Shown here piece after piece: positions 1 through 64,000 of a DNA stretch of 64,000 nucleotides. Both the position numbers and the translations under genes were made by a program. Below the pieces are notes generated by a model, which searched no databases, was not told the origin of the DNA, and saw only the letters and a list, made by a program, of their open reading frames with translations. The first letter of the stretch is position 1. Each line of letters starts with the position of its first letter. Origin of the DNA: Candidatus Omnitrophica bacterium UBA6215 (GTDB taxonomy: Bacteria > Omnitrophota > Gorgyraeia > Pluralincolimonadales > Pluralincolimonadaceae); assembly GCA_002421665.1 (NCBI GenBank), contig DISH01000006.1, positions 153,784 to 217,783 of the forward strand, read 5' to 3'.

Positions 1-177
1 CTGGAGGTCCGCTACTATCTGGTTGAAGCCGACACTAAGGTCTTGTTCGGTTATCACATCATCGTTTACCACCACTAATATCTTGTTATCTGCGGCCGCC
101 GGCCGGACAAAGACCCCGGAAATGACCGTTAATGAAAACAGTACGGCGCAAATAAATGCCGCGTTACAGCGCATCAT
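1..177 (-). CDS. Second SurA/PrsA-like periplasmic chaperone-PPIase, N-terminal part only (gene continues beyond window start)
   Basis: Reverse strand reads MMRCNAAFICAVLFSLTVISGVFVRPAAADNKILVVVNDDVITEQDL. This is a signal peptide followed by a SurA_N-like motif. The ATG at 177..175 overlaps the TGA stop of the upstream PPIase (ATGA coupling). Confidence 0.45.
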   Translation of the reverse strand, partial: MMRCNAAFICAVLFSLTVISGVFVRPAAADNKILVVVNDDVITEQDLSVGFNQIVADLQ

Positions 178-1019
178 TGTACGCTCCCTTCGAGGAGTTT
201 CTCGTTTATCCTGATATGGGCCTTCGACCTCAGGTTCTTGATAAGCTCTTCCATACCGGCCTGCTGCGCCTGGTCCATAAGCTCCTTCTTTATCGCATCC
301 CTTACCTCGGAGAGGTCAACAGCGCGCGGTTCGACCTTTTCAGTCAATCTTATTATATGATACCCGAATTTGGTCCTGATGATATCGCTGGTCTGTCCTA
401 CGTCCAGTTTAAGGCATACTTCCTCTATCTGAGGCATAAGCTGGCCTTTAACGAAATAGCCTATATCGCCGCCCCTGTCTTTCGAAGGGTCTTTCGAATA
501 CTCCTTGGCAAGCTGCGCAAAATCAGCTCCCTCGTTGAGCTTCTTCTGGACTTCCCTGGCTTCCTCTTCGGTATCGACCATTATGTGGCTCGCGCGCATC
601 TTGAGCGGCGTCACAAAATCATCCTTATGCTCCTGGTAAAATTCCTCTATCCTCTCCTCGCTTACCACGGTCTTTTTGCTCTCGTTTTCAAGCAGTTTGG
701 CAACTATTATCTTGCTCCTGGCCTCTTCGATAAGCTCCTTGACGTCCTTGTCCCTGTTCAGGCCCCTTTTAAGGGCCTCCCTGTAAAGGAGCTGCTCGTT
801 GATCATGTCCTCAAGAAAATCCTTCTTCCTCTGGCTTGCTATTGCTTTATAGTATGCGGGCATCTTGGACAGTCTCGAATCGAAATCCTTCACGGTTATG
901 GCTTTCCCGTTGACCTTCGCGAGCACGCGGGATTTACCGTTCCCGCAGCCGGAACATAAGGCAACGGAGACGGATATAATAACGAAAAACAGTATTATTA
1001 TTCTAGGTGTATTAGGCAT
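174..1019 (-). CDS. PrsA/SurA-like parvulin-type peptidyl-prolyl isomerase, probable lipoprotein
   Basis: 281 aa. Lipobox-like LCSGC after the signal peptide. N-terminal region is SurA_N-like (AKVNGKAITVKDFDSRL). C-terminal PpiC/parvulin domain (DIGYFVKGQLMPQIEEV...FGYHIIRL). Confidence 0.7.
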   Translation of the reverse strand: MPNTPRIIILFFVIISVSVALCSGCGNGKSRVLAKVNGKAITVKDFDSRLSKMPAYYKAIASQRKKDFLEDMINEQLLYREALKRGLNRDKDVKELIEEARSKIIVAKLLENESKKTVVSEERIEEFYQEHKDDFVTPLKMRASHIMVDTEEEAREVQKKLNEGADFAQLAKEYSKDPSKDRGGDIGYFVKGQLMPQIEEVCLKLDVGQTSDIIRTKFGYHIIRLTEKVEPRAVDLSEVRDAIKKELMDQAQQAGMEELIKNLRSKAHIRINEKLLEGSVQ

Positions 1020-1071
1020 AATTTTATTTGCGGTAAGTTACTGTATTATATACTACCATACCGGCTTGCCG

Positions 1072-2991
1072 TTAAGCAAGACCTTTCGGGCTTTTCTTGA
1101 GCCCGGATATCGTGCTGCGCAGCAGCCTGCAGTACAGGTCAAAACCTATGGCTTGTATAAATCCGTGCTGCTCGGTGCCTAAGAGGTTGCCCGCACCGCG
1201 CAACTCAAGGTCCTCCATGGCTATCTTGAACCCCGAACCGAGTTCCGTATGTTCTTCGATCGCCTTAAGCCTCGCCTCGGCATCTTTGGGCAGCTGCCAG
1301 CCTTTGGGATACAGGAAATACGAATAGGCTTGCACGGTATACCTGCCCACCCTGCCCCTAAGCTGGTACAGGTCCGCAAGACCGAACATATCGGCGCGGT
1401 TGACGAATATAGTGTTCGCATTCGGTATATCGATACCGGACTGAACTATGGCGGTAGAGACGAGAACGTCTATCTTGCCCTCGATAAAAGCCACCATTAT
1501 ACTCTCCAGCTCATGCGCGGGCATCTGCCCATGGGCCTCCTCAACCCTGGCAAGGGGGACCATATCCTTAAGCTTCGCCGCCAGCTTGTTCAACCCCTGT
1601 ATCCTGTTGTTGACAAAAAATACCTGGCCTGAACGCTTCAACTCGCGCTCGATCCCTGCCTTGATTATCTTTTCGTCAAATTCCGAAACTTTCGTCATGA
1701 CAGGTATCCTGTTCTTAGGAGGGGTATCGATAACCGACATATCCTTTATCCCCATTAGCGACATATAGAGGGTCCGTGGTATGGGAGTAGCCGTAAGGGT
1801 CAAAACATCTACAAGCAGCCTCATCCTTTTAAGCCGCTCCTTGTGCCTGACGCCAAAACGCTGTTCCTCGTCTATTATCACGAGCCCAAGGTCCTTGAAC
1901 CTGATGTCATGCGAAAGGAGCCTGTGAGTACCTATTATTATGTCGACGGAACCGTCCTTTACCCCTTCGACTATCAACTTCTGTTCCGCCTTGCTCCTGA
2001 AACGTGAGAGCATCTCGATCCTGACAGGATACCTTTTCACCCTTTCCTTGAAGGTGGAGTAATGCTGCTCGGCAAGAATGGTTGTCGGAACAAGCATTGC
2101 CACCTGTTTATTATCCATTACCGCCTTGAAAGCGGCTCGAAGTGCCACTTCCGTCTTCCCGTAGCCGACATCGCCGCAAACAAGCCTGTCCATTGGCTTT
2201 GGCCTCTCCATATCCGCCTTTATCTCGGACGCCGCTTTCGCCTGGGCCGGGGTATCCTCAAAAGGAAAAGACCTTTCTAACCCAACCTGCCAATCCGTAT
2301 CTTTCGAGAACGCATGCCCTTTAAGGGACTCCCGCTTGGCCTGTATCTCCACATACTCAAGCGCAAGCGAATAGATGCCTTTTTGGGCGCGGGCTTTTGC
2401 AAGGGCCCAGGCCCTGGAACCGAGTCTATATAATTTGGGAGGACGGCCTTCGAATCCCACATACCTCTGGACAAGGTTCATGTCATCCATGGGCACATAG
2501 AGTTTGGCGCCTTCGGCGTACTCGACTACCATGTAGTCCATCGGGCCTTTTGGTTCTTTTACTCTTTCTATCCCGTTGTACCTGCCTATGCCGTGTTTGA
2601 CGTGGACAACGAAATCTCCGGGAGAGATATCTATGAAATTACTTATAGGAAGGTCCTCGGTCATATCGCCGGCGGACCTGCGCGCCCTGATCTTGCGCGG
2701 TATCACGCCTTTGGCCGGGAGCACTATGGCCATCTGGTGGTCGAGGAAAGACGAGCCGGTGGCTATATCGAAAGACCTGATCCGGGTAAGCCTGTCGCCG
2801 TCGAACTCAAGACGGATAGGCTCGTCAAAACCCATAGGGAAGATATCCAATATCCCGCCTCGCTGGGCAAAGTCTCCCTCTTCCCCTACGATCTGCCGGC
2901 GACTGTAGCCGGCGTCGACAAGCCGCCTGTGGACGTACTCAAGCGACAATTCCTCATTCTTGTATAATTTAATGGATTCGAACATAGGCAC
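1072..2991 (-). CDS. mfd: Transcription-repair coupling factor Mfd, short form (639 aa)
   Basis: UvrB-like D2 motif RGGILDIFP...[20 protein letters not shown]-interacting domain [15 protein letters not shown]2 translocase motifs [35 protein letters not shown] and QLRGRVGR. The ORF cannot extend upstream because argS ends 14 nt away. Confidence 0.8.
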
Positions 2992-3004
2992 GGGAACACC
3001 GCCT

Positions 3005-4669
3005 TTACATCTTCGCGGGGCAGGATACTCCGAGAAGCGTAAGGCCGTTGGCCAGGACCTGCCTTACGCAGGAAATAAGATAAAGCCTTGCCTCGGTAAG
3101 CGCAGCATCCTCGGTGATGACCTTATCGGCCTCATAGAATTTATGGAAACACGCCGCGAGCGCCTGCAGGTACGTTATTATCCTGTAAGGGTCCTCTTCC
3201 TGGGCGCTAAGCCTGACGATAGCCGGATATTGCCTTAATTCCCTGAAAAGGTTCAGTTCTTCGGGAGCGCAAAGGAGGCCGAGGTCGGCTTTATCGATCT
3301 GCCCTTCGGATACCTTCGCCGCCGCAATTATGCTCGATATCCTGGCATGGGCATACTGCACGTAGAATACGGGGTTCTCCTGGGTCTGTTTCTTGGCCAG
3401 CTCCAGGTCAAAATCAAGATGGGCGCTCGCCTTCCTCATCAGGAGAAAGAACCTGGCTGCATCCTTCCCTACTTCGTCAAGGACCTCGCGTAAAGTTATG
3501 TACTCGCCGGCCCTGGTAGACATCTTGACGGGTTGGCCGTTCTTATAAAGAGTGGCAAGCTGTATTATTATTATATTTACCGCGCCGGCTGGATAACCGA
3601 GGGCCTGAACCGCAGCCTTTATCCTGTTTATATAGCCGTGGTGGTCGGGGCCCAGGATGTCTATGACCTTCTTGAACCCGCGCTCAAATTTGTCCTTATG
3701 GTAAGCTATATCCGGGGTAACATAAGTGTAGGCGCCGTCGCTTTTTTTTACGACCCTGTCCTTGTCGTCTCCGAACATGGTAGACTTAAACCACAATGCT
3801 CCTTCGGATTCGTACAGGAGCCCCTTCTTGTCCAGGACATCAAGGGTCCCTTCTATTTTGCCGGAAGTCCCAAGGGCCTTCTGGCTGAACCAGACATCGA
3901 ACTTGACTCCGAAATCCAGGAGTTCTTTTTTTATCTCATTGAGCAGGTAATCACATCCCCATTCCGAATAGACCTTAAGGTTCTCCGGGGTCTCGGCCTT
4001 ATACCTATCGCCGTATTCCTCGCGGAACCGCACGGCCATCTCTCTTATATACTCTCCCCTGTAACCGTTCTCCGGGAATTCATATTTGTCGCCGATCAAT
4101 TCCCTGTACCTGGCGTATATTGAACGGCCCAGGACAGCTATCTGTACGCCCTCGTCATTTATGTAATATTCGCGCGTTACGTCATACCCGTTGGCGGAAA
4201 GTATGTTCGAGAGCGAATCCCCGAAAGCCGCCTGCCTGGCATGGGCGACGCTCAACGTCCCGGTAGGATTGGCGCTTACAAACTCCACCTGTACTTTTGT
4301 GCCTTTGCCGGTATCCGACATCCCGAACTTTGTCCCCGCGGCCCTGACCTGCTTTATTACATCGCGCAGCGCCCCAGCGGAAAGACACATGTTTATAAAT
4401 CCGTTTAGCGGCTCGATGCCATCTATCTCTATTTTAAGAGGGGACATAGCCAGCGCCGAACTCAGTATCTTCGAGATGTTTTCCGCGAGGTCTTTCGGGT
4501 TCTTCTTGAGGGGCTTAGCCATCCTGAAAGCGATGTTAGTGGCTATATCCCCGTGGGAGGGATCTTTAGGGCTTTCGAGAATAAGCATATCCCTGTTATA
4601 AAAACCCGATAAAGAGGCTTCGTCGGACAATGCGGAATCTATGAAATCGGCTATCTTTTTTTCGATCAT
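3005..4669 (-). CDS. argS: Arginyl-tRNA synthetase
   Basis: 554 aa. Class I HIGH-type motif [14 protein letters not shown], a KMSTR-like motif ([10 protein letters not shown]), and a DALR anticodon-binding C-terminus. Confidence 0.9.
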
Positions 4670-4692
4670 CTTGTTTTTTCACTCAAAATACA

Positions 4693-4720
4693 ATGCCACC
4701 CGCAAGAGCGCGGGTGGCAT
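4693..4720 (-). terminator. Putative rho-independent terminator downstream of rsfS
   Basis: Perfect 11-bp stem atgccacccgc / gcgggtggcat with a 6-nt loop. On the minus strand it is followed by a U-rich stretch (uguauuuugagug). Confidence 0.4.
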
Positions 4721-4733
4721 TCATATACCTAAT

Positions 4734-5090
4734 TCAGCCTAGGTTTTCCTTAGGGACATCTCCCCAAAGACTCTCTAGGCCGTAGAATCTCCGGGCTTCG
4801 GGTTCAAAGACATGCACGACACAATTCCCGAAATCCAAAAGCATCCAGCTCGCGTCGCTGCCTCCTTCGCGGTGCCAGAGCCTTATTCCTTCCTCTTCCA
4901 GTTTGCCCTCAAGCCCATCGGATACGGCCTTGACCTGGCGCTGGTTCATGGCGGTCATGACTATAAAATAGTCGCAGAACGCCGACACCTTGCTCATATC
5001 CATGAGGACTATATCTTCGGCCTTCTTTTCCTTCGCTACTTCTACTATCAGCTCAGCCTTATCCCTGGAGGAATCTATCTTACTTTCCAA
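4734..5090 (-). CDS. rsfS: Ribosomal silencing factor RsfS (Iojap family)
   Basis: 118 aa. Family-typical core DIVLMDMSKVSAFCDYFIVMTAMNQRQVKAVSDGL...NCVVHVF. TTG start. Confidence 0.8.
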   Translation of the reverse strand: MESKIDSSRDKAELIVEVAKEKKAEDIVLMDMSKVSAFCDYFIVMTAMNQRQVKAVSDGLEGKLEEEGIRLWHREGGSDASWMLLDFGNCVVHVFEPEARRFYGLESLWGDVPKENLG

Positions 5091-5220
5091 GTATCCTATA
5101 CATTCCCGTGCCGCAAGCCGGGCATTTGCCCTTCATGGCTTCGCGACCGTTCTTCATCTTCTCTTTCTGGGCATCTTTCATCTCTTGTTTCTTCTTGCAT
5201 TTGACGCAATATGCTTCCAT
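5080..5220 (-). CDS. Small zinc-ribbon protein (DUF5679-like), 46 aa; not in supplied ORF track
   Basis: Hand translation of the reverse strand gives MEAYCVKCKKKQEMKDAQKEKMKNGREAMKGKCPACGTGMYRILGK. It has two CxxC pairs (CVKC...CPAC). A strong SD (aagaggagg) lies 8 nt upstream of the ATG. Its stop overlaps the rsfS start. Confidence 0.55.
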   Translation of the reverse strand: MEAYCVKCKKKQEMKDAQKEKMKNGREAMKGKCPACGTGMYRILGK

Positions 5221-5269
5221 CTAGCACCTCCTCTTAAGGTTTGGAAACGTTTTTAGTCTACCATACCGC

Positions 5270-6307
5270 TCAATGGCTGTCAAGGACGGGGGCTTCCTCA
5301 ATTTCACCTACAATCTCCTCCACCAGGTCTTCAAGAGTAACCAAGCCAACCGCCCTTTTCTCGATCTCGGAAGTGTCGGTTATTATGGCTATTTGGACCC
5401 TGAGCCTCTGGAAATCCTTCAAGAGATCATTGACCCTTTTGTCTTTAGGTACAAAATAAGGCTGGTGGACAAGGTCGGGTATTATTACCAGCCCCTTGTT
5501 CTGCCATATGTACAATAGGTCCCTGGCGTATATTATGCCTACGATATTGTTACGGGCCCCCTTATAGACAGGCAGCCTGGAATGGCCTTCTTCCACAAAA
5601 AGGGTCAAAAGTTCCTCGGGATCGGCATCTATATCTATAGCCACCATCTCGGACAGGGGTATCATTACTTCGTTGACCCTGGTATCCCCGAATTCGAATA
5701 TCCTGTGGAGCATCTTCCTTTCTTCGTCGCCTACAACTCCCTCCTCCTTGCCCAACTCTATCATCAGCCTTATCTCTTCCTCACTGATAAGGGGTGAACG
5801 CTGCTTTACTTCGCCGCCAAACAGCTTTATCGTGGCATTCCCCAATTTTGTAAATAATTTTGCAAGGGGGTCAAACACCGTAACAAGAAGTTTTATAGGC
5901 TTGGCTATCGCCAGAGAAACCCTCTCCGACCTTTGGACAGCGAACATCTTGGGGATTATCTCTCCGAATATGAGCAGGACCATGGTCACAAAAACCGTTG
6001 CTGCCACCATGCCCATCTCGTCTCCGAGAAAGAAGACGAAGATGATGGCTCCAATAACCGATATGGCTGTGTTGACAAGGTTGTTACCGACCAGGATGGA
6101 GGTTATCAGCCTCTCGGGCTTGGATACCAACTGTTGGACCATTTTGGCATTCTTGGCACCCTTTGAGACCAGGTGGCGTAATTTTATCTTGTTCAGCGAT
6201 ATAAGGGCCGTCTCGGACATCGAAAAGAAAGCCGACATGATCACAAGGATACCCATGGACACCAGGAGCGGCAGGAACTCTTTTAAAAGTTTGTCTATTA
6301 TAGCCAT
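5270..6307 (-). CDS. CNNM/CorC-family (DUF21 + CBS-pair) putative Mg2+/Co2+ efflux protein
   Basis: N-terminal DUF21 TM region (FFSMSETALISL) followed by tandem CBS domains. Start chosen at MAIIDKLL (ATG 6307..6305) rather than the longer ORF, so that it abuts corA. Confidence 0.75.
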   Translation of the reverse strand: MAIIDKLLKEFLPLLVSMGILVIMSAFFSMSETALISLNKIKLRHLVSKGAKNAKMVQQLVSKPERLITSILVGNNLVNTAISVIGAIIFVFFLGDEMGMVAATVFVTMVLLIFGEIIPKMFAVQRSERVSLAIAKPIKLLVTVFDPLAKLFTKLGNATIKLFGGEVKQRSPLISEEEIRLMIELGKEEGVVGDEERKMLHRIFEFGDTRVNEVMIPLSEMVAIDIDADPEELLTLFVEEGHSRLPVYKGARNNIVGIIYARDLLYIWQNKGLVIIPDLVHQPYFVPKDKRVNDLLKDFQRLRVQIAIITDTSEIEKRAVGLVTLEDLVEEIVGEIEEAPVLDSH

Positions 6308-7269
6308 TTTTTCTTCTTCAAATAAAGTACCATTAGTACCGTAAGCAATGCGGTAAAAGCGAGAATGAACCAAAGTCCGTGCTCATGGTTAGAGAACGGC
6401 AGGAACTTTAGGTTCATGCCGTATATGCTCGGTATAACAACAAAAGGCATCATGACCGTGGCCAGGAGAGTAAGAACCTTCATGACCTCGTTTAGCCTGT
6501 TGGAGACGATGGATACGTATGCCTCCAGCGCTCCGGTGACGATATCGCGGGAAGTGCCAACTATATCGTTTATCCTGACAAGGTGGTCAAAGACATTCCT
6601 GAAATAAACATAGTTGACAGGCTTAATTATCGGGAAATCGCCTCTTGTAAGCATGGAAAAAACATCCGCCTGCGGCCCTATCGTCCTGCGCAGGAGCATG
6701 GTATCGTTCTTGAGCCTGTATATCTCGTTGAAGACCTTTGTGGTCGGATCCTTAAAAAGTTCGGCTTCCATGTCGTCGACCCGTTTATCGAACCGGTCGA
6801 CTATAGGATAATAGCTGTCGGCCAGGGACTCAAGGATAGAGCACATAAGGAAATCGCTTCCCCTGGTAATAATGGGCGAACCTTTGTCGACTCTTTCGAG
6901 GTTCAGGTTTATGGAACTGACCGGATCGGTGTGCACCGTTATAAGATAATTCTTGCCCAGGCAAAAATCCGCTTCAAACACCTGTATCTTCCCGGTCTCC
7001 TCGTCGATCTTGACACCCTGAGTGACAAGGAACAGGTAATTCGGGAAATCCTCCACTTTCGGCCGGGCGTTCACCATTATGCAGTCCTCGACCGTCAACG
7101 GATGGAGCCCGAAGACATCCATAAGTATCTCGATATCGCCGTCCTCAAGACCTTCCATATCCACCCAGAGAAGAGAATTCTCCGAAGAAAGCGCTTCACG
7201 GAACTTCTCAACAGGAAGGTCCTTGACCACTTTCCCTTCGGGACCGAAATAGTAGCTCCTCATGGTCAT
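6298..7269 (-). CDS. corA: Magnesium transporter CorA
   Basis: 323 aa. Signature YGMNLKFLPF (GMN motif) followed by two C-terminal TM helices. Confidence 0.85.
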   Translation of the reverse strand: MTMRSYYFGPEGKVVKDLPVEKFREALSSENSLLWVDMEGLEDGDIEILMDVFGLHPLTVEDCIMVNARPKVEDFPNYLFLVTQGVKIDEETGKIQVFEADFCLGKNYLITVHTDPVSSINLNLERVDKGSPIITRGSDFLMCSILESLADSYYPIVDRFDKRVDDMEAELFKDPTTKVFNEIYRLKNDTMLLRRTIGPQADVFSMLTRGDFPIIKPVNYVYFRNVFDHLVRINDIVGTSRDIVTGALEAYVSIVSNRLNEVMKVLTLLATVMMPFVVIPSIYGMNLKFLPFSNHEHGLWFILAFTALLTVLMVLYLKKKKWL

Positions 7270-7276
7270 TCCCCCG

Positions 7277-7846
7277 TTATCTGTAAAGTCTTCTCGCTAT
7301 TATATACTCCCTGACCGGCTCCGGCACAAGATATCTTATCGACTTTCCTTCCTTTATCTTTTTGCGTATAAGGGAAGAAGATATTTCAAGGGAGGTGATC
7401 GTCACCACATCGACACCCGTAGGTACGTTGGCAATATCGTATCCCGGGCGGTTGGCTACTATGAAATTGGAGAGCTTGAATATCTGATCTATCTCTTTCC
7501 ACGTATAAAGCTCCCCAAGCGAATCCGCACCCGTCAGAAAAAAGAGCCTGGCGTCCTCGCCGTATTTTTGCCTGAATGCCTTAAGGGTCTCTACGGAATA
7601 CGAGGTCGTCTTTGCGTCTATTTCGACCGAGGATACCTCAAAGTTCGGGTTCCCCCTTATTGCAAGCTCGACCATCTTGAACCTGTCGTTCGGTTCGGCG
7701 AGATCTTCCTCTTTCTTGTGAGGAGGTACGTATGCCGGTACCAGTATCACCTTATCCAGGTTCAGTTTTTCCCTGGCCTCTTCCGCCAGGACAAGATGGC
7801 CCGCGTGTATCGGGTTGAATGTCCCGCCGAGTATGCCTATACGCAT
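7277..7846 (-). CDS. nadD: Nicotinate-nucleotide adenylyltransferase
   Basis: MRIGILGGTFNPIHAGHL carries the (H/T)xGH nucleotidyltransferase motif. 189 aa. Confidence 0.85.
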   Translation of the reverse strand: MRIGILGGTFNPIHAGHLVLAEEAREKLNLDKVILVPAYVPPHKKEEDLAEPNDRFKMVELAIRGNPNFEVSSVEIDAKTTSYSVETLKAFRQKYGEDARLFFLTGADSLGELYTWKEIDQIFKLSNFIVANRPGYDIANVPTGVDVVTITSLEISSSLIRKKIKEGKSIRYLVPEPVREYIIARRLYR

Positions 7847-7850
7847 GTTG

Positions 7851-9110
7851 TCACTCCCTTGTCTGTCCGTTGCCGTATATTATGTACTTGTAGCTTGTCA
7901 GTTCTTCTACTCCCACCGGACCGCGCGCGTGGAACTTGTCGGTCGATATCCCTATCTCCGCCCCGAAACCGAACTCGCCGCCGTCGGTAAACCTTGTGGA
8001 GGCATTCACATATACCGATGCCGAGTCCACCTTTCTGAGGAATTCAACGGCGTTATGGTAATTTTCGGTAACTATGGCATCGGAGAGCCTGGTACTGTAC
8101 CTGTTTATATGTCCAACAGCCTCGTGCAGGTTCTTTACCACCTTTATGGAAAGGATCAGGTCCAGGTATTCGGTAGACCAGTCCTTCTCGGTGGCAGCCT
8201 TTAGCCCTTTGACTATCCTGCGGGTAGCGGAGCAACCCCTGATCTCGACGCCCGCTTCCTTATACTTCTTTATCATTGAGGGCAGGAAACGCGCGGCTAC
8301 GTCCTCGTTTACCAGCAGGGTCTCCATAGCGTTACAAACGGAAGGCCGCTGCACCTTGGCATTGAAACATATGCGCTCGGCCATGTTTAGGTCGGCATCT
8401 TCATCCACATAGACATGGCAGATACCCTTATAATGCTTAAGGACGGGGATCCTGGAACTGCGAGCCACCTCTGTTATCAGGCTTTCTCCTCCCCTTGGGA
8501 TTATCAGGTCCACGAGATCGCTTAAACCCAGCAGCACCTTGACCGCTTTCCTGTCGGTCGTCCTGATAAGGTTGATAGCCCCGTCCGGGATGCCCGCATC
8601 CCTCGCCGCCCCGTTAAGGATATCGAATATCGCTATGTTGGAGTTGATCGCCTCGCTGCCTCCGCGCAGGATAACGCTGTTACCCGCCTTCAGGCACAGG
8701 CCTATACAATCCGCAGTAACATTAGGCCTAGATTCATATATAACACCGATCACGCCTAACGGAACACGCATCTTACCGATCCATAACCCGTTAGGGCGTG
8801 TCCACATCTTTGTCACTTCGCCTATGGGATCGCGCAGGTCCGCCACGGTCCTCAGGCCTTCCGCCATCGACTTAATTCTTTTATCGTTCAGGGTAAGCCT
8901 GTCTATGAAAGCCGGGCTGATCCTTCTGGACTGGGCCGCGCGTATATCCTTCTTGTTGGCCGCAAATACGGCGGACCTTTCCTTCTCCAAGGCATCGGCC
9001 ATGGCGCGCAATGCCTTGTCCTTGACCGAAGAGGACAACTGTCCCATTTCAAAGGACGCCTTCCTGGCATCCTGAGCTATCGACGTTACTTCTTTTCTTA
9101 GATCGCCCAT
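7851..9110 (-). CDS. proA: Gamma-glutamyl phosphate reductase
   Basis: Aldehyde-dehydrogenase-family ProA sequence. Start set at MGDLRKEV (ATG 9110..9108), which has an aaggag SD 9 nt upstream. The 56-aa Arg-rich N-terminal extension of the longest ORF overlaps proB and is rejected. Confidence 0.85.
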   Translation of the reverse strand: MGDLRKEVTSIAQDARKASFEMGQLSSSVKDKALRAMADALEKERSAVFAANKKDIRAAQSRRISPAFIDRLTLNDKRIKSMAEGLRTVADLRDPIGEVTKMWTRPNGLWIGKMRVPLGVIGVIYESRPNVTADCIGLCLKAGNSVILRGGSEAINSNIAIFDILNGAARDAGIPDGAINLIRTTDRKAVKVLLGLSDLVDLIIPRGGESLITEVARSSRIPVLKHYKGICHVYVDEDADLNMAERICFNAKVQRPSVCNAMETLLVNEDVAARFLPSMIKKYKEAGVEIRGCSATRRIVKGLKAATEKDWSTEYLDLILSIKVVKNLHEAVGHINRYSTRLSDAIVTENYHNAVEFLRKVDSASVYVNASTRFTDGGEFGFGAEIGISTDKFHARGPVGVEELTSYKYIIYGNGQTRE

Positions 9111-9115
9111 TAAGA

Positions 9116-9916
9116 TTAGCTCCTTCTTGCCCCGGGTGCGAATATAGTGCCCACCCTCTCTTTTGCTGTTATCTTTATAAGTATGTTCCTGGTCTTTCCG
9201 TTTGCGATCACCATCGGGATCCCGGCATCGGTAACGGTTTTTGCAGCCTTTACCTTGGTCAACATACCGCCTACGCACGTTTCTTTATCGGTACCGCTGG
9301 CAAGCCTCTCTATACCGGTATCTATCTCCGTGACCGTATCTATAAGTTCCTTCCTGCCTATGTGGCTATAGAGGCCGTCCACATCCGACAATATTATCAG
9401 AAGGTCGGCACAAAGCAGGTTCGTTACCAACGCGGCAAGCGTATCATTGTCCCCGAATTTTATCTCATCAACCGAGACCGTATCGTTCTCATTTACTATC
9501 GGTACCGCACCGTATTCGAGTATCGTCATCAATGTGCTCTTGACGCTGGAGCGCCTTTTGTTCTCCTTGAAGTCATCACGCGTAAGCAGGACCTGCGCCA
9601 CTTTTCGCCGGTGGTCCTTGAAGTATTCGTCATAGGCCTTCATCAACTGAGCCTGCCCGATAGCCGCAGCGGCCTGCAGGTGGTTAAGCGTCTTGGGACG
9701 CGCCTTCAGGCCAAGCAGATGCATGCCGGCGCCAATGGCACCGGAACTGACCAATACTACTTTTATACCCCTGTCGAGCAGTTCGCATACCTGCCCTGAT
9801 ATCTCCCTGACGGCATGCCTGTCCATAGGCAGAGACCTGGAAGTGAACATAGACGTCCCGACCTTTACAACGGCCAGCTTTACATTAGAAAGGAACTTAT
9901 CCCTCATGCGCCTCAT
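9116..9916 (-). CDS. proB: Glutamate 5-kinase
   Basis: VVKVGTSMFTS...LVSSGAIGAG amino-acid kinase fold. 266 aa with no PUA domain. Immediately upstream of proA. Confidence 0.85.
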   Translation of the reverse strand: MRRMRDKFLSNVKLAVVKVGTSMFTSRSLPMDRHAVREISGQVCELLDRGIKVVLVSSGAIGAGMHLLGLKARPKTLNHLQAAAAIGQAQLMKAYDEYFKDHRRKVAQVLLTRDDFKENKRRSSVKSTLMTILEYGAVPIVNENDTVSVDEIKFGDNDTLAALVTNLLCADLLIILSDVDGLYSHIGRKELIDTVTEIDTGIERLASGTDKETCVGGMLTKVKAAKTVTDAGIPMVIANGKTRNILIKITAKERVGTIFAPGARRS

Positions 9917-10874
9917 CCAGTTTTTTTATGATGGCAGACTTCAATTCTTCCATTCCTTCTCCCGTAAGGGCGGATATCGCTATTATATCCTTTTTTACTT
10001 TCGACTTAAACTTTTTTAGATTTGACGGTGAAGCAGGCAAATCTATCTTGTTTGCCACCACAAGCTGCGCCCTCTTCTCGAGCCCTGCCCCGTACAGCTT
10101 TAACTCATTGTTCAGGACCTTGAAATCTTCGGCGGGGTTCCGCTGGTCGGTTCCGGCTATATCTATGACATGCACCAATATCGTGGTGCGTTCTATATGC
10201 CGCAAGAACTTGTCTCCCAGCCCCCTGCCGGCATGCGCGCCCTCTATGAGCCCCGGGATATCCGCCACTTTAAATGTCCTGCCTTGGCTGCCGTATTCTA
10301 CGATACCTAGCACAGGCTCCCTCGTCGTGAACGGGTAAGGGGCTATCTTAGGCTTCGCCTTCGATATCCTGGATATTATGGAGGATTTCCCCGCATTCGG
10401 AAAACCTATCAGGCCGCAATCGGCGATCAACTTCAGTTCCAGGCCCAGCATCTTCTCATCGCCGGGTTCGCCTTTTGTAGCAGGTTTCTTGGACGCATTG
10501 CCGCGGCCGCCTTTGCCGCCTCTCGCCGCGACAAACCTGTCACCTGCGGCTTTAAGGTCTCTCAAGATAGCGCCCGAGGCATGATCCCTTATTATAGTAC
10601 CGGGCGGGACCTGTATGACACAATCTTCCCCGTTCCTGCCGTTCTTGTTATTGGATGAGCCATTCTCGCCCTTTTGGGCTTTGAAGTGCTGGCGGTATTG
10701 GAAGTCGAGGAGAGTATGGATGTTCTCGTTGGCTAGGATTATGACATCACCGCCGTCACCGCCCGGACCGCCGTTCTGGACCGGGTAGCGGGCGAATTTA
10801 TCCTTGTAGAAACTCTGGCAGCCGTCGCCGCCCTTACCTGCTCTGACCTCGATCTTCGCAGTATCTACAAACAC
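9897..10874 (-). CDS. obg: GTPase Obg/CgtA
   Basis: MFVDTAKIEVRAGKGGDGCQSFYKDKF Obg-fold Gly-rich N-terminus. G domain GFPNAGKSS. Confidence 0.9.
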   Translation of the reverse strand: MFVDTAKIEVRAGKGGDGCQSFYKDKFARYPVQNGGPGGDGGDVIILANENIHTLLDFQYRQHFKAQKGENGSSNNKNGRNGEDCVIQVPPGTIIRDHASGAILRDLKAAGDRFVAARGGKGGRGNASKKPATKGEPGDEKMLGLELKLIADCGLIGFPNAGKSSIISRISKAKPKIAPYPFTTREPVLGIVEYGSQGRTFKVADIPGLIEGAHAGRGLGDKFLRHIERTTILVHVIDIAGTDQRNPAEDFKVLNNELKLYGAGLEKRAQLVVANKIDLPASPSNLKKFKSKVKKDIIAISALTGEGMEELKSAIIKKLDEAHEG

Positions 10875-10890
10875 CTTGGCTTTTAGCTTT

Positions 10891-11133
10891 TTATTGTGGT
10901 AGGACGCTGACTAATTTGGACTTGCTGAAAGTTACTATGCCGTCTTTCAAAGCGAACAACGTGTCATCCCTGCCTCTGCCGACGTTAAGACCCGGTTTCC
11001 ATGGGGTCCCCCGCTGCCTTATTATAATGCTTCCGGCAGTCACTTTCTGCCCGCCGTAAGCTTTTATCCCCAGCCTCTGGGAGTTGCTGTCGCGGCCGTT
11101 CCTGGTTGAACCTTGACCTTTATGATGAGCCAT
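10891..11133 (-). CDS. rpmA: 50S ribosomal protein L27
   Basis: [24 protein letters not shown]. No N-terminal propeptide, so no Prp protease is needed. Confidence 0.9.
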
Positions 11134-11154
11134 TTAAAGCCTCCTGATCCTTTC

Positions 11155-11469
11155 TTAAACCTTTATCTCTTTTACTTTTACTTTCGTTAAAAGCTGGCGG
11201 TGCCCCTTCTTCCAGCGTGAATCCTTCCTCCTGCGGTACTTGTAAGATATGGTCTTCTCGCCTTTCAGGTCGGAGACAACCTCACAAACGACCTTTGCGT
11301 CCTTAAGGTAGGGCTTGCCGAATTTGGCATCCTTACCGTCGGAGACCATGAGCACTTCCTTTATCGTAACTTCTTTTTCTCTCGCGGGATGCGATATGCG
11401 TTCTACGATGATCGTATCGCCTTTTACTACCTTATACTGCTTCCCGCCTGTCAATATTACGGCGTACAT
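11155..11469 (-). CDS. rplU: 50S ribosomal protein L21
   Basis: MYAVILTGGKQYKV... Confidence 0.9.
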   Translation of the reverse strand: MYAVILTGGKQYKVVKGDTIIVERISHPAREKEVTIKEVLMVSDGKDAKFGKPYLKDAKVVCEVVSDLKGEKTISYKYRRRKDSRWKKGHRQLLTKVKVKEIKV

Positions 11470-11506
11470 AAGAGACTCCTTCTATTGTTTTTTTGGATTT
11501 CGTGAA

Positions 11507-11535
11507 ATTATACCTTAAAACCGCCCGGGTGTCAA
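11507..11535 (-). promoter_or_regulatory. Consensus sigma70 promoter for rplU-rpmA-obg
   Basis: On the minus strand: TTGACA, 17 nt, TATAAT. An SD (gaaggag) follows before the rplU ATG. Confidence 0.6.
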
Positions 11536-11550
11536 GGAGATTGGGGCATA

Positions 11551-12066
11551 TCAGGCAGGCTGCAAAGCAATCCGGTAAACCTTCAGGTCCTTCTCCGAGA
11601 AGAGCGCGAACAAAACCTTATCCAGAACCTCAGGGTAGAAGGAAATGAACTTTCGCACGGTATTAATCGCGATCGGTGCGGCGATCTCTATAGGGAATCT
11701 GTAAGCTCCGGTAGATATGGACGGGAATGCTATCGACTTCAGGCTGCGCTTCTTGGCCAGTTCGAGGCAATTTCGATAACACGAAGCCAGCAATTCCGGC
11801 TCGCCATGCTTACCGTCACGCCAGACGGGGCCTACGGTATGTATAACGTATTTCGCGGGAAGGTTATAGCCCTTGGTTATCTTAGCCGCGCCGGTCTCGC
11901 ATCCGCCGAGCGCGGCGCATTCGGCAAGCAGCCCCGGGCCTGCCGCGCGATGTATAGCGCCGTCTACACCGCCGCCTCCCAAAAGCGTCTTATTGGCGGC
12001 GTTGATTACCGCATCTACGGTAAGCTTTGTTATATCGCCCAGGACAAGCTCGATCTCTGCCGGCAT
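11551..12066 (-). CDS. Macro-domain protein (YmdB-like O-acetyl-ADP-ribose deacetylase family)
   Basis: 171 aa. Has [16 protein letters not shown]...[14 protein letters not shown] and [14 protein letters not shown]. Confidence 0.75.
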
Positions 12067-12079
12067 GGGAACGTGTCCC

Positions 12080-13576
12080 CTATATCAGCTTTATATCTTC
12101 AACGTGCAGCAGCGGATCGGCCTTAACGATTATCTTCGCGCGGAAATGCCGCTCTATAGATTCTATCGCAGGACGGTCCTCGTTGAATAGGCGCGAGGCG
12201 ACTTCCGGATGAGCATGCAATTCGACCTGCTTCTTCTTCGTCTCTTTCAGGTATTTCTTGACCTTCCGAAGCGCCTGGATCGACACAGTAGACACCGATT
12301 TGATAAGGCCCCTGCCCTGACAATAAGGACACTCGCGGAACGACATACTCTCCACACTGCGGCGCATCCTCTGGCGGGTCATCTCAACGAGGCAAAGCTC
12401 GGATAGCGGAGATACGTCCGTCTTGGCCTTATCGCGCTTGAGGGCATCATTTAAGGCCTCGAATACCCTGCGCCTGTGGGAAGCTTGCATCATATCGATA
12501 AAATCGATGACTATTATACCGCCCAGATCGCGCAACCTTATCTGGCGGGCTATCTCCCTGGAGGCCTCCATGTTCACTGCGAACGCGGTCTCCTCAAGGC
12601 TCTTCTTCTCGGTGAACTTGCCGCTGTTGACATCTATCGCGACCAGCCCTTCGGTAGGCTCTATTATTATATACCCGCCGCATTTCAGAGGGACCTTCCT
12701 CTCGAAAAGTTTCTCTACATCCTTTTCTATCATCTTCCTGTCAAAGAGGGGTATCTCGCCTTCGTACAACTCGACCTTCTGCCTCAAGTGGGGAGCAACG
12801 GCGCTAAGGAAATGCTGTATCTTCCTGTATTCATCCCGAGAATCGATGGTAAGTTTCTCGACATCCTCGGTAAGATAATCACGGCCCACCCTCAGGGTAA
12901 GATCGTACTCCTCATGCAGAAGCGCGGGCGCTGACTTGCGGGCTGCGCCTATCTTTATCTTCCTCCAAAGCCCAAGCAGGTACTTAAGGTCCCTGGCAAG
13001 CTCTCTCTTGGATTGGCCAATGCCGGCCGTCCTGATTATTACGCCCATGTCGCTGGGCACATCAAGCCCCCTTAATATCTCCTTGAGCCTGGCACGCTCC
13101 TTGTCATCGGATATGCGCCGGGATATGCCCAGGTGCCTGTCGAACGGCAGCAATACTATATAACGTCCCGGCAGTGATATATGCGTGGTCAGGCGCGCAC
13201 CTTTCGTCCCGAACGGTTCCTTAGTGACCTGTACAAGGACCTCCTGCCCCTTCTTTAGGAGCTGGTCTATGGACTGGTGGTGCCGCTGACGGTGCCGCTG
13301 TGTCTTTTTCTCTTCTTCTTCCTTATCCAGGGATTCGAAGTCCATCCCGAGCCCTACCACATCAGCCAGGTAAAGATAGCCGTTCTTCTCCAGCCCGAGC
13401 CCTACGAACGCAGCCTTTACCGCCGGAACGACCGAACTTACCCTTCCTTTAAATACATTACCTACAACCCTCTTTTCGCAATGCCTTTCTACCGAGAATT
13501 CCTCGAGGACCTTATCCTCCAATACCGCAAGCCTCTTTTCCTGCGGTTCGATGTTTATCAATATCTCTTTTGCCAT
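12080..13576 (-). CDS. rng: Ribonuclease G/E-family endoribonuclease
   Basis: 498 aa. N-terminal S1 domain ([23 protein letters not shown]), then a DNase-I-like catalytic core, then a C-terminal zinc-link CPYCQGRG. Confidence 0.85.
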
Positions 13577-13839
13577 TAATTTATTTCCTCTATATTCTTC
13601 AAAAAAATACCTTCGGGCAGCTGTGCCTGCAACCTGTTAATGAAATCCTCCGGCAAGATGCCGGTATGCACCTGTAAAGACATCTCTTCGGCCTCGCTTT
13701 CAAGGCCGAGCTTAAGCGCTCTCTTGAAACTCATCTTGGGCCGCGGGCTGAAACCCTGTGACATAACCAGCGGAAGGTCCGCCCTTCTCGCAGCGCGTTG
13801 GAACAGCCTTTGAAGGTCAAGGTGGGATATGAACTTCAT
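13576..13839 (-). CDS. Short DUF2344/TIGR03936-like 'radical-SAM-linked' protein
   Basis: MKFISHLDLQRLFQRAARRADLPLVMSQGFSPRPKMSF matches the conserved N-terminal core of that family. It is only ~87-105 aa (alternative GTG start at 13893). Its stop overlaps the rng start. Confidence 0.5.
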   Translation of the reverse strand: MKFISHLDLQRLFQRAARRADLPLVMSQGFSPRPKMSFKRALKLGLESEAEEMSLQVHTGILPEDFINRLQAQLPEGIFLKNIEEIN

Positions 13840-13882
13840 GGGGCCCTTCTTCGCAAATACTACGCGGAAAGCCCTGCGGATG

Positions 13883-14170
13883 TCATTGACCACTTTCGAC
13901 CTGATCCCTGGTACTCTTGACATCCTTCTTGATATCTGCGATATCTTTACGCAGTTTTTCAAGTTCGCTGAGTATCGCCATATTCTCCTTATGAAGGACA
14001 TAGGTTATGTCCCTGACCAAAAGATCCGTGCCTTTTACGGCCTCAGACCCCCTTATAAGCGCTGCATCGGAATATTGGTTCTCGAAATCGGCGATACTGA
14101 TATCATCGGCAGCCGCTATCGAAGGCGCCGCCGCGAAAAAAACCAACAATAACACCCAAATCCCTTTCAC
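13883..14170 (-). CDS. Small secreted protein (signal peptide + charged coiled-coil), last gene of pilMNOPQ operon
   Basis: GTG start with a strong aaggagg SD embedded in the end of pilQ. Signal peptide KGIWVLLLVFFAAAPSIAAADD. The rest is K/E/D-rich helical sequence. Confidence 0.5.
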   Translation of the reverse strand: MKGIWVLLLVFFAAAPSIAAADDISIADFENQYSDAALIRGSEAVKGTDLLVRDITYVLHKENMAILSELEKLRKDIADIKKDVKSTRDQVESGQ

Positions 14171-14180
14171 TTTCTCCTCC

Positions 14181-15944
14181 TTACCTCGTATTCAAATATC
14201 CCGCGTTCCCATTAGCGGACTTCTTGGCTTTACTGTATCCTTCAACCTTAATACCGGAATCCTTTTTCTCCTTGTTCTTGTCATCCTTTTTGGCCGGCTG
14301 CGGGCTTATGTTAGGCTGACCGGCTTCGAGCGCTTGCTTGACCATCGCCATATCCTGCTCGGTCAGCTCGCCGGGTTTTATTATGCGCGCGGTGATAAAT
14401 ATCAAGAGGTCGATCTTCTCTACGTCATCCGTATACCTTGTGAACAACGCACCTAATACCGGTATATCGCTCAAAAGAGGAACCCCTATCTTGCCTTTCG
14501 ATTTAACGTCCTTAAGCAGGCCTCCTATAACTATCGTCTCTCCGTCCCTCATGAGGACCTGGGTCTCGGCTTCCCTCGTTACCAGTATAGGATATTCGTT
14601 ATCGCTGACCGTCTCGGTAAACGACGATATTACAGGGTGGACTATCATGTTCACGTATTGTTCATCGCCGGTTATCTGCGGTACAACATAAAGCTGTATA
14701 CCGACATCCTGGTAATATGCGAGGTTTATCGTGGCGTTACCCGCCGTACCGGATATCTGGGTCTCGATTATCGGATACTTCTGGCCGATAAGGATAAGGG
14801 CCTCCTGGCCCGATAACGTCAATATCTTTGGGGCGGATAGCGTATTGGTCCTTACGTCCTCCTCGAGCGCATGCACCATAACTTCCATCTGCCTGCCCAT
14901 AAGTTTCTCGAAAAGGACCTCTATGCCCGCATTCTCGGCAGTCAACCCCGAAGCCAACGGCACGAAGTTTGCGGGGCTGAAACTGTTGTCATCGGAAGAT
15001 GAATAGTTCCGTCCGGTCATAACCCCGGTATGGTGCCCGCTTCCTACATTCACGGTACCTAAAAGGTCGCCGTTAGCATCGGTTCTTCCCGCATGGGTCT
15101 GCAGCCTTGTGCCGCTGCTGAATTCCACTCCGAGGTCTTTCAGGACGTCCCTGTTGACCTCCATTATCCTGGCCTCTATCAGGACCTGTTGCGGCTTTAC
15201 ATCTATCTCTTTGAGTATCTTGGCTATCCTCTCGAGGGAGCTCGGAGTATCGGTTATTATAAGGGAATGCGAACGCGCGTTCTCCCTTTCCCTGCGCTCC
15301 TTGCCCTGGTCGGTTTCCTGTCCGCCGGCGGCAGGCACGCCGACCTTCCATCCCTTCTGGCCGGTTATCTCGAGGACCGATATCTTGCCTTGCGGCGACA
15401 GCTGCGGCTCCAGCATCTTCTTGGCATCTACCGCATCCAGGAACTGCAGCGAAAAGACCTTGCTCGTCACGCCTTCTATTTCTGTCAGTTCCCTTTGTTT
15501 CTCCCTGCGTTCCTTCAGACCGTCCACGGTGGAGACCGTTATGATATTGCCGTCCCTCTCGTAGGCAAAACCGTAAGTATTGAGTATTACGGCAAGGGCC
15601 TGTTCCCACGGGACATCCACAAGGCGGATAGTGACCGTACCAACTACCTCCTTGCCGGCAACGATATTTATCCCGCTCTTATAGGCAAGCACCCTGAGGA
15701 CGTTCTGTATATCGGCATCCTTGAAATCAAGGGTAATATTGCCTGATTTGTCTTCTTCGGAGGGAGATGTCTCGACCGGTTTTATGGTCACGACCGGCAT
15801 CTCTTCCTCCTGCACTTCCACCTCTACTACCGGCTCATCCTGCGGCAGAGGCGTAACTTCCGCTGCATCCTGTCCCAGGGCAGGCAAAACAAAGATCGCC
15901 GAAAAAAGACAGGTGAAAAGAATAACTGATATCCTTCTGGTCAT
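14181..15944 (-). CDS. pilQ: Type IV pilus secretin PilQ
   Basis: 587 aa. Signal peptide. Secretin_N domain (NITLDFKDADIQNVLRVLAYKSGINIV). C-terminal secretin domain (PILVTREAETQVLMRDGETIVIGGL...VPLLSDIPVLGALF). Confidence 0.85.
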   Translation of the reverse strand: MTRRISVILFTCLFSAIFVLPALGQDAAEVTPLPQDEPVVEVEVQEEEMPVVTIKPVETSPSEEDKSGNITLDFKDADIQNVLRVLAYKSGINIVAGKEVVGTVTIRLVDVPWEQALAVILNTYGFAYERDGNIITVSTVDGLKERREKQRELTEIEGVTSKVFSLQFLDAVDAKKMLEPQLSPQGKISVLEITGQKGWKVGVPAAGGQETDQGKERRERENARSHSLIITDTPSSLERIAKILKEIDVKPQQVLIEARIMEVNRDVLKDLGVEFSSGTRLQTHAGRTDANGDLLGTVNVGSGHHTGVMTGRNYSSSDDNSFSPANFVPLASGLTAENAGIEVLFEKLMGRQMEVMVHALEEDVRTNTLSAPKILTLSGQEALILIGQKYPIIETQISGTAGNATINLAYYQDVGIQLYVVPQITGDEQYVNMIVHPVISSFTETVSDNEYPILVTREAETQVLMRDGETIVIGGLLKDVKSKGKIGVPLLSDIPVLGALFTRYTDDVEKIDLLIFITARIIKPGELTEQDMAMVKQALEAGQPNISPQPAKKDDKNKEKKDSGIKVEGYSKAKKSANGNAGYLNTR

Positions 15945-15945
15945 T

Positions 15946-16299
15946 TTATTCCTCCTGACTCCTTGAAATAAGAACTATATCTTCTCCTGCCCTGTTTAGG
16001 GTAACTTCATCCTCTGTTATTTTTATGACCTTATAATCCCCGAGTATATCGCCCACTCTCAGGACGGTGCCGCTTATCAGGGCATAAGAATCTCCGCCCT
16101 CCGACCAAACTATTCCCTCAAGATTGAGTTGGACGGACGAGTTCGCCGGCCTGGCCTCCGGGAGTATGTTGCCGTCTTTATCTACCAACGGCCTGAAGGG
16201 ATCTCTTTTGTTATTGACGTTATATTTGAATACCGGCTGGGCAAAAACAAACGGGACAACCGTAAACACCAGGATAGCGGCCAATATCATCTTCCTCAT
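15946..16299 (-). CDS. pilP: Pilus assembly protein PilP-like
   Basis: 117 aa. Signal peptide plus a beta domain. Position between pilO and pilQ. Confidence 0.6.
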   Translation of the reverse strand: MRKMILAAILVFTVVPFVFAQPVFKYNVNNKRDPFRPLVDKDGNILPEARPANSSVQLNLEGIVWSEGGDSYALISGTVLRVGDILGDYKVIKITEDEVTLNRAGEDIVLISRSQEE

Positions 16300-16928
16300 T
16301 TAGCCTTGGCCTCCTCATTCAGTACATAGGCGATTATGAGCAGTCTGGCGCTGTGGTTGGATATATCATCGGCGTTGGAATGCAATTCTATATCGCCTAT
16401 AGACATCACATTGGGGGCGGTCTCGACCCTGTTTATAAACTCGGCTATTTCATGGTAACCGCCTCTCGCCTCTACCTGAATAGGTATCTCGGAATATAAC
16501 GCCTTAGGCTTTCCGGCTTCCTGCTTGGCAACCGGTTTGCCCTTTGCCCCATTTGAAGGATTTAACTGTTTCTCGGAACGTAACGGTTCTATCTTGCTTA
16601 TCTTTACTTTGCAATCCGAGGCCATACCTGAGATCTCTTGCAATATATTCGGCATGTCCGTATGTGCGGGTATGGCCTTTTCATAAGCATCCACCTGCGC
16701 CGTAAGCTTTTCGAGCCGTTTCTCGAGTTGCGGTTTATTTTTTATAAGGCTATCCGCATTCTTAAGGGCTTCGCGTTCCCTGGTTATATCCTTATTGAGC
16801 TTCCCGATACCGCCCAAAAGCGGTAATGTCGAGAATTGGATAAGCGCAAAAAAAGCTATCGCTACCCCTATGCCTATCAGGACCAGTTTTTCCGTGTCTT
16901 CTTTGGAAAGTTTCGGCTTCTCCGCCAA
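16296..16928 (-). CDS. pilO: Pilus assembly protein PilO
   Basis: Single N-terminal TM, then a coiled coil, then an ferredoxin-like domain. Synteny pilM-N-O-P-Q. Confidence 0.7.
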   Translation of the reverse strand: MAEKPKLSKEDTEKLVLIGIGVAIAFFALIQFSTLPLLGGIGKLNKDITREREALKNADSLIKNKPQLEKRLEKLTAQVDAYEKAIPAHTDMPNILQEISGMASDCKVKISKIEPLRSEKQLNPSNGAKGKPVAKQEAGKPKALYSEIPIQVEARGGYHEIAEFINRVETAPNVMSIGDIELHSNADDISNHSARLLIIAYVLNEEAKAK

Positions 16929-16929
16929 G

Positions 16930-17544
16930 TTAAAGCCCTCTCCCTTTCTTAAAATGGCAGATTATGACAAAATCCATTATCTCGGTATTCTTGATCTTCT
17001 TCCTTTCGACTTTGGAAAGCTCTATCTCATCGAAATCGCTAAAGAACGATTGGTTATCTTTAAGGGCATTTACAAACGGGCCTATGCACCCGTCTTCGCG
17101 GCCGTCCCCTACCACGCTCGAGCCTTCTATTACCATGACCTCTTTCAGGAACCCCGGCTCTCCGGAAGATTCTCCCTTCTTTACGTCCAGGCTGCGCAGC
17201 CACACGCCGGGGACCATGGAATTTGAAAGGTCGTTCAACTTCCTGGCCAGGTTAAACCTCGACGTCCTTAATTTATCTACGGCATCGGCCTTAACGGAAA
17301 GTGCCTTGACAGAGCTGTCTACCTTTACCGCATCGGAATTGGCAATTTGTACCGCTTCATTCTTTTTCTTCAGCGAAGCCAGCGCCGCCCCTTTGAATTG
17401 CAGGACTAGGAACAGCAATACCTGGAGCACAACAAGGGCAATTACTATGGCTACGGCTATCGGCACCACAGGCAAGGCAGGAAGGTCAATGGGCTCTTTC
17501 TTCCTGACCCTCATCTGCACCGGCAAAAGGTTTATCTCTATCAT
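16930..17544 (-). CDS. pilN: Pilus assembly protein PilN
   Basis: MIEINLLPVQMR... is a typical PilN start. Single TM. Confidence 0.7.
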   Translation of the reverse strand: MIEINLLPVQMRVRKKEPIDLPALPVVPIAVAIVIALVVLQVLLFLVLQFKGAALASLKKKNEAVQIANSDAVKVDSSVKALSVKADAVDKLRTSRFNLARKLNDLSNSMVPGVWLRSLDVKKGESSGEPGFLKEVMVIEGSSVVGDGREDGCIGPFVNALKDNQSFFSDFDEIELSKVERKKIKNTEIMDFVIICHFKKGRGL

Positions 17545-17545
17545 A

Positions 17546-18472
17546 TCATTGCCTTATAGCCAATCCTATACATACCGCCATCTGGCCCGAGATTTCCTTA
17601 AGCGCCTTGGAATCCACTTTCGGCGAAATAACAAGTTTGGCCGTAGGGTCCCATACTATCATCTCTAACCCGAAAGCCTGCTTAAGCCTTTCGTTGACCG
17701 CCGTATCCTTGGCCCCTCCGCCGCTTATATATATCCCGTCTATCCCCTTGCCGAACTGGTTCTCATAATAATCGAAAGACAGCCTTATCTGGGTCTCGAG
17801 GGCATCTATACTCTTTATCTCAACCGGGATATCGCGTGCAAAATTAAGCGTTTCATCCTTTAATATGCAAACGTTCGTCATGCTGGCGCCGATATTCAGC
17901 AAAGCTACCGTCCTGTCCTTTCCGGCACCCGCATTGTTGAAAATAAATGAATTTGTTACGGCTATGGAATCGCAATCAACGGCTTCGGGCGCTATGCCTG
18001 CATCGTTCATGTAGGTTATATACTCACCCACGAGGTCCTTCTTTGCGGCTACTATAAGCACTTTTACCTTGCCGCCCTCGACCTTGCCGTCAATCATCTG
18101 CGCGTCTATATATACTTCATTTATACCAAAAGGTATGTACTTCTCAGCCTCGAATTGCAGCGCGGAATGCAATTCGTCTGAACTCAACTTGGGGAAAAGC
18201 ACCTGCCTGACAACTACAGATTGGCCCGAGACCGATATTACCGCTTTCTGTATCTTCGTCTCCTGCTTCGCAATGAAACGCTTAAGGGCAGCGGCAACGC
18301 TTTCCCTGGAACGCTCTCCCTCTATCTGTTCGATGGAAAAACGGTCGATCTGCATGGCGCCCGTCTTTTGTTTTGAGATGAAAACGGACTTTATTGAGGA
18401 GGTCCCGATATCCAGCGCGACCTTATTCTTTGACGCGCCCAGGTTCAAGAAGGGTATTTTTATCTCTTTCAT
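17546..18472 (-). CDS. pilM: Pilus assembly protein PilM (actin-like ATPase fold)
   Basis: 308 aa. DIGTSSIKSV and GGGA motifs (FtsA/MreB-like fold). Confidence 0.85.
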   Translation of the reverse strand: MKEIKIPFLNLGASKNKVALDIGTSSIKSVFISKQKTGAMQIDRFSIEQIEGERSRESVAAALKRFIAKQETKIQKAVISVSGQSVVVRQVLFPKLSSDELHSALQFEAEKYIPFGINEVYIDAQMIDGKVEGGKVKVLIVAAKKDLVGEYITYMNDAGIAPEAVDCDSIAVTNSFIFNNAGAGKDRTVALLNIGASMTNVCILKDETLNFARDIPVEIKSIDALETQIRLSFDYYENQFGKGIDGIYISGGGAKDTAVNERLKQAFGLEMIVWDPTAKLVISPKVDSKALKEISGQMAVCIGLAIRQ

Positions 18473-18475
18473 GTC

Positions 18476-18934
18476 TTATTCGATCGGCGTATCGGTGCTG
18501 CCGGCCCTATCCCCGGCCTTCGCCCTTATTATACCCGTCTCATCGGTAAAGAAGTACCTGTTGCCTGTCTTGCCAGGAGAAACAGGGTCCGCGTTCAGGT
18601 CAAAGTTCTCGGAGTCTGAAAATGAATAATCGAACTGGTAGCCTTGCTTTTTCCCTTTGACAGCCAGGACCGAATCAAGATACGGAGGATCGGATTTCGG
18701 TGCCGCAAGCTCATCAAGAGACGCTGGATAAGTATGGGGGTTGCTGTTCGTGTAATAACTTTGGCAGGCGGTCTGTATCGTCTTGCATGATACTATAGCG
18801 GATGCCTCATTGGCATTTATCCTGGAAGTCAAGAAAATGGGTATGGCAATGGCCGCCAAAGTTGAAATGATGGCGATGACGATCATTATCTCAACCAAAG
18901 TAAAACCGTAGTTTGTATATTTTTCTCTCGCCAT
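18476..18934 (-). CDS. Type IV pilin paralog A (prepilin)
   Basis: Class III signal: leader MAREKYTNYG | FTLVEIMIVIAIISTLAAIAIP. It is 3 nt upstream of pilM. Confidence 0.8.
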   Translation of the reverse strand: MAREKYTNYGFTLVEIMIVIAIISTLAAIAIPIFLTSRINANEASAIVSCKTIQTACQSYYTNSNPHTYPASLDELAAPKSDPPYLDSVLAVKGKKQGYQFDYSFSDSENFDLNADPVSPGKTGNRYFFTDETGIIRAKAGDRAGSTDTPIE

Positions 18935-18997
18935 TGAATTTTAGTTTATATTTTTTACGCAAAAAAGTCAAGAAAAATTCCGAATTTTCACTAATCG

Positions 18998-19026
18998 TTG
19001 ATATTGAGGCTGCGTTGTAGTATACT
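18998..19026 (+). promoter_or_regulatory. Consensus sigma70 promoter for minor-pilin operon
   Basis: TTGATA, 17 nt, TATACT, followed by SD gggagga and the ATG at 19047. Confidence 0.6.
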
Positions 19027-19046
19027 TTTATCGGGAGGATAATAAG

Positions 19047-19529
19047 ATGTTTACCTCACGCAGGACAAGAGGTTTCACCCTTCTGGAGTTAATGCTCTCT
19101 GCCGCGATACTTATCGTGGCAATAGGGGGGCTTTTATCGGCCTATATATTGTGTTTCCACCTTACCGAAACCGCTAAGAACACTACACTTGCCACTAATG
19201 CCATCCAGCTTAAAATGGAAGAGATCCGCGACACGGATTTTGACGAGATAATAACGGACTACGACAATACCACTTTCGCAGTAAATGGTTTCAGCGCGGG
19301 GCAGGCCATCGGGGCCATCACCGTCGAAAGCATTAGTACGGACCTGTTGAGGGTGACCGTAAGCGTTTGCTGGCGTCAAAGCGGCAACAGGATAATGGGC
19401 GAGGATAACGGCAGAGGCGGCGGAGTGATCCTAAGCGGGCATCTTGAAGGCACCGAAGATGTGAACGGGAACGGCATCGTGGATTCGCCCGCGATGATCT
19501 CCACCCTTATGATAAACAGGGGCACATGA
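19047..19529 (+). CDS. Minor pilin, PilV/GspI-like
   Basis: RTRGFTLLELMLSAAILIVAIGG prepilin N-terminal methylation motif. Confidence 0.7.
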   Translation: MFTSRRTRGFTLLELMLSAAILIVAIGGLLSAYILCFHLTETAKNTTLATNAIQLKMEEIRDTDFDEIITDYDNTTFAVNGFSAGQAIGAITVESISTDLLRVTVSVCWRQSGNRIMGEDNGRGGGVILSGHLEGTEDVNGNGIVDSPAMISTLMINRGT

Positions 19530-20095
19530 CCATGAAGGCTCCAAGCACGCGAAGACATGGTTTAAGCCTCGTAGAGGTTATGATAACGGTCGCTATAATA
19601 TCCGTTATAGGCGGCGCTTTGGCCTATTTCCTGATCATAGGCTCTTCATCCTGGCGAAGCGGCGATGCCGAAATCCAGGCAAACCAGGAAGCCAGGATCG
19701 GAATGATGACCATGATAAAGGAGATAAGGCAGGCCAAGGACGGAAATATTAAAACGATGTCCGGGACATTGTACGCCGACAATACGGCCTATGACAATAT
19801 AATGTTCGTGATCAGTTCGGATACGGATGGTGACGGCGATACGATAGATACGACCGGGGCGCTCGAATGGTCGGCGCCGATATCGTATTACCTTTCCGGG
19901 ACACAGCTGGTAAGGCAGTCCGAAAGCAGCATAAAAATAGTGGCAAATCACGTTACGGCCCTACAGTTCGTGATAGTCGTGGACACCCTTAAAGGGACCC
20001 GGGTACTAAACGTTACCATCCAGACCGTAAAGAAAAGCGCCGACGGCCGGCAGATGACGTCAACCCTTACCAGCAGCGTAAACATGAGGAACTAA
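19526..20095 (+). CDS. Minor pilin, PilW/GspJ-like
   Basis: RRHGLSLVEVMITVAIISVIGG. Overlaps its neighbours by 4 nt. Confidence 0.65.
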   Translation: MTMKAPSTRRHGLSLVEVMITVAIISVIGGALAYFLIIGSSSWRSGDAEIQANQEARIGMMTMIKEIRQAKDGNIKTMSGTLYADNTAYDNIMFVISSDTDGDGDTIDTTGALEWSAPISYYLSGTQLVRQSESSIKIVANHVTALQFVIVVDTLKGTRVLNVTIQTVKKSADGRQMTSTLTSSVNMRN

Positions 20096-20099
20096 AAAG

Positions 20100-21371
20100 A
20101 TGAAAAACAGAAAAGGTTTCATGCTGATATTCTCTTACGCTGTGGTCAGTGTCATAGTTATTCTGGTAGCAGCCTATGTGGCGCGCAGCATAAATGAGAT
20201 AAGGATGGCCCAGCGCGAGAAGAATTCCGCAGCGGCGCTTTATGCGGCGGAAGCGGGCATAGATTACGCTTTCGACTGGCTTAAATCTCAGGGTACTCCC
20301 CCGTCGGGAACCTCATCTTTCAGCGTGACCGGCGGCCCGTCCCTCACTACGGGGACCTATTCGGTGGTCATCGATCCCAACGACTCAAATCCTACGTCAT
20401 ATTCCAAGAGATATAACATAATAGCGACGGGCCAGTGCGGGGACTCCGTCCGGACGGTGAACCTGGAAGTAACCCAGGATAACTTTTCCAGACACGTATG
20501 GTTTACGGATTCCGAGACCTATGACGGGGCATCGGTATGGTTCGTTACCAATGACAGCCTTAACGGGCCTGTCCATACCAACGGTAGATTCAACATTTCC
20601 GGAGATCCGTGGTTCGGGGACGTTACGAGCGAGAGCGGTTCCTCGATCAATTATATGCACGGAGGTCCGCCCAATGACAACCCCACTTTCGAGGAAGGAA
20701 TAGACTTCAACGTGGAATCCAGCGAAATGCCGACAAGGGCAACCAGCCTCAGGAACGCCGCGTCAAGCGGGGGGATGAGGCTTTACGGGCAGACCACGAT
20801 AGTACTTAACTCGAACGGAACGATGAATGTTACAAATTTCAACGCCGGGTACAATAACACCAATATGGCCCTCCCGGCGAACGGAGCTATATTCGTCGAG
20901 AACAGGATAGTCAACAGGAGGCTTGTGGAATACGGAAATGTTACCGTAAGCGGGACCCTTGACGGAAGGCTTTCGATAGGCGCCAACAATAATATTAATA
21001 TCGGAGGCAATATTACTTACAGCGATGCCTCCGGCGACGATATGCTCGGCCTGATAGCCGAACAGGACCTGGTCATCCTTCAGAGTTCCTGTCCTACCAA
21101 CGGGAACCTTACCATACAAGCCAGCATGATGGCAATGTCGGATGCCTTCTATCTCGATAACTGGACTTCATCCATGAAGGGAACATTGAATGTCCTGGGA
21201 GGTATAATCCAGAAAGAGCGCGGTCCGGTCGGTACCTTCAACACCTACACAAACTCCAAGGCAAGCGGCTTTACGAAGAACTACGTATACGATGAGAGGC
21301 TGAGAACGACTCCTCCTCCTTTCTTCCCAACAACCGAAGACTTTATACCGGTATCCTGGAGGGAACAATGA
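20100..21371 (+). CDS. PilX-like large minor pilin with beta-helix-like C-terminal domain
   Basis: PilX_N-like start KGFMLIFSYAVVSVIVILVAAYVARSINEIRMAQREKNSAAALYAAEAG. C-terminal 250 aa are rich in N-x-T/G repeat strands (NVTNFNAGYNNTN...GANNNINIGGNITYSD). Confidence 0.65.
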   Translation: MKNRKGFMLIFSYAVVSVIVILVAAYVARSINEIRMAQREKNSAAALYAAEAGIDYAFDWLKSQGTPPSGTSSFSVTGGPSLTTGTYSVVIDPNDSNPTSYSKRYNIIATGQCGDSVRTVNLEVTQDNFSRHVWFTDSETYDGASVWFVTNDSLNGPVHTNGRFNISGDPWFGDVTSESGSSINYMHGGPPNDNPTFEEGIDFNVESSEMPTRATSLRNAASSGGMRLYGQTTIVLNSNGTMNVTNFNAGYNNTNMALPANGAIFVENRIVNRRLVEYGNVTVSGTLDGRLSIGANNNINIGGNITYSDASGDDMLGLIAEQDLVILQSSCPTNGNLTIQASMMAMSDAFYLDNWTSSMKGTLNVLGGIIQKERGPVGTFNTYTNSKASGFTKNYVYDERLRTTPPPFFPTTEDFIPVSWREQ

Positions 21372-21754
21372 CAAAGAACCAAATAATAATAGCCGGAGCC
21401 TTATTTATACTGATCGTGCTAATCGCCGCGCCTTTATGGAAATCCGGGAAGGAACCGGTCATTCCCCAGGCAAACCCTGAGGTCCGGGAAACCGTACCGC
21501 AGGCAGGGATCTTCGAATTGCCACCCTCCGGCGGGAACAATACGGAAGGGCCCGTAATGACAACAACGGTGACAACTGCCGTAAACGCCGACCAGCCGCG
21601 TAAAAAAGCTCCCAATAAGGCAAGACATATTGAGGAAGAACCGCAGGACAAGGGTTACGATTCAATAGACCCGGGCCTCGTGCCTAACCCGCCTAAATCA
21701 CCTTCGCCCGAGATAATAAGGAATATGCAAAAGAAGGGTATAGTACTCTACTAA
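21368..21754 (+). CDS. Hypothetical membrane-anchored Pro-rich protein, last gene of minor-pilin operon
   Basis: N-terminal TM helix (IIIAGALFILIVLIAAPLW), then a Pro/Thr-rich low-complexity region. Overlaps the PilX-like gene by 4 nt. Confidence 0.45.
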   Translation: MTKNQIIIAGALFILIVLIAAPLWKSGKEPVIPQANPEVRETVPQAGIFELPPSGGNNTEGPVMTTTVTTAVNADQPRKKAPNKARHIEEEPQDKGYDSIDPGLVPNPPKSPSPEIIRNMQKKGIVLY

Positions 21755-21767
21755 ACTACGCAGCCGC

Positions 21768-22208
21768 TTATTCTATTGGATTGCCGGACGCGTCATCGAC
21801 CCTTATCACGCCTGATTCGTCCACAAAGAATACCCTCACGCCCGTTATATTGGGAGTTACAGGCGCAGCCGTGCACGTATACTGGTTAGCGCTGACCAAA
21901 GCATAGGTAAACGTATAACCCTGTTTCGTGCCGCTCCCGAGCGTGGAATCTATGTAAGGAGGGTTATCGCTGCTTAATGTCACCAGGTCCGGCGGATATG
22001 TAGAAGGGTTCTGCATGGCGCGGTAACTTTCACATGCCGTGCTGATAGTTCTCATGGATGCTATGGCCGAAGATTCATTCGCGTTAGCGCGCGCCCTTAT
22101 AAAACCAGGTATGGCTATAACGGCCATGATGGTAATGATCGAGACGACTATCATTATCTCTACCAGAGTAAAACCTCTCCTTGCAGAAAACTCGGGCTTC
22201 ATAGGCAA
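21768..22208 (-). CDS. Type IV pilin paralog B (prepilin)
   Basis: RRGFTLVEIMIVVSIITIMAVIAIP. Probable ATG start at 22202 (MKPEF...). C-terminal TKQGYTFTYALVSANQYTCTAAPVT is shared with paralog C. Confidence 0.8.
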   Translation of the reverse strand: MPMKPEFSARRGFTLVEIMIVVSIITIMAVIAIPGFIRARANANESSAIASMRTISTACESYRAMQNPSTYPPDLVTLSSDNPPYIDSTLGSGTKQGYTFTYALVSANQYTCTAAPVTPNITGVRVFFVDESGVIRVDDASGNPIE

Positions 22209-22243
22209 TTAGTTTATATCCGTGCCGATAAAATGTCAATAAG

Positions 22244-22281
22244 CGAAAAAGAAAGAGCGGGAATCAACTTCCCGCTCTTTC
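22244..22281 (-). terminator. Rho-independent terminator after pilin paralog C
   Basis: Stem aaagagcgggaa / ttcccgctcttt with a 5-nt loop. Followed on the minus strand by cuuuuucgcuu. Confidence 0.6.
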
Positions 22282-22306
22282 CATTAAACCTTTTTACGCC
22301 CGAATA

Positions 22307-22738
22307 TTATTCGATCGGGTTACCTGCGGCGTTGTTAAGCCTTAAAACGCCCGATTCATCGACGAAGAACGTCCTCGAACCGGTGACGTTCGCCGTTACA
22401 GGCGCAGCCGTGCACGTATACTGGTTAGCGCTGACCAAAGCATAGGTAAACGTATAACCCTGTTTCGTGCCACCCGCCAAAGTCGCATCGATGTACGGGG
22501 GAGTAGCTGATCCCAAAACCGCCAAGTTGGCCGGATACGTTACCGGGCTCTGTGCAGCTCTGAAGCTTTCGCAAGCCGTGCTGATTGTACGAAGCGAGGC
22601 TATGGCAGCCGCTTCGTTAGCGTTGAGCCTTGCGCGTAGTAAGTTGGGTATCGCTATCGCCGCTAATAGAGCTATAATTGCGACTACGATCATGATTTCA
22701 ACGAGCGTAAAACCCTTCCTTCTTACTAATCTACTCAT
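22307..22738 (-). CDS. Type IV pilin paralog C (prepilin), probable major pilin
   Basis: Leader MSRLVRRKG | FTLVEIMIVVAIIALLAAIAIP. Strong SD (aaggagggg). Own promoter and own terminator. Confidence 0.8.
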   Translation of the reverse strand: MSRLVRRKGFTLVEIMIVVAIIALLAAIAIPNLLRARLNANEAAAIASLRTISTACESFRAAQSPVTYPANLAVLGSATPPYIDATLAGGTKQGYTFTYALVSANQYTCTAAPVTANVTGSRTFFVDESGVLRLNNAAGNPIE

Positions 22739-22790
22739 CTCCGTTCCCCTCCTTTCGTCCTTGTCAGGACTATTGTTATCCGTTGTTTAC

Positions 22791-22818
22791 AGTATAACAT
22801 AAAAGACACTTGTGTCAA
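22791..22818 (-). promoter_or_regulatory. Sigma70 promoter for pilin paralog C
   Basis: TTGACA (overlapping the pilC stop), 16 nt, TATACT. A ~50-nt leader follows, with an SD. Confidence 0.5.
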
Positions 22819-22823
22819 GAACT

Positions 22824-24035
22824 CTATTTAGCGACCACCTGGATCAGTTTAACTATGGGCAGGAACATAGATACTACTATACCCCCGACAACTATACCGA
22901 GAAAAGCGATTATAAGCGGCTCGATAAGGCTTGTCAGCCCGGAGACCGCGGCGTCAACTTCGCTCTCGTAGAAGTCCGCGATCTTACTGAGCATCTCCTC
23001 GAGCTTACCGGTCTGCTCTCCCACCGATATCATCCTTGTCACCATGGGCGGGAATACCTTGCTTGCCGCCAGAGGCTGTGCTATGGATTCGCCCTCTTTA
23101 ATGCTCAATTTCGTTTGTATGACGGCCATCTCTATGACCTTGTTTCCGGACGTCTTGCCGACTATCTCCAGTGCGGTCAGTATGGACACACCGCTTTTTT
23201 GGAGCGTGGAAAGCGTCCTGGCAAACCTCGCGACCGCCACTTTCCGCAACAACGGCCCGATCACGGGGATCTTGAGCAGCAACCTGTCCCAGGCCAACGC
23301 ACCCTTCTCTGTCTTTATCAATTTAGAAAGAATGAATATAAATGCGCCGAGAGCGATGATCACGATCAGTATCCATTTCCTTAAAATGTCGGATATGGCT
23401 ATAAGTATAAGTGTCGGCACGGGAAGGGAAACGCCTATCGTAGAGAATATGTTCTTGAACGTCGGCACCACAAAGATTATCAGGAACATCGTGATCGCTA
23501 TGGCCATGAATATTACTACCGCCGGGTATATCAGGCTGGATTTCACCTTCCTGACAAGCGCAATGGTCTTCTCCATGTATATAGCGACCCTGTCGAGTAT
23601 CTCATCAAGGTCGCCGCTTGATTCTCCGGCGCGGACCATATTGATGAAGAACGGCGAAAATACGTTCGGCTGCTTGCTTAAAGATTCCGAAAGGCTCAAG
23701 CCCCCTTCCACGTTGTCCCGGACTTTCCTGACTATATTCTTGAAGCCCGCCCTCTCCATCTGGTCCTGCAGTGCGTCGAGCGCGCCTACAAGGGGAATGC
23801 CCGCGTCAACCATGGTGGCGAGCTGCCTCGAGAAGATGACGAGGTCCTCCGGCGATGCCTTGTCACCCCCTATCGACATCGAGGCCTTCGCCTTCTCCCT
23901 GACTTCCTCAATAGAGATGATGGTAAGTTCTTTCTGCCTAAGGACATCGACAAGGGACGCGCTGTTAGCCGAATCCATAACGCCGCTAACGGCTTTGCCG
24001 TCCTTGTCCCTGGCAGTGTACCTGAAATTGGGCAA
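22824..24035 (-). CDS. pilC: Type IV pilus platform protein PilC (GspF family)
   Basis: 403 aa. Two T2SSF repeats and three TM segments. NFRYTARDKDGK start is typical. Confidence 0.85.
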   Translation of the reverse strand: MPNFRYTARDKDGKAVSGVMDSANSASLVDVLRQKELTIISIEEVREKAKASMSIGGDKASPEDLVIFSRQLATMVDAGIPLVGALDALQDQMERAGFKNIVRKVRDNVEGGLSLSESLSKQPNVFSPFFINMVRAGESSGDLDEILDRVAIYMEKTIALVRKVKSSLIYPAVVIFMAIAITMFLIIFVVPTFKNIFSTIGVSLPVPTLILIAISDILRKWILIVIIALGAFIFILSKLIKTEKGALAWDRLLLKIPVIGPLLRKVAVARFARTLSTLQKSGVSILTALEIVGKTSGNKVIEMAVIQTKLSIKEGESIAQPLAASKVFPPMVTRMISVGEQTGKLEEMLSKIADFYESEVDAAVSGLTSLIEPLIIAFLGIVVGGIVVSMFLPIVKLIQVVAK

Positions 24036-24036
24036 T

Positions 24037-25749
24037 TTATTCCTCCGAGGTAACCCTCAAGACTTCTTCAACGGTAGTATTCCCCAGGGCAAGGTTCTCA
24101 AGCGCCGCAGCCCTGAGCGTAAGCATCCCTTTCTCTTTTACGGCATAATCTTTTATCTTATCGCTGTGCACCCTGTCAAGTATCATCTCTTTTATCTTAT
24201 CATCTATTATAAGGTTTTCCAGGATGGCGAACCTGCCGAAGTACCCGGTCTTGTTGCATTTGGCGCAGCCTTTCCCCTGATAGAATACGGCTTTGCCCTT
24301 TTCGGTATAGCCTATCCTGTCTAAAACCTCCTTCTTTATCTCCACCGCTTCCTTGCAATTCGGGCAGACACGTCGCATAAGCCTTTGCGCGCAGATAAAG
24401 ACCACGCTGGAAGCGACAAGGAACGGTTCGACACCCATATCTATAAGCCTGGTTATAGCGCTGGAGGCATCGTTGGTGTGGAGAGTGGACAATAGCAGCT
24501 GTCCGGTCAACGAAGCTTTTATGGCGATATCCGCCGTTTCGAAGTCGCGGATCTCGCCTACCATCACTATGTCCGGCGCCTGGCGCAGGAATGCGCGAAG
24601 GCCGTTCGCAAATGTCAGCCCTATCTCGGGTTTGACCTGTACCTGGGTTATGCCCATCAGCTCATATTCTATCGGGTCCTCTATCGTCACTATGTTCTTT
24701 TCGGGCGTATTCAGTATATTGAGTATGGAATAAAGCGTGGTAGATTTACCGCTTCCCGTAGGACCGGTGACAAGGAACATTCCGTAAGGTTTGGATATGG
24801 CCTCCTTGAGCTCCTCAAGAGTCTTAGGCAAAAAACCCAATTTCTCGGGCGAGACCTTTATGCTTTGTTTATCGAGGACTCGGCATACGACCTTTTCCCC
24901 GTGGACCAACGGAAGCGTCGAGACGCGGAAATCTATCTCTCTTTCATCCATCCTTACCTTGAACCTGCCGTCCTGAGGCAGGCGCCATTCCGTGATGTCC
25001 ATGTCAGACATGATCTTGAGCCTGGTCAATACCGCCGCCTGGTTCGACTTAGGAAGATGCGAGAACTCGGTAAGCGCACCGTCTATCCTGTAGCGTATGC
25101 GCATGTCTTTCTCGAGGGGTTCTACATGTATATCGGAAGCCCTCCTCTTGAGCGCCTCGCTGACAATGACATCGACCATCTTCAGTATAGGCGCTTTCTG
25201 GCTTTCAATGGCAAGCTCAGATACGTCGAACCTCTCCTCGTCCTCGCTGACGGACATGACCTCGACGTCCTCTGAACCGACATCCTGGATGATCTTGTTT
25301 ATCGAAAGGGTCTCTTCCCCGTAATAGGCGGATATGGCATCCCTTATGTCCTTGTCCGTGGCAAGGACAGGGTCTATCTCATATTTAGTCAATATCTTAA
25401 GGTCATCCAGCGCGAATATATCCAGCGGGTCCGACATGGCAACGGTCATCCTGCTGCCTATCTTGGATACGGGTATTACATGATAAAGCCGGGTTATCTT
25501 TTCAGGGACAAGGGATATTATCTCCTTGTCTATCTTGTACTTTGACAGGTTTATCGGGGTTATGCCGAGTTCCTGGCTGAATATGGAAAGCAGCTCGTTC
25601 TCGTTGGCCAGGCCTTTCTCCACGAGTATCTTAGTAAGGCTGCCTCCCTTTTCGTGCTGGGTCTTTATGGCCTCGTCGAGCTTCTCCTTGGTAACGACGC
25701 CTTTGTTCACCAGGACCTCCGCTATCTTATCCCTAAGGCTTTTTGCCAT
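24037..25749 (-). CDS. pilB: Type IV pilus extension ATPase PilB/MshE-type, paralog 1, with N-terminal MshEN (c-di-GMP-binding) motifs
   Basis: 570 aa. Tandem MshEN motifs KIAEVLVNKGVVTKEKLDEAIKTQ, spacer HEKGG, SLTKILVEKGLANENELLSIFSQ. Walker A GPTGSGKSTT. Tetracysteine CPNCK...CAKC. Confidence 0.85.
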   Translation of the reverse strand: MAKSLRDKIAEVLVNKGVVTKEKLDEAIKTQHEKGGSLTKILVEKGLANENELLSIFSQELGITPINLSKYKIDKEIISLVPEKITRLYHVIPVSKIGSRMTVAMSDPLDIFALDDLKILTKYEIDPVLATDKDIRDAISAYYGEETLSINKIIQDVGSEDVEVMSVSEDEERFDVSELAIESQKAPILKMVDVIVSEALKRRASDIHVEPLEKDMRIRYRIDGALTEFSHLPKSNQAAVLTRLKIMSDMDITEWRLPQDGRFKVRMDEREIDFRVSTLPLVHGEKVVCRVLDKQSIKVSPEKLGFLPKTLEELKEAISKPYGMFLVTGPTGSGKSTTLYSILNILNTPEKNIVTIEDPIEYELMGITQVQVKPEIGLTFANGLRAFLRQAPDIVMVGEIRDFETADIAIKASLTGQLLLSTLHTNDASSAITRLIDMGVEPFLVASSVVFICAQRLMRRVCPNCKEAVEIKKEVLDRIGYTEKGKAVFYQGKGCAKCNKTGYFGRFAILENLIIDDKIKEMILDRVHSDKIKDYAVKEKGMLTLRAAALENLALGNTTVEEVLRVTSEE

Positions 25750-25753
25750 GGCC

Positions 25754-27463
25754 TTATTCCTGTTCTCCCAGCGTAACGCGAAGGATCTCTTCCAATGTCG
25801 TGATGCCCTCGAAGACCTTTCTCAATCCTGACTCCCTCAAAGTGACAAGTCCCGCCCTCCTGGCCGCTTCATATATCTGGTTCTCGTGGGCTCTCTTCGC
25901 TACAAGTTCCCTCAGCTCCGCGTTCATCGCGACGGCTTCGATGAGCCCTATCCTGCCCCTGAAACCGGTTTTAAAACAGTAGTCGCATCCTTTGCCTTTA
26001 TAGAATTTTGCATCGACCCCTGCGGGTATCTTTATCTTCAACTTTTCAAGCATGGACTTGTGTATCTCCTGCGGCTCCTTGCAGCGCGGACATACCCTCC
26101 TCACGAGCCGCTGCGCGGCGACAAGCGCAACAGATGAGCTGATAAGAAAAGGCTCGACCCCCATATTGACCAGTCTCATTATGACCCCGGTAGCAGTATT
26201 GGTATGCAAAGTGCTCAGGACCAGATGGCCCGTAAGGGCGGCCTTTATGGCTATATCAACGGTCTCGAGATCCCTTATCTCCCCTACCATTATTATGTTA
26301 GGGTCCTGCCTGAGTATCGAACGCAGGCAGGCCGCGTACGTAAGACCTATCTCGGTATTTATATTGACCTGGTTTATCCCCGGCAAAAGATACTCTACCG
26401 GGTCCTCAACCGTAACAAAATTCTTTTCGGGTACATCTATGCTTTTTAGTATGGAGTAAAGCGTTGTCGTCTTGCCCGAACCGGCCGGGCCGCAGACAAG
26501 TATCATGCCATGCGGCCTCTTCGAGGCCTTCTTCAACTCCTCGAGGGGCTCCTTTTCGAACCCGAGTTTTTCTATATCGAGCATAGCCTGGGATTTATCG
26601 AGGATCCTGAGAGCGACCTTCTCGCCGAAAGCTGTAGGTACGGTCGACACCCTGAAGTCCACCTCCCTGTCCTGCACCCTTATCTTGAACCTTCCGTCCT
26701 GGGGAAGGCGGCGCTCTGCTATATTAAGATTGGACATTACTTTTATCCTGGATATCATCGCCGACTGTATGGAGCGCGGCAATGACTGCGCCTCCCTGAA
26801 GATCCCGTCAACCTTATACCTTATCCTCAGGCGGTCTTCCATCGGTTCGATAAGTATGTCGCTCGCGCGCGATTTGGTTGCATCAAGGACGACTGCCGAC
26901 GTCAGCTTGACCACGGGAGTGTCTATGGCCGCATCCTTAAGGTCATATGGACTCTCGTCATCCTTCCTCATGGATATGAGCTCTATATTCGTCTCTTTGA
27001 CCAGGTCCTCGATGGCAGACGTCGCCTGGCTTCCATAATGCTGTTCGATAGCCGCCTTTATATCGTCTGAGGTCGTTATGATAGGGCTTATATCCATGCC
27101 GGTCACGGTCTTTATATCATCCAACGCGAAGACGTTAAGCGGATCCGACATCGCAACCGTCAGGATATTACCCATCTTGGAAACGGGTATTATCTGGTAA
27201 TTAACGGCTATCTTCTTGGGAATGAATTTGGATATTTCGGGATCTATCTTGAATTTTGAAAGGGATATGGGGGGTATCCCAAGCTCCTGGCTTAGTATCG
27301 CCAGGAGGTCCCGCTGGTTTATCGCGCCCTGGGAGACCAGAATATCCCCCAGAGAACCGCCTTTTTCCTTTTGCACCTGGAGGGCCTGGTTAAGCTTATC
27401 TTCGGATATTATGCCCTTCTTTATAAGTATCTCGCTTAGCCGTTCCTTTATACCAGATGGCAT
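25754..27463 (-). CDS. PilB/MshE-type ATPase paralog 2 with N-terminal MshEN motifs
   Basis: 569 aa. ERLSEILIKKGIISEDKLNQALQVQ, spacer KEKGG, SLGDILVSQGAINQRDLLAILSQ. Walker A GPAGSGKTTT. CPRCK...CDYC. Confidence 0.85.
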   Translation of the reverse strand: MPSGIKERLSEILIKKGIISEDKLNQALQVQKEKGGSLGDILVSQGAINQRDLLAILSQELGIPPISLSKFKIDPEISKFIPKKIAVNYQIIPVSKMGNILTVAMSDPLNVFALDDIKTVTGMDISPIITTSDDIKAAIEQHYGSQATSAIEDLVKETNIELISMRKDDESPYDLKDAAIDTPVVKLTSAVVLDATKSRASDILIEPMEDRLRIRYKVDGIFREAQSLPRSIQSAMISRIKVMSNLNIAERRLPQDGRFKIRVQDREVDFRVSTVPTAFGEKVALRILDKSQAMLDIEKLGFEKEPLEELKKASKRPHGMILVCGPAGSGKTTTLYSILKSIDVPEKNFVTVEDPVEYLLPGINQVNINTEIGLTYAACLRSILRQDPNIIMVGEIRDLETVDIAIKAALTGHLVLSTLHTNTATGVIMRLVNMGVEPFLISSSVALVAAQRLVRRVCPRCKEPQEIHKSMLEKLKIKIPAGVDAKFYKGKGCDYCFKTGFRGRIGLIEAVAMNAELRELVAKRAHENQIYEAARRAGLVTLRESGLRKVFEGITTLEEILRVTLGEQE

Positions 27464-27478
27464 AAGCCCCGGGCGCTC

Positions 27479-27925
27479 CTATTTTTTGTAGAATTTATCT
27501 ATAGATTGCTTTATATCCGTTGCGGTAGATACGAATATCTGGATAGAACAGTTCGTAACCAGTTCTATATCCTCTATAGCCTGGGTGTTGAGCGGATCGG
27601 CCATGGCTATTGTTACGGTATTGCCTATTTTGTCGATGGGTATCAGGCAATATTGGCGGGCAACGTTCTCCGGGACCATCTTTATGGCTGCTTCATCCAT
27701 GTCATAATTGGACAGAGGCAGGTACGGAAAACCGTACTGGACGGTGATGGCCTGGGCGATCTGCTCTTCGGTAACATAACCTAATCCGGCGAGTATCTGC
27801 CCGAGCAGTCCTCCCTTCTCTTTCTGGACCTTTAGGGCCTCATCCAGCTGGACCTGTTTTATAACCCCTTTTTCGAGGAGCAGCTGCCCTATTGTCTTCG
27901 TTATAACGCGTCTGGCTGAGCTCAT
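27479..27925 (-). CDS. Stand-alone MshEN + GSPII (T2SSE_N) domain protein with no ATPase domain; putative c-di-GMP receptor/adaptor
   Basis: 148 aa. TIGQLLLEKGVIKQVQLDEALKVQ, spacer KEKGG, LLGQILAGLGYVTEEQIAQAITVQ. Continues with a GSPII-like fold that aligns to the PilB paralog-2 N-terminus. Confidence 0.7.
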   Translation of the reverse strand: MSSARRVITKTIGQLLLEKGVIKQVQLDEALKVQKEKGGLLGQILAGLGYVTEEQIAQAITVQYGFPYLPLSNYDMDEAAIKMVPENVARQYCLIPIDKIGNTVTIAMADPLNTQAIEDIELVTNCSIQIFVSTATDIKQSIDKFYKK

Positions 27926-27934
27926 CTTCCCCTG

Positions 27935-29002
27935 TTATTTCCTGAAAAGCCTGTCAAGGTCGTCGGGATCGCTGCTGCGCAGTATCGCGTCCTCATAAGA
28001 TATCAGTTTCCTGCTGTACAGTTCGAAGAGGGTCTGGTTCATCGTCCTCATCCCCTCCTTCTGGCTCGTCTGGATCACCGAATAAAGTTGGTGCGTCTTC
28101 GCTTCCCTTATGAGGCTGCGGACCGCTGGAGTTGCTATAAGCACCTCGGTTGCCAGTACCCTCCCCTGGCCGTTCGCCTTCGGTATAAGCTGCTGCGCCA
28201 TAATACCAAGCAGCACGAAAGAAAGCTGGACCCTTACCTGCTGCTGCTGGTGTGAAGGAAAGACATCGATGACCCTGTTTATAGTCTGGACGGAATCTGA
28301 GGTGTGGAGAGTAGAAAAGACCAGATGGCCCGTCTCGGCGATATCAAGCGCCGCCTCGATAGTCTCGAGGTCGCGCATCTCACCGATAAGTATGACGTTA
28401 GGATCCTGCCTCAACACGTGCTTTAGCGATTGCGCAAAAGACTGGGTATCGCTTCCTACTTCTCTCTGATCGACCAGGGCCTTCTTGTTCTTATGGACAT
28501 ACTCTATAGGGTCCTCTATTATGACTATATGGCAATTCCTCTCGGAATTTATTTTATCGACCATTGAGGCGAGTGTCGTCGACTTTCCGCTTCCGGTCGC
28601 TCCCGTGACAAGCACAAGCCCCCTGGGCCTTTTGCAGAGGTCTTCGGCAACATTTAGCGGCAGACCGCATTCTTCGAAATTCATTATATGGAGAGGCAGG
28701 AGCCTCACAGCCGCTCCGGTATATCCCCTCTGTACGAATACATTGACCCTGAAACGGCCCAGGCCTTCGATGCCGAACGAGACATCAAGTTCCATCTCGC
28801 GCTCAAACTTCTCTATCTGCGCCGGTTTGAGCATGCTGTATGCAAGCCTCTTAGAATCTTCTGCGCCAAGAGGCGGGAATTCCGTAGGCACGAGTTTCTC
28901 ATCTATCCTTAATTGCGGCGGGGAAGAATATGAGATATGAAGGTCTGACGCGCCCTTTTGGACCATCAGTTTAAGCAATGACTCTATCTGGACGTTAACC
29001 AT
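27935..29002 (-). CDS. pilT: Twitching-motility retraction ATPase PilT
   Basis: 355 aa. GLVLVTGATGSGKSTT Walker A. AIRNLIRE-like motif (AVRSLIRE). PilT size, lacking the N-terminal domain of PilB. Confidence 0.9.
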   Translation of the reverse strand: MVNVQIESLLKLMVQKGASDLHISYSSPPQLRIDEKLVPTEFPPLGAEDSKRLAYSMLKPAQIEKFEREMELDVSFGIEGLGRFRVNVFVQRGYTGAAVRLLPLHIMNFEECGLPLNVAEDLCKRPRGLVLVTGATGSGKSTTLASMVDKINSERNCHIVIIEDPIEYVHKNKKALVDQREVGSDTQSFAQSLKHVLRQDPNVILIGEMRDLETIEAALDIAETGHLVFSTLHTSDSVQTINRVIDVFPSHQQQQVRVQLSFVLLGIMAQQLIPKANGQGRVLATEVLIATPAVRSLIREAKTHQLYSVIQTSQKEGMRTMNQTLFELYSRKLISYEDAILRSSDPDDLDRLFRK

Positions 29003-29016
29003 TGAACCTCCTTAAA

Positions 29017-30462
29017 TTATGAGATGACCAGATTTTTGCCGCGCGATTTAGCTTCATTGAGCCCGGACGTTGCCTTATTTACGAGCTCCTGCGCGGTAAC
29101 TCCGTCAATAGGGTTCTCGCTCACACCCCCGCTTACGGTAACAAAATTCCTTGGATAACCCTGGCCTCCCGATATGCCGAAAGCCTCAACCCTTTGCTTC
29201 AGGGCTTCGGCTATGGTATTCGCCTGTTTCTTGTTCTTCTCAGGCAATATGACCGCGAACGTGTCCCCGCTTAGTCTTCCGACCCTGTCAACTTCAGTAA
29301 CGTTCGACTCAATGACCTTGCCTATCTTCTTTATGGTCTCTTCCGAGGCGAGTTCCCCATTTATATCCCTGTAAAGGTTAAGATCATCTATATTGAATAT
29401 AAGAAAAGAACACGGCCGCTGGTACAGGACCGCCCTTTTTATCTCCTCTTCAAGGCGGTTCATTATGAATTTCTCGTTATAAAGCCCGGTCAGTTCGTCT
29501 TTAATGGCAAGTTCCTTTGCCTTCGCGGTAAGCAATTCATTCTCGACGGCAATGGCTATCTGTTTGGAAAAAAGCTTTATGAGCTCAACGTCATCTTCCT
29601 TGAATTCGAAATCGGAATCGGCATTTCCGTAGCTGAGCATGCCGAATCCTACGCCATGCGCCATTACCGGGGAGAGGATACAGTTCTTAAGGTCGAAGAA
29701 CTTCAGGAATTCCTCCATCTCCGATGACAACCTTGAACGCCTGTCTATAACGGCTATCTTGCTCTCGGCCAGAAGCTTGCCGAGGTAACCCACCCCCCTC
29801 TTAAGCTTGAAAGACAGGAGGCTTTCCTTGAGATTGTGGCTGGCCTTGATCGCCAGGGTATCCTTCTCCTCGCTAAGCATAACAAAGACCGAATCATCGT
29901 CGGAAAGCTGGGCTATTTTATCTATTACTATCTTTATGGTCTCCTCGAGGGGGGATCCTTGTGTTATAAGGCTGCTTACCTGCAAAAGGCTGGAAAGGAC
30001 AAGGACCTTTTTGCTGATCTCAACGTTTATCTCCTTGGTCCTCTCTCCGTATGACCTGAGCTCATCCATGTTCTCGCGTATCCTGCGGGTCAGGACATTG
30101 AGCGTGGAACCGAGATCACCTATCTCATCCTCGCTCCTGACGTTAATATTGCTGGAGAAATCCCCCTTGGCTATATCCTTGGCCTTGAGGGCCATATCTA
30201 TTATCGGAGAGACTATGTCGCGGACTATCTTGAAACCGAGGAGCGCTATTATTATAGTTATTACGAGGACGGAAGAAACGTCTTTAAGCTCTACATTGGG
30301 GTCGCCTATAAGGTTAAGGAAAGGGAATATGTAGTTCAGGAACAGGTATACACATATTGCCATCGGTATGAGGGACATAAGGACGAAGGCAACCGTAAGC
30401 TTGTAACGCAAACCTGCGGGGACCAGTGACAGCTTTTTAATAAATCCTGTCATCTTTATCAT
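29017..30462 (-). CDS. Membrane HAMP-GAF protein with degenerate GGDEF domain (SGDTF; I-site lost)
   Basis: 481 aa. Two N-terminal TM segments. HAMP (IAKGDFSSNINVRSEDEIGDLGSTLNVL). GAF. GGDEF fold in which the active-site motif is RLSGDTF instead of GG[DE]EF, and the RxxD I-site position reads TEVD. Confidence 0.75.
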   Translation of the reverse strand: MIKMTGFIKKLSLVPAGLRYKLTVAFVLMSLIPMAICVYLFLNYIFPFLNLIGDPNVELKDVSSVLVITIIIALLGFKIVRDIVSPIIDMALKAKDIAKGDFSSNINVRSEDEIGDLGSTLNVLTRRIRENMDELRSYGERTKEINVEISKKVLVLSSLLQVSSLITQGSPLEETIKIVIDKIAQLSDDDSVFVMLSEEKDTLAIKASHNLKESLLSFKLKRGVGYLGKLLAESKIAVIDRRSRLSSEMEEFLKFFDLKNCILSPVMAHGVGFGMLSYGNADSDFEFKEDDVELIKLFSKQIAIAVENELLTAKAKELAIKDELTGLYNEKFIMNRLEEEIKRAVLYQRPCSFLIFNIDDLNLYRDINGELASEETIKKIGKVIESNVTEVDRVGRLSGDTFAVILPEKNKKQANTIAEALKQRVEAFGISGGQGYPRNFVTVSGGVSENPIDGVTAQELVNKATSGLNEAKSRGKNLVIS

Positions 30463-30486
30463 CTCCCTTCTTAATTATTAGTAAAA

Positions 30487-30515
30487 AGTATACTCTTAAC
30501 TAAATTAAGTGTCAA
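30487..30515 (-). promoter_or_regulatory. Consensus sigma70 promoter for the HAMP-GAF-GGDEF gene
   Basis: TTGACA, 17 nt, TATACT, then SD aagggag and the ATG at 30462. Confidence 0.55.
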
Positions 30516-30521
30516 ACATAT

Positions 30522-32156
30522 TTATCTAAATTCGATGAACTGCCAGGGCAGGTCCTCTTCTAACCCGCGCTCTCTCAATGAATAAGATTCATGGTCCAAA
30601 CCTGAGTCGCTGAAAGCACGCATCCACCTCTGAAAATCGAAATACTCCCTCCAGCTGTCGAATTTTGAGCCGTTTTTCCACGCAGAATATATTGCCCTGG
30701 AGAGAGACCTGTCACCTCTGGCCAAAACAGCCTCTATATAGCTCATCTCGGCATCATGGAAATTGAACCTGACACGGCTCCCTTTCGCCTTATCCCTGAT
30801 ATAACGCTGCCTCCTTAGGGCCTCCTCAAAGGGTATCATGGGTTTCCGCTCGAAACGCGTATGGGGCTTTGGAACGAATATGGATACCGAAGCGTTTATC
30901 TCCGCAGCACGTCCGTCCACCCTCTTCTTTACCTCGGATATCTCCTTCGCCAGGGAAACCATGGCATCAAGGTCGGAATCGTCCTCTCCGGGCAAACCTA
31001 TCATGAAATACAGCTTGACCCTTCGCCATTTATTCCTGAACGCCTGGTAAGCGCATTCTTTAAGCGCATCGACCGGGACGTTCTTGTTTATCGCCTTCCT
31101 CATCTTGTCGCTGCCTACCTCGGGGGCGAACGTAAGCCCGGTATGCCTTCCGGAAGTCAGCTCAAGAGGAAAAGAGCTCGTCATCTCCTCCGCCCTGAGC
31201 GACGGGAAAGATATGCTGACAGCCTTATCCCGAAAAGATTGCGTCAATGATCTTATTATCTCCATTATCTGAGGATGGTCCCCGGAAGAAAGCGATACCA
31301 GAGATATCTCATCATAACCGGTATTCCTGTAAGTCTCTTCGGCTATCTTTAAGACCTTTTCCATTGAGCGGAAACGGTTAGGCCTGTATATCGCGCAGGC
31401 CTGGCAGAAATTGCACGCCCTCCTGCAGCCGCGCATCACTTCTACCTGGATCCTGTCATGTACAATATCTATGAACGGAACAACGGGCTTCACCGGAAAA
31501 TAAGCGTTATCCAGGTTTGCAACGGTCCTCTTCTTCACTTTTGACGGGAAGACAGGCACATAAACCCCTTCTATACCGGAAAGCGAACGCAACATTTCCA
31601 GCCTTGGAAGGCGGTCCTTCTTCGCCTTTATGACCGCATCTACGATCTCCGGCACCGCTTCTTCGCCTTCGCCGATAAGGAAACAATCGAAGAAATCGGC
31701 GACAGGTTCGGGGTTGAACGCGCACGGGCCGCCGCCCATGACAACGGGGTCGGTTTCTGCTCGCTCGCTGCTGAGAACCGGTATTCCGGAAAGGTCCAGC
31801 ATATTCAATATGTTGGTATATGAAAGCTCATATTGGAGGGAAAAACCTACTATATCGAAATCGCCGACGGCCTTCTTCGATTCAAGGGAAAAGAGCGGCA
31901 TCCCCCGCTCACGGAGGACTTTTTCCATGTCGTGCCAGGGAGCAAATACCCGCTCGCAGGCTGTATCATCCCTGTCATTAAGGAGAGAATACAATATCTT
32001 GAGACCGAGGTGGCTCATGCCCACCTCGTAAGTATCCGGGAAACATAACGCGACCCTGCATACTATACCGTCACTGCCCTTTACGACACTGTTCCATTCC
32101 CCTCCCGTATAACGCGCTGGTTTCGTGACGCCGAGAAGTGCATCATCCGGCAGCAT
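30522..32156 (-). CDS. TIGR03960-type radical SAM protein (B12-binding-like N-domain + radical SAM core), function unknown
   Basis: 544 aa. KPARYTGGEWN start typical of the family. CxxxCxxC cluster CRRACNFCQAC. Its ATG overlaps the rodA stop. Confidence 0.7.
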   Translation of the reverse strand: MLPDDALLGVTKPARYTGGEWNSVVKGSDGIVCRVALCFPDTYEVGMSHLGLKILYSLLNDRDDTACERVFAPWHDMEKVLRERGMPLFSLESKKAVGDFDIVGFSLQYELSYTNILNMLDLSGIPVLSSERAETDPVVMGGGPCAFNPEPVADFFDCFLIGEGEEAVPEIVDAVIKAKKDRLPRLEMLRSLSGIEGVYVPVFPSKVKKRTVANLDNAYFPVKPVVPFIDIVHDRIQVEVMRGCRRACNFCQACAIYRPNRFRSMEKVLKIAEETYRNTGYDEISLVSLSSGDHPQIMEIIRSLTQSFRDKAVSISFPSLRAEEMTSSFPLELTSGRHTGLTFAPEVGSDKMRKAINKNVPVDALKECAYQAFRNKWRRVKLYFMIGLPGEDDSDLDAMVSLAKEISEVKKRVDGRAAEINASVSIFVPKPHTRFERKPMIPFEEALRRQRYIRDKAKGSRVRFNFHDAEMSYIEAVLARGDRSLSRAIYSAWKNGSKFDSWREYFDFQRWMRAFSDSGLDHESYSLRERGLEEDLPWQFIEFR

Positions 32157-33256
32157 TAAAAGACTTTCCTCTTATTCTTTATGCTCTCGAGGATGCCTAC
32201 ACTGCCGAGGGCCATCATAAGGAAGGAACCGCCGTATGACATGAAAGGCAGGGGCAGGCCCACGACCGGCATAAGGCCGCAAACCATGCCTATATTCACC
32301 ACCACATGGACGGCAAATACCGTTACTATACCGTAAGCCAGGGTCTTGCCGTATATATCGCTTGTTGTCTCTGCTATCCTGACGCCTTTTTCCACGAATT
32401 TGTAATACAGAAATATCAATATGGCCCCTCCCAGGAAGCCCCATTCCTCTCCAACTACCGAGAAGATAAAATCAGTATGCCTCTCCGGGAGGAAGTTCAA
32501 TTGGTTCTGTGTGCCGCTCAGCCAGCCTTTACCAAAGAGCCCGCCCGAACCTATGGCTATCTTGGACTGGATAATAGTATATCCGGCGCCAAGGGGATCG
32601 AGATTCGGGTTCATGAACACCATAAGCCTGTTCCTCTGGTAATCTTTCAGAAAAAACCAGAGTAGCGGCGCGCAGGCTAACCCGGAACCTATGAATATGA
32701 GCAGGTATTTGACCCTCGCTCCCGCTATGAGCAGCATGGTAAGAAGGACCGGCAGGAAGATAAGCGCAGTCCCAAGGTCCGGTTCCTTGAATATCAAGAG
32801 CATGGGCACAACGGCCATCGCGAACGGGATCGCAAGGGTCTTTGGATTGGCTATCTCGTCTTTAACGTCCCCTAGATATTTAGCCAGCGCGAAGATGAAT
32901 GTGATCTTGGCGAATTCCGACGGTTGGAACGCGAAAAAACCGAAATCTATCCATCTCCTGGCACCGTAACGTACATCGCCTATGACAAGTACAAGCAACA
33001 GCAGCAGGATATTTATCCCGAATATATAATAACCGAAGTCCACTATCCTCTGGTAGCCGGCCCTAAAAACGAAAAAAGCTATGATGACCCCTATTATTCC
33101 CGACTGGAACTGTTTCATGGCGAGGTTAGAGCCGGAAAGGGCGTATTTTTGGTATGAGGCGCTGTAGATCATGAACAGGCCCATGAGTATTATGGCAGCG
33201 ACTATAAATACCAGCCCGTAATCAAACTCCCCTTTTCCCTTCTGTCCGTATCTCAT
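32156..33256 (-). CDS. mrdB: SEDS glycosyltransferase RodA
   Basis: FtsW/RodA family with ~10 TM segments. Directly downstream of mrdA. Confidence 0.8.
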   Translation of the reverse strand: MRYGQKGKGEFDYGLVFIVAAIILMGLFMIYSASYQKYALSGSNLAMKQFQSGIIGVIIAFFVFRAGYQRIVDFGYYIFGINILLLLLVLVIGDVRYGARRWIDFGFFAFQPSEFAKITFIFALAKYLGDVKDEIANPKTLAIPFAMAVVPMLLIFKEPDLGTALIFLPVLLTMLLIAGARVKYLLIFIGSGLACAPLLWFFLKDYQRNRLMVFMNPNLDPLGAGYTIIQSKIAIGSGGLFGKGWLSGTQNQLNFLPERHTDFIFSVVGEEWGFLGGAILIFLYYKFVEKGVRIAETTSDIYGKTLAYGIVTVFAVHVVVNIGMVCGLMPVVGLPLPFMSYGGSFLMMALGSVGILESIKNKRKVF

Positions 33257-34977
33257 TTTAACAGGTCCGTATTGTCTTTCGTGAACTCTATGATCTTCTT
33301 CGCTATATCGGCCGCGGCCACGCCGCCGTGGCCTCCGTTCTCAACCATCACCACGAACGCAAGCTTAGGGTCGTCCGCCGGGGCAAAACCCATGAACCAT
33401 GCATGAGGGTCCCCCCGGGGCGCCTGTGCCGTCCCGGTCTTCGCGGCTATCTTCATCCCGGGGATCCTTGCCCTCTGCCCGGTGCCGGTATCGGACTCGA
33501 CTACATTCACCATGGCGGACTTTATGAATTTGACGGCATCATTCGACATCGGAATAATCCTGGGTTTCTGTGCAGTCACTTCCGTATCGCCTATCTTCTT
33601 GATAAGGTGCGGGCGCGGAGCGCTGCCTTCGGCCGCGAATATGGCCGCTACCTCCGTCATCTGCAAGGGCGTCACAAGGACATCACCCTGGCCTATAGAG
33701 AAATTTATAGTCTCTCCCTCATACCAGTTTTGCCCGCGGTTCGCTTTTTTCCAGGCCGGGTTAGGTATAAGGCCGCCGTATTCACCTGAAAGGTCGATAC
33801 CCGTAGGTTTATTGAGTCCCAACCTCTGGGCGTAATCCGAGATCACGTCAGGACCGAGTTTCCGCCCGAGATTATAGAAATACACATTGCACGAATGCGT
33901 CAGGGCATCCCCCATGTCCTGCGGGCCGTGTCCCGTAAGTTTCCAACAGTCGAATTCGCGCTTGCCGAGGAAATATGTTCCCGAGCAGACAAAAGTCGTA
34001 TGCTTCGATACCTTCTTTGTCTCGAGACCGGCAAGCGATAATATTACCTTGAATATCGATCCCGGCGGGTATTGTCCGTTTATCGTGCGGTTCAGCATTG
34101 GCGTGGACGAAGATATCATGTATCCGGATATTACATCGTTCTTTCCGGGTTCGATGAACACGTTGGGATCGAATGAGGGCGACGATGCCATGGCGAGTAT
34201 ATCCCCGGTTCTTGGGTCCATGACTACCGCAGAGGCCCTTTTACCCTCAAGGCAGTCGGCCGTATAAGCCTGCAGTTTCGCATCTATAGTTAGGGTTATA
34301 TCCCTGCCTTTCTTCTGGTTCTTGCTGCCGAGTATCCTCACCAGCCTTCCGGAGGCGTCAACCTCAAGCTGCATACCGCCATCCTCGCCCTTAAGGTACC
34401 TGTCATATTCCTTTTCTATTCCCGATCGCCCGACAAGATCGCTTACGGAATATCCGTAATCCCCGAGCCTGTCGAGCTCCGCCTTGTTGATCAGGCCAAG
34501 GTAACCTATGACATGGGCCGCCCTTTCGCCGTATATATACCACCTTATGGTCCTGGGCAGCACAAGCACTCCCGGCAGCTCCTGCTTCCTCTCCTCGATG
34601 GAAAAAGCCAGGTCTTTATCCACGTCCCCGGCTATGGTTATCGGGGCAAAGGGCGCGATATATTCTTTTTTTACTATGGACTCGACACGGGACTTTGATA
34701 TGCCCAGAGTATTAGCCAGGCCGCCGTAGGTCTTATCGGAATTCTCAACTTCCTGGGGAATTATCACCACGTCAAAAGAAAGCCTGTTATCGACCATAGC
34801 AAGACCGTTGCGGTCATATATCGTGCCCCGCAACCCAGGGAAAGGAATAAGCCTTATATGGTTATTCTTGGCAAGTGTGTGGTATAACGGCCATCTCAAT
34901 ATCTGCAGGTAGAAGATACCTGCGAGTATGCCCAGAAAAGCCACGTTGATCACAATTGAATATATCCTGCTTCGCAT
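33253..34977 (-). CDS. mrdA: Penicillin-binding protein 2 (elongasome transpeptidase)
   Basis: 574 aa. PBP dimerisation domain plus transpeptidase motifs SIFK (SxxK), SCN (SxN) and KTGTA. Confidence 0.85.
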   Translation of the reverse strand: MRSRIYSIVINVAFLGILAGIFYLQILRWPLYHTLAKNNHIRLIPFPGLRGTIYDRNGLAMVDNRLSFDVVIIPQEVENSDKTYGGLANTLGISKSRVESIVKKEYIAPFAPITIAGDVDKDLAFSIEERKQELPGVLVLPRTIRWYIYGERAAHVIGYLGLINKAELDRLGDYGYSVSDLVGRSGIEKEYDRYLKGEDGGMQLEVDASGRLVRILGSKNQKKGRDITLTIDAKLQAYTADCLEGKRASAVVMDPRTGDILAMASSPSFDPNVFIEPGKNDVISGYMISSSTPMLNRTINGQYPPGSIFKVILSLAGLETKKVSKHTTFVCSGTYFLGKREFDCWKLTGHGPQDMGDALTHSCNVYFYNLGRKLGPDVISDYAQRLGLNKPTGIDLSGEYGGLIPNPAWKKANRGQNWYEGETINFSIGQGDVLVTPLQMTEVAAIFAAEGSAPRPHLIKKIGDTEVTAQKPRIIPMSNDAVKFIKSAMVNVVESDTGTGQRARIPGMKIAAKTGTAQAPRGDPHAWFMGFAPADDPKLAFVVMVENGGHGGVAAADIAKKIIEFTKDNTDLLK

Positions 34978-34984
34978 TTAAATC

Positions 34985-35515
34985 CTATTGAGGACGGCGT
35001 CCCTCGTATACCTTCTTCTTAAATATGATCTCCCTGTAGTCGAGTTCGACAGGGGGAATAAGTGTCTCAAGCAGCCTGAATACGAACGGAGCGAGCGCCG
35101 CAGTATAAAGGGCAGTCGGCACCGAAAAGAATATCACCGCTTTATAGTACGGGAAGCCTTTGGAAGATATCAGGATATCGTATATAAGCGATACGAACAT
35201 TACGGAGAGCGCCGCGAGTATCATTTGGGCCGAAACCAGGTTCCTGTAAAGGGCCTCCTTGTACATGCCTGCAGCAAAACCCACTGCACCGAAAAGTAAA
35301 ATGACCAAAGGGTGCATTCCGGTAAAAGCTACTTTTAACAACCCGGCAGTAAACCCGCATAAGGCGCCTTTCCTTCTGTTGGAGTTCAGTGCAAAGAATA
35401 ACACGCCCACAAGCATCAACTCCGGGCTGACTCCCAACAATTTTACGTAATTATGGCAGGCGGCTTCCAATATCGACATTACGGCAAGTGTTGTAATTAT
35501 GGATAGCCAGCTCAT
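34985..35515 (-). CDS. mreD: Rod shape-determining protein MreD
   Basis: 176-aa polytopic membrane protein located between mreC and mrdA. Confidence 0.6.
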   Translation of the reverse strand: MSWLSIITTLAVMSILEAACHNYVKLLGVSPELMLVGVLFFALNSNRRKGALCGFTAGLLKVAFTGMHPLVILLFGAVGFAAGMYKEALYRNLVSAQMILAALSVMFVSLIYDILISSKGFPYYKAVIFFSVPTALYTAALAPFVFRLLETLIPPVELDYREIIFKKKVYEGRRPQ

Positions 35516-36291
35516 TCTACGGCAAGCACCTCCTCGACAGCCATCGCATTGAACGCGGGCTCTATGACCGCGAACCGATACATCCCGTTGAGCTCCATCT
35601 TAACGTCTATGACCTTCCCTACAAGAAAACCGGAAGGATATACGTCACTTAACCCCGAAGTGACTACGGTATCGCCCGTCTTTATGTCCGCATCCCTGGC
35701 GATGAATTTAATTATACAGCGTCCGTGGGCAATACCGTACATAAGCCCTCCGGCCCTTCCCCTCTGGGAGACTACCGATACCCTTATCTCCGGGTCCGTT
35801 ATCAGGGAAACCCTAGAGCTGCCTATACCCACGGCGGTCACCTTGCCTATCACAACCCCGTCTGCAATTACAGCCATCCCCGTCTTCATGCCGTTGCGCG
35901 AACCTTTGCCGATAACGATGCTTTCTCCCCAATTGGAAAAATCCCTGCCGGTTACTTTAGCTGCAACCGCACGCTTGGATATCCTGTCCTTGAGCGAAAG
36001 AAGTTCCTTAAGCCTCTTATTCTCGGCGACGGCTTCATCCATAGCCGCGGCCCTTGAACTGAGGGCGGTTATGTCTCTCTTAAGTTTTAAGTTCTCCTTG
36101 GCAATGCTCTTGAAATGCAGGAGCTCATAGCCTGTCTGAAAAATAACGGACGCGACTTTTGTCGGGAAACTCAATATGGAATACAGGCTCAAGGAAGCAC
36201 CTTTTGTGAAGGACCCGGATATAACAAGCAGGAGTATCAGGAAAGATATTGCGGAAATGGCGATTAAATGCTTACTCTGGAATTTTCTCAC
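35512..36291 (-). CDS. mreC: Rod shape-determining protein MreC
   Basis: TM, then a coiled coil, then tandem beta domains (GMAVIADGVVIGKVTAVG...). Confidence 0.8.
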   Translation of the reverse strand: MRKFQSKHLIAISAISFLILLLVISGSFTKGASLSLYSILSFPTKVASVIFQTGYELLHFKSIAKENLKLKRDITALSSRAAAMDEAVAENKRLKELLSLKDRISKRAVAAKVTGRDFSNWGESIVIGKGSRNGMKTGMAVIADGVVIGKVTAVGIGSSRVSLITDPEIRVSVVSQRGRAGGLMYGIAHGRCIIKFIARDADIKTGDTVVTSGLSDVYPSGFLVGKVIDVKMELNGMYRFAVIEPAFNAMAVEEVLAVE

Positions 36292-36296
36292 ATCTT

Positions 36297-37376
36297 CTAC
36301 TGGGATTCAGGAGTCTTCGAAGCCGTCGTAACGGTGACCTTCTTAAGATATTTTATCTCGCTTAAAACCATACCCGTGCCTAAGGCAACTGCGGTTATCG
36401 GATCTTCGGCGATATGGACCGGGAGTCCTGTCTGCTCGGAAAGCAATTTATCAAGCCCCCTTAGAAGTCCGCCGCCGCCGGCCAGTACCATGCCCCGCTC
36501 TATGAGGTCCGCCGAAAGTTCGGGAGGTGTGCGTTCAAGTGTTATCCTCACCGCCTCCACTATCGCGGCAGTAGGCTCTGCAAGAGCCTCCCTGATCTCT
36601 TCGGACGATATGGTCACTGTCTTAGGAAGGCCGGCCACTAGATCGCGGCCGCGTACTTCCATTGTCGCTTCCTCTTCCACGGGGTACGCCGAACCAATCT
36701 TTATCTTGATCTCCTCGGCCGTGCGTTCGCCGATCATGAGATTATAGGTCTTCCTGAGGTGCTGGATTATAGCGTCGTCCATCTCGTCGCCGCCGATACG
36801 TATGGATTTGGAAAAAACAACATCGGAGAGCGAGACAACAGCCATCTCGGTAGTACCTCCGCCGATATCTATTATCATGTTCCCGGCAGGTTCCTGTATC
36901 GGCAAGCCGACACCTATAGCGGCTGCTATAGGTTCTTCCACCAGATATACTTCGCGCGCACCCGCCCTCTCTGCAGAATCCTTTACGGCGCGTTTCTCTA
37001 CCTCGGTTATACCGGAAGGTATAGCTATGACCATACGGGGCCTTACCAGAACCCTCCTATTATGCACTTTATTAATAAAATAACGGAGCATCGCTTCGGT
37101 TATCTCAAAATCCGCGATCACTCCGTCCTTCATGGGCCTTATAGCCACTATCGACCCGGGCGTACGGCCTAACATGCGTTTCGCCTCTTCGCCAACCGCC
37201 AGGACATGATTGGTTCCCTTCTCTATGGCTACGACGGAAGGCTCACAAAGCACTATACCCTGGCCCTTTACATAGACAAGGGTGCTCGCCGTGCCGAGAT
37301 CAATGCCCATGTCGTTAGAGAACATGCCTGATACATTGTTGAACCCTCTCTTTACGACATCGAATGGCTTATTCAT
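36297..37376 (-). CDS. mreB: Actin homolog MreB
   Basis: [12 protein letters not shown]...VVAIEKG. Start set at MNKPFDV (ATG 37376..37374), which has a perfect AGGAGG 6 nt upstream. Confidence 0.9.
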
Positions 37377-37431
37377 TACCAATCCTCCTGGTAATTTAAA
37401 AGAATACCAAACCACAGTCTAAAAGTCAACT

Positions 37432-38724
37432 TCAATCTTGGCAAGAGGTTACGAGTTCCAGGTGTTTCAGGAAATCCGGATAGGACTTTGCTATACAGTC
37501 CGTATCGTCTACAATCATCTCTCCGTTCGCGGCCAATCCCGCTATTATCATCGACATGGCGGTCCTATGGTCGCCGAAGCTCATCGCCGTGATCCCTTTC
37601 AAGCCACCGGAGCCTTCTATGACTATATCATCCCCGTTTATCAGGAATCTGGCACCCATATTCTTAAGATTGGCGGCCATTGAACTTATCCTGTCGGTCT
37701 CCTTGACCTTAAGTTCCTGCGCGCCCTTAATGACCGTAGTGCCTTCGGCAAAAGAAGCGGCTACCATCAATATAGGCAGCTCGTCTATCGTCCTCGGTAT
37801 AAGGTCATCCTCCACCGTAACTGCACGCAACCGCGCGCTTTCGACTATTATATCACCGACAGGTTCAGACGCAACATCCCTGATATTCTCTATCCTGATA
37901 TTAGCGCCCATCTGCTTCAGGATATCTATGATCCCTGACCTTGTCGGATTTATCCCGACGGAAACCAGCCTTAAAGAAGACCCTTTCACTAATGAAGCGC
38001 CCACGATAAAGAAAGCCGCGCTCGATATGTCTCCCGGAACATCTATCTTCTGGCCCCTCAGGAAAGCGCCCCCTTCTACGGAGACCTTTGACCCGTCGAC
38101 AGATACGCAGGCTCCAAAAGCCTCTAGCATACGTTCCGTATGGTCCCTCGACTTGTAAGGTTCCGTCACGGAGGTCTTGCCGTCGGCATAAAGACCCGCC
38201 AGCAATACAGCCGATTTTACCTGCGCGCTGGATATCCGTGATACATAATCTATGGGATTGAGCTTTCCGCCGTGTACGGTTATAGGCGCGTAGTTGGCAT
38301 CGTCCCTGCCCTCGAACGAGGCACCCATAAGCCTAAGCGGTTCCGTCACCCTCTTCATCGGCCTATTCGACAGACCATTTCCGGCCGAAAGAACAGTGCT
38401 GAAATCCTGTCCGGCAAGTATCCCCATCAACAGCCGCATCGAGGTGCCGGAATCGCGCATAAAAAGAGGGTTATCGGGCCTTTTAAGGCCTGATAACCCT
38501 TTTCCGCTAACGGTCACTTCACCGGAAGTTTCTTTAATATCGATACCCATGGCCATTAAAGCTTCGGTGGTAGTAAGGGTATCGTCCGAATGAAGTATAT
38601 TCTTTATTACGCTCGTGCCGGCGGCAAGCGAGGCGATTATCAATGCCCTGTGGGAGATAGATTTATCGCCCGGCAGGATAAGACTACCCGTGAACCTCTT
38701 TACAGGTCTGGCCGAGAATCCCAA
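37432..38724 (-). CDS. aroA: 3-phosphoshikimate 1-carboxyvinyltransferase (EPSP synthase)
   Basis: LPGDKSISHRALIIASLAAG is the typical N-terminus. 430 aa. Confidence 0.9.
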   Translation of the reverse strand: MGFSARPVKRFTGSLILPGDKSISHRALIIASLAAGTSVIKNILHSDDTLTTTEALMAMGIDIKETSGEVTVSGKGLSGLKRPDNPLFMRDSGTSMRLLMGILAGQDFSTVLSAGNGLSNRPMKRVTEPLRLMGASFEGRDDANYAPITVHGGKLNPIDYVSRISSAQVKSAVLLAGLYADGKTSVTEPYKSRDHTERMLEAFGACVSVDGSKVSVEGGAFLRGQKIDVPGDISSAAFFIVGASLVKGSSLRLVSVGINPTRSGIIDILKQMGANIRIENIRDVASEPVGDIIVESARLRAVTVEDDLIPRTIDELPILMVAASFAEGTTVIKGAQELKVKETDRISSMAANLKNMGARFLINGDDIVIEGSGGLKGITAMSFGDHRTAMSMIIAGLAANGEMIVDDTDCIAKSYPDFLKHLELVTSCQD

Positions 38725-38725
38725 A

Positions 38726-39493
38726 TTACATAGCTTTCGCTATATCGCCTTCCCTGATGTCTGTGCCTTCGGTTATGTTGGCGGCGGACATCGTCTCATA
38801 GACCTTCTCCACCTGCGCCTTGGCTATGAGCTTACCGTCCCTGAATACGCCGAATACGACACCCGGGCTGATGCCTTTATTGTTTCCGGCAGCGACTACT
38901 ATAAAATTAAATTCCTTGTTGACCACGAGGACCTTGCCTTCAGCATCGACACCGGGTTTGACAACGATCTTATCAAGCTCGACTTCTTTCTTGGCCTGGA
39001 GATCCTCGACCTGCCTCCTTAAATTATCATTGTCGGATGATACCGCCTTAAGCTGGTCCTGGAGGGAACTGAATTCCTTGAATATCTTGTCATACTGCTC
39101 CTGCAAGGAAGTGCGCGAAATCTTTTCGCTCTCCCAATTGGTCTTTGTCTCGTCAAGCTCCCTGCTCTTGCTGCTGAGCTGGTCCTCCGCGTCTTCCCTG
39201 GCTTTCTTCTCGTCGGCCAGCATTGCGGCGAGCTTCTCAGCCTTATCCTGTAAAGCCGAAACCTTCCCTTTCATGTCTGCCAATTGGGCCTCAAGATCCA
39301 ACTTGGTCTTCTTCTGTTCGCTGAGTTCTTTATCTAAGGCCGCCTTTTCATCTTTAAGGCTATTGAGGGTGTTTTCGGTAGTAAGACGTTCTGAGTTCGC
39401 TTTTTGCAAACCGGTAAAAGATACCGCGGCAAAAATACCCAATCCAAGGCACAATAAAACCAAGATTATTATTACAAGCCGGAACGATTTCAT
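38726..39493 (-). CDS. Membrane-anchored coiled-coil protein with C-terminal small beta domain (unknown)
   Basis: N-terminal TM (LVIIILVLLCLGLGIFAAV). ~170 aa of E/K/Q/L-rich heptads. C-terminal GKVLVVNKEFNFIVVAAGNNKGISPGVVFGVFRDGKLIAKAQVEKV. Confidence 0.5.
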   Translation of the reverse strand: MKSFRLVIIILVLLCLGLGIFAAVSFTGLQKANSERLTTENTLNSLKDEKAALDKELSEQKKTKLDLEAQLADMKGKVSALQDKAEKLAAMLADEKKAREDAEDQLSSKSRELDETKTNWESEKISRTSLQEQYDKIFKEFSSLQDQLKAVSSDNDNLRRQVEDLQAKKEVELDKIVVKPGVDAEGKVLVVNKEFNFIVVAAGNNKGISPGVVFGVFRDGKLIAKAQVEKVYETMSAANITEGTDIREGDIAKAM

Positions 39494-39565
39494 TTGTTCC
39501 TCCTTTTATTTGGCTTTACTTATTGACCGGGGATTATTATATCTTACGTGAGACCGGCAATGCAA

Positions 39566-39603
39566 GAAAAAAATACTCCCTTGCGCCAATCCGCAAAGGA
39601 GTA
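39566..39603 (-). terminator. Strong rho-independent terminator after small membrane-protein gene
   Basis: Minus-strand RNA: uacuccuuugcg-gauugg-cgcaagggagua followed by uuuuuuuc. The stem is 12 bp including one G-U. Confidence 0.65.
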
Positions 39604-39636
39604 TTAAACAAATACCAAGTTATAAGAACTCTCCCT

Positions 39637-39855
39637 TTATGCCACCAACAGCACGGTAAGCATGCCAAACGCCATTAACGAAACACCGACAACGCCAAAA
39701 CACGTCGTGTACACTTTTTCGTTGATACTCGAACTAGCATTGCCCTTATAAAGGCCTGCGGCCCAACTTGCGGCGGAATTCCTGAAAGCAACCGAATAAA
39801 GGCCTATAATTACTACGGCTAAAGCCATCACTAAACTCAAGATAGCGTTTGACAT
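39637..39855 (-). CDS. Small two-TM membrane protein (72 aa), monocistronic
   Basis: SD ggagg 7 nt upstream. Two hydrophobic helices (ILSLVMALAVVIIGLYSVAF and CFGVVGVSLMAFGMLTVLLVA). Flanked by its own promoter and terminator. Confidence 0.5.
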   Translation of the reverse strand: MSNAILSLVMALAVVIIGLYSVAFRNSAASWAAGLYKGNASSSINEKVYTTCFGVVGVSLMAFGMLTVLLVA

Positions 39856-39910
39856 CTGGCGCCTCCGATTTTACCTGTTTTCTTGCCCACTTGGGCATCT
39901 ACAGGAACTA

Positions 39911-39939
39911 TATATACACTATTAAAAAGGTTTTGTCAA
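39911..39939 (-). promoter_or_regulatory. Sigma70 promoter for small membrane-protein gene
   Basis: TTGACA, 17 nt, TATATA. Located inside the 3' end of rluD. Confidence 0.5.
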
Positions 39940-40851
39940 GAGTAAAATATTGCTGTAAGAAGGGCCTATTATGTTCTTCATATCGGAGGGTAAACCGGCA
40001 TAAAATTCCATCTCTTTGCCGGTCGCCGGGTGGCGCAACCTGAGGTAATATGAGTGCAAGGCCTGCCTGGAGAATTTCCCTTTTGACCCGTACTTTTCAT
40101 CGCCCAGGACAGGGTGCCCTATATATGACATATGGACCCTTATCTGGTGGGTCCGGCCGGTCTTAAGGTCCAGCATGACGAGCGTAAAACCATCAAACCT
40201 CTTGATTACTCTGTACTCGGTAACCGCCCCTCTCTGCGAGTCGTGCCTGACAGACATCTTCTGGCGGTTGCTCGGGTGCCTTCCGATCGGCAGGTCGATG
40301 ATCCCGCTATCCGTCTCTACGATACCTTTCACCAGGGCCAGGTAATTCTTCTTCACTTCCCTGGACTTGAATTGCCTGGCAAGTTCAGCGTGGCTCCTGT
40401 TATTCTTTGCCACGACTATGACGCCCGAGGTATCCTTATCCAGCCTGTGGACCAACCCGGGCCGGCCCTCGCTGATATCGGACAAATTACCGCTATGGTT
40501 CAACAGCGCGTTAACCAGGGTCCCGGACCTTATGCCCGCGCCCGGGTGGACCGCTATACCCGGCTGTTTGTTGACCACTATTATATCATCATCTTCATAT
40601 ATTATATCCAGGTCTATGTTCTCGGGCACTATCCCCGAAGGAACGGTCTCTTCAGATATGACTTCTATCTTTTCACCGGGTTTGACCTTATGGTTGGGTT
40701 TTGCCGCCTGGCCGTCGACAAACACAAGACCTTTTTCCATCAGTTTCTTGATATGGGATCTTGTGACCGGGACAGGGTATACTGCAGCCAGATATTGGTC
40801 CAGTCTCGAGGGAATGGCGTCCTCTTTTACTTCGAAGGTATAAGTTTCCAT
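39922..40851 (-). CDS. rluD: RluA-family 23S rRNA pseudouridine synthase (RluD-like)
   Basis: S4 domain plus catalytic HRLDKDTSGV motif. Start set at METYTFEV (ATG 40851..40849). The longer ORF would run through lgt. Confidence 0.8.
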   Translation of the reverse strand: METYTFEVKEDAIPSRLDQYLAAVYPVPVTRSHIKKLMEKGLVFVDGQAAKPNHKVKPGEKIEVISEETVPSGIVPENIDLDIIYEDDDIIVVNKQPGIAVHPGAGIRSGTLVNALLNHSGNLSDISEGRPGLVHRLDKDTSGVIVVAKNNRSHAELARQFKSREVKKNYLALVKGIVETDSGIIDLPIGRHPSNRQKMSVRHDSQRGAVTEYRVIKRFDGFTLVMLDLKTGRTHQIRVHMSYIGHPVLGDEKYGSKGKFSRQALHSYYLRLRHPATGKEMEFYAGLPSDMKNIIGPSYSNILLLTKPF

Positions 40852-41549
40852 GCTATTGCGGATATGATAAATATCAGCATCGATATTACCTGCGATACGG
40901 TCAACCCGGCCAAAAATACGGGATTGTCCCCGCGGAAGAATTCTATCAAGAACCTGAAAACTGAATAGCCAAGCAGATATAGCAGCATCGTCCTGCCGTT
41001 CGAAGGCTTGCGTCCCCTGAGAACGAGAAAAAGCGCGAACATGGCCGCAGATTCTATCAATTGCGTAGGAATGACTTTGACTTCCATCCCGGGGAAAGTG
41101 ACGCCTATGGGAAGGTCCGTGGGTTTTCCGTAACAGCAACCATTCAGAAAACATCCTATACGTCCTATCGCCTGCCCCAAAGCTACGAAAGGAGCTATAA
41201 GATCGCACGTCTTCAATACGGGCATCTTGTTGATCTTAAGGAAGACTATTGCACATATAACGGCAAGGATAAGCCCCCCGTACCAGACAAGTCCCCCTTC
41301 CCACAATTTGAAAATATCTGCAGGACGGATAAGGTACTCTTTGAGGTTGAGAAGGACAAATAAAATGCGGCCTCCGGCGATGCCGCTTATGATAAGCAAT
41401 ACTGAGAGGTCGAGGATCTTATCGCCGTCCATTCCGGCCGATATTGATTTCTTTCTGGCGAGATATGATGCCAGCAGGAAGGCCGTTGCGAGCGCAACAC
41501 CATAAGAAAATACTTTGAACGGCCCTATCTCAAACAGGACGGGATACAT
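40827..41549 (-). CDS. lgt: Prolipoprotein diacylglyceryl transferase
   Basis: FEIGPFKVFSYGVALATAF...GGRILFVL...IGRIGCFLNGCCYGKPT is the Lgt signature. Confidence 0.85.
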   Translation of the reverse strand: MYPVLFEIGPFKVFSYGVALATAFLLASYLARKKSISAGMDGDKILDLSVLLIISGIAGGRILFVLLNLKEYLIRPADIFKLWEGGLVWYGGLILAVICAIVFLKINKMPVLKTCDLIAPFVALGQAIGRIGCFLNGCCYGKPTDLPIGVTFPGMEVKVIPTQLIESAAMFALFLVLRGRKPSNGRTMLLYLLGYSVFRFLIEFFRGDNPVFLAGLTVSQVISMLIFIISAIAWKLIPSK

Positions 41550-41970
41550 CTTTTTTCCTTAATATGACGAAAAACAATATGAAGGAACCGACGGTTATGC
41601 AGGAATCGGCCACGTTGAACACCGGCCACCAATGGAGATCTATGAAATCCACTACGTACCCGAACCGAAGCCTGTCTATAAGGTTACCGCATGCGCCTCC
41701 CAGTATCAGGGCGAACGGCAGGTATAGACCGGGGGTTTTCTTTGTCAGGTAAAATACGATAAAAATAATAGCTATGACAGATACCGATACCAGTATAAAG
41801 GTCTGGCTCTTGAATAACCCGAAGGAAGCACCCGTATTCTCAACCAGGCTGAAACTTAAGAGGTTCCCCAATACCGGCACCGATTCTTCCGGCCGTAATT
41901 TTGCCGCCGCTAAAGCCTTCGTAACCTGATCGGCGACAACGACCAATCCGGCAACGATAAAGGGAAACAT
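41530..41970 (-). CDS. lspA: Lipoprotein signal peptidase II
   Basis: MFPFIVAGLVVVADQVTK...NTGASFGLF...WPVFNVADSCI. The ATG overlaps the TGA of the upstream gene (ATGA). Confidence 0.8.
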   Translation of the reverse strand: MFPFIVAGLVVVADQVTKALAAAKLRPEESVPVLGNLLSFSLVENTGASFGLFKSQTFILVSVSVIAIIFIVFYLTKKTPGLYLPFALILGGACGNLIDRLRFGYVVDFIDLHWWPVFNVADSCITVGSFILFFVILRKKDVSRPV

Positions 41971-42365
41971 CAGATTATCTTCTTCTGCGGGTCCTCTTTG
42001 GACTGGCAATCCAGGCAAAGGCTCGCGAAAGGCATGGCCATAAGACGCTGCTTCGCTATAGGTTTATCGCACTTAAGGCAGACACCGTACGTCTTGTCTT
42101 CTATCCGCTTAAGGGCCTCCTCTATGGCATATAGCATCTTCTGTTGGACATTAGTGGCTATCCCGAGCGAAAACTCCCTGTCGAAACTGTCGGTAGCGAC
42201 ATCCGCCATATGGAACGTGTATGCCGAAAGGTCCCCGGAGGCATCCCTCTGCGACCTGTTGAGGGAATCTTTTTCGACACCGTTGATCTCTTTGAGTATC
42301 TCCTCTTTTTTCTTGAGGAGCATCTTCTTGAATTTTTCCAGTTCAGCTTTATCCCATTTTATCAT
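41970..42365 (-). CDS. DksA/TraR-family C4 zinc-finger protein
   Basis: N-terminal coiled coil plus CLKCDKPI...CLDCQ. Confidence 0.75.
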   Translation of the reverse strand: MIKWDKAELEKFKKMLLKKKEEILKEINGVEKDSLNRSQRDASGDLSAYTFHMADVATDSFDREFSLGIATNVQQKMLYAIEEALKRIEDKTYGVCLKCDKPIAKQRLMAMPFASLCLDCQSKEDPQKKII

Positions 42366-42371
42366 CTCGGA

Positions 42372-45149
42372 TCATTCTCCTTTCAGGACACCTGAGCAAC
42401 GCCTGCACAGGGTTGGATGGTCCGCGTCGCTGCCTACCTCGTTTGAATAAGTCCAGCAGCGGCCGCATTTCGCTCCGGAGGCCTTTTCTACCAATATGCC
42501 AAGGCCCTCGGACTCAACAAGGCCCGCCTTTCCAGAAAATCCGCCCGGGGCATCCTCTATTGAAAAACCGGAAAGCAGGAAAACCCCCGCCAGTTCCTTT
42601 GCGAAGCCGTGAAGATATTTGTATCTTTGCACATCCTTTATGTAGATAGTAACAGACGCTTCCATGGAGTCGCCGATAACACCCTTGGCCCTTTGCTCTT
42701 CTATCGCCTTCATTATAACAGGTCTGAGCACGAAGAGGTCTTCCCACCTCTTCTCGAGAGCCTTGTCGATGTATCCTTCCCGCGCTTCGGGCCATAATGA
42801 AGAATGTACGCTCGGCGAAGGATCGTCCCTTTTAAGTTTCTGCCAGATCTCTTCTGCCGTAAACGGCGCGATCGGCGCCAGTGTTTTAGCAAGCACCATG
42901 ACTATCTCATAGATCGCGGTCTGCGTAGACCGTCTTTCCTTCGAGTTCGGCGCATAAGTATACAACCTATCTTTTGAAACGTCAAGATAAAAACTGGAAA
43001 GTTCCACTGTGCAGAAGTTATACAGCGCCCTAAAGACCTTGTGGAACTCAAAGGTATCATAATAGCCTGCCATTTCCGCGGCCAGCGAATAAGCCTTGGA
43101 TATCGCCCATTTATCTATCTCCAAAAGGTCCTTGTGACCAAGCCTGTCCTTCGCCGGGTCATAGTCGAATAGGTTGCCCAATATGAACCGCGCGGTGTTC
43201 CTTATCTTGCGGTAGGCTTCCGAGGTCCTTTCAAGTATTTCTTTTGATATCCTGATATCCTCATAATAGTCGCATGAGGCCACCCACATTCTCAGGACGT
43301 CGGCGCCATGCGTCTTTATTACGTCCTGCGGGGAGATCACGTTGCCCAGGGATTTGGACATCTTCCTGCCTTCCCCGTCCATCACGAACCCGTGGGTCAG
43401 GACCGATTCAAAAGGCGGGCGTTTCTCTATCGGCATAGAGGTAAGAAGAGAGGCCTGGAACCACCCGCGATGCTGGTCGCTTCCCTCGAGATACAGGTCT
43501 GCCGGGAACTTGAGCTTTTCCCTTGCCCTTAAAACCGACTGGTGGCTGACACCGGAATCAAACCATACGTCGAGGATGTCCTCTTCTTTCCTGAACTGTT
43601 TACCTTTGCATGAAGGACAGGAAAAACCGGCAGGAAGAAGCTCTGCGGCGGACCTGGAGAACCAGGCGTTGGAACCCTCTTTTTCCATTATTGAGGCTAT
43701 CCCTTCGATGACTTTCGCATCCAGCACGGTCTTCTTGCATGATTCGCAATAGAATGCCGGTATCGGGACACCCCAATACCTTTGACGCGAAAGACACCAG
43801 TCTGGACGGTTCTGTATCATGGCCGATATCCTGTTCTCTCCGACCGACGGGACCCATTTTACTTTTTTTATCTCCTCGAGGGTATTCTTCCTTAGGTCCT
43901 TATGGTCGACGCCTATAAACCACTGGACGGTCGCCCTGAAGATAACGGGTTCTTTGCACCTCCAGCAATGGGGATAGGAATGGGATATAGACCCGGAATT
44001 AAGCAGGCTGCCGCCGGTCTTCAGCCTTTCGATTATAGCATCATTGGCTTTGAAGACATGCATACCCTTGAAATCTCCCGCGGTCTCATCGAATATACCT
44101 TTCTCGTTGACGGGCATAAGCGTCGGAAGGCCGTACTTCTGGCCGGTAAGGTAGTCATCCATGCCGTGGCCGGGCGCGGTATGCACGCATCCGGAACCGT
44201 CCTCGCCGGAAACATAATCGGCCAGAACTACCTTGCCCTCCCTGTTTATGAAAGGATGCTTATATACAAAGCCCTCGAGCTCCCTTCCCTTGACGGTCGA
44301 AATTATTTTATAATCCTTGAACCCTGATCTTCCGGCCACGTATTCCAACAGGTCGCGGGCAAGTATATAACGCTCCCCCGATGCCTCTATGGTCACATAA
44401 TCGAGCGACGGGTTCACGGCAACGGCCACGTTAGCCACAAGCGTCCACGGTGTCGTGGTCCAGATCACAAGCGAAAGCTTTCCGTCGCCGGCCTTGTCCC
44501 CGGCAACCGCGAACTTTACGAATATAGACGGCGAAGCGTGGTCCGCGTATTCCACCTCGGCCTCGGCCAGGGCCGTCTCGCAACGCAGGCACCAGTTAAC
44601 CGGCTTTACGCCCTTATATATATAACCGCCTTCCGCCATCTTAGCAAAAGAACGGACTATGCCGGCAACGTAGCCGTTATCAAGCGTAAGATAAGGGTCA
44701 TCCCACTCCCCGAATACGCCAAGGCGCTTGAATTGCTCCTTTTGGATCGAAACATATTTAAGGGCGTAATCAGCAGCCTTCTTCCTGAACTCAACCCTGT
44801 CTATCTGGCCCTTGGAGATCTTAAGTTCCTTCAGCAAGGCATGCTCAACCGGGAGGCCGTGGCAATCCCAGCCGGGAACATACGGAGAATCAAAACCCTT
44901 CATCGTCTTGTACTTGACGACTATATCCTTGAGGGTCTTATCAAGAGCGTGCCCGATATGGATGTTTCCGTTCGCGTAAGGCGGTCCGTCATGGAGTATA
45001 TACTTCGGCGCGCCGGTGCGCTTTTCCCTTATCCCGGAGTAAGTACCGCTCTCCTCCCAGAATTTAAGCATCTCGGGTTCCCTCCTGGGGAGGTCGGCCT
45101 TCATGGGAAAATCGGTCTTCGGTAAGTTTAAAGTATCTTTGTAATTCAT
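42372..45149 (-). CDS. ileS: Isoleucyl-tRNA synthetase
   Basis: [14 protein letters not shown] (HIGH). KMSKSLGN. C-terminal zinc-binding CRRC. Start set at [12 protein letters not shown]. Confidence 0.9.
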
Positions 45150-45973
45150 ATTCTCTCTATAAGTGTGTATATCAATTTTGTCAGTTTCGGTTCGGCCTCG
45201 TTGGCCGCCCTTATTATCTCGTCTATGTTGCATGGTTTAAGCGTCTCGGGAAGGCATACATCGGTTATGACGCTTATACCGAATATCCTCAGGCCCGCGT
45301 GCCTTGCCACGATAACCTCCGGCACGGTAGACATGCCGACGGCATCCGCACCTATGATCTGGAACAACTTGTATTCCGCCCTCGTTTCCAGGTTCGGGCC
45401 GGTAACCCCGACGTAAACTCCTTTATGCAAATTCAATCCTTCCTCTTTCGCTATTGTGCCGGCAAGCTCTACCAGTTTCGGATCATAGAGGTCGCAAAAA
45501 TCCGGGAACCTCGGCCCGAGCGAATCGTCGTTTGGACCCATAAGGGGATTGACCCCCATGAAATTTATATGGTCGGCTATAGCCATGAGGTCGCCTGCCT
45601 TGAACCTTGGGTTCATACCGCCTGCCGCGTTCGATACGACAAGCGTACCTGCGCCCAGAGCCTTCACCACCCTGACCGGGTAAGTCACTTCATCGAGGCT
45701 GTATCCCTCGTAATAGTGGAGCCTGCCTTCCATCGCCACGATGTTCTTGTTTCCGATCCTGCCGAATACAAGCTCACCTTTATGGCTCTTTACGGTCGAA
45801 ACTGGGAAATGCGGTATTTTCCAGTATTCAATATTCCTTCTGTCCTCTATCTTCCCGGTAAGGTTACCTAAACCCGTCCCGAGTATTATGGCTATATCGG
45901 GCTTTGGCATATGCCCGAGTTCATCTTTTATGAATTTTGTGGTTTCGTTTATCTTATTCTTGAGTTCATGCAT
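45146..45973 (-). CDS. Purine nucleoside phosphorylase (PNP/XapA/PunA trimeric family)
   Basis: 275 aa. [10 protein letters not shown] and VSNAAGG motifs. Confidence 0.8.
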
Positions 45974-45985
45974 ATCGCCTCCGTT

Positions 45986-46285
45986 TCATCGCATGCGCAT
46001 CGCCAGTTCCATCAAAGTAGGGACCAAGAAATATTTCTGTATAGAATATATCAGTATCACCGCTATGGCCGGAGATATATCTATAGGGCCGAGCGGAGGC
46101 ATAAATTTCCTGAAAGGCGCAAGCACCGGATCGGTTGCCCTGTTAAGGAACTGCACCAGCGGGTGGAACGGGTCCGGGCTCACCCAGCTCATTACGGCAC
46201 GCAATATTATCAGGAAACACAATATCTGCATGAATATCTCCACCAGCCGCGCCGCCATGATTATAAGGTTGCTTAGCGCAAACAT
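45986..46285 (-). CDS. yggT: YggT-family membrane protein
   Basis: 99 aa. VMSWVSP...DPVLAPFRKF. Confidence 0.7.
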   Translation of the reverse strand: MFALSNLIIMAARLVEIFMQILCFLIILRAVMSWVSPDPFHPLVQFLNRATDPVLAPFRKFMPPLGPIDISPAIAVILIYSIQKYFLVPTLMELAMRMR

Positions 46286-46287
46286 AT

Positions 46288-47106
46288 TTAATCCCCCGAT
46301 AATTCCTTTGATCTCCTGGCCGCGGCGATCACGGCTTTCTCGACTATGCGCTTGAACGAGGCTTTATCGAAGACCTTTATGGCCTCTTCCGTAGTCCCGC
46401 CTTTTGACGTTACGCGCTGGCGCAGTATCCCGGGCTCATGCCCCGTTTCGATAAGCAGCTTCGCTGCGCCCAATGCCGTCTTGGATACGAGCGCCTTCGC
46501 TACGTCCTTGCCCATACCCATCTTGACAGCCGCCTCTATCAATGCTTCTTTAAGATAAAAGAAGTAGGCCGGGCCGCTGCCCGATATCGCCGTAACAAGG
46601 TCGAAATACTTCTCTTCCATCACTACGGTCGCCCCGATGCTGGAAAAGATCTCTTCCGCCGTCTTGAGGTCCGCCGCCGAAGCGTGCCTGCCCCTGCAAA
46701 CCGCGGTAATGCCCGCGCCCACCAGAGCAGGAGTATTGGGCATCACCCTGACCACCCTTGTTTTTGCGCCGATCGCTTTTTCGATATACCGCGTTTTAAT
46801 ACCCGCTGCGATTGATATAACCAGCTTGCCGGACACATTACCGGAAAGTTCGCCGGCAAGCTCGTCAAAATTCTGAGGTTTTACCGCAATTATGACAATG
46901 TCGCAAGACCCGGCGAGATCTGTTACCGAAGGATAAATGGGGACACCCAGCGGCTTTCCGGCTGAACGGGCCTTGCCGGTATCGCAGTCGTATCCCCCAA
47001 GCATGCGCTTGCCGGCGCCTGCCGACCTTGCGAGACCACGCAGAATTGCATGGCCCATATTACCTAACCCTATTATCCCGACTTTCTTATGCTTCAAATA
47101 TCGCAT
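46288..47106 (-). CDS. proC: Pyrroline-5-carboxylate reductase
   Basis: VGIIGLGNMGHAILRGL Rossmann motif. P5CR C-terminal dimerisation domain. Confidence 0.85.
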   Translation of the reverse strand: MRYLKHKKVGIIGLGNMGHAILRGLARSAGAGKRMLGGYDCDTGKARSAGKPLGVPIYPSVTDLAGSCDIVIIAVKPQNFDELAGELSGNVSGKLVISIAAGIKTRYIEKAIGAKTRVVRVMPNTPALVGAGITAVCRGRHASAADLKTAEEIFSSIGATVVMEEKYFDLVTAISGSGPAYFFYLKEALIEAAVKMGMGKDVAKALVSKTALGAAKLLIETGHEPGILRQRVTSKGGTTEEAIKVFDKASFKRIVEKAVIAAARRSKELSGD

Positions 47107-47764
47107 GGCCTATCCTTAGGATATTGGCACCTTCCTCTATTGCTACCTCAAAATCCTGGGTCATGCCCATCGAGAGGTATTCCATTTTCACATTGCGCAT
47201 GGTCTTGGCCGATATAAGCGACGCTAATTTCCTCAACCTGTGAAAATACGGCCTCGATGTCTCGGGGTCATTGGTAAAAGGCGCCATCGTCATCAAGCCG
47301 CATACCCTGATGGATTTCAGCTCTGATATCTTCTCTATCAACTGGAGCGTATGCTCGGGAAGCACGCCGAATTTCGTGGCTTCTTCGGAGGTCTTTACTT
47401 CTATAAGGACCTTCTTGGGCGCCTTAAGGGCCGCGGACCTCTTTGATATCTCTTCCGCAAGCTTGAAAGAATCGACGGAATGGATCAGGTCGAATATCTT
47501 CACGGCTTCTTTTACCTTATTGGTCTGAAGATGTCCCACGAGATGCCATTTCGCGCGATGGCCTATGCCAGCGTATTTTATCTCGGCTGCCTGGATATAA
47601 CTCTCGCCTATATCGGTAGCCCCGGCTGAAATGGCTTCTTCTATCTGCGGGACCCCTACGGCCTTGGTCACACATACAAGTATTATATCCCTGTCGTTCC
47701 TTCCGACCTTCTCCGCCGCCTTGAGTATGCGTTCACGAACCTTTTTCAGGTTATCCTGTACCAT
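47087..47764 (-). CDS. yggS: YggS/PLPHP pyridoxal-phosphate homeostasis protein
   Basis: LVCVTKAV...HLVGHLQTNK. Start set at MVQDNLKKV (ATG 47764..47762), 1 nt after the ftsA stop. Confidence 0.8.
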   Translation of the reverse strand: MVQDNLKKVRERILKAAEKVGRNDRDIILVCVTKAVGVPQIEEAISAGATDIGESYIQAAEIKYAGIGHRAKWHLVGHLQTNKVKEAVKIFDLIHSVDSFKLAEEISKRSAALKAPKKVLIEVKTSEEATKFGVLPEHTLQLIEKISELKSIRVCGLMTMAPFTNDPETSRPYFHRLRKLASLISAKTMRNVKMEYLSMGMTQDFEVAIEEGANILRIGHAIFEA

Positions 47765-47765
47765 A

Positions 47766-48995
47766 TTAAAAATACTCGCTGAATATCTCTTGCACCCTGT
47801 CGATAACATTGCCCAGGGGCGTATTGGCAAAGAACTTTTTACGGGCTTTCTTCTTTGTTCCCTCTTTCGCCCAGTACTTTGCCAAGCCGAGGGAGATTAT
47901 CTGTCCGGGTTCGGCCATATTAAGGCCTTCGCCAGCAATACCTTTTACCAACCCCATCTTTACCGGCATGCTCAGAGACAATTCGAACATCTCCAGGAAA
48001 CCGCCCATATCGGAAAGCACGCCGGCTATAACGCAACCGGTAGCCGCTTCCTTGGAATGACGCATCTTTTTAAGCATACCGCTGATGTTATTTATAAGTT
48101 CTTCTGCCTTGGGCCTTAAAACCTCATGGAGCGATTTTCTGGATATCGCCCTGCTCGTTCCGCCTATCCTCAGGGTTATCTCGTCGTTACCTCCGGAAAA
48201 CGGGTCGTCAAGGTTAACCTCCCGCCTTATCAGCTGTTGCGCATAGTCATTTGGGATATTGAAGGCATCCGCTACGGAGCGTATGATGTCCCCGCCTCCG
48301 AAAGGCATTATCTCTATGGACCTTATCTCCCCGCCTCCGTAAACAACGATATGGACGGCAGAATAAGATATATATATCAATATCACCCCGAGGTCCTTAT
48401 CAATATCCTCAAGCAGCACGCTGCCGGAAGCTACGCCGGAGAGCACTATATCCTGTATCTCGAAACCTGCGGTGTTAATCGCGCGCCTGAGGTTGTGCAG
48501 ATTTGTTATAAGGGCCGTAACGAATTCCATATCGACCTCAAGGCGCGTGCCAAACATTCCGGCGGGGTCTTTTATTCCGTTCTGGCCGTCCAGGATAAAA
48601 CCCCTGGTTATTGAGTGGACTATCTCCCTGTCGAACGGGAGCACTATGGTCTTTGCGGACTCGGTGACCCGCTCTATCTCGCGACGGCCTATTTCGTTCT
48701 CCTTCTCCGCGACTGTTATGCTGCCCTTTATCTCGTAAGAACGCAAACTGGCCCCGTCGCAGCTTGTGATAAGCGAAATTATCTTGGTCTTTGCGGAAGC
48801 TTCGGCTTTCTCTACCGCTTCGGCCACCGAGAGCGCTACCTCGCTCAGGTCGGTGATAACACCGTTATCTATGCCCCGCGAACGGGATACTCCTGAGCCG
48901 AGAAGGCTCACTCCTTCTTTTTCATCCCCAACACATATTGAACATGTTATAAGGTCTTCGCTGATATCCAGTCCCGCGATCGTCTTCTTCTTCAT
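47766..48995 (-). CDS. ftsA: Cell division protein FtsA
   Basis: 409 aa. Actin fold (GLDISEDLI, VLSGVASG, PFGGGD). C-terminal amphipathic helix KKKARKKFF...IDRVQEIFSEYF. Confidence 0.85.
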   Translation of the reverse strand: MKKKTIAGLDISEDLITCSICVGDEKEGVSLLGSGVSRSRGIDNGVITDLSEVALSVAEAVEKAEASAKTKIISLITSCDGASLRSYEIKGSITVAEKENEIGRREIERVTESAKTIVLPFDREIVHSITRGFILDGQNGIKDPAGMFGTRLEVDMEFVTALITNLHNLRRAINTAGFEIQDIVLSGVASGSVLLEDIDKDLGVILIYISYSAVHIVVYGGGEIRSIEIMPFGGGDIIRSVADAFNIPNDYAQQLIRREVNLDDPFSGGNDEITLRIGGTSRAISRKSLHEVLRPKAEELINNISGMLKKMRHSKEAATGCVIAGVLSDMGGFLEMFELSLSMPVKMGLVKGIAGEGLNMAEPGQIISLGLAKYWAKEGTKKKARKKFFANTPLGNVIDRVQEIFSEYF

Positions 48996-49789
48996 TTTTT
49001 CTCCGGCTTGAAGGTCATGACCGGATCGGTAAATCTCAGGTCTATGGAATCCACCTTGGCTTTGTCCAATGCAGGGTCTCCAAGTATGCTTGCAAGCACG
49101 TCAAGCTTGCCTTGTATATCCCCGCTTCCCAGGATTACGGTTATCCCGTCGACAGAAACCGAGGCCTTCTCCGGGTAGGTCATGTTCAAGACCCCTATCT
49201 GCGAATCCCTGAACTCGCCCGTGGAATACATCTGTTTAAGTATACCCATGGCGGTATTGAGCCTTTTGGACTTGACCTTGGTCCCCGGCTTGGGGTCGGC
49301 CAGCTGCGATTCAAGCCCTGTAATAAGGGGCAGTGAGTCAAGGTTAGCCGTCTCCGATACCACTACCCCGTCGAAATCAACCGGCAACACCCTTGCAACT
49401 TTTATCCTTGCTACAGCTTCCCTGTCCTTTATGGTCGCAATGATCCTGTCTGGAAGGAATTTCGTTATGACCACTATCTGGTATTCGGGATGCTTTTGCT
49501 TTATCTTCGCGGCAAGTACAGCCGGGTCGATAGTAAAAATATTTACCGGGAACTCGAGACGGAAGTATTCCTTCTGAAGACGATAAGCGCCTTCCCTTCC
49601 CGGCTTTACCACCTCTATCTTGTCTACCGAGAAATAATCGGATGAACGGAAGAAATCATTGAACCAGAGGAAGACCCCCGTTAAGGTAAGCGCTATGACG
49701 AGAAAAGCGGCGATTGCCGTTTTATTCTCCTTCATAAATTCGCCGAACCGTTTTACGGCTTCGTTTGAATTTTTCCTTTTTCTCGCCAT
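48992..49789 (-). CDS. ftsQ: Cell division protein FtsQ/DivIB
   Basis: Single TM plus POTRA domain. Position between ddl and ftsA. Confidence 0.7.
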   Translation of the reverse strand: MARKRKNSNEAVKRFGEFMKENKTAIAAFLVIALTLTGVFLWFNDFFRSSDYFSVDKIEVVKPGREGAYRLQKEYFRLEFPVNIFTIDPAVLAAKIKQKHPEYQIVVITKFLPDRIIATIKDREAVARIKVARVLPVDFDGVVVSETANLDSLPLITGLESQLADPKPGTKVKSKRLNTAMGILKQMYSTGEFRDSQIGVLNMTYPEKASVSVDGITVILGSGDIQGKLDVLASILGDPALDKAKVDSIDLRFTDPVMTFKPEKK

Positions 49790-49791
49790 AT

Positions 49792-50694
49792 TCAGATAAA
49801 TGCCGAATCCAGCATCCTTTCGCAGAGTTCGGGAAAATCTATCCCGGCAACCTTCGCTGCCTTTGGCAGGAGGCTCAGTTCTGTCATACCGGGTATAGTA
49901 TTGATCTCGAGGACAAAGACTTTACCCGCGTCATCGATTATCATATCGACCCTCGAATAATTCGCACAGCCCAATGCTTTATGCGCCTTAAACGCGGCAT
50001 CCTGCGCCAGTTTCGCTTCTTTCTCGGATATCGGCGCCGGGCAAAGATATTCGGTCATCCCGACCGTATACTTAGCTACCTCGTCATAATAACGCCTCTT
50101 GGGGACCACTTGGACTACCGGAAGAGGCCTGTCATCAAGCATGCCCACCGTAAGTTCCCTGCCCTGTATGAACTTTTCCAGGAGAACCCGTTCCCCGAAC
50201 ATAAAAGCACCGGCAACGGCATTCTCCAGTTCTCCAAGGTTATCTATTATAGACACTCCTACCGAAGATCCCTGGGCCGACGGCTTTACGACCAAGGGGG
50301 TCCAAAGCTTCTTCCTGGTACGGGCACCGTTCCTGATCACATGGCAATCAGGTACATTGAGCCGGGCTTTTTTAAAGAGCATCCTTGAAGCCACCTTATC
50401 CATGCCAAGCCTGCTGGCCTTCACCTTGGAACCCGTATACGGTATCTTAAGATCCTCCAAGATCGCTTGTATCTGACCGTCCTCACCGAAGGTCCCATGC
50501 AACGCGACAAAAGCCACGTCTATACCGGCGGATTTGAGCTCCTGCCTCGTAGGAAGCCATGTCTCAAGCGCAATGACTTTATATCCCCTGGCTGAAAGCG
50601 CGTCCTTTATGGCCCTGCCTGAACGCAGAGAAACTTCCCTTTCGGCGGAAGGACCTCCCATCAATACGCCTATCCGCATGGATTTTTTATCCAC
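49792..50694 (-). CDS. ddl: D-alanine--D-alanine ligase
   Basis: RIGVLMGGPSAEREVSLRSG...ATP-grasp. Confidence 0.85.
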   Translation of the reverse strand: MDKKSMRIGVLMGGPSAEREVSLRSGRAIKDALSARGYKVIALETWLPTRQELKSAGIDVAFVALHGTFGEDGQIQAILEDLKIPYTGSKVKASRLGMDKVASRMLFKKARLNVPDCHVIRNGARTRKKLWTPLVVKPSAQGSSVGVSIIDNLGELENAVAGAFMFGERVLLEKFIQGRELTVGMLDDRPLPVVQVVPKRRYYDEVAKYTVGMTEYLCPAPISEKEAKLAQDAAFKAHKALGCANYSRVDMIIDDAGKVFVLEINTIPGMTELSLLPKAAKVAGIDFPELCERMLDSAFI

Positions 50695-51593
50695 TAAAAA
50701 TCTCCTGTAAGTTTGGCTTCTAATTTTAACACAATTTGATGTTCTTTAAAAACCTTTTTTTGTATTTCATCGATAAGTGCCCGGACGTCGACAGCCGTAG
50801 CGCCGCCTCGATTTATGATAAAATTGGCGTGTTTTTCGGATACTGCCGCACCTCCCACGGACTTCCCCCTGAACCCGCAGCTTTCTATGACCCGCCAGGC
50901 AGGGACCTTACCGGAAGGGTTAAGGAAGATACTGCCGATGCCCGGATGGCCCAGGTCCTGCGTCTTCCTCTTCTTCTCCAGGTTGCTTTTGATCTCGGCT
51001 TCTACCCTGTCGACAGGTTTCTTCTCCAACTTCAATTTCGCTGACAAAAGGACGCTGCCCTCAAGATTCGAACTGCGATATGAGAAAGTAAGCCCGCTTC
51101 TGCCAAGTACCATCTTCTCCAGACCCCTTATTAAAGTGACTTCTTCGACACAATCGCCTATCGCCCTGTTAGGCCAGCCAGCGTTCATTACGAGGGCCCC
51201 TCCCAGCGTCCCGGGTATCCCGGAGAGGAATTCAAGCCCTCCAAGGCCTTCGGAGGAGGTTTTCTTCAATAACTCGTTAACCTTAAGGCCGCAACCCGCA
51301 ACAACCGTATCGCCCTCTATATTCAGCTTCCCGAATGACGGCGCGCTAAAAGATATTACGAACCCCCTTATGCCCTTATCCCCAACCAGGAGTTTACTGC
51401 CTCCTCCTATCACGAAAACGCCCATCTTGTGGCCATAGGCATACTCAAGAACCCTCAGAAGGTCTTCTTCATCGGAAGGATATACGAATATCTCCGCCGG
51501 GCCGCCTATTTTGAATGTCGTGTGGCCCGATATGGGTTCTTCGAATTTTATCGTACCCTTTATGAACTTCAGGTCTTCTTCCCGGACCGGCAT
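50694..51593 (-). CDS. murB: UDP-N-acetylenolpyruvoylglucosamine reductase
   Basis: FAD-binding GGGSKLL, and a C-terminal MurB domain. Confidence 0.85.
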   Translation of the reverse strand: MPVREEDLKFIKGTIKFEEPISGHTTFKIGGPAEIFVYPSDEEDLLRVLEYAYGHKMGVFVIGGGSKLLVGDKGIRGFVISFSAPSFGKLNIEGDTVVAGCGLKVNELLKKTSSEGLGGLEFLSGIPGTLGGALVMNAGWPNRAIGDCVEEVTLIRGLEKMVLGRSGLTFSYRSSNLEGSVLLSAKLKLEKKPVDRVEAEIKSNLEKKRKTQDLGHPGIGSIFLNPSGKVPAWRVIESCGFRGKSVGGAAVSEKHANFIINRGGATAVDVRALIDEIQKKVFKEHQIVLKLEAKLTGDF

Positions 51594-52987
51594 CTTCTCC
51601 TCTTCTTCCCGGATGAAAGCTCACCCGCTATCGAATCCGCTATGCCCGTTATGTCCCCGGCGCCCATCATTAAAAGCATGTCACCTCGTTTGATCTGTCC
51701 AAGCAGGTGCCGCTTGAGGTCTTTTTTATCGACATACGAAACATCTCTATGTCCGCATTCTTTCGCCTGCGCGTATATATTCCTGCCAGAGACATTATCA
51801 AGCGCCTCTTCCGAAGCCGCGTATATATCCGTCAATACCAGCTTGTCCGCCGCGTCAAAACACCTTCCGAACTTATCCTTAAGGTATTTCGTGCGGGAGA
51901 ACCTGTGGGGCTGGAAAGCTACTATAAGGCGCTTGGGCGCCCAGTTCCTCGCCGCGAGTATCGTTGCTTTTATCTCCGACGGGTGGTGCGCGTAATCGTC
52001 TATGACCTTTATCCCGTTGCCGGAATATTTCACCTGGAACCTGCGTGCCGCCCCGGTGAAATCCTCTACCGCTTCCTTTATAGCTGAAAAATCCAGGCCG
52101 AGTTCCAGTGCGACGGCAAAAGCGGCCAGGGCATTGGAAACATTGTGTATCCCCGGGATATTGATCGCAGCCCTTCCAAGGCGTCCGCCGCGGTAAACCA
52201 CATCGAACTCGGAGCGGGAATCATGCATCTTTATATCTTCGGGATGGATATCGCAGCCCTTCGAAAGCCCGAAAGTAAGGACGTTTCCCGAGTAACCCCC
52301 TAAAGCCCTTTTCAGGTTATCACAATCACCGCAGGCAAACAGCATGCCTCCAGGCTTTATCTTCCCGATGAACTTAAGGTACCATGCGATTATCTCGCCC
52401 ATGTTCCTGTAATAGTCAAGGTGTTCGGCGTCAATATTCGTCACGACACTGTAGAAAGGCCTGAGGTGGACGAAAGAGCCGTCGCTCTCATCGGCCTCAA
52501 CAACAAAATATTCACCTCCCCCGACCCTGGCGTTGCCTTCAAGCGACTTTATCTCGCCTCCGAGTATAGCCGTCGGGTCCAGGCCCGTCCTGAACAATAT
52601 ATGCGCTATAAGCGAGGATGTTGTGGTCTTGCCGTGGGCGCCGGTAACCGTTATCCCCTTCTTGCCGTTCATCACCAATGCAAGCATGTCGGCGCGGTGA
52701 AGCGTCGTGATACCCTTGTTACGGGCAGCCTTTATCTCCGGGTTCTCGGGAGTTATGGATGACGAAAAGACGACTATATCGGCGCCTTTTATGTTCTTCT
52801 CATGATGCCCCTCGTGGAACTTGCCGCCCAGGGATTCAAGTTTCTCTACTATTCTTGAACGTTTCACATCCGAACCCGAGACCTTATTGCCCTGCTTTAG
52901 CAGGACGAACGCTATCGCGCTCATTCCTATGCCGCCTATGCCTATAAAATGTATATGCTTCTTATTTCCCGTTTTCATAGTATACAA
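51569..52987 (-). CDS. murC: UDP-N-acetylmuramate--L-alanine ligase
   Basis: IHFIGIGGIGMSAIA...GAHGKTTT. Confidence 0.9.
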   Translation of the reverse strand: MYTMKTGNKKHIHFIGIGGIGMSAIAFVLLKQGNKVSGSDVKRSRIVEKLESLGGKFHEGHHEKNIKGADIVVFSSSITPENPEIKAARNKGITTLHRADMLALVMNGKKGITVTGAHGKTTTSSLIAHILFRTGLDPTAILGGEIKSLEGNARVGGGEYFVVEADESDGSFVHLRPFYSVVTNIDAEHLDYYRNMGEIIAWYLKFIGKIKPGGMLFACGDCDNLKRALGGYSGNVLTFGLSKGCDIHPEDIKMHDSRSEFDVVYRGGRLGRAAINIPGIHNVSNALAAFAVALELGLDFSAIKEAVEDFTGAARRFQVKYSGNGIKVIDDYAHHPSEIKATILAARNWAPKRLIVAFQPHRFSRTKYLKDKFGRCFDAADKLVLTDIYAASEEALDNVSGRNIYAQAKECGHRDVSYVDKKDLKRHLLGQIKRGDMLLMMGAGDITGIADSIAGELSSGKKRRRCRSGKKT

Positions 52988-54045
52988 TCCGCCAGGCGCC
53001 CTGCCGCGTCGGCAACAGCGAATTTTCTCGCGGCCTCCGACATGGCTCTAAGTGCATACATATCCCCGATCAACGTAAATACCTTGTCCTTCAGCATCTG
53101 CGCAGTAAGTCCCTCCTCGCGCATTATTACCGTTCCCCCGGCCTTTTCCAAAGCTGCGGCGTTAAAATACTGGTGCCCCCCGGCAAACCTGTAAGGGATC
53201 ATTATGGACGGTATGCCCAAGACCGCTATCTCAAAGAGCGCGGTAGCCCCCGCCCTTGATATCACAAGGTCCGCCGGCGCGTAGGCGGTACCTATGTCTT
53301 CGACAAAATCATAGACACGGGCTTCTACGCCGGAGGTCCTGTACCTTGCAAAAACATCCTCGTAGTTCTTCATACCCGCTATATGTATAATCTGTATACC
53401 GGCCTTCTCCCTGTCATCCAACATCCCAAGCATATCGCCCACTATCATGTTTATCCGCTGTGACCCCTGGCTTCCTCCAAGTACAAGCATAGTGAACCTG
53501 TCCCCGGAAAAGCCGTAACTTTTTAGGGCCTCTTCTTTTGAAGCCGACAATAATCTCCTGCGTATCGGGTTTCCGGTAAAGACCGCTTTCCCGCCAAATG
53601 CTTTTTTGGTCTCCCAAAAACTAACGGCAACGCGTTTGGCGAGAATGGCCAGTATCCTGTTGGCCAGGCCCGCCTCGCAATTCTGTTCATGCAGATACAG
53701 CGGCCTGCCCGCAAGCGCGCCCAACAGGCATACGGGAAAGGACGCGTAACCGCCGAAACCTACTATTACATCAGGCTTATAATCTGCCAGCAGTTTTGCC
53801 GATCGTACTGATGCGCGAAAGAACCTGGATATGAATTTCACGAACTTAACCGGATCGGCTGATATCTTAGCAACCGGCAGGAGGACATACGGAAGTCCGA
53901 AAGAACCGAACAACTTGACTTCAAGCGGATGATCGGTACCTACAAGGAGCACGTCTCTTATTCCCCGCCTGTCCAGTTCCTGAGCCAGGCTGAGCCCGGG
54001 GAATATGTGCCCGCCTGTCCCGCCGCAGGCTATCAGCACCTTCAT
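52975..54045 (-). CDS. murG: Lipid II synthase MurG
   Basis: MKVLIACGGTGGHIFPGLSLA. Confidence 0.9.
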   Translation of the reverse strand: MKVLIACGGTGGHIFPGLSLAQELDRRGIRDVLLVGTDHPLEVKLFGSFGLPYVLLPVAKISADPVKFVKFISRFFRASVRSAKLLADYKPDVIVGFGGYASFPVCLLGALAGRPLYLHEQNCEAGLANRILAILAKRVAVSFWETKKAFGGKAVFTGNPIRRRLLSASKEEALKSYGFSGDRFTMLVLGGSQGSQRINMIVGDMLGMLDDREKAGIQIIHIAGMKNYEDVFARYRTSGVEARVYDFVEDIGTAYAPADLVISRAGATALFEIAVLGIPSIMIPYRFAGGHQYFNAAALEKAGGTVIMREEGLTAQMLKDKVFTLIGDMYALRAMSEAARKFAVADAAGRLADCIL

Positions 54046-54048
54046 GCT

Positions 54049-55152
54049 TTATTCCTTCTCATAAGGTGTCTCGCTGTATTTGGCAATGTTAAACAGAAAT
54101 GCCACGCCCATCATATCGAAGATCAGGGAAGAACCGCCATAGCTGATAAAAGGCAGGGGCAGGCCTTTTGTCGGCATGGAGCCCGTGGCCACGGCGATAT
54201 TTATTATCGCCTCCAAAGCTATCATTGATACGATACCCAGTGCTGCAAGATGCCCGAACAGGTCCCTTGCCCTCAAGGCGATCCTGAAGCCCAGCCATAT
54301 AAACAGAACGAAAAGTATTATGACGGCGCCCGCGCCGACAAGCCCGAGCTCTTCACCTATTATTGAAAATATGAAATCCGTATGGCACCCGGGCAGGTAG
54401 AGCAATTTCTGCCGGGATTGGCCCAGCCCTACGCCGAACAGGCCCCCGGAACCTAAAGCTATGAATGATTGGATTATCTGGAAACCTACGCCTTGAGGGT
54501 CGCTCCAAGGATCTATAAAAGCCAGGATCCTCCTCTTCCTGTATGCCTTAAGGAATACCAGGACCAATAGCACCGGCACCGAACCCACGATCATCGGTAT
54601 AAGATGGGCGAGTTTCATCCCTGCCACGAACAGCATTATTACAGCTACTATGCTTATGGCTACGGAAGTTCCGAGGTCCGGTTCAAGCAAAATTAGCCCT
54701 ACTGTAACGCCAAGTATTATCATGGGAGGCATAAAGCCTTCCCAAAAGCTGCGTATATCACTGTGTTTCCTGGAAAGAAAATCCGCAAGATACAGTATCA
54801 TAACCAGTTTCATGGCCTGCGACGGCTGGAAGCTTAGGGAGAATAACCTGAACCACCTATGGGCTCCCGATATCTCGCGGCTTATCCCCGGTACAAGGAC
54901 AAGCACAAGAAGGAAAAAAGTAACCATGAGCACGGGCTTTATATACTTCTTGATAACGTTATAATCTACGGCCATTATCATAATTGAGGCTATAACGCCG
55001 AGGAAAAGGTAGACGAGTTGGCGCTTAAGGAAATAGGCGCTGTCCCTGAGGGTCTCGTAGGCGTTTACGGCGCTCGCGCTATAGACCATCACCACTCCTA
55101 TGGCAAGCAGGATGACGGTCACCATGAATAACTGTATCCTCAATCTCCTCAC
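54049..55152 (-). CDS. ftsW: SEDS glycosyltransferase FtsW
   Basis: FtsW/RodA family. dcw position between murD and murG. Confidence 0.85.
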   Translation of the reverse strand: MRRLRIQLFMVTVILLAIGVVMVYSASAVNAYETLRDSAYFLKRQLVYLFLGVIASIMIMAVDYNVIKKYIKPVLMVTFFLLVLVLVPGISREISGAHRWFRLFSLSFQPSQAMKLVMILYLADFLSRKHSDIRSFWEGFMPPMIILGVTVGLILLEPDLGTSVAISIVAVIMLFVAGMKLAHLIPMIVGSVPVLLVLVFLKAYRKRRILAFIDPWSDPQGVGFQIIQSFIALGSGGLFGVGLGQSRQKLLYLPGCHTDFIFSIIGEELGLVGAGAVIILFVLFIWLGFRIALRARDLFGHLAALGIVSMIALEAIINIAVATGSMPTKGLPLPFISYGGSSLIFDMMGVAFLFNIAKYSETPYEKE

Positions 55153-56468
55153 TTGAGGCTCCCCCGTCTTTTCTTCAATGAACGCACCTCATCCTTGAAC
55201 GCTTTCCCCCTCTCCTCGAAATTCTTGAACATATCGAAACTGGCGCACATGGGAGATAACAGAACGCAATCGCCGCGGGAAGCTAAGGCAAATGCCTTTT
55301 CGACCGCATCTTTCATCGAACCGGCGGATATACAAGGCGTACTCTTACCAAGCTGTTTTTTTATCTTCCTTTTAGCCTCGCCGATCAACACGAGTTTTTT
55401 CACCTTCAAGGCAACCGCGCGCGAAGCCCTGGTAAAATCACTGCCCTTATCATGGCCGCCGGCTATCAATATAACGGGCCTTTGGCACGATTCCAGGGCC
55501 ATGACCGTTGCCAGGACCGTCGTCCCTTTGGAGTCATTTATGAATTCTACCCCTTCTATCTCCTTGACACGCTCGAACCTGTGCTCCAGGCCCTTGAATC
55601 CCATGACAGCCTGCCTTACCTTGCGCCTGCTTATCCCGAATATCGATGCGACGCTCTGGCATGCAAGAAGATTCTCCATATTGTGCGCCCCTTTTATCTT
55701 CATCTCTTCCTGACGGCAGACGGGAGCGGGAGAACCTTTACGCCTGGAGTAAAACAACACCTTCGCCCGGGTCGCGGATGCAAGCTTTCTTGTCAGGGGG
55801 TCATCGAAATTCAAGACTGTCCGGTCGGTCTTTCCCTGGTTCTCAAATATCCTCGCTTTTGCCCCGATATAAGCCTTAAGGTTAGGATGCCTGTCAAAAT
55901 GGTTTTGGGATATGTTGAGCACTACGGAAACCTGCGGACGGAATTTTTTTATGCCCTCCAGCTGAAAAGAGCTTACCTCAAGGACCACTACGGAGTCTTT
56001 TCTTACCTTGCCTATCTCCCCGCAAAAAGGATTTCCTATGTTTCCGCAGACGACGGCATGCCTGCCGCCCTTCTTAAGTATCCGTCCTATAAGCGTAGTC
56101 GTTGTCGACTTCCCATTGGTGCCGGTAACCGCGACTATCGGCGCCGGACAGCAAAGATACCCGAGCTCTATCTCGCCTATAACGGGTATTCCCATCTCAC
56201 GCGCCCATTTCAAGACAGGAGAATATTCGGGAATGCCGGGGCTTATGACCACCAGATCCCCGCCCTCTACGGATTCCCTGCTGTGGCCGCCGAGTTCTAC
56301 AGAGATCCCGCGCGCAATAAGTTTGCGCTTTGCCAGCCTAAGGGCTTTAGAATCCCCGGAGTCAGTTGCCCGGACAACCGCACCCATGTTATTTAGCAGT
56401 AGCGCGGCGGCTATTCCGCTCTTCGCAAGGCCTGCAACGGTAACCTTCGCCCCTTTAAAGTTCTTCAT
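55149..56468 (-). CDS. murD: UDP-N-acetylmuramoylalanine--D-glutamate ligase
   Basis: VAVTGTNGKSTTTTLI. Confidence 0.9.
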   Translation of the reverse strand: MKNFKGAKVTVAGLAKSGIAAALLLNNMGAVVRATDSGDSKALRLAKRKLIARGISVELGGHSRESVEGGDLVVISPGIPEYSPVLKWAREMGIPVIGEIELGYLCCPAPIVAVTGTNGKSTTTTLIGRILKKGGRHAVVCGNIGNPFCGEIGKVRKDSVVVLEVSSFQLEGIKKFRPQVSVVLNISQNHFDRHPNLKAYIGAKARIFENQGKTDRTVLNFDDPLTRKLASATRAKVLFYSRRKGSPAPVCRQEEMKIKGAHNMENLLACQSVASIFGISRRKVRQAVMGFKGLEHRFERVKEIEGVEFINDSKGTTVLATVMALESCQRPVILIAGGHDKGSDFTRASRAVALKVKKLVLIGEAKRKIKKQLGKSTPCISAGSMKDAVEKAFALASRGDCVLLSPMCASFDMFKNFEERGKAFKDEVRSLKKRRGSLK

Positions 56469-57556
56469 CTCAATTTAAGCGTTGACAGGCTGACTAAAGC
56501 CAGTATTATACCTATTATCCAGAACCTTATAACCACCTTTGACTCAGACCAGCCCTTCATCTGGAAATGATGGTGTATGGGCGCCATAAGAAATACCCTC
56601 TTCCCGAAGAACCTGAACGATGTTATCTGTATTATGACCGAGAGGGCTTCCATAACAAATATTCCGCCCACTATAAGCAGGAGCAGCTCCTTTTTGATAA
56701 AAGTGGCCACCACCCCTATAGCCCCTCCCAGAGCGAGTGAACCGGTATCACCCATGAAAACATTCGCAGGGAAACAGTTAAACCAAAGGAACCCCAGGCC
56801 GGCGCCCAGCATGGCGGCGCAAAACACGGAAAGTTCACCCGTCCCCGGTATATATATTATATTCAGGTATTCGCTTATCTTTGCGTTGCCCGTAATATAG
56901 CTCAACGCTGTATATGTAAGCACCACGATTATCGTGCACCCTATAGCGAGACCGTCAAGGCCGTCGGTCAGGTTGACGGCATTTGATGAACCTACTATAA
57001 CGGTCATCGTAAAGAGAACGTAGAACATCCCCAGGTTCATTACCAGGTTTTTCAGGAATGGTATGTCCAGCTGCTTGCCGATCTGCGGATCAAAATATAA
57101 GTAAAGTCCCAGCATAAGTCCGAGCATAATCTGGCCTATGAACTTAGAGCGCGCAGTAAGACCTTTTGATTTCTTAAGCTTCATCTTCAGATAATCGTCA
57201 AGGAAGCCTACGACACAAAGCCAGATTATCGATATCAGGGCGAGTAACACATATTTATTGGTCATGTCGCCCCATAACAGCGTTGAGATTACTATCGCCG
57301 TTACTATGAGCAGGCCGCCCATGGTCGGCGTGCCGGCCTTGTCCTTATGCATCTCATATATGCCCTTGGCGTCATCCTCCGTCCTGACTACCTGGCCTAC
57401 TTTGAGCGCGCGAAGCCTCTCTATTATGAACGGGCCGAGTATCATACACAGGAGAAATGAGGTGATCGCCGCACCGGCTGCGCGGAACGTTATGTACTTG
57501 AAGACATTGAAGCCGAAGAAAATGTCCCTTAACGGGTAGAGCAGTTGATAAAACAC
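56465..57556 (-). CDS. mraY: Phospho-N-acetylmuramoyl-pentapeptide transferase
   Basis: Polytopic protein with DGLDGLA and NAVNLTDGLDG motifs. Confidence 0.9.
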   Translation of the reverse strand: MFYQLLYPLRDIFFGFNVFKYITFRAAGAAITSFLLCMILGPFIIERLRALKVGQVVRTEDDAKGIYEMHKDKAGTPTMGGLLIVTAIVISTLLWGDMTNKYVLLALISIIWLCVVGFLDDYLKMKLKKSKGLTARSKFIGQIMLGLMLGLYLYFDPQIGKQLDIPFLKNLVMNLGMFYVLFTMTVIVGSSNAVNLTDGLDGLAIGCTIIVVLTYTALSYITGNAKISEYLNIIYIPGTGELSVFCAAMLGAGLGFLWFNCFPANVFMGDTGSLALGGAIGVVATFIKKELLLLIVGGIFVMEALSVIIQITSFRFFGKRVFLMAPIHHHFQMKGWSESKVVIRFWIIGIILALVSLSTLKLR

Positions 57557-58896
57557 TTTTTGATCTCCTCCATCTTCATGCCGCGCGAACCTTTTACCAG
57601 GACCAGGTCCCCCTGCCTCAATATTTTTTTCAAGGCCGTTGCAGCCTCTACCGAATTATCAAAACGGAGGAGGGTTTCTCCGCCGATCCCCTCCTCCCGA
57701 GCGCCCTCCAGGATATACCCGGAGAACGAGCCCACACTTACCAGTACTTCCACATTTGCCCTTGCGGCCAGGCGGCCGATCTCCCTGTGGGATTCAGGCG
57801 CAGAATCCCCTAGCTCAAGCATGTCACCGGCAACAAGCACCTTCCTCTTATCAGGGCCCAGATCCCGCAGCGTCTCTATGGCCGCCTTCATCGACAGCGG
57901 ATTGGAATTGTAACAATCAAAGACAAAATCCACCCCGCCCGACGATTCCAATTCCATCCTGAGTTTCGGCAGCCGGAAGCCTTCGAGAGCTTTTGCCGCT
58001 TCCTGCACTTCAATACCGTAAAGCGAAGCTGCCGCTATGGCGGCAAGTACGTTATATATATTGTGCCTCCCTATTATCCCCAGTCTCACGATATGGGTAT
58101 CATTAACCGTAAAATCCATGCCGCAGCTGTCCTCTTTTATCTTCCCGGCGGTATAATTACAGCCCGCGTTCAAACCGAATGTGACGGTATCCGCACACAT
58201 ATCCATGGCCGCATCGGCAAGATCGCGGTCGTCACCGTTGACTACGGCGTATCCCCCCTGGCCTACCCTCTTCAAAAGGTCAAGTTTCTCTGTCCTTACG
58301 TTATCAACGGTCCCGAAGAATTCCAGGTGAGAAGGGCCGGCGTTCACAATTATTCCGCAGTTTGGCTGGACCATGTCCGAAAGATAGGCGATCTCCCCGA
58401 AATGGTTAGTCCCTAACTCTATTACTGCCATATCGTGAGGCCTCTCCATCTTAAGCAGCGTCTGCGGTACCCCGATGAAATTATTCTTGGTGCCCTCGTT
58501 CTTCAGGACATTATACCTTGAAGAAAGTATGGTAAAAAGCATCTCCTTTGTCGTTGTCTTGCCGTTAGAACCGGTCAGGGCTATGACCGGGATGTCGAAC
58601 CTACGGCGGTGGTAACCCGCCAGTTTACCGAAAGCCTTGAGGGTATCGTCCACCCGTATGACAGAAGCGGACCCGGATATAGATACCCGATGTTCGACAA
58701 CCACTCCTGATGCCCCCTTCCTTACCGCTTCCTCAACAAAATCGTGACCGTCGAAAGTAGCGCCTTTTATCGCCACAAAAAGGCAACCTTTCTCAGGCTT
58801 CCTCGAATCCGTCGATACGCCCGTAAAATCCTCACGCGCGCCATCCCGCGCCAGCGTGCCCCCCGTCGCTTCCAGGACCTCTCCTATCTTGAACAA
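57529..58896 (-). CDS. murF: UDP-MurNAc-tripeptide--D-Ala-D-Ala ligase
   Basis: ALTGSNGKTTTKEM. Confidence 0.85.
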   Translation of the reverse strand: MFKIGEVLEATGGTLARDGAREDFTGVSTDSRKPEKGCLFVAIKGATFDGHDFVEEAVRKGASGVVVEHRVSISGSASVIRVDDTLKAFGKLAGYHRRRFDIPVIALTGSNGKTTTKEMLFTILSSRYNVLKNEGTKNNFIGVPQTLLKMERPHDMAVIELGTNHFGEIAYLSDMVQPNCGIIVNAGPSHLEFFGTVDNVRTEKLDLLKRVGQGGYAVVNGDDRDLADAAMDMCADTVTFGLNAGCNYTAGKIKEDSCGMDFTVNDTHIVRLGIIGRHNIYNVLAAIAAASLYGIEVQEAAKALEGFRLPKLRMELESSGGVDFVFDCYNSNPLSMKAAIETLRDLGPDKRKVLVAGDMLELGDSAPESHREIGRLAARANVEVLVSVGSFSGYILEGAREEGIGGETLLRFDNSVEAATALKKILRQGDLVLVKGSRGMKMEEIKKCFINCSTR

Positions 58897-60341
58897 AGTA
58901 TCTTCCTCGCTACTTCCCTGTCGTCGAACGAAACCGTTGTATTCTTAAGCACCTGGTACGCCTCGTGGCCCTTTCCGGCGATCAATACGCAATCCCCCGG
59001 GCGGGCCTCTGAAAGAGCTTCGCTTATGGCTTCGGTCCTGTCCAGTACCGTTCTATAGTTATCCGTCCCGATCCCCGACACTATCTGCGCAGCTATATCC
59101 GCAGGGTCTTCGCTTCTCGGGTTATCGGAAGTCACAAAGACGAGATCCGATAGCCGCGCGGCGACCCTGCCCATCCTTGGGCGCTTGGTCCTGTCCCTGT
59201 CCCCTCCGCAGCCGAAGACGGTTATTATCCTGTTCCCGATCATCGGCTTTAGCGCCGAAAGGACGTTTACAAGCGCGTCGTCGGTATGGGCATAATCTAC
59301 AAATACCTTGAACGGTTGCCCGCATTCTACGGGTTCAAGCCTCCCGGGGACCGATGACAAACCCTCGATGCCCAGCTTTACCTCTTCGGCGGAAAAATCC
59401 ATGCTTATACCGCAGGCGGCGGCGGCGGTCATATTGTATACATTATGCATCCCGATGAGCCTCGAGTTTATCTCCAGCCTTCCTTTCGGGTAATTGACAG
59501 TGAACCTTGTCCCTTCGAGGGAAAGTTTTATGTCCGTGGAAAGAAAATCGGCGACCAGGTCGGTCCCGTATGTCACAACTCTCCCCTTCGAGACCTTAAG
59601 GAGTTTCCTGCCCCATTCATCATCCATGTTTATTACGGCATAGGCATCATCCCGCAAATTAAGGAAGAGGCGTGATTTTGCCTTGAAATACTCCTCCATG
59701 GTCTTATGATAGTCGAGATGATCCCCAGTCAAATTTGTGAATATGGCCGCGTCAAAAGATATGCCGCCGACCCTGTTCTGGTCCAAAGCATGGGAAGAGA
59801 CTTCCATGACAAGATAGTCGCTCCCGCTTTTGATGATATCTGCCATGAAACCGCAGAGTTCCATGGGACCCGGCGTCGTGTTCGCCGCAGGGATCACCCT
59901 CCCGCCTATCCTGTAGCATATGGTGCCTATGACCCCGGCCTTGTGCCCCGTCGAGGATATTATGCTGTCCATAAGGTAAGATATCGTCGTCTTACCGTTG
60001 GTTCCCGTGACCCCTATGCTCTTTAGCTTGCTCGCAGGACGGCCAAAGAATTCGTTGGCGATCCTGGGCGCCGCGTCCCTTGAACTTCTGACGTATATCC
60101 TTGCCACATGGTCCGGCACGATAATATCATCTTCCATGACAACGGCCACTGCGCCCCTGTCGACCGCATCGTTTACATACCTGTGCCCGTTCGATGCCGC
60201 GCCGTTCACGGCGACAAAAAGAAAAGAACTCCCGGCTGCCCGCGAATCGCAGGTCACCCCTTTTATGTCGATATCTTCCCCGAGAGGGAATACCGAGGAA
60301 TCCCTGTAATCGAGGCTGCCGATAAGGTCCCTTAATCTCAC
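58884..60341 (-). CDS. murE: UDP-MurNAc-L-Ala-D-Glu--2,6-diaminopimelate ligase
   Basis: GVTGTNGKTT. A DNPR motif (DNPRSEDP) indicates meso-DAP specificity. Confidence 0.9.
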   Translation of the reverse strand: MRLRDLIGSLDYRDSSVFPLGEDIDIKGVTCDSRAAGSSFLFVAVNGAASNGHRYVNDAVDRGAVAVVMEDDIIVPDHVARIYVRSSRDAAPRIANEFFGRPASKLKSIGVTGTNGKTTISYLMDSIISSTGHKAGVIGTICYRIGGRVIPAANTTPGPMELCGFMADIIKSGSDYLVMEVSSHALDQNRVGGISFDAAIFTNLTGDHLDYHKTMEEYFKAKSRLFLNLRDDAYAVINMDDEWGRKLLKVSKGRVVTYGTDLVADFLSTDIKLSLEGTRFTVNYPKGRLEINSRLIGMHNVYNMTAAAACGISMDFSAEEVKLGIEGLSSVPGRLEPVECGQPFKVFVDYAHTDDALVNVLSALKPMIGNRIITVFGCGGDRDRTKRPRMGRVAARLSDLVFVTSDNPRSEDPADIAAQIVSGIGTDNYRTVLDRTEAISEALSEARPGDCVLIAGKGHEAYQVLKNTTVSFDDREVARKILCSR

Positions 60342-62069
60342 CTAATCCTCCACCGTATCAAGTTCCACTTCCCTCCTGACCTGTATTGCGGCATTCGGTT
60401 TTATGTCCATGTACCTTAAAGTATCCCTGACTACCCGGCTGAAGACCGGGGCAGCCACGACACCGCCGTAATACAGAGGATGCGGCTGGTCAAGCATTAC
60501 CACGACCACTACCTTGGGATTATTCGCCGGGGCAAAACCCACGAAAGACGCTATGAACTTTGAATGAGAGTATGTCCCGTTCTCTATCTTCTGCGATGTC
60601 CCGGTCTTGCCTCCTGCCTCATAGCCCTCCACCCTGGCCAGTTGTCCCGTCCCGTCCTCAACCACACCGCTTAGTATATCGCGCATGGTAGCCGCGGTCT
60701 TTTCTGACAGGACCTGTCTTACGACGGTAACCGGGAATTCCTTTATGGTCTCGCTATGTTTGTCCTGTATCGACTGTATTATCCTGGGTTTCATCAATTT
60801 CCCGCCGTTTGCGATGACCGACATGGCGCACGCCATCTGGACCGGCGTTACGCTGATCTCCTGGCCCATAGGTATGGCGTAGATCGATGTCCCGGACCAT
60901 CTCGAAGGCGGGCGGATAAGGCCAGGGACCTCTCCGGGCAGGTCTATGTTCGTCAGATCGCCAAAACCGAATTTCTTTATATACGTATAAAGGTCCTCTT
61001 GTCCGAGTTTCATGGCAACTTTCACGGTCCCTATATTGGAGGATTTCTCTATCACCTGTCTGAACGTGAGCCATCCGTGGGGTTTATGATCATGCAGTAT
61101 TCTGCCGCCGGCGTGTTTCCATGCGCCGTTCTCGCAATAGAAACGGTCATCGAGCCCTACGGCTTTCTCCTCAAGGGCCGCCGATGCGGTTACTATCTTG
61201 AATATGGAACCGGGCTCGTACATATCGGTCACCGACCGGTTCCTCTTTTTTTCGGCATCCACGTTCTGGAACGAATTAAGGTTGAAGGTGGGTCTGCTCG
61301 ACATGGCCAGGATATCGCCTTTCCTCGGGTCCATAACAATGATACACGCGCCGATCGGATGGAATTTCTCAACAGCCCAATCAAGTTCTCTCTCTGCTAT
61401 ATGCTGTATGACATCGTCGATTGTAAGCACGAGGTCATGTCCGTCCCTCGAGGGATAATATTCGCATTCAAAGGACGCTATGGGGCGCCTTCGCGCATCC
61501 CTCATGGTAACCCTGTATCCCGGCGTGCCTTTCAGATATCCGTCATACTTAAGCTCAAGGCCCTCGAGACCGTTATCATCCGTGCCGGCATATCCTATCA
61601 CCTGGCTGGCCAGGAAATTATTGGGATAGACTCTTTTGGGCTCCTTTTCGAACCCTATGCCTTTTATCTTGAGGTTCCCGACTTTTTCGGACTCCTTGGG
61701 GTCGACTTTTCTTTTAATCCAGACAAAGCCCTTGTCCCTGCGTATCCTGTCATATACAAATTGTTCGTTTAGGCCCATTGCCGATGCCAGCAATTTGGCA
61801 TCGGCCCTCTTATCCGCCATCTCTCTCGGATTTGCAAAGACGGAATCCAGGTTAATGGAGACCGCCAACGGCCTGAAATTCCTGTCGTATATGGTTCCAC
61901 GCTTAGGTTGCAGTGTAATAACTGCGGTATGCTGTTTCTTTGCCAGGAGGGAATAATCATCTGCCTTGGCGAGTTCAATGTATATTACGCGGATAAGCAG
62001 AAGGCTTAATAGAACAATAAATAAAGAAAATACGAGATTAAGGCGTGTCTTGTGGGCTCTAGTGTACAC
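60342..62069 (-). CDS. ftsI: Division-specific peptidoglycan transpeptidase FtsI (PBP3-like)
   Basis: N-terminal TM. Motifs SIFK (SxxK), SSN (SxN) and KTGTS (KTG[TS]). Confidence 0.85.
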   Translation of the reverse strand: MYTRAHKTRLNLVFSLFIVLLSLLLIRVIYIELAKADDYSLLAKKQHTAVITLQPKRGTIYDRNFRPLAVSINLDSVFANPREMADKRADAKLLASAMGLNEQFVYDRIRRDKGFVWIKRKVDPKESEKVGNLKIKGIGFEKEPKRVYPNNFLASQVIGYAGTDDNGLEGLELKYDGYLKGTPGYRVTMRDARRRPIASFECEYYPSRDGHDLVLTIDDVIQHIAERELDWAVEKFHPIGACIIVMDPRKGDILAMSSRPTFNLNSFQNVDAEKKRNRSVTDMYEPGSIFKIVTASAALEEKAVGLDDRFYCENGAWKHAGGRILHDHKPHGWLTFRQVIEKSSNIGTVKVAMKLGQEDLYTYIKKFGFGDLTNIDLPGEVPGLIRPPSRWSGTSIYAIPMGQEISVTPVQMACAMSVIANGGKLMKPRIIQSIQDKHSETIKEFPVTVVRQVLSEKTAATMRDILSGVVEDGTGQLARVEGYEAGGKTGTSQKIENGTYSHSKFIASFVGFAPANNPKVVVVVMLDQPHPLYYGGVVAAPVFSRVVRDTLRYMDIKPNAAIQVRREVELDTVED

Positions 62070-62125
62070 GTATAACCAACCCTTGTTTTCGGCGGAAAAC
62101 TATTAGGGTATATAAATAATTACTA

Positions 62126-62515
62126 TTATTTTAAAGGTTTAGCCTGGGCTTCGGGGCCCAAAGCGAATAAACTTGCTACAGTCTGGCGGACCCTCCCGAA
62201 AAATCCCACGGCCCCGCTGTCAAACCCGTTATCCTGCGCGATCTCCTGGGAGGAAGCGACAAGTATGAGCCGTTCTTTTGAGGGTACCTCCATCTTGAAA
62301 TTATTAGCAAGGAGCGTTTTTTCCAGGCGGGCCGGCGACTCCAGCTGCCTTACATTATATAACAGTATCTTACTCCGGTCAAGAAGCTGGGAATAGGTCT
62401 GTTCCTTCGCCTTGATATCATAACTGAGACGGATCAGCGAGGTCTGCTGAGCCACATAGACCAGCGAGACCGCCGTTATTAATACAGTTATCACCAGGAA
62501 CTTACAAACTTTCAT
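62126..62515 (-). CDS. ftsL: Cell division protein FtsL-like
   Basis: 129 aa, single TM plus a short coiled coil. Position between rsmH and ftsI. Confidence 0.6.
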   Translation of the reverse strand: MKVCKFLVITVLITAVSLVYVAQQTSLIRLSYDIKAKEQTYSQLLDRSKILLYNVRQLESPARLEKTLLANNFKMEVPSKERLILVASSQEIAQDNGFDSGAVGFFGRVRQTVASLFALGPEAQAKPLK

Positions 62516-63395
62516 CTTTACCTTCTACCCCTCCGCCTTGAACGGTCTTTTTTGCGGCGCGAAGTTTTGCGCTGCGTGCTCTTGCATTGCCGTCTATCTC
62601 TGCTTCGGACGGCGTAATCGGTTTCTTATTCTTCAATTCCAGGGACCCTTTGGCCCTGGCTTCCTTAAACTTGTTCTTCACTATCCTGTCTTCCAGAGAG
62701 TGATAAGAGATAACGCATATCACCCCGGACGGGTTCAGGAGGCCTATCGCCTGGTCCAGCGCCTTCTCCAACCTGGAAAGTTCATCATTAACGGCTATCC
62801 TTAGGGCCTGGAAAGTCCTTGTTGCGACATGTACCCTGCCGTGCCTCGCTTTATACGGAACAGCGCGGACAACCGCTTCAACAAGCCTGCCTGTCGTCTC
62901 TATCGGGGCTTTCTTCCTCTCCGATATAATAGACGCCGCTATCCTCCTGTGGAAGCGCTCCTCTCCGTATTCGGCCAATATACGGTCTAGTTCGGGTTCG
63001 CTGGCGTCGTTGATGATCGCGGCCGCGTCCTTTTTCGAACCGGTATCCATGCGCATGTCAAGCGGAGCGTCGCTGCGAAAACTGAAACCGCGTCCGGCTT
63101 CATCAATCTGCATGGATGACACGCCAAGGTCGAAGAGGAATCCGTCTGCCCCCCCTATACCCATCCTTTCAAAGATCGAGTCAAGCTCGTCAAAGTTGCC
63201 TTTGATCAGGTCTACCCTCTCCCCGGGCCTCCCTAATCTCTTTCCCGCTATCTCAAGCGCCTTCGCGTCCTTGTCCAGGCCGATCAATCTTCCGCCGGGC
63301 GAAACGGCTTCGATCATCGCCAAGGAATGGCCGCCAAGCCCTACCGTGCAATCTACCATTGTCTTTCCCGGCGCGGGCTCAAGCGCTTCAAGCAC
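62502..63395 (-). CDS. rsmH: 16S rRNA (cytosine1402-N4)-methyltransferase
   Basis: MVDCTVGLGGHS SAM-binding N-terminus. Confidence 0.9.
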   Translation of the reverse strand: MLEALEPAPGKTMVDCTVGLGGHSLAMIEAVSPGGRLIGLDKDAKALEIAGKRLGRPGERVDLIKGNFDELDSIFERMGIGGADGFLFDLGVSSMQIDEAGRGFSFRSDAPLDMRMDTGSKKDAAAIINDASEPELDRILAEYGEERFHRRIAASIISERKKAPIETTGRLVEAVVRAVPYKARHGRVHVATRTFQALRIAVNDELSRLEKALDQAIGLLNPSGVICVISYHSLEDRIVKNKFKEARAKGSLELKNKKPITPSEAEIDGNARARSAKLRAAKKTVQGGGVEGKDESL

Positions 63396-63440
63396 CTCTT
63401 TTAAAAGAACGGGCTTATGTGATATCTCCCCGTCGATGCT

Positions 63441-63890
63441 TCAGCCTTTCTCTTCCGGATCCAAAAGGTTCTCTGAGGTCTTCTCGAAGGAAGGCGCGGA
63501 ATCATCGTAATACTTCCGCCATTCTTCCTTCGCCCATATCTCCATCCTGTTGGAGACGCCGATTATCATGACGTCGCGTTTTATCCCGGCGTAATCCTTG
63601 AGGTACTGCGGGAGTAAGACCCTCCCCTGTTTGTCGCAATTGACGTCCACGGCACCCGAGAAAAAAAGGCGGTTGAACTTCCTGGAATCCGCCTTGGTAA
63701 ACGACATCCCTTTGAATTTCTGTTCGGTGAGTTTCCACTCTTCTTCGGTGAATACGAAAAGGCATTTATCTAGGCCGCGCGTGACGTAAAATTTCTCTAC
63801 GAAGTTCTCCTTGAATACCTCGCGGAATTTGGAGGGTATGATGATCCTTCCTTTTCTGTCGATAGTATGTTCGTATTCACCGTAAAACAT
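63441..63890 (-). CDS. mraZ: Transcriptional regulator MraZ
   Basis: MFYGEYEHTIDRKGRIIIPSKFR. Duplicated DxxxR-type MraZ half-domains. Confidence 0.85.
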   Translation of the reverse strand: MFYGEYEHTIDRKGRIIIPSKFREVFKENFVEKFYVTRGLDKCLFVFTEEEWKLTEQKFKGMSFTKADSRKFNRLFFSGAVDVNCDKQGRVLLPQYLKDYAGIKRDVMIIGVSNRMEIWAKEEWRKYYDDSAPSFEKTSENLLDPEEKG

Positions 63891-64000
63891 CTATCATCCC
63901 CCCCATCCAAGAGATTAAAGGTTGTGGGTTCCGAAACTCATAAGGACCGGCTGGACCTTTTTCTCTTTGCCTTTCCCTCTTGCGAGGGCTCCCCGACAAA

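Follow-up and report, generated by a model that had tools for sequence, protein, structure and literature searches.

The type IV pilus motor operon of Omnitrophota encodes, next to its assembly ATPases, a separate MshEN/GSPII protein that has no ATPase domain. In the window, by which the whole analyzed stretch of 64,000 nucleotides from a Candidatus Omnitrophota bacterium is meant, this protein is the 148-aa product of an ORF with an ATG start (27479..27925, minus strand) and consists of one complete MshEN/GSPII domain. On the evidence of the alignments, it is an old, separately maintained and monophyletic paralogue that is conserved across the phylum. The strict c-di-GMP site of the pilus machine appears to reside in this protein, and we lean towards reading it as a trans-acting c-di-GMP receptor or adaptor that would belong, as a constant part, to the type IVa pilus motor module of Omnitrophota.

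The genomic neighborhood of the gene is listed below, together with the evidence for each assignment.

Upstream of the GGDEF gene, minus strand: block of mreC, mreD, PBP2, rodA and a radical-SAM gene (gene order)
30487..30515, minus strand: sigma-70-like promoter match TTGACA-17-TATACT, 11/12 (consensus match only)
29017..30462, minus strand: HAMP-GAF-GGDEF membrane protein with a degenerate GGDEF domain, first gene of the putative operon (Pfam, PleD alignment)
27935..29002, minus strand: PilT retraction ATPase, 355 aa (TIGR01420, 483 bits against a cutoff of 319)
27479..27925, minus strand: stand-alone MshEN/GSPII protein, 148 aa (PF05157, NF053729, AF2 model, orthologues, dN/dS)
25754..27463, minus strand: PilB1, 569 aa (PF00437 and PF05157; TIGR02538 at 660.6 bits, just under the cutoff of 675.65)
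24037..25749, minus strand: PilB2, 570 aa (PF00437 and PF05157; TIGR02538 at 647.9 bits, under the cutoff of 675.65)
22824..24035, minus strand: PilC platform protein (PF00482 T2SSF, two repeats)
22307..22738, minus strand: type IV pilin, tandem copy 1 (PF07963 N_methyl)
22250..22282, minus strand: terminator-like hairpin 3' of the first pilin gene, 14-bp stem and T-run (consensus match only)
21768..22208, minus strand: type IV pilin, tandem copy 2
17546..18472, minus strand: PilM, candidate docking partner for an N1-type domain (PF11104 PilM_2, E=4.6e-46)

The genes from the GGDEF gene to pilC are separated by 14, 9, 15, 4 and 1 nt; the pilT stop lies 9 nt before the start of the MshEN gene, whose TAG stop in turn lies 15 nt before the pilB1 ATG. 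The sigma-70-like match is located in a 59-nt gap upstream of the GGDEF gene. Genes for PilO and the secretin are found beyond the pilins, as is pilM. No c-di-GMP riboswitch or other Rfam family was detected in the 20-34 kb region of the window. The catalytic motifs of PilB1 are conserved and this ATPase has its own complete N-domain, while the His box of PilB2 reads TGQ, not TGH, throughout its family. The stand-alone protein is colinear with both PilB N-termini (38% and 36% identity). The initial annotation had aligned it with the N-terminus of PilB2 and assigned a common KEKGG spacer to that pair; the colinearity holds, but the spacer is shared with the adjacent PilB1 (25754-27463), while PilB2 (24037-25749) has HEKGG.

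The 148-aa protein is divided into the following parts.

27824..27895, minus strand: Motif I of the predicted c-di-GMP site, residues 11-34, TIGQLLLEKGVIKQVQLDEALKVQ (fits xLGxxLLxxGhhxxxxLxxxLxxQ)
27809..27823, minus strand: five-residue spacer KEKGG, residues 35-39 (read off the sequence)
27737..27808, minus strand: Motif II of the predicted c-di-GMP site, residues 40-63, LLGQILAGLGYVTEEQIAQAITVQ (Gly/Gln/Leu conservation)
27482..27736, minus strand: T2SSE_N1 (MshEN_C) alpha/beta subdomain, residues 64-148 (PF05157, model, invariant columns)

Both 24-residue repeats and the spacer were thus delimited exactly as first described. PF05157 (MshEN) is the single significant Pfam family (E=1.3e-19, residues 64-147), scoring 70.4 bits against a cutoff of 23.1, and the 53-residue NCBIfam model NF053729 ("c-di-GMP_motif") matches residues 12-63 with 60.3 bits (cutoff 38). 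Neither the T2SSE ATPase family (PF00437) nor PilZ is among the Pfam matches, and TIGR02538 aligns with its profile positions 2-137 only (85 bits, cutoff 676). The protein lacks the ATPase core and is not a PilB/GspE/MshE assembly ATPase, which bears out the original description of a free MshEN/GSPII domain within a type IV pilus motor operon. Sequence searches against the PDB recovered Thermus thermophilus PilF (E=1.8e-45), Geobacter PilB (about 1e-27), Myxococcus PilB and the N-domain of Vibrio cholerae MshE (5HTL, E=2.9e-18).

In the AlphaFold2 model (pLDDT 86, pTM 0.73), a four-helix bundle precedes an alpha/beta subdomain of three strands, which includes the family signature YGFPYLPLxxY. 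The top Foldseek match is the complex of MshE with c-di-GMP (5HTL; TM 0.80/0.84, rmsd 2.2 A over 138 columns). The next matches are the PilB-N:PilZ complex of Xanthomonas citri (7LKM), the GSPII domains of PilF and XpsE-N. The C-subdomain by itself matches EpsE-N1:EpsL (2BH1) and GspE:GspL (4PHT). Residue 110, an Asp or Asn in an "ADP" or "ANP" context, may correspond to MshE D108, but this is a guess, as the PDB alignment covered residues 1-79.

To place the protein in the phylum, one genome per GTDB species was scanned. A relative was found in at least 557 genomes, from which the best 80 loci were retrieved. In these approximately 80 species-level Omnitrophota loci, the order GGDEF (degenerate)-(pilT)-mshEN-pilB1-pilB2-pilC is almost invariant. 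The MshEN ORF encodes 134-163 aa and is fused to an ATPase in none of them. Similarly, a large protein database contains many orthologues that are 145-152 aa long, with identities reaching down to about 60%; the named ones all belong to Omnitrophota. The downstream neighbor is pilB1 in 80 loci, and the upstream neighbor is pilT in 50 of 78 and the GGDEF gene in 26 of 78. The gene had been placed as wedged between pilT and pilB; the adjacency to pilB is essentially universal, but that to pilT applies to the 50 loci.

The stand-alone protein is under strong purifying selection, with a dN/dS of about 0.01 (calculated against orthologues 97-98% identical in protein, with pN 0.02 and pS 0.65-0.72, the latter near saturation). 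Its median identity to the window protein is 63%, compared to 67% for PilT, 58% for PilC, 56% for PilB1 and PilB2, and 43% for the GGDEF protein. In 66 of 67 loci it exceeds both PilB N-domains in conservation. The joint alignment places the stand-alone proteins in one monophyletic group with a mean internal identity of 64%. They share approximately 35% identity with the PilB N-domains of the same genome, which are 41-43% identical to each other, and approximately 40% with the N-domain of Geobacter PilB. A recent local duplication of a neighboring pilB N-domain, which was the sense of the initial "duplicated, amputated motor N-domain", is rejected on the basis of these identities and the monophyly of the clade. 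Among the best 150 representatives from a search of 1.84 billion proteins, about one third are single-domain proteins of 145-200 aa and many of the rest contain 2-7 MshEN modules in tandem, so that MshEN modules, whether free or multiplied, occur commonly in sequence space.

The published c-di-GMP site comprises two copies of the motif RLGxx(L/V/I)(L/V/I)xxG(L/V/I)(L/V/I)xxxxLxxxLxxQ joined by a 5-residue linker. Guanine is contacted at its Hoogsteen edge by the backbone amides of the position-3 Gly and of the residue after it, the bases are stacked against Leu residues, and the phosphate-ribose ring is bound by Gln residues. The window protein retains each of the 12 key positions of this 53-residue site, whose loss would have spoken against the initial assignment: Gly at positions 3 and 10, Leu or Ile at 2, 17 and 21, and Gln at 24 of both motifs, in total 4 Gly, 6 Leu/Ile and 2 Gln. 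Among 83 family members, the conservation is close to complete in motif I (G13 82/83, L27 81/83, Q34 82/83), in the spacer (G38 and G39, 82-83 of 83) and in motif II (G42 and Q63 both 83/83, position-1 Leu 81/83). The N-domains of the two ATPases differ at these positions. Of the stand-alone proteins, 82/83 retain both position-3 glycines, versus 0/80 PilB1 and 1/68 PilB2 N-domains; both glutamines are present in 82/83 versus 0/80 and 14/68, and all 12 key positions in 58/83 versus 0/80 and 0/68. Where motif-I position 3 is not Gly, it is T, S or N in the PilB1 family and I, S, V or A in the PilB2 family. The N-domains of PilB1 and PilB2 have thus lost the guanine-contacting glycines, which would place the strict c-di-GMP site of the machine in the separate subunit. 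At E≤1e-9 the NF053729 profile matches members of all three groups (67/67 stand-alone, 67/67 PilB1 and 49/67 PilB2 N-domains) and so fails to tell the paralogues apart. Discrimination was obtained at the level of single residues only, and the proposed impairment of the cis-domains is therefore based on the Gly and Gln positions.

The site is canonical in its spacer and in the Gly, Leu and Gln positions but not in the two leading arginines of the "RLG" signature, both of which are replaced in the window protein (T11 and L40). The Leu at motif II position 1 falls within the extended (R/K/L) consensus. Motif I position 1, which is Thr in the window protein and Gln in 53 of 83 orthologues, lies outside both this and the original Arg consensus, and the equivalent residue of MshE, R9, has been described as pivotal. 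The consensus was widened to (R/K/L) because the GSPII-B domain of T. thermophilus PilF binds c-di-GMP with a KD of 6 nM without an arginine, with L196 at motif II position 1; its authors proposed the hydrophobic residue as a predictor of high affinity. GSPII-A of the same protein is a non-binder even with the consensus fully restored, and motif conservation is therefore no guarantee of binding. The stand-alone proteins also have a basic N-terminal tail with conserved R5, R6 and K10, which resembles the positive patch of MshE.

In the window GGDEF domain, aligned with PleD, GGEEF is changed to SGDTF, the I-site RxxD to TEVD, and N335, the guanine-binding residue of PleD, to R. Throughout the family of this GGDEF protein the N335 equivalent is H, R or E, and the GG(D/E)EF residues vary. 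The domain is probably not a cyclase and therefore may be a sensor or scaffold. A dedicated active diguanylate cyclase adjoining mshEN in the window is rejected on these residue losses, and no local c-di-GMP source is evident beside the gene, the neighboring GGDEF domain looking catalytically dead. Distant relatives and length variants have the following gene orders.

L086: REC-MshEN-PilB-PilB-PilC
L087: RodA-MshEN-PilB-PilB-HD_5 (HD-GYP type)-PilC
L089: short GGDEF-MshEN-single PilB-PilC-PilS-PilR
L090: GAF-PilT-MshEN-PilB
L004 (203-aa variant) and L005 (221-aa variant): GGDEF-MshEN-PilB and further genes, four-helix module duplicated
L088: MshEN outside any pilus cluster

In L086, L087, L089 and L090, MshEN and PilB are kept and the signaling partner is swapped. 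In the variants of 203-221 aa, only the four-helix module, which is the predicted c-di-GMP-binding one, is duplicated. A c-di-GMP-related role is favored because of the recurrent linkage to GGDEF and HD-GYP genes and the duplication of the binding module only.

The protein could also be a structural docking subunit of the N1 type that works independently of c-di-GMP, its motif-like residues merely stabilizing the four-helix bundle. It would then provide an extra GSPII module in trans for the assembly or stability of the motor at PilM/PilC, similar to PilF GSPII-A or the XpsE N-domain. The existence of near-consensus GSPII domains that do not bind agrees with such a role, as do the Thr or Gln at motif I position 1 and a C-subdomain and YGFPYLPL junction that are at least as invariant as the motifs. 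In addition, multi-GSPII ATPases with 2-7 repeats are common among the relatives, and extra modules on motors are therefore normal. However, the ligand-contacting Gly and Gln residues are near-invariant although the sister PilB N-domains fold without them, and neither the variants that duplicate the binding module only nor the neighbors of GGDEF and HD-GYP type are expected of a purely structural part. We regard this reading as doubtful, if with a real chance of being correct.

Proximity to pilT raises the possibility that the free MshEN supplies an N1 domain to PilT, which has none of its own, and recruits this retraction ATPase to the platform or excludes it from there depending on the c-di-GMP level. 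In 50 of 78 loci pilT directly precedes the MshEN gene; the median distance is 9 nt, which is also the gap in the window. Against this stands that pilT is non-adjacent in 26 of 78 loci, whereas pilB is always adjacent, and that the operons of the distant relatives L086, L087 and L089 contain no pilT, which makes a role primarily for PilT unlikely. A passive sink or buffer, which would keep the level of free c-di-GMP low around the base of the pilus, as also proposed initially, would agree with a small, soluble and potentially high-affinity binder. This idea found no specific support and is very improbable: the T2SSE_N1 subdomain would be superfluous in a sink, yet it is highly conserved, the gene is strictly coupled to pilB in the operon, which suggests a specific partner, and there is no sign of the high expression that a buffer requires. 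Finally, a remnant of a disrupted third pilB, or a stop-split (MshEN)2-ATPase read through into PilB1, is suggested by the common frame of the TAG stop and the pilB1 ATG in the window and by the (MshEN)2-T2SSE proteins known in Clostridia, but is effectively refuted by the same-length unfused orthologues in about 80 species, the dN/dS value, the absence of room for ATPase remnants, and the MshEN-pilB1 gap, which has a median of 11 nt, is often negative (overlaps of 1-29 nt) and is divisible by 3 in only 25 of 80 loci, that is, at chance level, so that the in-frame arrangement in the window is coincidental and neither read-through nor a fusion by frameshift is supported.

The receptor or adaptor role in trans, to which we give somewhat greater credence than to its negation, would work as follows. 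The N-terminal four-helix bundle would bind one c-di-GMP via the two 24-residue motifs, and the C-terminal T2SSE_N1 subdomain would make contact either with the base of the pilus or with the motor ATPases. The soluble protein could then serve in trans as a second-messenger-dependent adaptor or gate that tunes how the extension motors PilB1 and PilB2, and possibly PilT, engage with the PilM/PilC platform. [quoted passage not shown] Ligand binding, the identity of the partner and the direction of regulation are the parts of this scheme that we infer, and of the roles proposed at the outset that of an adaptor would fit the comparative data best. A bolder version, put forward tentatively as one possibility, is that the N1 domain was split off as a free subunit with the sole strict c-di-GMP site and might be a ligand-gated, exchangeable docking module that chooses between PilB1, PilB2 and PilT at PilM/PilC, possibly under the control of the degenerate HAMP-GAF-GGDEF protein.

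Several known systems resemble parts of this arrangement. The MshEN domains of MshE (5HTL) and of PilB-type ATPases (Myxococcus xanthus, Clostridium perfringens PilB2, Chloracidobacterium) share the two-subdomain fold (TM 0.80-0.84 to 5HTL), the site of 24+5+24 residues including every Gly, Leu and Gln position, and the association with type IV pili. They form, however, the N-terminus of an ATPase, whereas in Omnitrophota the domain is a polypeptide of its own and the ATPases are encoded downstream of it. In the window protein, moreover, both leading Arg are replaced. PilF GSPII-B (8PDK, KD 6 nM; Foldseek TM 0.70-0.76) is likewise arginine-free with Leu in motif II, and likewise shares a single pilus motor with other GSPII modules. 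In PilF, though, the three modules are in cis with the ATPase, and motif I of GSPII-B opens with Lys rather than Thr or Gln. A comparable architecture is that of Pseudomonas aeruginosa PA3740 (MshEN-xT2SSE_N1), a small non-ATPase with MshEN_N and an N1-like subdomain that is listed among the tested c-di-GMP binders and has a motility (swarming) phenotype. Its T2SSE_N1 is described as highly divergent, whereas that of the stand-alone protein is canonical, and the literature searched reports no linkage of PA3740 to a pilus operon.

A similar logic is known from the FimX-PilZ-PilB system of Xanthomonas and the FimX-PilB system of Pseudomonas, in which c-di-GMP receptors act in trans on non-binding PilBs. 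There, too, a separate c-di-GMP-linked protein touches the PilB N-domain or the motor (7LKM, PilB-N:PilZ), and FimX systems and the Omnitrophota operon both include a degenerate GGDEF protein. The receptor folds are EAL and PilZ in the former, whereas the putative Omnitrophota receptor is an MshEN protein. Single-domain PilZ adaptors such as MapZ and YcgR are small c-di-GMP receptors that bind a motility machine. The stand-alone MshEN would be comparable in its role as a small receptor, but their fold and binding mode are unrelated to it. Many MshEN architectures, including PA3740, have been catalogued (Wang et al. 2016), and a plain stand-alone MshEN in a pilus operon is absent from this catalogue. 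The initial statement that no role is established for such a protein agrees with a 2024 review of PilB cofactors, which does not mention a stand-alone MshEN protein, and with full-text literature searches, in which no functional study of it in pilus control was found in open-access and bioRxiv literature.

A non-binding PilB combined with a separate receptor is known from the FimX/PilZ systems; what is new is a putative receptor that is paralogous to the N-domain of the motor itself and is fixed throughout a phylum. What the N1/MshEN domain does in PilB-type motors has been called poorly understood, in part because this flexible domain escapes structural analysis (2024 PilB review). The main value of the Omnitrophota protein is that it represents a natural split version of this domain: with MshEN as a separate and extremely conserved polypeptide, ligand binding, docking partners and motor choice would become addressable in trans. 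If the proposed split is correct, the protein would be a natural "in trans" version of the PilB N1 domain, and a single-domain MshEN adaptor would join the known c-di-GMP effectors beside the single-domain PilZ proteins. The comparative data suggest that Omnitrophota pili may sense c-di-GMP via a separate subunit, which would provide a first handle on pilus regulation in this uncultivated phylum.

The pilus motor operon of the window lies directly downstream of an elongasome block and a radical-SAM gene. The genomic features considered here are:

30522-36291, minus strand: mreB-mreC-mreD-PBP2-rodA elongasome block and radical-SAM gene
29017-30462, minus strand: HAMP-GAF-GGDEF protein, first in the operon, with a degenerate GGDEF domain
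22307-22738 and 21768-22208, minus strand: tandem pair of pilin genes whose C-terminal halves are almost identical
19047-21754, plus strand: convergent cluster of minor-pilin-like (N_methyl) genes

The gene order RodA-rSAM-GGDEF and onwards is conserved in most of the Omnitrophota loci examined (the window, L001 and L006-L085). Many genomes carrying the Omnitrophota-type operon (L007, L017, L018 and others) are named in their records as 'uncultured Planctomycetia/Planctomycetales bacterium' and one as 'Patescibacteria group'; these names are probably loose taxonomic labels of the respective MAGs. Among more distant relatives, a gene for a REC protein precedes MshEN in L086, pilB2 and pilC of L087 are separated by an HD_5/HD (HD-GYP-type) gene (11821-12861), and a single pilB is followed by pilS/pilR-like genes in L089.

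The first pilin gene (22307-22738) has its own promoter-like site at 22818-22791 and is followed on its 3' side by a strong terminator-like hairpin (22282-22250). The minor-pilin-like cluster, one member of which is a 423-aa DUF4900 protein, is located on the plus strand between the pilin genes and pilMNO-secretin, and the pilus cluster is therefore split over both strands.

Variants of the stand-alone MshEN protein with 203-221 aa (P0085, P0089, P0090, P0094, P0106 and P0123) comprise two complete four-helix c-di-GMP-type modules with four motif copies, followed by a single C-terminal T2SSE_N1 subdomain, i.e., (MshEN_N)2-N1. The loci of two such variants are:

L004, 10001-10612: 203-aa MshEN variant
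L005, 1462-2127: 221-aa MshEN variant

At one locus, L058, the usual copy upstream of pilB1 is accompanied by a second stand-alone MshEN-like ORF (12027-12479; 151 aa, 45% identity to the window protein), which lies between pilB2 and pilC. In an unclassified 'bacterium' (L088, 7001-7465), a stand-alone MshEN protein of 154 aa is encoded outside any pilus cluster, flanked by genes for a Rex-like regulator and a nucleoside-diphosphate kinase; free MshEN proteins thus occur in non-pilus contexts as well.

In the HAMP-GAF-GGDEF protein, SGDTF replaces the GG(D/E)EF motif, TEVD replaces the RxxD I-site, and the equivalent of PleD N335 is R. Since this position is H, R or E in each of the ~69 orthologues, the family is probably not a cyclase. 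The protein may be a receptor or scaffold.

The tandem pair PilB1 (25754-27463) and PilB2 (24037-25749), both on the minus strand, is conserved among Omnitrophota. Both paralogues retain the catalytic Glu as well as the Walker A/B and tetracysteine motifs. Two family-wide changes are seen in PilB2, TGH to TGQ/E in the His box and RQD to RQS/A. These substitutions suggest functional differentiation of the two paralogues or a hetero-oligomeric motor.

Follow-up and report, generated by a model that had tools for sequence, protein, structure and literature searches.

The gene of interest lies on the minus strand at positions 29017..30462 of the window, by which we mean the whole stretch of 64,000 nucleotides of DNA that was analysed; the features described below are on the same strand unless stated otherwise. 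The ORF encodes a protein of 481 residues, in which the ORF call, the Pfam domains and an AlphaFold model (mean pLDDT 81.4) delineate two transmembrane (TM) helices, a HAMP domain, a GAF domain and a degenerate GGDEF domain, written here as GGDEF*. Translation probably begins at the ATG at 30453 (M4), with GGGAG located 9 nt upstream, and several orthologues have a length of 472-478 residues.

Hydropathy analysis revealed two hydrophobic peaks, centred at approximately residues 29-44 and 65-79, and the AlphaFold model contains long helices at residues 16-51 and 59-98. TM helix 1 (approximately residues 20-45; 30328..30405) follows two conserved cytoplasmic residues, R19 and K21, which are invariant among the orthologues together with P33, and it is connected to TM helix 2 (approximately residues 63-80; 30223..30276) by a periplasmic loop of only about 15 residues, which is poorly conserved (mean frequency of the top residue 0.27). 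The HAMP domain (residues 79-130; 30073..30228; PF00672, E-value 4.2e-11, 43.4 bits against a cut-off of 25) exhibits the canonical AS1 proline (P86) and the DEIGxL...N motif, and its residues D112, E113, G115 and N122 are invariant among the orthologues. Two TM helices followed by a HAMP domain with these motifs place the protein among the HAMP-containing transmembrane signal transducers. The HAMP domain is joined to the GAF domain by a signalling helix (residues 131-170; 29953..30072; AlphaFold helix 113-167), the best-conserved segment outside the GGDEF* domain (mean frequency of the top residue 0.73). The GAF domain (residues 171-307, Pfam match 172-306; 29542..29952; PF01590, E-value 2.1e-10) is the least conserved one, with 7 of 137 positions conserved at a level of at least 95%, whereas the GGDEF* domain (residues 320-477; 29032..29505) is the best conserved, with 34 of 162 positions at that level. 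Its membership in the GGDEF superfamily is indicated by PF00990 (E-value 1.7e-28, 99.9 bits against a cut-off of 23.8), by TIGR00254 (97.8 bits against 37.4) and by the alignment to PleD. In the predicted structure the GGDEF* fold is intact: it superimposes on WspR and PleD with an rmsd of about 2-3 Å (about 2 Å for the WspR GGDEF domain), and Foldseek returned TM-scores of 0.88-0.89 to the GGDEF domains of WspR and 3ign, with an rmsd of 2-3 Å.

A sigma-70-type promoter, TTGACA-17-TATACT, precedes the gene (30487..30515) and matches the consensus at 11 of 12 positions. The exact pattern TTGACA-N16-18-TATACT occurs at two sites in the 64 kb window, compared with 0.00 expected by chance; the second site (TTGACA-16-TATACT; 22791..22818) is located before a pilin gene. 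A riboswitch in the 5'-UTR was considered and rejected, as merely 25-30 nt, approximately, separate the -10 hexamer from the start codon in the window.

Downstream of the GGDEF* gene are the genes of the pilus motors. The pilT gene, encoding the retraction ATPase (27935..29002; TIGR01420, 483 bits against a cut-off of 319), starts 14 nt past the stop codon, with no terminator between the two genes. It is followed by a gene for a stand-alone MshEN protein of 148 residues, similar to the N1D domain of PilB (27479..27925; PF05157; NF053729, 60.3 bits against a cut-off of 38) and 38% identical to the N-terminus of PilB1, and by two pilB paralogues, both composed of MshEN and a T2SSE ATPase domain. 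Paralogue 1 (25754..27463) contains a Walker A and two CxxC motifs, and paralogue 2 (24037..25749) is 51% identical to it. The putative motor operon ends with pilC, the gene for the platform protein (22824..24035; PF00482 found twice, NF052607). The intergenic gaps in this series are 1-15 nt and no convincing terminator was found before the pilin genes, so the GGDEF* gene appears to be the first gene of a putative GGDEF*-pilT-(MshEN-only)-pilB-pilB-pilC transcription unit with its own conserved promoter.

Two pilin genes identified by family profile matches (22307-22738 and 21768-22208), with a strong terminator between them (22282..22250), lead on to the remainder of the type IVa pilus cluster, which occupies 14181..21754 on both strands according to the domain annotation: genes for minor pilins and DUF4900 on the plus strand (19047-21754), and a pilin-like gene, pilM, a putative pilN, pilO, a small ORF and the secretin gene pilQ on the minus strand (18934..14181). 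Between an rSAM gene and DUF2344, the entire pilus cluster forms a single block, of which the GGDEF* gene is a part. A family-derived GGDEF HMM applied to all six-frame ORFs of the window matched the GGDEF* gene alone and revealed no other cyclase, and no EAL, HD-GYP or PilZ domain was detected by Pfam in 40 of the larger ORFs, a set without those of 51569-63890, of the window's left end and some small ORFs. An earlier, sequence-only reading of this DNA had described a HAMP-GAF-GGDEF protein with two TM helices, a consensus promoter of its own, and pilT, an MshEN-only gene and two pilB genes directly downstream; the domain, hydropathy and model data, the promoter match and the profile matches agree with this description.

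Catalytic, base-binding and inhibitory-site residues

The roles of individual residues were read off an ungapped HMMER alignment to PleD. The signature GG(D/E)EF is replaced by SGDTF (S398-F402; codons AGC GGG GAC ACG TTC; 29257..29271) and the RxxD motif of the inhibitory site (PleD R359-D362) is replaced by TEVD (T389-D392; 29287..29298). The Mg-binding residue D327 of PleD corresponds to N357, the guanine-binding residues N335 and D344 correspond to R365 and E374, and the two I-site arginines, R359 and R390, are replaced by T and A420, respectively. D327, N335 and D344 have been described as essential for cyclase activity (review, PMC7288161). Compared with active diguanylate cyclases, the SGDTF protein thus lacks the fourth-position Glu and has N357, R365 and E374 in place of D327/N335/D344, and compared with I-site receptors of the PelD or SgmT type, which combine RxxD with an equivalent of R390, it has TEVD and A420. 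With D327, N335, D344, the signature Glu and both I-site Arg residues missing, GGDEF* appears to be a pseudoenzyme, which is not expected to synthesize c-di-GMP or to bind it at the canonical I-site. The sequence-only reading had pointed out SGDTF and TEVD, in agreement with the alignment to PleD, and had regarded the protein as a dead enzyme without an I-site; this view is strengthened by the four substitutions that it had not listed (D327 to N, N335 to R, D344 to E and R390 to A) and by the counts from 191 orthologues presented below.

The changed D344 position raised the possibility of a 'Hypr' cGAMP synthase. Hypr enzymes, however, carry Ser at D344 and retain N335, D327 and GGDEF (PMC7288161), while the positions in question are E, R and N in the protein studied here, and this reading was rejected for that reason. 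The phosphate-contacting residues K442 and R446 of PleD correspond to K472 and K476, which are still conserved together with R396 (PleD R366). GGDEF* may thus still bind nucleotides to some extent, and its output could be ligand-gated rather than that of a pure scaffold.

Conservation of the family in Omnitrophota

The family, an orthologue group extending throughout Omnitrophota, was defined in the present analysis as HAMP-GAF-GGDEF* proteins encoded directly upstream of pilT or of an MshEN-only gene, followed by pilB-pilB. There are 277 matching stretches in species-representative genomes, and the family statistics were calculated for 191 distinct orthologues; an exact-sequence search of the assembly index with the window protein gave no match, and a copy with 99% identity to it exists (P0001, L001). 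The window protein shares with the family full-length orthology (approximately 470-480 residues), the LPEKNK and SGGVSENPxDG motifs, the N/R/E residues and the position next to pil genes.

The signature occurs in 62 variants among the 191 members. It is a literal GGDEF in 41 of them (21%) and SGDEF in 32, and four of its positions vary at the average rate of the domain (46th-67th entropy percentile), whereas F402, R396, D359, E374, LPEKNK and SGGVSENPxDG are near-invariant. At the position of N335, R was found in 137 and H in 21 of the 191 sequences, and Asn in none; at the position of D344, E was found in 187 and Asp in one; at the position of D327, N was found in 135 and Asp in 23. The first I-site position is occupied by R in three orthologues. 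As judged from the alignment, the loss of catalytic and I-site residues is family-wide. The signature drifts and the domain is conserved, a pattern indicating selection on the GGDEF* domain for something other than catalysis. Canonical GGDEF domains with DxDxFKxxNDxxGHxxGD, RxxD and (A/G)G(D/E)EF were found in the loci L042, L066 and L073; since canonical cyclases are present in the phylum, the deviation is specific to the HAMP-GAF-GGDEF* family. Public records annotate its members as 'diguanylate cyclase', a label that is probably wrong. A literature search found no published description of the family, and two Omnitrophota genome papers mention type IVa pili and never GGDEF or c-di-GMP.

Taken as a whole, these data are best explained, in our opinion, by a HAMP/GAF sensor that has a GGDEF pseudoenzyme as its output and controls the pilus motors, probably via protein contacts, and we favour this explanation with moderate confidence. 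A second explanation overlaps with it and differs solely in the input: the remodelled active site would be a nucleotide-sensor pocket that binds, but does not turn over, GTP, ATP, (p)ppGpp or some other nucleotide, and its occupancy would gate the output. The retention of K472 (174 of 191), K476 (179 of 191), R396 (all 191) and D359 (187 of 191) is consistent with such a pocket, and so is the fixation of the base-contact positions to new residues, R or H at 365 and E at 374 (187 of 191), although an R365-E374 salt bridge could simply fill the empty pocket. GGDEF* would then resemble the degenerate, GTP-binding GGDEF domains of FimX (GDSIF) and PdeA, the former of which was reported to modulate activity through GTP (PMC11656802), and PleD is represented in the PDB by entries with (p)ppGpp. 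However, the residues that normally hold Mg-NTP are not preserved: the metal-binding Asp is missing, with N in 135 of 191 sequences, and the acidic residues of the signature are variable. We consider a nucleotide sensor conceivable, but rather unlikely.

Still less probable is that the family, or at least its GGDEF and SGDEF members, has remained a cyclase that feeds local c-di-GMP or another dinucleotide to the neighbouring MshEN domains, and that the window copy represents a recent loss of function. The database label and the 41 GGDEF and 32 SGDEF members are compatible with this possibility, and the canonical GGDEF genes in L042, L066 and L073 adjoin MshEN-only genes of the same cluster, which suggests a functional GGDEF-MshEN pairing. 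Nevertheless, 35 of the 41 members with a literal GGDEF have N/R/E at the positions reported to be essential, Asn is absent from the N335 position in the entire family, and 62 signatures vary freely while the rest of the domain is constrained. Moreover, 25 of the 26 members of the window clade (at least 70% identity), which come from independent assemblies, have signatures of the SGD[TS]F type and lack the fourth-position Glu, arguing against a recent accident. Weak or altered activity may be retained by the 21% of the members that keep a literal GGDEF.

Association with pilus genes

A pilus gene is located immediately downstream of the orthologue in all 69 loci with enough downstream sequence. 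The next gene is pilT in 53 of them and the MshEN-only gene in 15; in the remaining locus, a second GGDEF gene lies between the orthologue and the MshEN-only gene. The gaps between the orthologue and the next gene are mostly 14-60 nt. Wherever the downstream sequence reaches 6.5 kb or more, in 40 loci, the MshEN-only gene and two pilB genes are present without exception. The linkage to pilus genes suggested by the sequence-only reading is thus maintained in the homologs, and the gene order is conserved throughout Omnitrophota. We interpret this adjacency as a functional linkage, not as physical contact. Since pilT is not adjacent in approximately 22% of the loci, PilT is unlikely to be an obligatory partner of the GGDEF* protein. 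In 58 of 76 loci, the 150 nt preceding the orthologue contain a promoter with a match of at least 10/12 positions, compared with 2% of the control windows.

On the upstream side, the neighbour is the rSAM gene in 48 and rodA in 10 of 61 loci, which would agree with the GGDEF* gene being unrelated to pili and either belonging to the upstream cell-shape block (mreBCD-mrdA-rodA-rSAM) or being a mere conserved neighbour. We regard this as very improbable, because the conserved promoter separates the gene from the upstream genes, the 14-nt gap to pilT contains no terminator, the gene is part of the single pilus block extending from the rSAM gene to DUF2344, and the pil linkage is kept where the upstream mre/rSAM context is absent, e.g. 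in L033 and L048, which have no mre or rSAM gene within 10 kb upstream. The last explanation, according to which SGDTF results from a sequencing or assembly error (a concern raised by the sequence-only reading) or from the decay of a pseudogene, can practically be dismissed: nothing was found in its support, the ORF is intact, Ser to Gly could be achieved by a single base change but Thr (ACG) to Glu (GAA or GAG) requires two, the same or similar signatures occur in independent assemblies with 72-99% identity, and the GGDEF domain is the most conserved part of the protein.

Proposed role of the GGDEF* protein

According to the favoured explanation, a GGDEF pseudoenzyme controlling the pilus motors, the protein would be a membrane-anchored signal-transduction protein, presumably a dimer, with a second signalling helix between GAF and GGDEF*. 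The input would be received by the membrane/HAMP part and/or by a ligand bound in the GAF domain, and the coiled-coil helices would relay the signal and reposition the two GGDEF* domains. The conserved surface of GGDEF* could then serve as the output and touch at least one motor component, namely the MshEN-only protein, PilT or the PilB paralogues, with the outcome that the pilus would be biased between extension and retraction. We infer the protein contacts, and likewise a role as a 'scaffold', from the features described above.

What suggests a c-di-GMP-related module is the MshEN-type motifs of the three downstream proteins, in which the equivalent of Arg9 is partly missing. All three exceed the cut-off of the c-di-GMP-motif profile NF053729, whereas the strict MshEN motif expression (RLGxx...) matched none of them. 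In the MshEN alignment the scaffold of the motif is present and the first Arg or the Gly positions deviate: the Arg9 equivalent of motif 1 is T or Q in the stand-alone MshEN protein, and the Gly of motif 1 is S, T or A in the PilB paralogues. Binding of c-di-GMP by these domains is predicted, but not assured, and any c-di-GMP sensed by them would need other cyclases as its source.

A more far-reaching and speculative combination of these ideas, for which we see only a slim chance, is that GGDEF* represents a novel type of output or receptor domain derived from GGDEF, with a rebuilt GTP pocket (R at N335, E at D344 and a retained Lys-Lys phosphate clamp), whose binding partner would be another nucleotide signal or the stand-alone MshEN protein. 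As a membrane-anchored clutch, the GGDEF* protein could thereby choose between PilT and the PilB1/PilB2 pair at the pilus platform, and its TM/HAMP part may read the inner-membrane pilin pool. PilS of Pseudomonas is known to read such a pool. If the clutch existed, the GGDEF* protein would be a switch for attachment to host cells in Omnitrophota, which are uncultivated, mostly nano-sized bacteria thought to be epibiotic predators or parasites, and for which type IVa pili have been proposed to mediate host attachment (PMC10066038).

In the sampled Omnitrophota genomes, the GGDEF* gene encodes the one dedicated signalling protein that is always encoded together with the pilus motors, and it is therefore the obvious first candidate for pilus control in a phylum that is not yet open to manipulation. 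The family also offers a clean case of an enzyme turned regulator, with a signature that drifts over 62 variants in the most conserved part of the protein. The concept itself is not new: FimX, PelD and MshE are well-known cases of degenerate GGDEF regulation or of a connection between c-di-GMP and pili.

Comparison with known systems

The window protein is comparable to FimX or PelD, yet it is a member of neither family. FimX of Pseudomonas and Xanthomonas has a dead GGDEF domain (GDSIF) and controls type IV pilus assembly through PilB, directly or via PilZ (PMC11656802; PMC5595344). Both proteins are multidomain sensors with a degenerate GGDEF domain tied to a pilus motor. However, FimX is a soluble REC-PAS-GGDEF*-EAL* protein that senses c-di-GMP by its degenerate EAL domain, possesses no HAMP, GAF or TM segments and is not encoded at the head of a motor operon, whereas no EAL, REC or PAS domain was found by Pfam in the window protein. 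FimX chains match the window protein weakly, with E-values of 6e-5 to 6e-4, compared with 4e-20 for PleD.

Among the known degenerate receptors, the closest architecture is that of PelD (TM-GAF-GGDEF*), which acts as c-di-GMP receptor in Pel polysaccharide synthesis; its inactive GGDEF domain serves as the regulatory module of a trans-envelope machine and binds c-di-GMP at a retained RxxD I-site. The window protein differs in its I-site, which reads TEVD, in having a HAMP domain, and in its link to pili, where PelD is tied to exopolysaccharide synthesis; no sequence match between the two was obtained in the profile and structure-chain searches. The degenerate-GGDEF concept is also common to LapD, CsrD and GdpS, whose equivalog cut-offs were missed by a wide margin in bits (34.6 against 1020, 32.9 against 663 and 33 against 400, respectively). 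The best structural and sequence matches were cyclases of the GAF-GGDEF or sensor-coiled-coil-GGDEF type, namely Dcsbis/PA2771, the phytochrome-linked PadC, PleD and WspR, which share the canonical fold and the topology of sensor, signalling helix and GGDEF domain. Unlike the window protein, which has none of these features, they are active enzymes with intact D327/N335/D344/GG(D/E)EF and usually RxxD.

For the proteins encoded downstream, the relevant comparison is with the MshEN c-di-GMP receptors MshE of V. cholerae, PilB of M. xanthus and PilF of T. thermophilus. All three downstream MshEN proteins align to the structures of MshE and PilF, and, unlike these receptors, one of them is a stand-alone MshEN protein without an ATPase domain.

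Architecture and gene order of the GGDEF* protein

The minus-strand ORF 29017..30462 encodes a protein of 481 aa, in which Pfam HAMP (aa 79-130), GAF (aa 172-306) and GGDEF (aa 320-477) domains were found above gathering score. Two hydrophobic peaks precede the HAMP domain (centres at about aa 29-44 and 65-79), and the AlphaFold model (mean pLDDT 81.4) has long helices at both, so the two TM helices, HAMP and GAF described in the sequence-only reading were all recovered. The stretch between the TM helices, some 15 residues long, shows the lowest conservation of the whole protein in the orthologue alignment, indicating that there is no periplasmic sensor domain. The HAMP motif is intact and conserved, as are the signalling helices. 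The fold of the degenerate GGDEF domain (GGDEF*) is likewise intact, with an rmsd of 2-3 Å to WspR and other GGDEF domains in structure comparison. The first ATG (30462) directly abuts the GGGAG Shine-Dalgarno sequence, and the second (30453, M4) lies 9 nt after it. The second, not the annotated first, is the likely start, giving a predicted protein of 478 aa, in agreement with orthologues of 472-478 aa.

The gene stands immediately upstream of pilT, a stand-alone MshEN gene (MshEN-only; 27479-27925, minus strand, 148 aa) and two pilB genes, as previously read. Going downstream from GGDEF*, the gaps directly before pilT, MshEN-only, pilB1, pilB2 and pilC are 14, 9, 15, 4 and 1 nt, respectively. 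Beyond pilC, on the same strand, come a second promoter (TTGACA-16-TATACT, 22818..22791) and a pair of pilin genes separated by a strong terminator (22282..22250). The rest of the type IVa pilus system lies further on (21754..14181: minor pilins, pilM, putative pilN, pilO, a small ORF and secretin).

Loss of catalytic and I-site residues

The C-terminal domain was aligned without gaps to PleD using HMMER. PleD GGEEF (368-372) corresponds to S398-G-D-T-F402 and the RxxD site (359-362) to T389-E-V-D392, which bears out the proposed dead GGDEF domain with an SGDTF signature and TEVD at the I-site. The alignment added the replacements of D327 (Mg) by N357, N335 and D344 (guanine) by R365 and E374, and R390 (I-site) by A420; PleD K442, R446 and R366 correspond to K472, K476 and R396. 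D327, N335 and D344 are essential for GGDEF activity according to a review (PMC7288161). Judged by these residues, the alignment shows a predicted inactive GGDEF pseudoenzyme devoid of an I-site.

Conservation across the family

More than 120 full-length relatives (about 470-480 aa, 43-99% identity) came up in a protein search, and every one carrying an organism name is Candidatus Omnitrophota or Omnitrophica. Scanning one genome per GTDB species gave 277 matching stretches, from which 80 loci (L001-L080) were fetched; L001 (CAZAEH010000004.1) is collinear with the window and 99% identical. In an alignment of 191 distinct orthologues the signature takes 62 forms: GGDEF in 41, SGDEF in 32, SGDTF in 13, and a long tail (e.g. 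IDDNF, RDDKF, NVGEF). Entropy at its four variable positions lies in the 46th-67th percentile, only the domain average; in catalytic GGDEF domains the same positions rank among the most conserved residues. The N335 position is R in 137 orthologues, H in 21 and Asn in none, the D344 position is Glu in 187/191, and at the D327 position 135 carry Asn and 23 carry Asp. The N/R/E triplet occurs in 35 of the 41 orthologues still spelling GGDEF, and only 3/191 have Arg at the first I-site position. GGDEF* is nevertheless the best-conserved domain, with 34/162 positions conserved at 95% or more versus 7/137 in GAF, and near-invariant family-specific motifs (YQRPC, LPEKNK, SGGVSENPxDG). We read this pattern as an ancestral Omnitrophota protein that would already have lost substrate recognition before its signature drifted, the domain meanwhile apparently being kept under strong selection for another function.

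Input sensed by the membrane/HAMP part, by the GAF domain or by both may reorient paired GGDEF* domains, whose conserved surface would contact a motor component and bias extension versus retraction. The main alternative, compatible with such a contact, is that the rebuilt pocket would still bind a nucleotide, with binding serving as allosteric input; R396, D359 and the lysines of the phosphate clamp are retained, and R365 and E374 are fixed. Residual cyclase activity is unlikely given the residues replaced. A sequencing error behind SGDTF is also unlikely, since restoring Glu from Thr (codons AGC GGG GAC ACG TTC) takes two substitutions, not one, and in 25 of the 26 sequences of the window clade (70% identity or more) the fourth signature residue is not Glu, the signature being SGDTF, SGDSF, TGDTF or similar.

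Linkage to the pilus motor genes

The neighbourhood proved conserved in the fetched Omnitrophota loci. In all 69 loci with at least 1.3 kb downstream, the next gene belongs to the pilus cluster (pilT in 53, MshEN-only in 15, a canonical GGDEF gene followed by MshEN-only in one), and all 40 with at least 6.5 kb contain MshEN-only, pilB and pilB, so the possibility that such proteins are never linked to pilus genes fails. The linkage holds where the upstream mre or rSAM gene is missing (e.g. L033, L048), and a role unrelated to pili is unlikely.

The predicted promoter TTGACA-17-TATACT (30515..30487, minus strand), noted previously, has a match of 10/12 or better in the 150 nt preceding the gene in 58/76 loci versus 2% of control windows; the GGDEF* gene is therefore predicted to head a transcription unit of its own that, from the gene arrangement, probably extends through pilC. 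Exact TTGACA-N16-18-TATACT occurs twice in the 64 kb (0.00 expected), at 30487-30515 and 22791-22818 (both minus strand), preceding the motor operon and the pilin gene. The looser TTGACA-N16-18-TATA[A/C]T gave 73 matches in 1.1 Mb of the 80 loci, all on the gene strand: 39 precede the GGDEF* gene, 20 a pilin gene and 4 mreB. Across these loci the link of the GGDEF* gene to the motor genes is tight and universal, under a putatively shared promoter; the finding holds, and the earlier interpretation is supported and extended.

MshEN domains and c-di-GMP

The most constant neighbour of GGDEF* in the operon is the MshEN-only protein, present in 40/40 loci and the best conserved of the operon (97% identity where GGDEF* has 86%). 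It and both PilB N-termini score 60.3, 56.6 and 42.3 against the NCBIfam c-di-GMP-motif model (cut-off 38 bits) and can be aligned to the structures of MshE and PilF. All three keep the two-motif scaffold, but S, T or A replaces the motif Gly in the PilBs, and the MshEN-only protein has, at the Arg9 equivalent of the first motif, T in this window and Q in the consensus of the family. Binding of c-di-GMP by these domains is plausible. No GGDEF gene other than 29017..30462 was found in the window, and Pfam detected no EAL, HD-GYP or PilZ in the 40 larger ORFs scanned, all of them outside 51569-63890 and the left end of the window.

Three lineages without an adjacent pilT have canonical cyclases within the same pilus cluster (L042:11467-15612, L066:15294-20386, L073:15289-19494). 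The cyclases are GGDEF-AAA_16(STAND)-HEAT proteins, about 1,390 aa long, with AGDEF and RxxD; L066 also has a REC-GGEEF protein. Each block is directly followed by an MshEN-only gene (a second copy in L066 and L073), and thus a GGDEF-protein gene next to MshEN-only is a recurring adjacency. Because these three loci encode canonical domains (DxDxFKxxNDxxGHxxGD, RxxD, (A/G)G(D/E)EF), GGDEF degeneracy is not a phylum-wide peculiarity.

Relation to known systems

PelD, with the layout TM-GAF-GGDEF*, is closest in appearance, but the GGDEF* protein lacks its RxxD site and the sequence match is weak or absent. FimX, a dead-GGDEF sensor controlling PilB (PMC11656802), is functionally most alike to the role we infer; the GGDEF* protein has no EAL domain and again matches weakly or not at all. 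The nearest sequence and structure relatives, PleD, WspR, Dcsbis and PadC, are all active cyclases. Every NCBIfam equivalog score was far below its cut-off, no curated family covering the protein was found, and two Omnitrophota genome papers discuss type IVa pili and not this gene. The family is uncharacterised and phylum-wide, a variant on the familiar theme of degenerate GGDEF regulators. Its conservation is striking, and its hosts are uncultivated. The protein is the prime candidate regulator of the pili by which Omnitrophota are proposed to attach to host cells. In NCBI and JGI records, members of the family go under 'diguanylate cyclase (GGDEF)-like protein' or plain 'diguanylate cyclase', an annotation probably wrong for the family by residue analysis.

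Many orthologue-bearing MAG records, L001 included, bear the title 'uncultured Planctomycetia/Planctomycetales bacterium' (binchicken TPA assemblies); their loci share collinear gene order and up to 99% identity with those in records titled Candidatus Omnitrophota, probably a taxonomy-label problem.

Flanking the type IVa pilus supercluster (14181..30515) are, on one side, a B12-binding radical SAM gene of TIGR03960 (30522-32156) and, on the other, a DUF2344 gene (13576-14001) with RNase G next to it. Since TIGR03960 and DUF2344 usually occur fused or side by side, the pilus block has the look of an insertion into a conserved array of housekeeping genes, mreBCD-mrdA-rodA-rSAM-DUF2344-rng. Upstream (37432-51593, minus strand) are core housekeeping genes (murA, ileS, lspA, pseudouridine synthase, proC, and ftsA, ftsQ, ddl and murB of the dcw region), which places the cluster in the chromosomal core, with no obvious mobile element. 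The tandem pilB paralogues (24037-27463, minus strand) share 51% identity, and both contain Walker A and two CxxC motifs. All 40 informative Omnitrophota loci have this tandem, which points to two specialised motors for extension or possibly a single hetero-oligomeric one.

Follow-up and report, generated by a model that had tools for sequence, protein, structure and literature searches.

Clean loss of ftsZ from an otherwise intact dcw cluster that retains ftsA in an Omnitrophota genome

Bacterial division in the absence of FtsZ has been a puzzle for a long time, and to our knowledge nearly all work on it concerns Chlamydiae and Planctomycetes, two groups that lack FtsA as well. Chlamydiae divide without FtsZ by means of MreB/RodZ and peptidoglycan synthesis at the division plane, and Planctomycetota (Phycisphaerae, Brocadiia, Planctomycetales) undergo binary fission or budding, also without FtsZ; the dcw genes still present in Planctopirus are non-essential (Henriques 2025). 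In the canonical system of E. coli and Vibrio (PDB 7Q6D, 7Q6F, 7Q6I), FtsA is the membrane tether of FtsZ and recruits late divisome proteins through domain 1C.

Previous surveys also reported Omnitrophota without ftsZ. Pende et al. 2021 (Nat Commun, Fig. 5 legend and Supplementary Data) entered four Omnitrophica genomes with FtsZ as NA in a supplementary table, which gave FtsA as present and FtsZ as absent in three Omnitrophica genomes including WOR_2 SM23_29, and Seymour et al. 2023 (Nat Microbiol, Supplementary Note 1) found Omnitrophota species representatives to be without ftsZ, bar one archaeal-like sequence. OLB16, the sole "Omnitrophica" with FtsZ, was considered as an FtsZ-bearing member of the phylum and rejected, since Seymour 2023 assigned it to a separate phylum. 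Henriques 2025 placed Omnitrophota among the phyla with "highly conserved" dcw genes, and its supplements hold no Omnitrophota rows; this 2025 review overlooks the published loss. Since the loss of ftsZ from Omnitrophota has already been published, the finding described here for a 64-kb stretch of DNA (the window) is a known lineage trait, of which the window is a clean example and not a discovery.

The dcw cluster and the ftsA-yggS junction

The host was assigned to Omnitrophota because the closest homologs of the window FtsA (78-50% identity) came from metagenome-assembled genomes named Candidatus Omnitrophota or Omnitrophica, as did 11 of the 13 related GTDB loci; an Rfam scan of the window found no RNA family and hence no rRNA for direct taxonomy. 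The genes of the cluster and its downstream flank were as follows.

63441-63890, minus strand: mraZ, the first gene of the cluster (Pfam MraZ, 9.4e-43)
62502-63395, minus strand: rsmH (mraW) (TIGR00006, 311 bits against a cut-off of 154)
62126-62515, minus strand: probable ftsL, named chiefly for its position and for a membrane helix at its N-terminus
60342-62069, minus strand: ftsI-type class B penicillin-binding protein, assigned by its position in dcw
49792-60341, minus strand: murE, murF, mraY, murD, ftsW, murG, murC, murB and ddl, contiguous and mostly overlapping or abutting
48992-49789, minus strand: ftsQ (Pfam FtsQ_DivIB_C, 2.6e-09), with a 4-nt overlap with the start of ftsA
47766-48995, minus strand: ftsA, 409 aa (TIGR01174, 231.9 bits against a cut-off of 175.85)
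47762-47768, minus strand: ftsA-yggS junction (TAA-T-ATG), the usual site of ftsZ in most bacteria
47087-47764, minus strand: yggS (ylmE), a PLP-binding protein (TIGR00044, 172.6 against a cut-off of 106.25)
46288-47106, minus strand: proC (Pfam P5CR_dimer, 2.4e-36, and F420_oxidored)
45986-46285, minus strand: yggT (ylmG) (Pfam YGGT, 2.7e-21)

The order mraZ-rsmH-ftsL-ftsI-murE-murF-mraY-murD-ftsW-murG-murC-murB-ddl-ftsQ-ftsA therefore runs contiguously on the minus strand from 63890 down to 47766. RsmH, MurE, MurF, MraY, MurD, FtsW, MurG, MurC and Ddl scored above their NCBIfam cut-offs (equivalogs or subfamilies), and MurB was assigned by Pfam FAD_binding_4 and MurB_C. The protein at the ftsI position matched the SpoVD, PBP2 and FtsI models at 2e-169 to 8e-85, each under its specific cut-off, and the probable FtsL gave a weak TIGR02209 match (22.4 bits against a cut-off of 42.45) and no Pfam match. 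The terminal ftsZ that follows ftsA in a canonical dcw cluster was found neither behind ftsA, where 1 nt leads to yggS, nor in the rest of the window. Read directly on the minus strand, the junction is ...AGC GAG TAT TTT TAA T ATG GTA CAG..., where one T (47765) separates the ftsA stop TAA (47768-47766) from the yggS ATG (47764-47762), and both flanking reading frames are intact. The longest ORF of yggS, taken mechanically, opens with a TTG (47830), but the ATG was chosen by the gene callers of six assemblies, giving a product of 225 aa in which the TIGR00044 alignment begins at residue 3. Promoter and terminator predictions between 45.9 and 49.9 kb were not above the counts in shuffled sequence, and none fell at the junction. 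An earlier reading made from the sequence alone had described a dcw cluster unbroken from mraZ to ftsA and devoid of ftsZ, with yggS 1 nt behind ftsA and no space for ftsZ between them; gene identities and order (for FtsL and FtsI mainly their position) and the direct read bear out this description, and the remainder of the cluster is intact around the missing gene.

A tblastn search of the 64-kb window with E. coli FtsZ returned a best E value of 4, that is, no FtsZ, and the tubulin signature G[GA]G[TS]G[STAG]G was absent from its six frames. The sequence-only reading had pointed to related genomes as the place to look for the same junction, and there it recurred: the FtsA clade of the window was carried by 13 GTDB species genomes, and all 12 that extend past ftsA (FtsA identity 95-51%) had the order ftsA-yggS-proC-yggT-pnp-ileS, with 2 to 421 nt between ftsA and yggS. 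The FtsA of WOR_2 SM23_29 belongs to the same clade, and the ftsA-yggS junction was found there too. No FtsZ match lay within 10 kb either side of ftsA in the loci of the GTDB relatives, and the longer ftsA-yggS gaps of three loci, L016 (146 nt), L017 (34 nt) and L018 (421 nt), gave only chance-level matches to ftsZ remnants. Beyond the GTDB scan, dcw likewise ended at ftsA without ftsZ in seven further Omnitrophota-type loci, of which six are more distant; one of the seven lies on the closed 1.14 Mb chromosome CP070655.1. Altogether ftsZ stood beside ftsA in 0 of the 20 loci examined, and in a non-Omnitrophota control locus ftsA was followed by Tubulin and FtsZ_C. These results show that the deletion of ftsZ is real and old, a clean excision with the flanking synteny kept. 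Our own searches cover the 64-kb window and about 10 kb each side of ftsA in the relatives, and absence throughout the genome comes from the two published surveys; we consider the loss very probably genuine and lineage-wide. For annotation, the lack of ftsZ from an Omnitrophota bin is no sign of incompleteness.

Fold, selection and residue changes of FtsA

The window FtsA is only about 25-33% identical to any FtsA outside its clade. It matched Pfam SHS2_FTSA (PF02491) at 3.6e-24, well above the cut-off (85.4 vs 25.4), and Pfam FtsA (PF14450) narrowly so (33.1 vs 31.8). Its AlphaFold model (pLDDT 86.5, pTM 0.85) has, as Foldseek also indicated, the ASKHA fold with 1C/SHS2 inserted in place of 1B. 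In E. coli, late divisome proteins are recruited by this 1C domain. The best PDB matches in Foldseek were all FtsA (7q6i, 7q6d, 7q6f, 7q6g; TM 0.79-0.87), with PilM and MreB lower. A C-terminal helix was predicted at residues 393-408, after a low-confidence basic linker (384-396), with a hydrophobic moment of 0.58 compared with 0.57 for the membrane-targeting sequence of E. coli FtsA, and the C-terminal IFS[DE]YF was conserved across the clade. FtsA thus keeps a predicted amphipathic membrane-targeting helix behind a flexible linker, and the model and the hydrophobic moment agree with the earlier claim that this C-terminal helix is retained. The dN/dS of ftsA was 0.07-0.08, the same as that of ddl and ftsQ, which by this measure places ftsA under strong purifying selection. 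This ratio, the TIGR01174 score, the model and its fold matches, and the amphipathic C-terminus indicate that FtsA is functional.

Residues were compared, in E. coli numbering, among 36 members of the window clade, 30 other Omnitrophota-type representatives and 57 other FtsA representatives. Structural work on T. maritima FtsA bound to an FtsZ peptide, together with E. coli genetics, places R300 and E303 of the 2B helix in contact with the C-terminal tail of FtsZ, the Arg forming a salt bridge. R300 was Arg in 57/57 other FtsAs and in 6/30 of the Omnitrophota-type, where 12 different residues occurred, and E303 was Glu in 55/57 and 11/30, respectively; the 30 Omnitrophota-type representatives are mutually related and Fisher P values overstate their independence. 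Such relaxation of the 2B-helix Arg is expected if the FtsZ partner is gone. The window FtsA has Lys at the R300 position and lacks the combination that would mark an FtsA working with FtsZ, namely an adjacent ftsZ together with the 2B-helix Arg and Glu. Within its clade, Arg was found at R300 in 7/36, Lys or Arg in 27/36, and Glu at E303 in 27/36, so that judged from these residues the 2B helix of the clade shows no obvious degeneration and could still be able to bind the peptide of a partner.

The changes at the nucleotide site had a different distribution. G16, D210, G212 and G337 were conserved in 54-57 of the 57 other FtsAs; in the window clade, G16 was Ser in 34/36 and Gly in 1/36, and the canonical residue was present in 0/36 at the other three positions, where D210 was replaced by Tyr or Phe, G212 by Ser and G337 by Asp or Glu. 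The conserved ASKHA motifs (phosphate 1, phosphate 2, adenosine) are consequently missing from the FtsA of this clade, and the test at invariant positions confined the loss to it, the other Omnitrophota FtsAs retaining the site. The window clade FtsA may therefore be a pseudo-ATPase, and the replacements, themselves conserved Ser, Tyr and acidic residues, suggest a scaffold that would act independently of ATP. The phosphate-2 loop of T. maritima FtsA is non-canonical. A strict DxG[GA]GT pattern at phosphate 2, by which 26/30 of the Omnitrophota-type would count as "degenerate", was dropped as a measure of lost ATP binding: a non-canonical loop alone is no proof of such a loss, because S. aureus FtsA has DIGEDVT there and yet crystallises with ATP (3WQU).

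Possible modes of division and comparison with known systems

We propose that an ancestor carried ...ftsQ-ftsA-ftsZ-yggS-proC-yggT..., that ftsZ was deleted cleanly from this order, and that the lineage would have divided without FtsZ ever since. Constriction would be driven by septal peptidoglycan synthesis by FtsW-FtsI with FtsQ and FtsL, positioned by membrane-bound FtsA as a scaffold instead of a Z-ring tether, and the neighbouring MreB/Rod system may assist. The whole explanation, from an Omnitrophota host through a clean deletion to FtsZ-less division with an FtsA scaffold, seems to us quite probable. The scaffold mechanism taken separately is drawn from genomes and is put forward tentatively, with chances a little short of even; the relaxed 2B-helix Arg of the Omnitrophota-type and the replaced nucleotide site of the window clade both fit it. 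A more far-reaching version, in which Omnitrophota would be the only known lineage to have lost FtsZ and kept FtsA, with FtsA the primary organiser, here a nucleotide-free pseudo-ATPase scaffold, and the relaxed 2B Arg a fossil of the FtsZ contact, we regard as rather unlikely to hold in full.

MreB and the Rod system could instead be the main organiser, as in Chlamydiae, with FtsA accessory or repurposed, given a complete Rod cluster on the same strand, 8 kb further downstream:

32156-38724, minus strand: murA, mreB, mreC, mreD, PBP2 (mrdA) and rodA, a complete Rod system (Pfam)

The window MreB scored 534 bits with NF010539 (cut-off 293), FtsZ-less Chlamydiae of the PVC superphylum use MreB at the division site (PMC5147048), and the degenerate nucleotide site of the clade's FtsA could mean a reduced role. 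However, the Rod system is not diagnostic, because it is also present in ordinary FtsZ-using rod-shaped bacteria, and Chlamydiae and most Planctomycetes lost ftsA along with ftsZ, whereas here ftsA was retained at the end of dcw in every lineage examined, with a dN/dS of about 0.08. The Chlamydia-type arrangement, with both FtsZ and FtsA absent and MreB (with RodZ) organising, differs from that of the window, where FtsA is present and conserved and MreB is present. An MreB-led division appears fairly improbable.

It is less probable still that FtsZ has been replaced, also in binding FtsA, by a cytoskeletal protein that is encoded elsewhere and is either non-homologous or too divergent to be recognised. 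The Lys/Arg and Glu mostly kept by the clade at the 2B-helix positions would fit a retained peptide-binding site, and the envelope supercluster contains conserved proteins of unknown function, such as a membrane-anchored coiled-coil protein (38726-39493) that occurs also in locus L023; but no candidate was identified, nothing tubulin-like was present in the window or flanks, and the 2B-helix residues have drifted in other Omnitrophota lineages.

The sequence-only reading had left two branches, an ftsZ relocated elsewhere or a lineage dividing without it. Relocation, with ordinary Z-ring division, would be compatible with the extent of the DNA inspected here and with the placement of Omnitrophota by Henriques 2025, but it is contradicted by the genome-wide surveys without FtsZ, that is, the species representatives of Seymour 2023 with their one archaeal-like exception and the four genomes of Pende 2021, among them SM23_29 from the window's own FtsA clade, and it does not fit the relaxation, in Omnitrophota-type FtsAs, of an Arg that is invariant in the 57 FtsAs of other bacteria. 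We therefore consider it very improbable, and the surveys together with the conserved loci support the branch of FtsZ-less division. That assembly or binning of the metagenomic source lost ftsZ, a mis-assembly near 47.76 kb having been named earlier as a trivial alternative, can be practically dismissed, because six assemblies, made independently by different pipelines from different samples and with contigs of up to 206 kb, all carry an identical FtsA and the same 1-nt junction; in addition, the adjacency recurs at varied spacing in 12 other species, and the frames at the junction are intact.

Our preferred reading, FtsZ-less division with a retained FtsA, can be set beside the known systems. 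Chlamydiae share with the window membership of PVC, the absence of FtsZ, the keeping of peptidoglycan and mur/fts genes, and MreB; they differ in that they lack FtsA, have a fragmented dcw and are obligate intracellular, whereas the window keeps FtsA and an unbroken cluster. Planctomycetota, also PVC and FtsZ-less, lost ftsZ in the ancestor of the phylum, and some classes keep many dcw genes; most have lost ftsA and ftsB, whereas ftsA of Omnitrophota is under purifying selection. Omnitrophota are a different natural experiment, with a complete peptidoglycan and divisome set, an unbroken dcw and FtsA kept while FtsZ is missing. With the canonical FtsA of E. coli and Vibrio, the window FtsA shares the fold (TM 0.80-0.86), the 1C layout, the C-terminal amphipathic helix and the place after ftsQ; unlike it, the window FtsA has no FtsZ partner, its nucleotide-site residues are replaced, and R300 is mostly Lys in its clade. 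The locus anatomy and the changes in FtsA make FtsZ-less division testable, through ATP binding, the partners of 2B and 1C, and the marking of the division site. The closest match remains Omnitrophota as described by Seymour 2023 and Pende 2021, in which both phylum and trait (ftsZ absent, FtsA present) agree with the window. That record, confined to a figure legend and a supplementary note, gives presence and absence, and does not describe how the locus is built, the synteny that surrounds the deletion or the ways in which FtsA has changed; to it are added here the clean excision with conserved synteny, the selection on FtsA and its fold, and the residue changes of FtsA.

Gene order and the ftsA-yggS junction

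The dcw cluster runs in the order mraZ, rsmH, ftsL, ftsI, murE, murF, mraY, murD, ftsW, murG, murC, murB, ddl, ftsQ and ftsA from 63890 down to 47766, with all genes of the region on the minus strand and the majority of the dcw genes abutting or sharing a few bases with their neighbour. The protein family models confirm the textbook order up to ftsA described by a sequence-only reading of this DNA, and its claim that yggS starts 1 nt after the ftsA stop, with no ftsZ between, also holds: the C-terminal end of ftsA reads S-E-Y-F-TAA with the stop at 47768-47766, the spacer is a single T at 47765, and the yggS ATG occupies 47764-47762. Neither an FtsZ match (tblastn, E. coli FtsZ as query) nor a tubulin signature (scan of six frames) was found in the 64 kb window.

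Division and Rod system genes of the window
RsmH, MurE, MurF, MraY, MurD, FtsW, MurG, MurC, Ddl; minus strand; above NCBIfam cut-offs
MurB, FtsQ, MraZ; minus strand; Pfam
Protein at the ftsI position; minus strand; class B penicillin-binding protein
FtsL; minus strand; assigned mainly by position
47766-48995; minus strand; FtsA, equivalog model TIGR01174, 231.9 bits against a cut-off of 175.85
YggS; minus strand; above the TIGR00044 cut-off
32156-38724; minus strand; complete Rod system (murA, mreB, mreC, mreD, PBP2, rodA), 8 kb downstream of the dcw cluster

The identical FtsA protein, the 1-nt junction and the neighbours were present on contigs (up to 206 kb) of six independent assemblies, four from Logan (different runs) and two from JGI metagenomes, so mis-assembly, named earlier as a trivial explanation, is not borne out. 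Related genomes, also proposed for comparison, show the same adjacency. An FtsA-clade profile scan with one genome per GTDB species gave 13 loci, in which FtsA identity to the window protein falls from 95% to 51%; yggS follows ftsA in 12 of the 12 loci extending past ftsA, and then come proC, yggT, a purine nucleoside phosphorylase gene and ileS, as far as the contigs reach. In most loci 2-6 nt separate ftsA from yggS, the maximum being 421 nt; there is no recognisable ftsZ remnant in the longer gaps and no FtsZ match within 10 kb on either side of ftsA in the loci scanned. The junction is old and not an artefact. Because yggS/ylmE and yggT/ylmG come after ftsZ in many bacteria, an ancestor with the order ftsA-ftsZ-yggS-proC-yggT is the parsimonious starting point; ftsZ was lost by a clean deletion.

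The longest ileS ORF (42372-45233, minus strand) encodes 953 aa and shares 88 nt with the phosphorylase gene before it (45146-45973, minus strand); since gene callers in other assemblies take a 925-aa product with a 4-nt overlap, the true start is probably the downstream one. From 32 to 64 kb, genes for the envelope, for division and for housekeeping follow one another in a single orientation. The gene at 38726-39493 (minus strand), directly upstream of murA-mreB, encodes 255 aa that form a membrane helix at the N-terminus, a coiled coil of ~150 residues and a small C-terminal beta-rich domain. This protein matches no Pfam or NCBIfam family and may act in the envelope or in division. It is also recorded at two other loci (L023, 19259-20026; L001, 19503-20270), and in a distant Omnitrophota lineage the same position is held by a gene of 255 aa that has no Pfam family. 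Radical-SAM and DUF2344 genes are partners that usually stand side by side, with rodA on one flank and RNase G on the other. In the window (12080-32156, minus and plus strands) the radical-SAM gene (30522-32156) and the DUF2344 gene (13576-14001, matching the first half of the model only) are ~16 kb apart; between them lie a type IV pilus cluster and a protein with GGDEF, GAF and HAMP domains, as if this block had been inserted. In the pilus cluster (14181-29002), two PilB-like ATPases that carry MshEN domains stand in tandem (24037-25749 and 25754-27463), accompanied by a separate 148-aa MshEN-only ORF (27479-27925) and a PilT-like ATPase. The cluster adjoins a diguanylate cyclase (29017-30462), and MshEN domains act as receptors for c-di-GMP.

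Absence of ftsZ across Omnitrophota

The closest FtsA homologs are named by NCBI as proteins of Candidatus Omnitrophota MAGs (formerly Omnitrophica, OP3), as are 11 of the 13 related GTDB loci. The other two, L007 (CAZAEH010000003.1, the closest genome found, with the 95% FtsA identity) and L016 (CAZUZR010000038.1), are titled 'uncultured Planctomycetia bacterium', yet have an Omnitrophota-type cluster, and their public names are probably wrong. In an exhaustive clade-profile search of 1.84 billion representative proteins, the window's clade collapsed to one representative at 50% identity (743 bits), followed by a continuum of FtsAs from 350 bits down. The C-terminal [DE]YF of the window FtsA recurs in 30 of 87 aligned representatives, and the named members of this group are Omnitrophota. 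Genomic context was taken for six FtsAs of the group and for that of WOR_2 SM23_29: the dcw cluster ends with ddl-ftsQ-ftsA and ftsZ is not next in 7/7 loci, one of them on the closed 1.14 Mb chromosome CP070655.1, while the gene after ftsA is yggS, proC or unrelated. In the control, P0039 (the nearest FtsA outside the group), the next gene has Tubulin and FtsZ_C domains. In all lineages examined, the locus lacks ftsZ. On the Omnitrophota chromosome CP070655.1 (locus L022), ftsA is followed by an 82-aa proC fragment holding the NAD-binding part only (11352-11596), and yggS is absent; gene order downstream of ftsA seems to be breaking down in this reduced genome.

Pende et al. (2021) counted Omnitrophica, together with Planctomycetes and Chlamydiae, among the phyla that lack FtsZ, and in their supplementary table three genomes (Omnitrophus magneticus, RIFOXYB12_FULL_50_7 and WOR_2 SM23_29) have FtsA, with FtsZ given as NA. 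The SM23_29 FtsA (P0036) falls in the window's clade with 50% identity, and its locus reads ftsA-yggS-proC-yggT-pnp-ileS as in the window. Seymour et al. (2023; PMC10066038, Supplementary Note 1) reported that ftsZ is absent in Omnitrophota species representatives with one exception, which has 89% identity to an archaeal protein, and that ftsY (SRP receptor) and ribosomal protein L30 are also missing lineage-wide, the ftsY loss being said to be Omnitrophota-only; OLB16, which has ftsZ, is a separate phylum (Supplementary Note 2). A 2025 paper places Omnitrophota among phyla with 'highly conserved' dcw genes. Because the two surveys report Omnitrophota without FtsZ, they support the earlier suggestion that the lineage divides without it, and such division has been published for the phylum but is not widely appreciated. 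The absence is real, the first interpretation was correct, and the core fact was already published; we found no description of the clean excision amid conserved synteny, of the constrained FtsA kept without FtsZ, or of the changes in FtsA (relaxed Arg phylum-wide, invariant nucleotide-site residues lost in the window's clade).

Constraint and change in FtsA

The dN/dS of ftsA is 0.07-0.08 against three relatives, a value shared by ddl and ftsQ, and the gene is not decaying. A confident AlphaFold model built from 92 sequences (pLDDT 86.5, pTM 0.85) has as top structural matches the FtsA of Vibrio, E. coli and Xenorhabdus (TM 0.79-0.87), with PilM and MreB behind, and the 1C/SHS2 domain is present. 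A C-terminal helix (393-408) is predicted after a basic low-confidence linker, with the hydrophobic moment of the E. coli membrane-targeting sequence, which agrees with the sequence-only reading that this helix is kept; the last residues, IFS[DE]YF, are conserved.

The 2B helix of E. coli FtsA carries the motif EPRYTE, whose R300 and E303 (window K296 and E299) we take to be the residues salt-bridging the FtsZ C-terminal tail (T. maritima FtsA:FtsZ-peptide structure 4A2A; E. coli genetics). In the alignment (proteins P0150-P0239), R300 is Arg in 57/57 non-Omnitrophota representatives but in 6/30 of the Omnitrophota-type ones, where 12 different residues occupy the position, and E303 is Glu in 55/57 versus 11/30, the Fisher P values being inflated because the 30 representatives are mutually related. 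Since the replacement residues are so varied, the alignment argues for relaxed constraint at R300 and not for one inherited change, and the relaxed site, if these residues do make that contact, would be an independent signature of the lost FtsZ partner. Oddly, Lys/Arg and Glu are still the usual residues at the two positions in the window's clade.

In the 36 sequences of the window's clade, four positions that are invariant in other FtsAs are replaced: G16 is Ser in 34, D210 is replaced by Tyr, Phe, His or Cys, G212 by Ser, Cys or Thr, and G337 by Asp, Glu, Val or Asn (original residue in 0/36 at each of these three), and the replacements are conserved within the clade.

Altered nucleotide-site motifs of the window FtsA (within 47766-48995, minus strand; consensus)
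Residues 8-15; GLDIGT to GLDISE
Residues 207-216; DIGGGT to YISYSA
Residues 322-328; TGGG to AG[DEV]L

In the other Omnitrophota FtsAs these residues are mostly retained, and S. aureus FtsA (DIGEDVT) keeps the Asp and first Gly. Because the clade's changes go past the variation among FtsAs known to bind ATP, such as that of S. aureus, they suggest, though they do not prove, that its FtsA no longer binds nucleotide, and it may be a nucleotide-free pseudo-ATPase.

Proposed mechanism of division without FtsZ

The remaining divisome and peptidoglycan genes are intact and conserved, and FtsA is retained, constrained and a predicted membrane binder. We propose that constriction would be driven by septal peptidoglycan synthesis through FtsW-FtsI with FtsQ and FtsL, and that membrane-bound FtsA would act as a cytoplasmic scaffold via its 1C domain, a role that E. 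coli FtsA has downstream of the Z-ring. The main rival is a chlamydial-type division organised by MreB, to which the complete murA-mreB-mreC-mreD-pbp2-rodA cluster on the same strand would lend itself; however, ftsA was kept everywhere in Omnitrophota, which argues against MreB as the whole story, and the two mechanisms are compatible, not exclusive. An unrecognised FtsZ substitute is unlikely, relocation of ftsZ elsewhere in the genome, the other option of the sequence-only reading, is less probable still, and an assembly artefact that dropped ftsZ is barely conceivable. Omnitrophota differ from the other FtsZ-less PVC lineages, which lost ftsA, and with the clean excision, the constrained FtsA and its sequence changes they offer a third, distinct lineage for testing the long-standing question of FtsZ-independent division.
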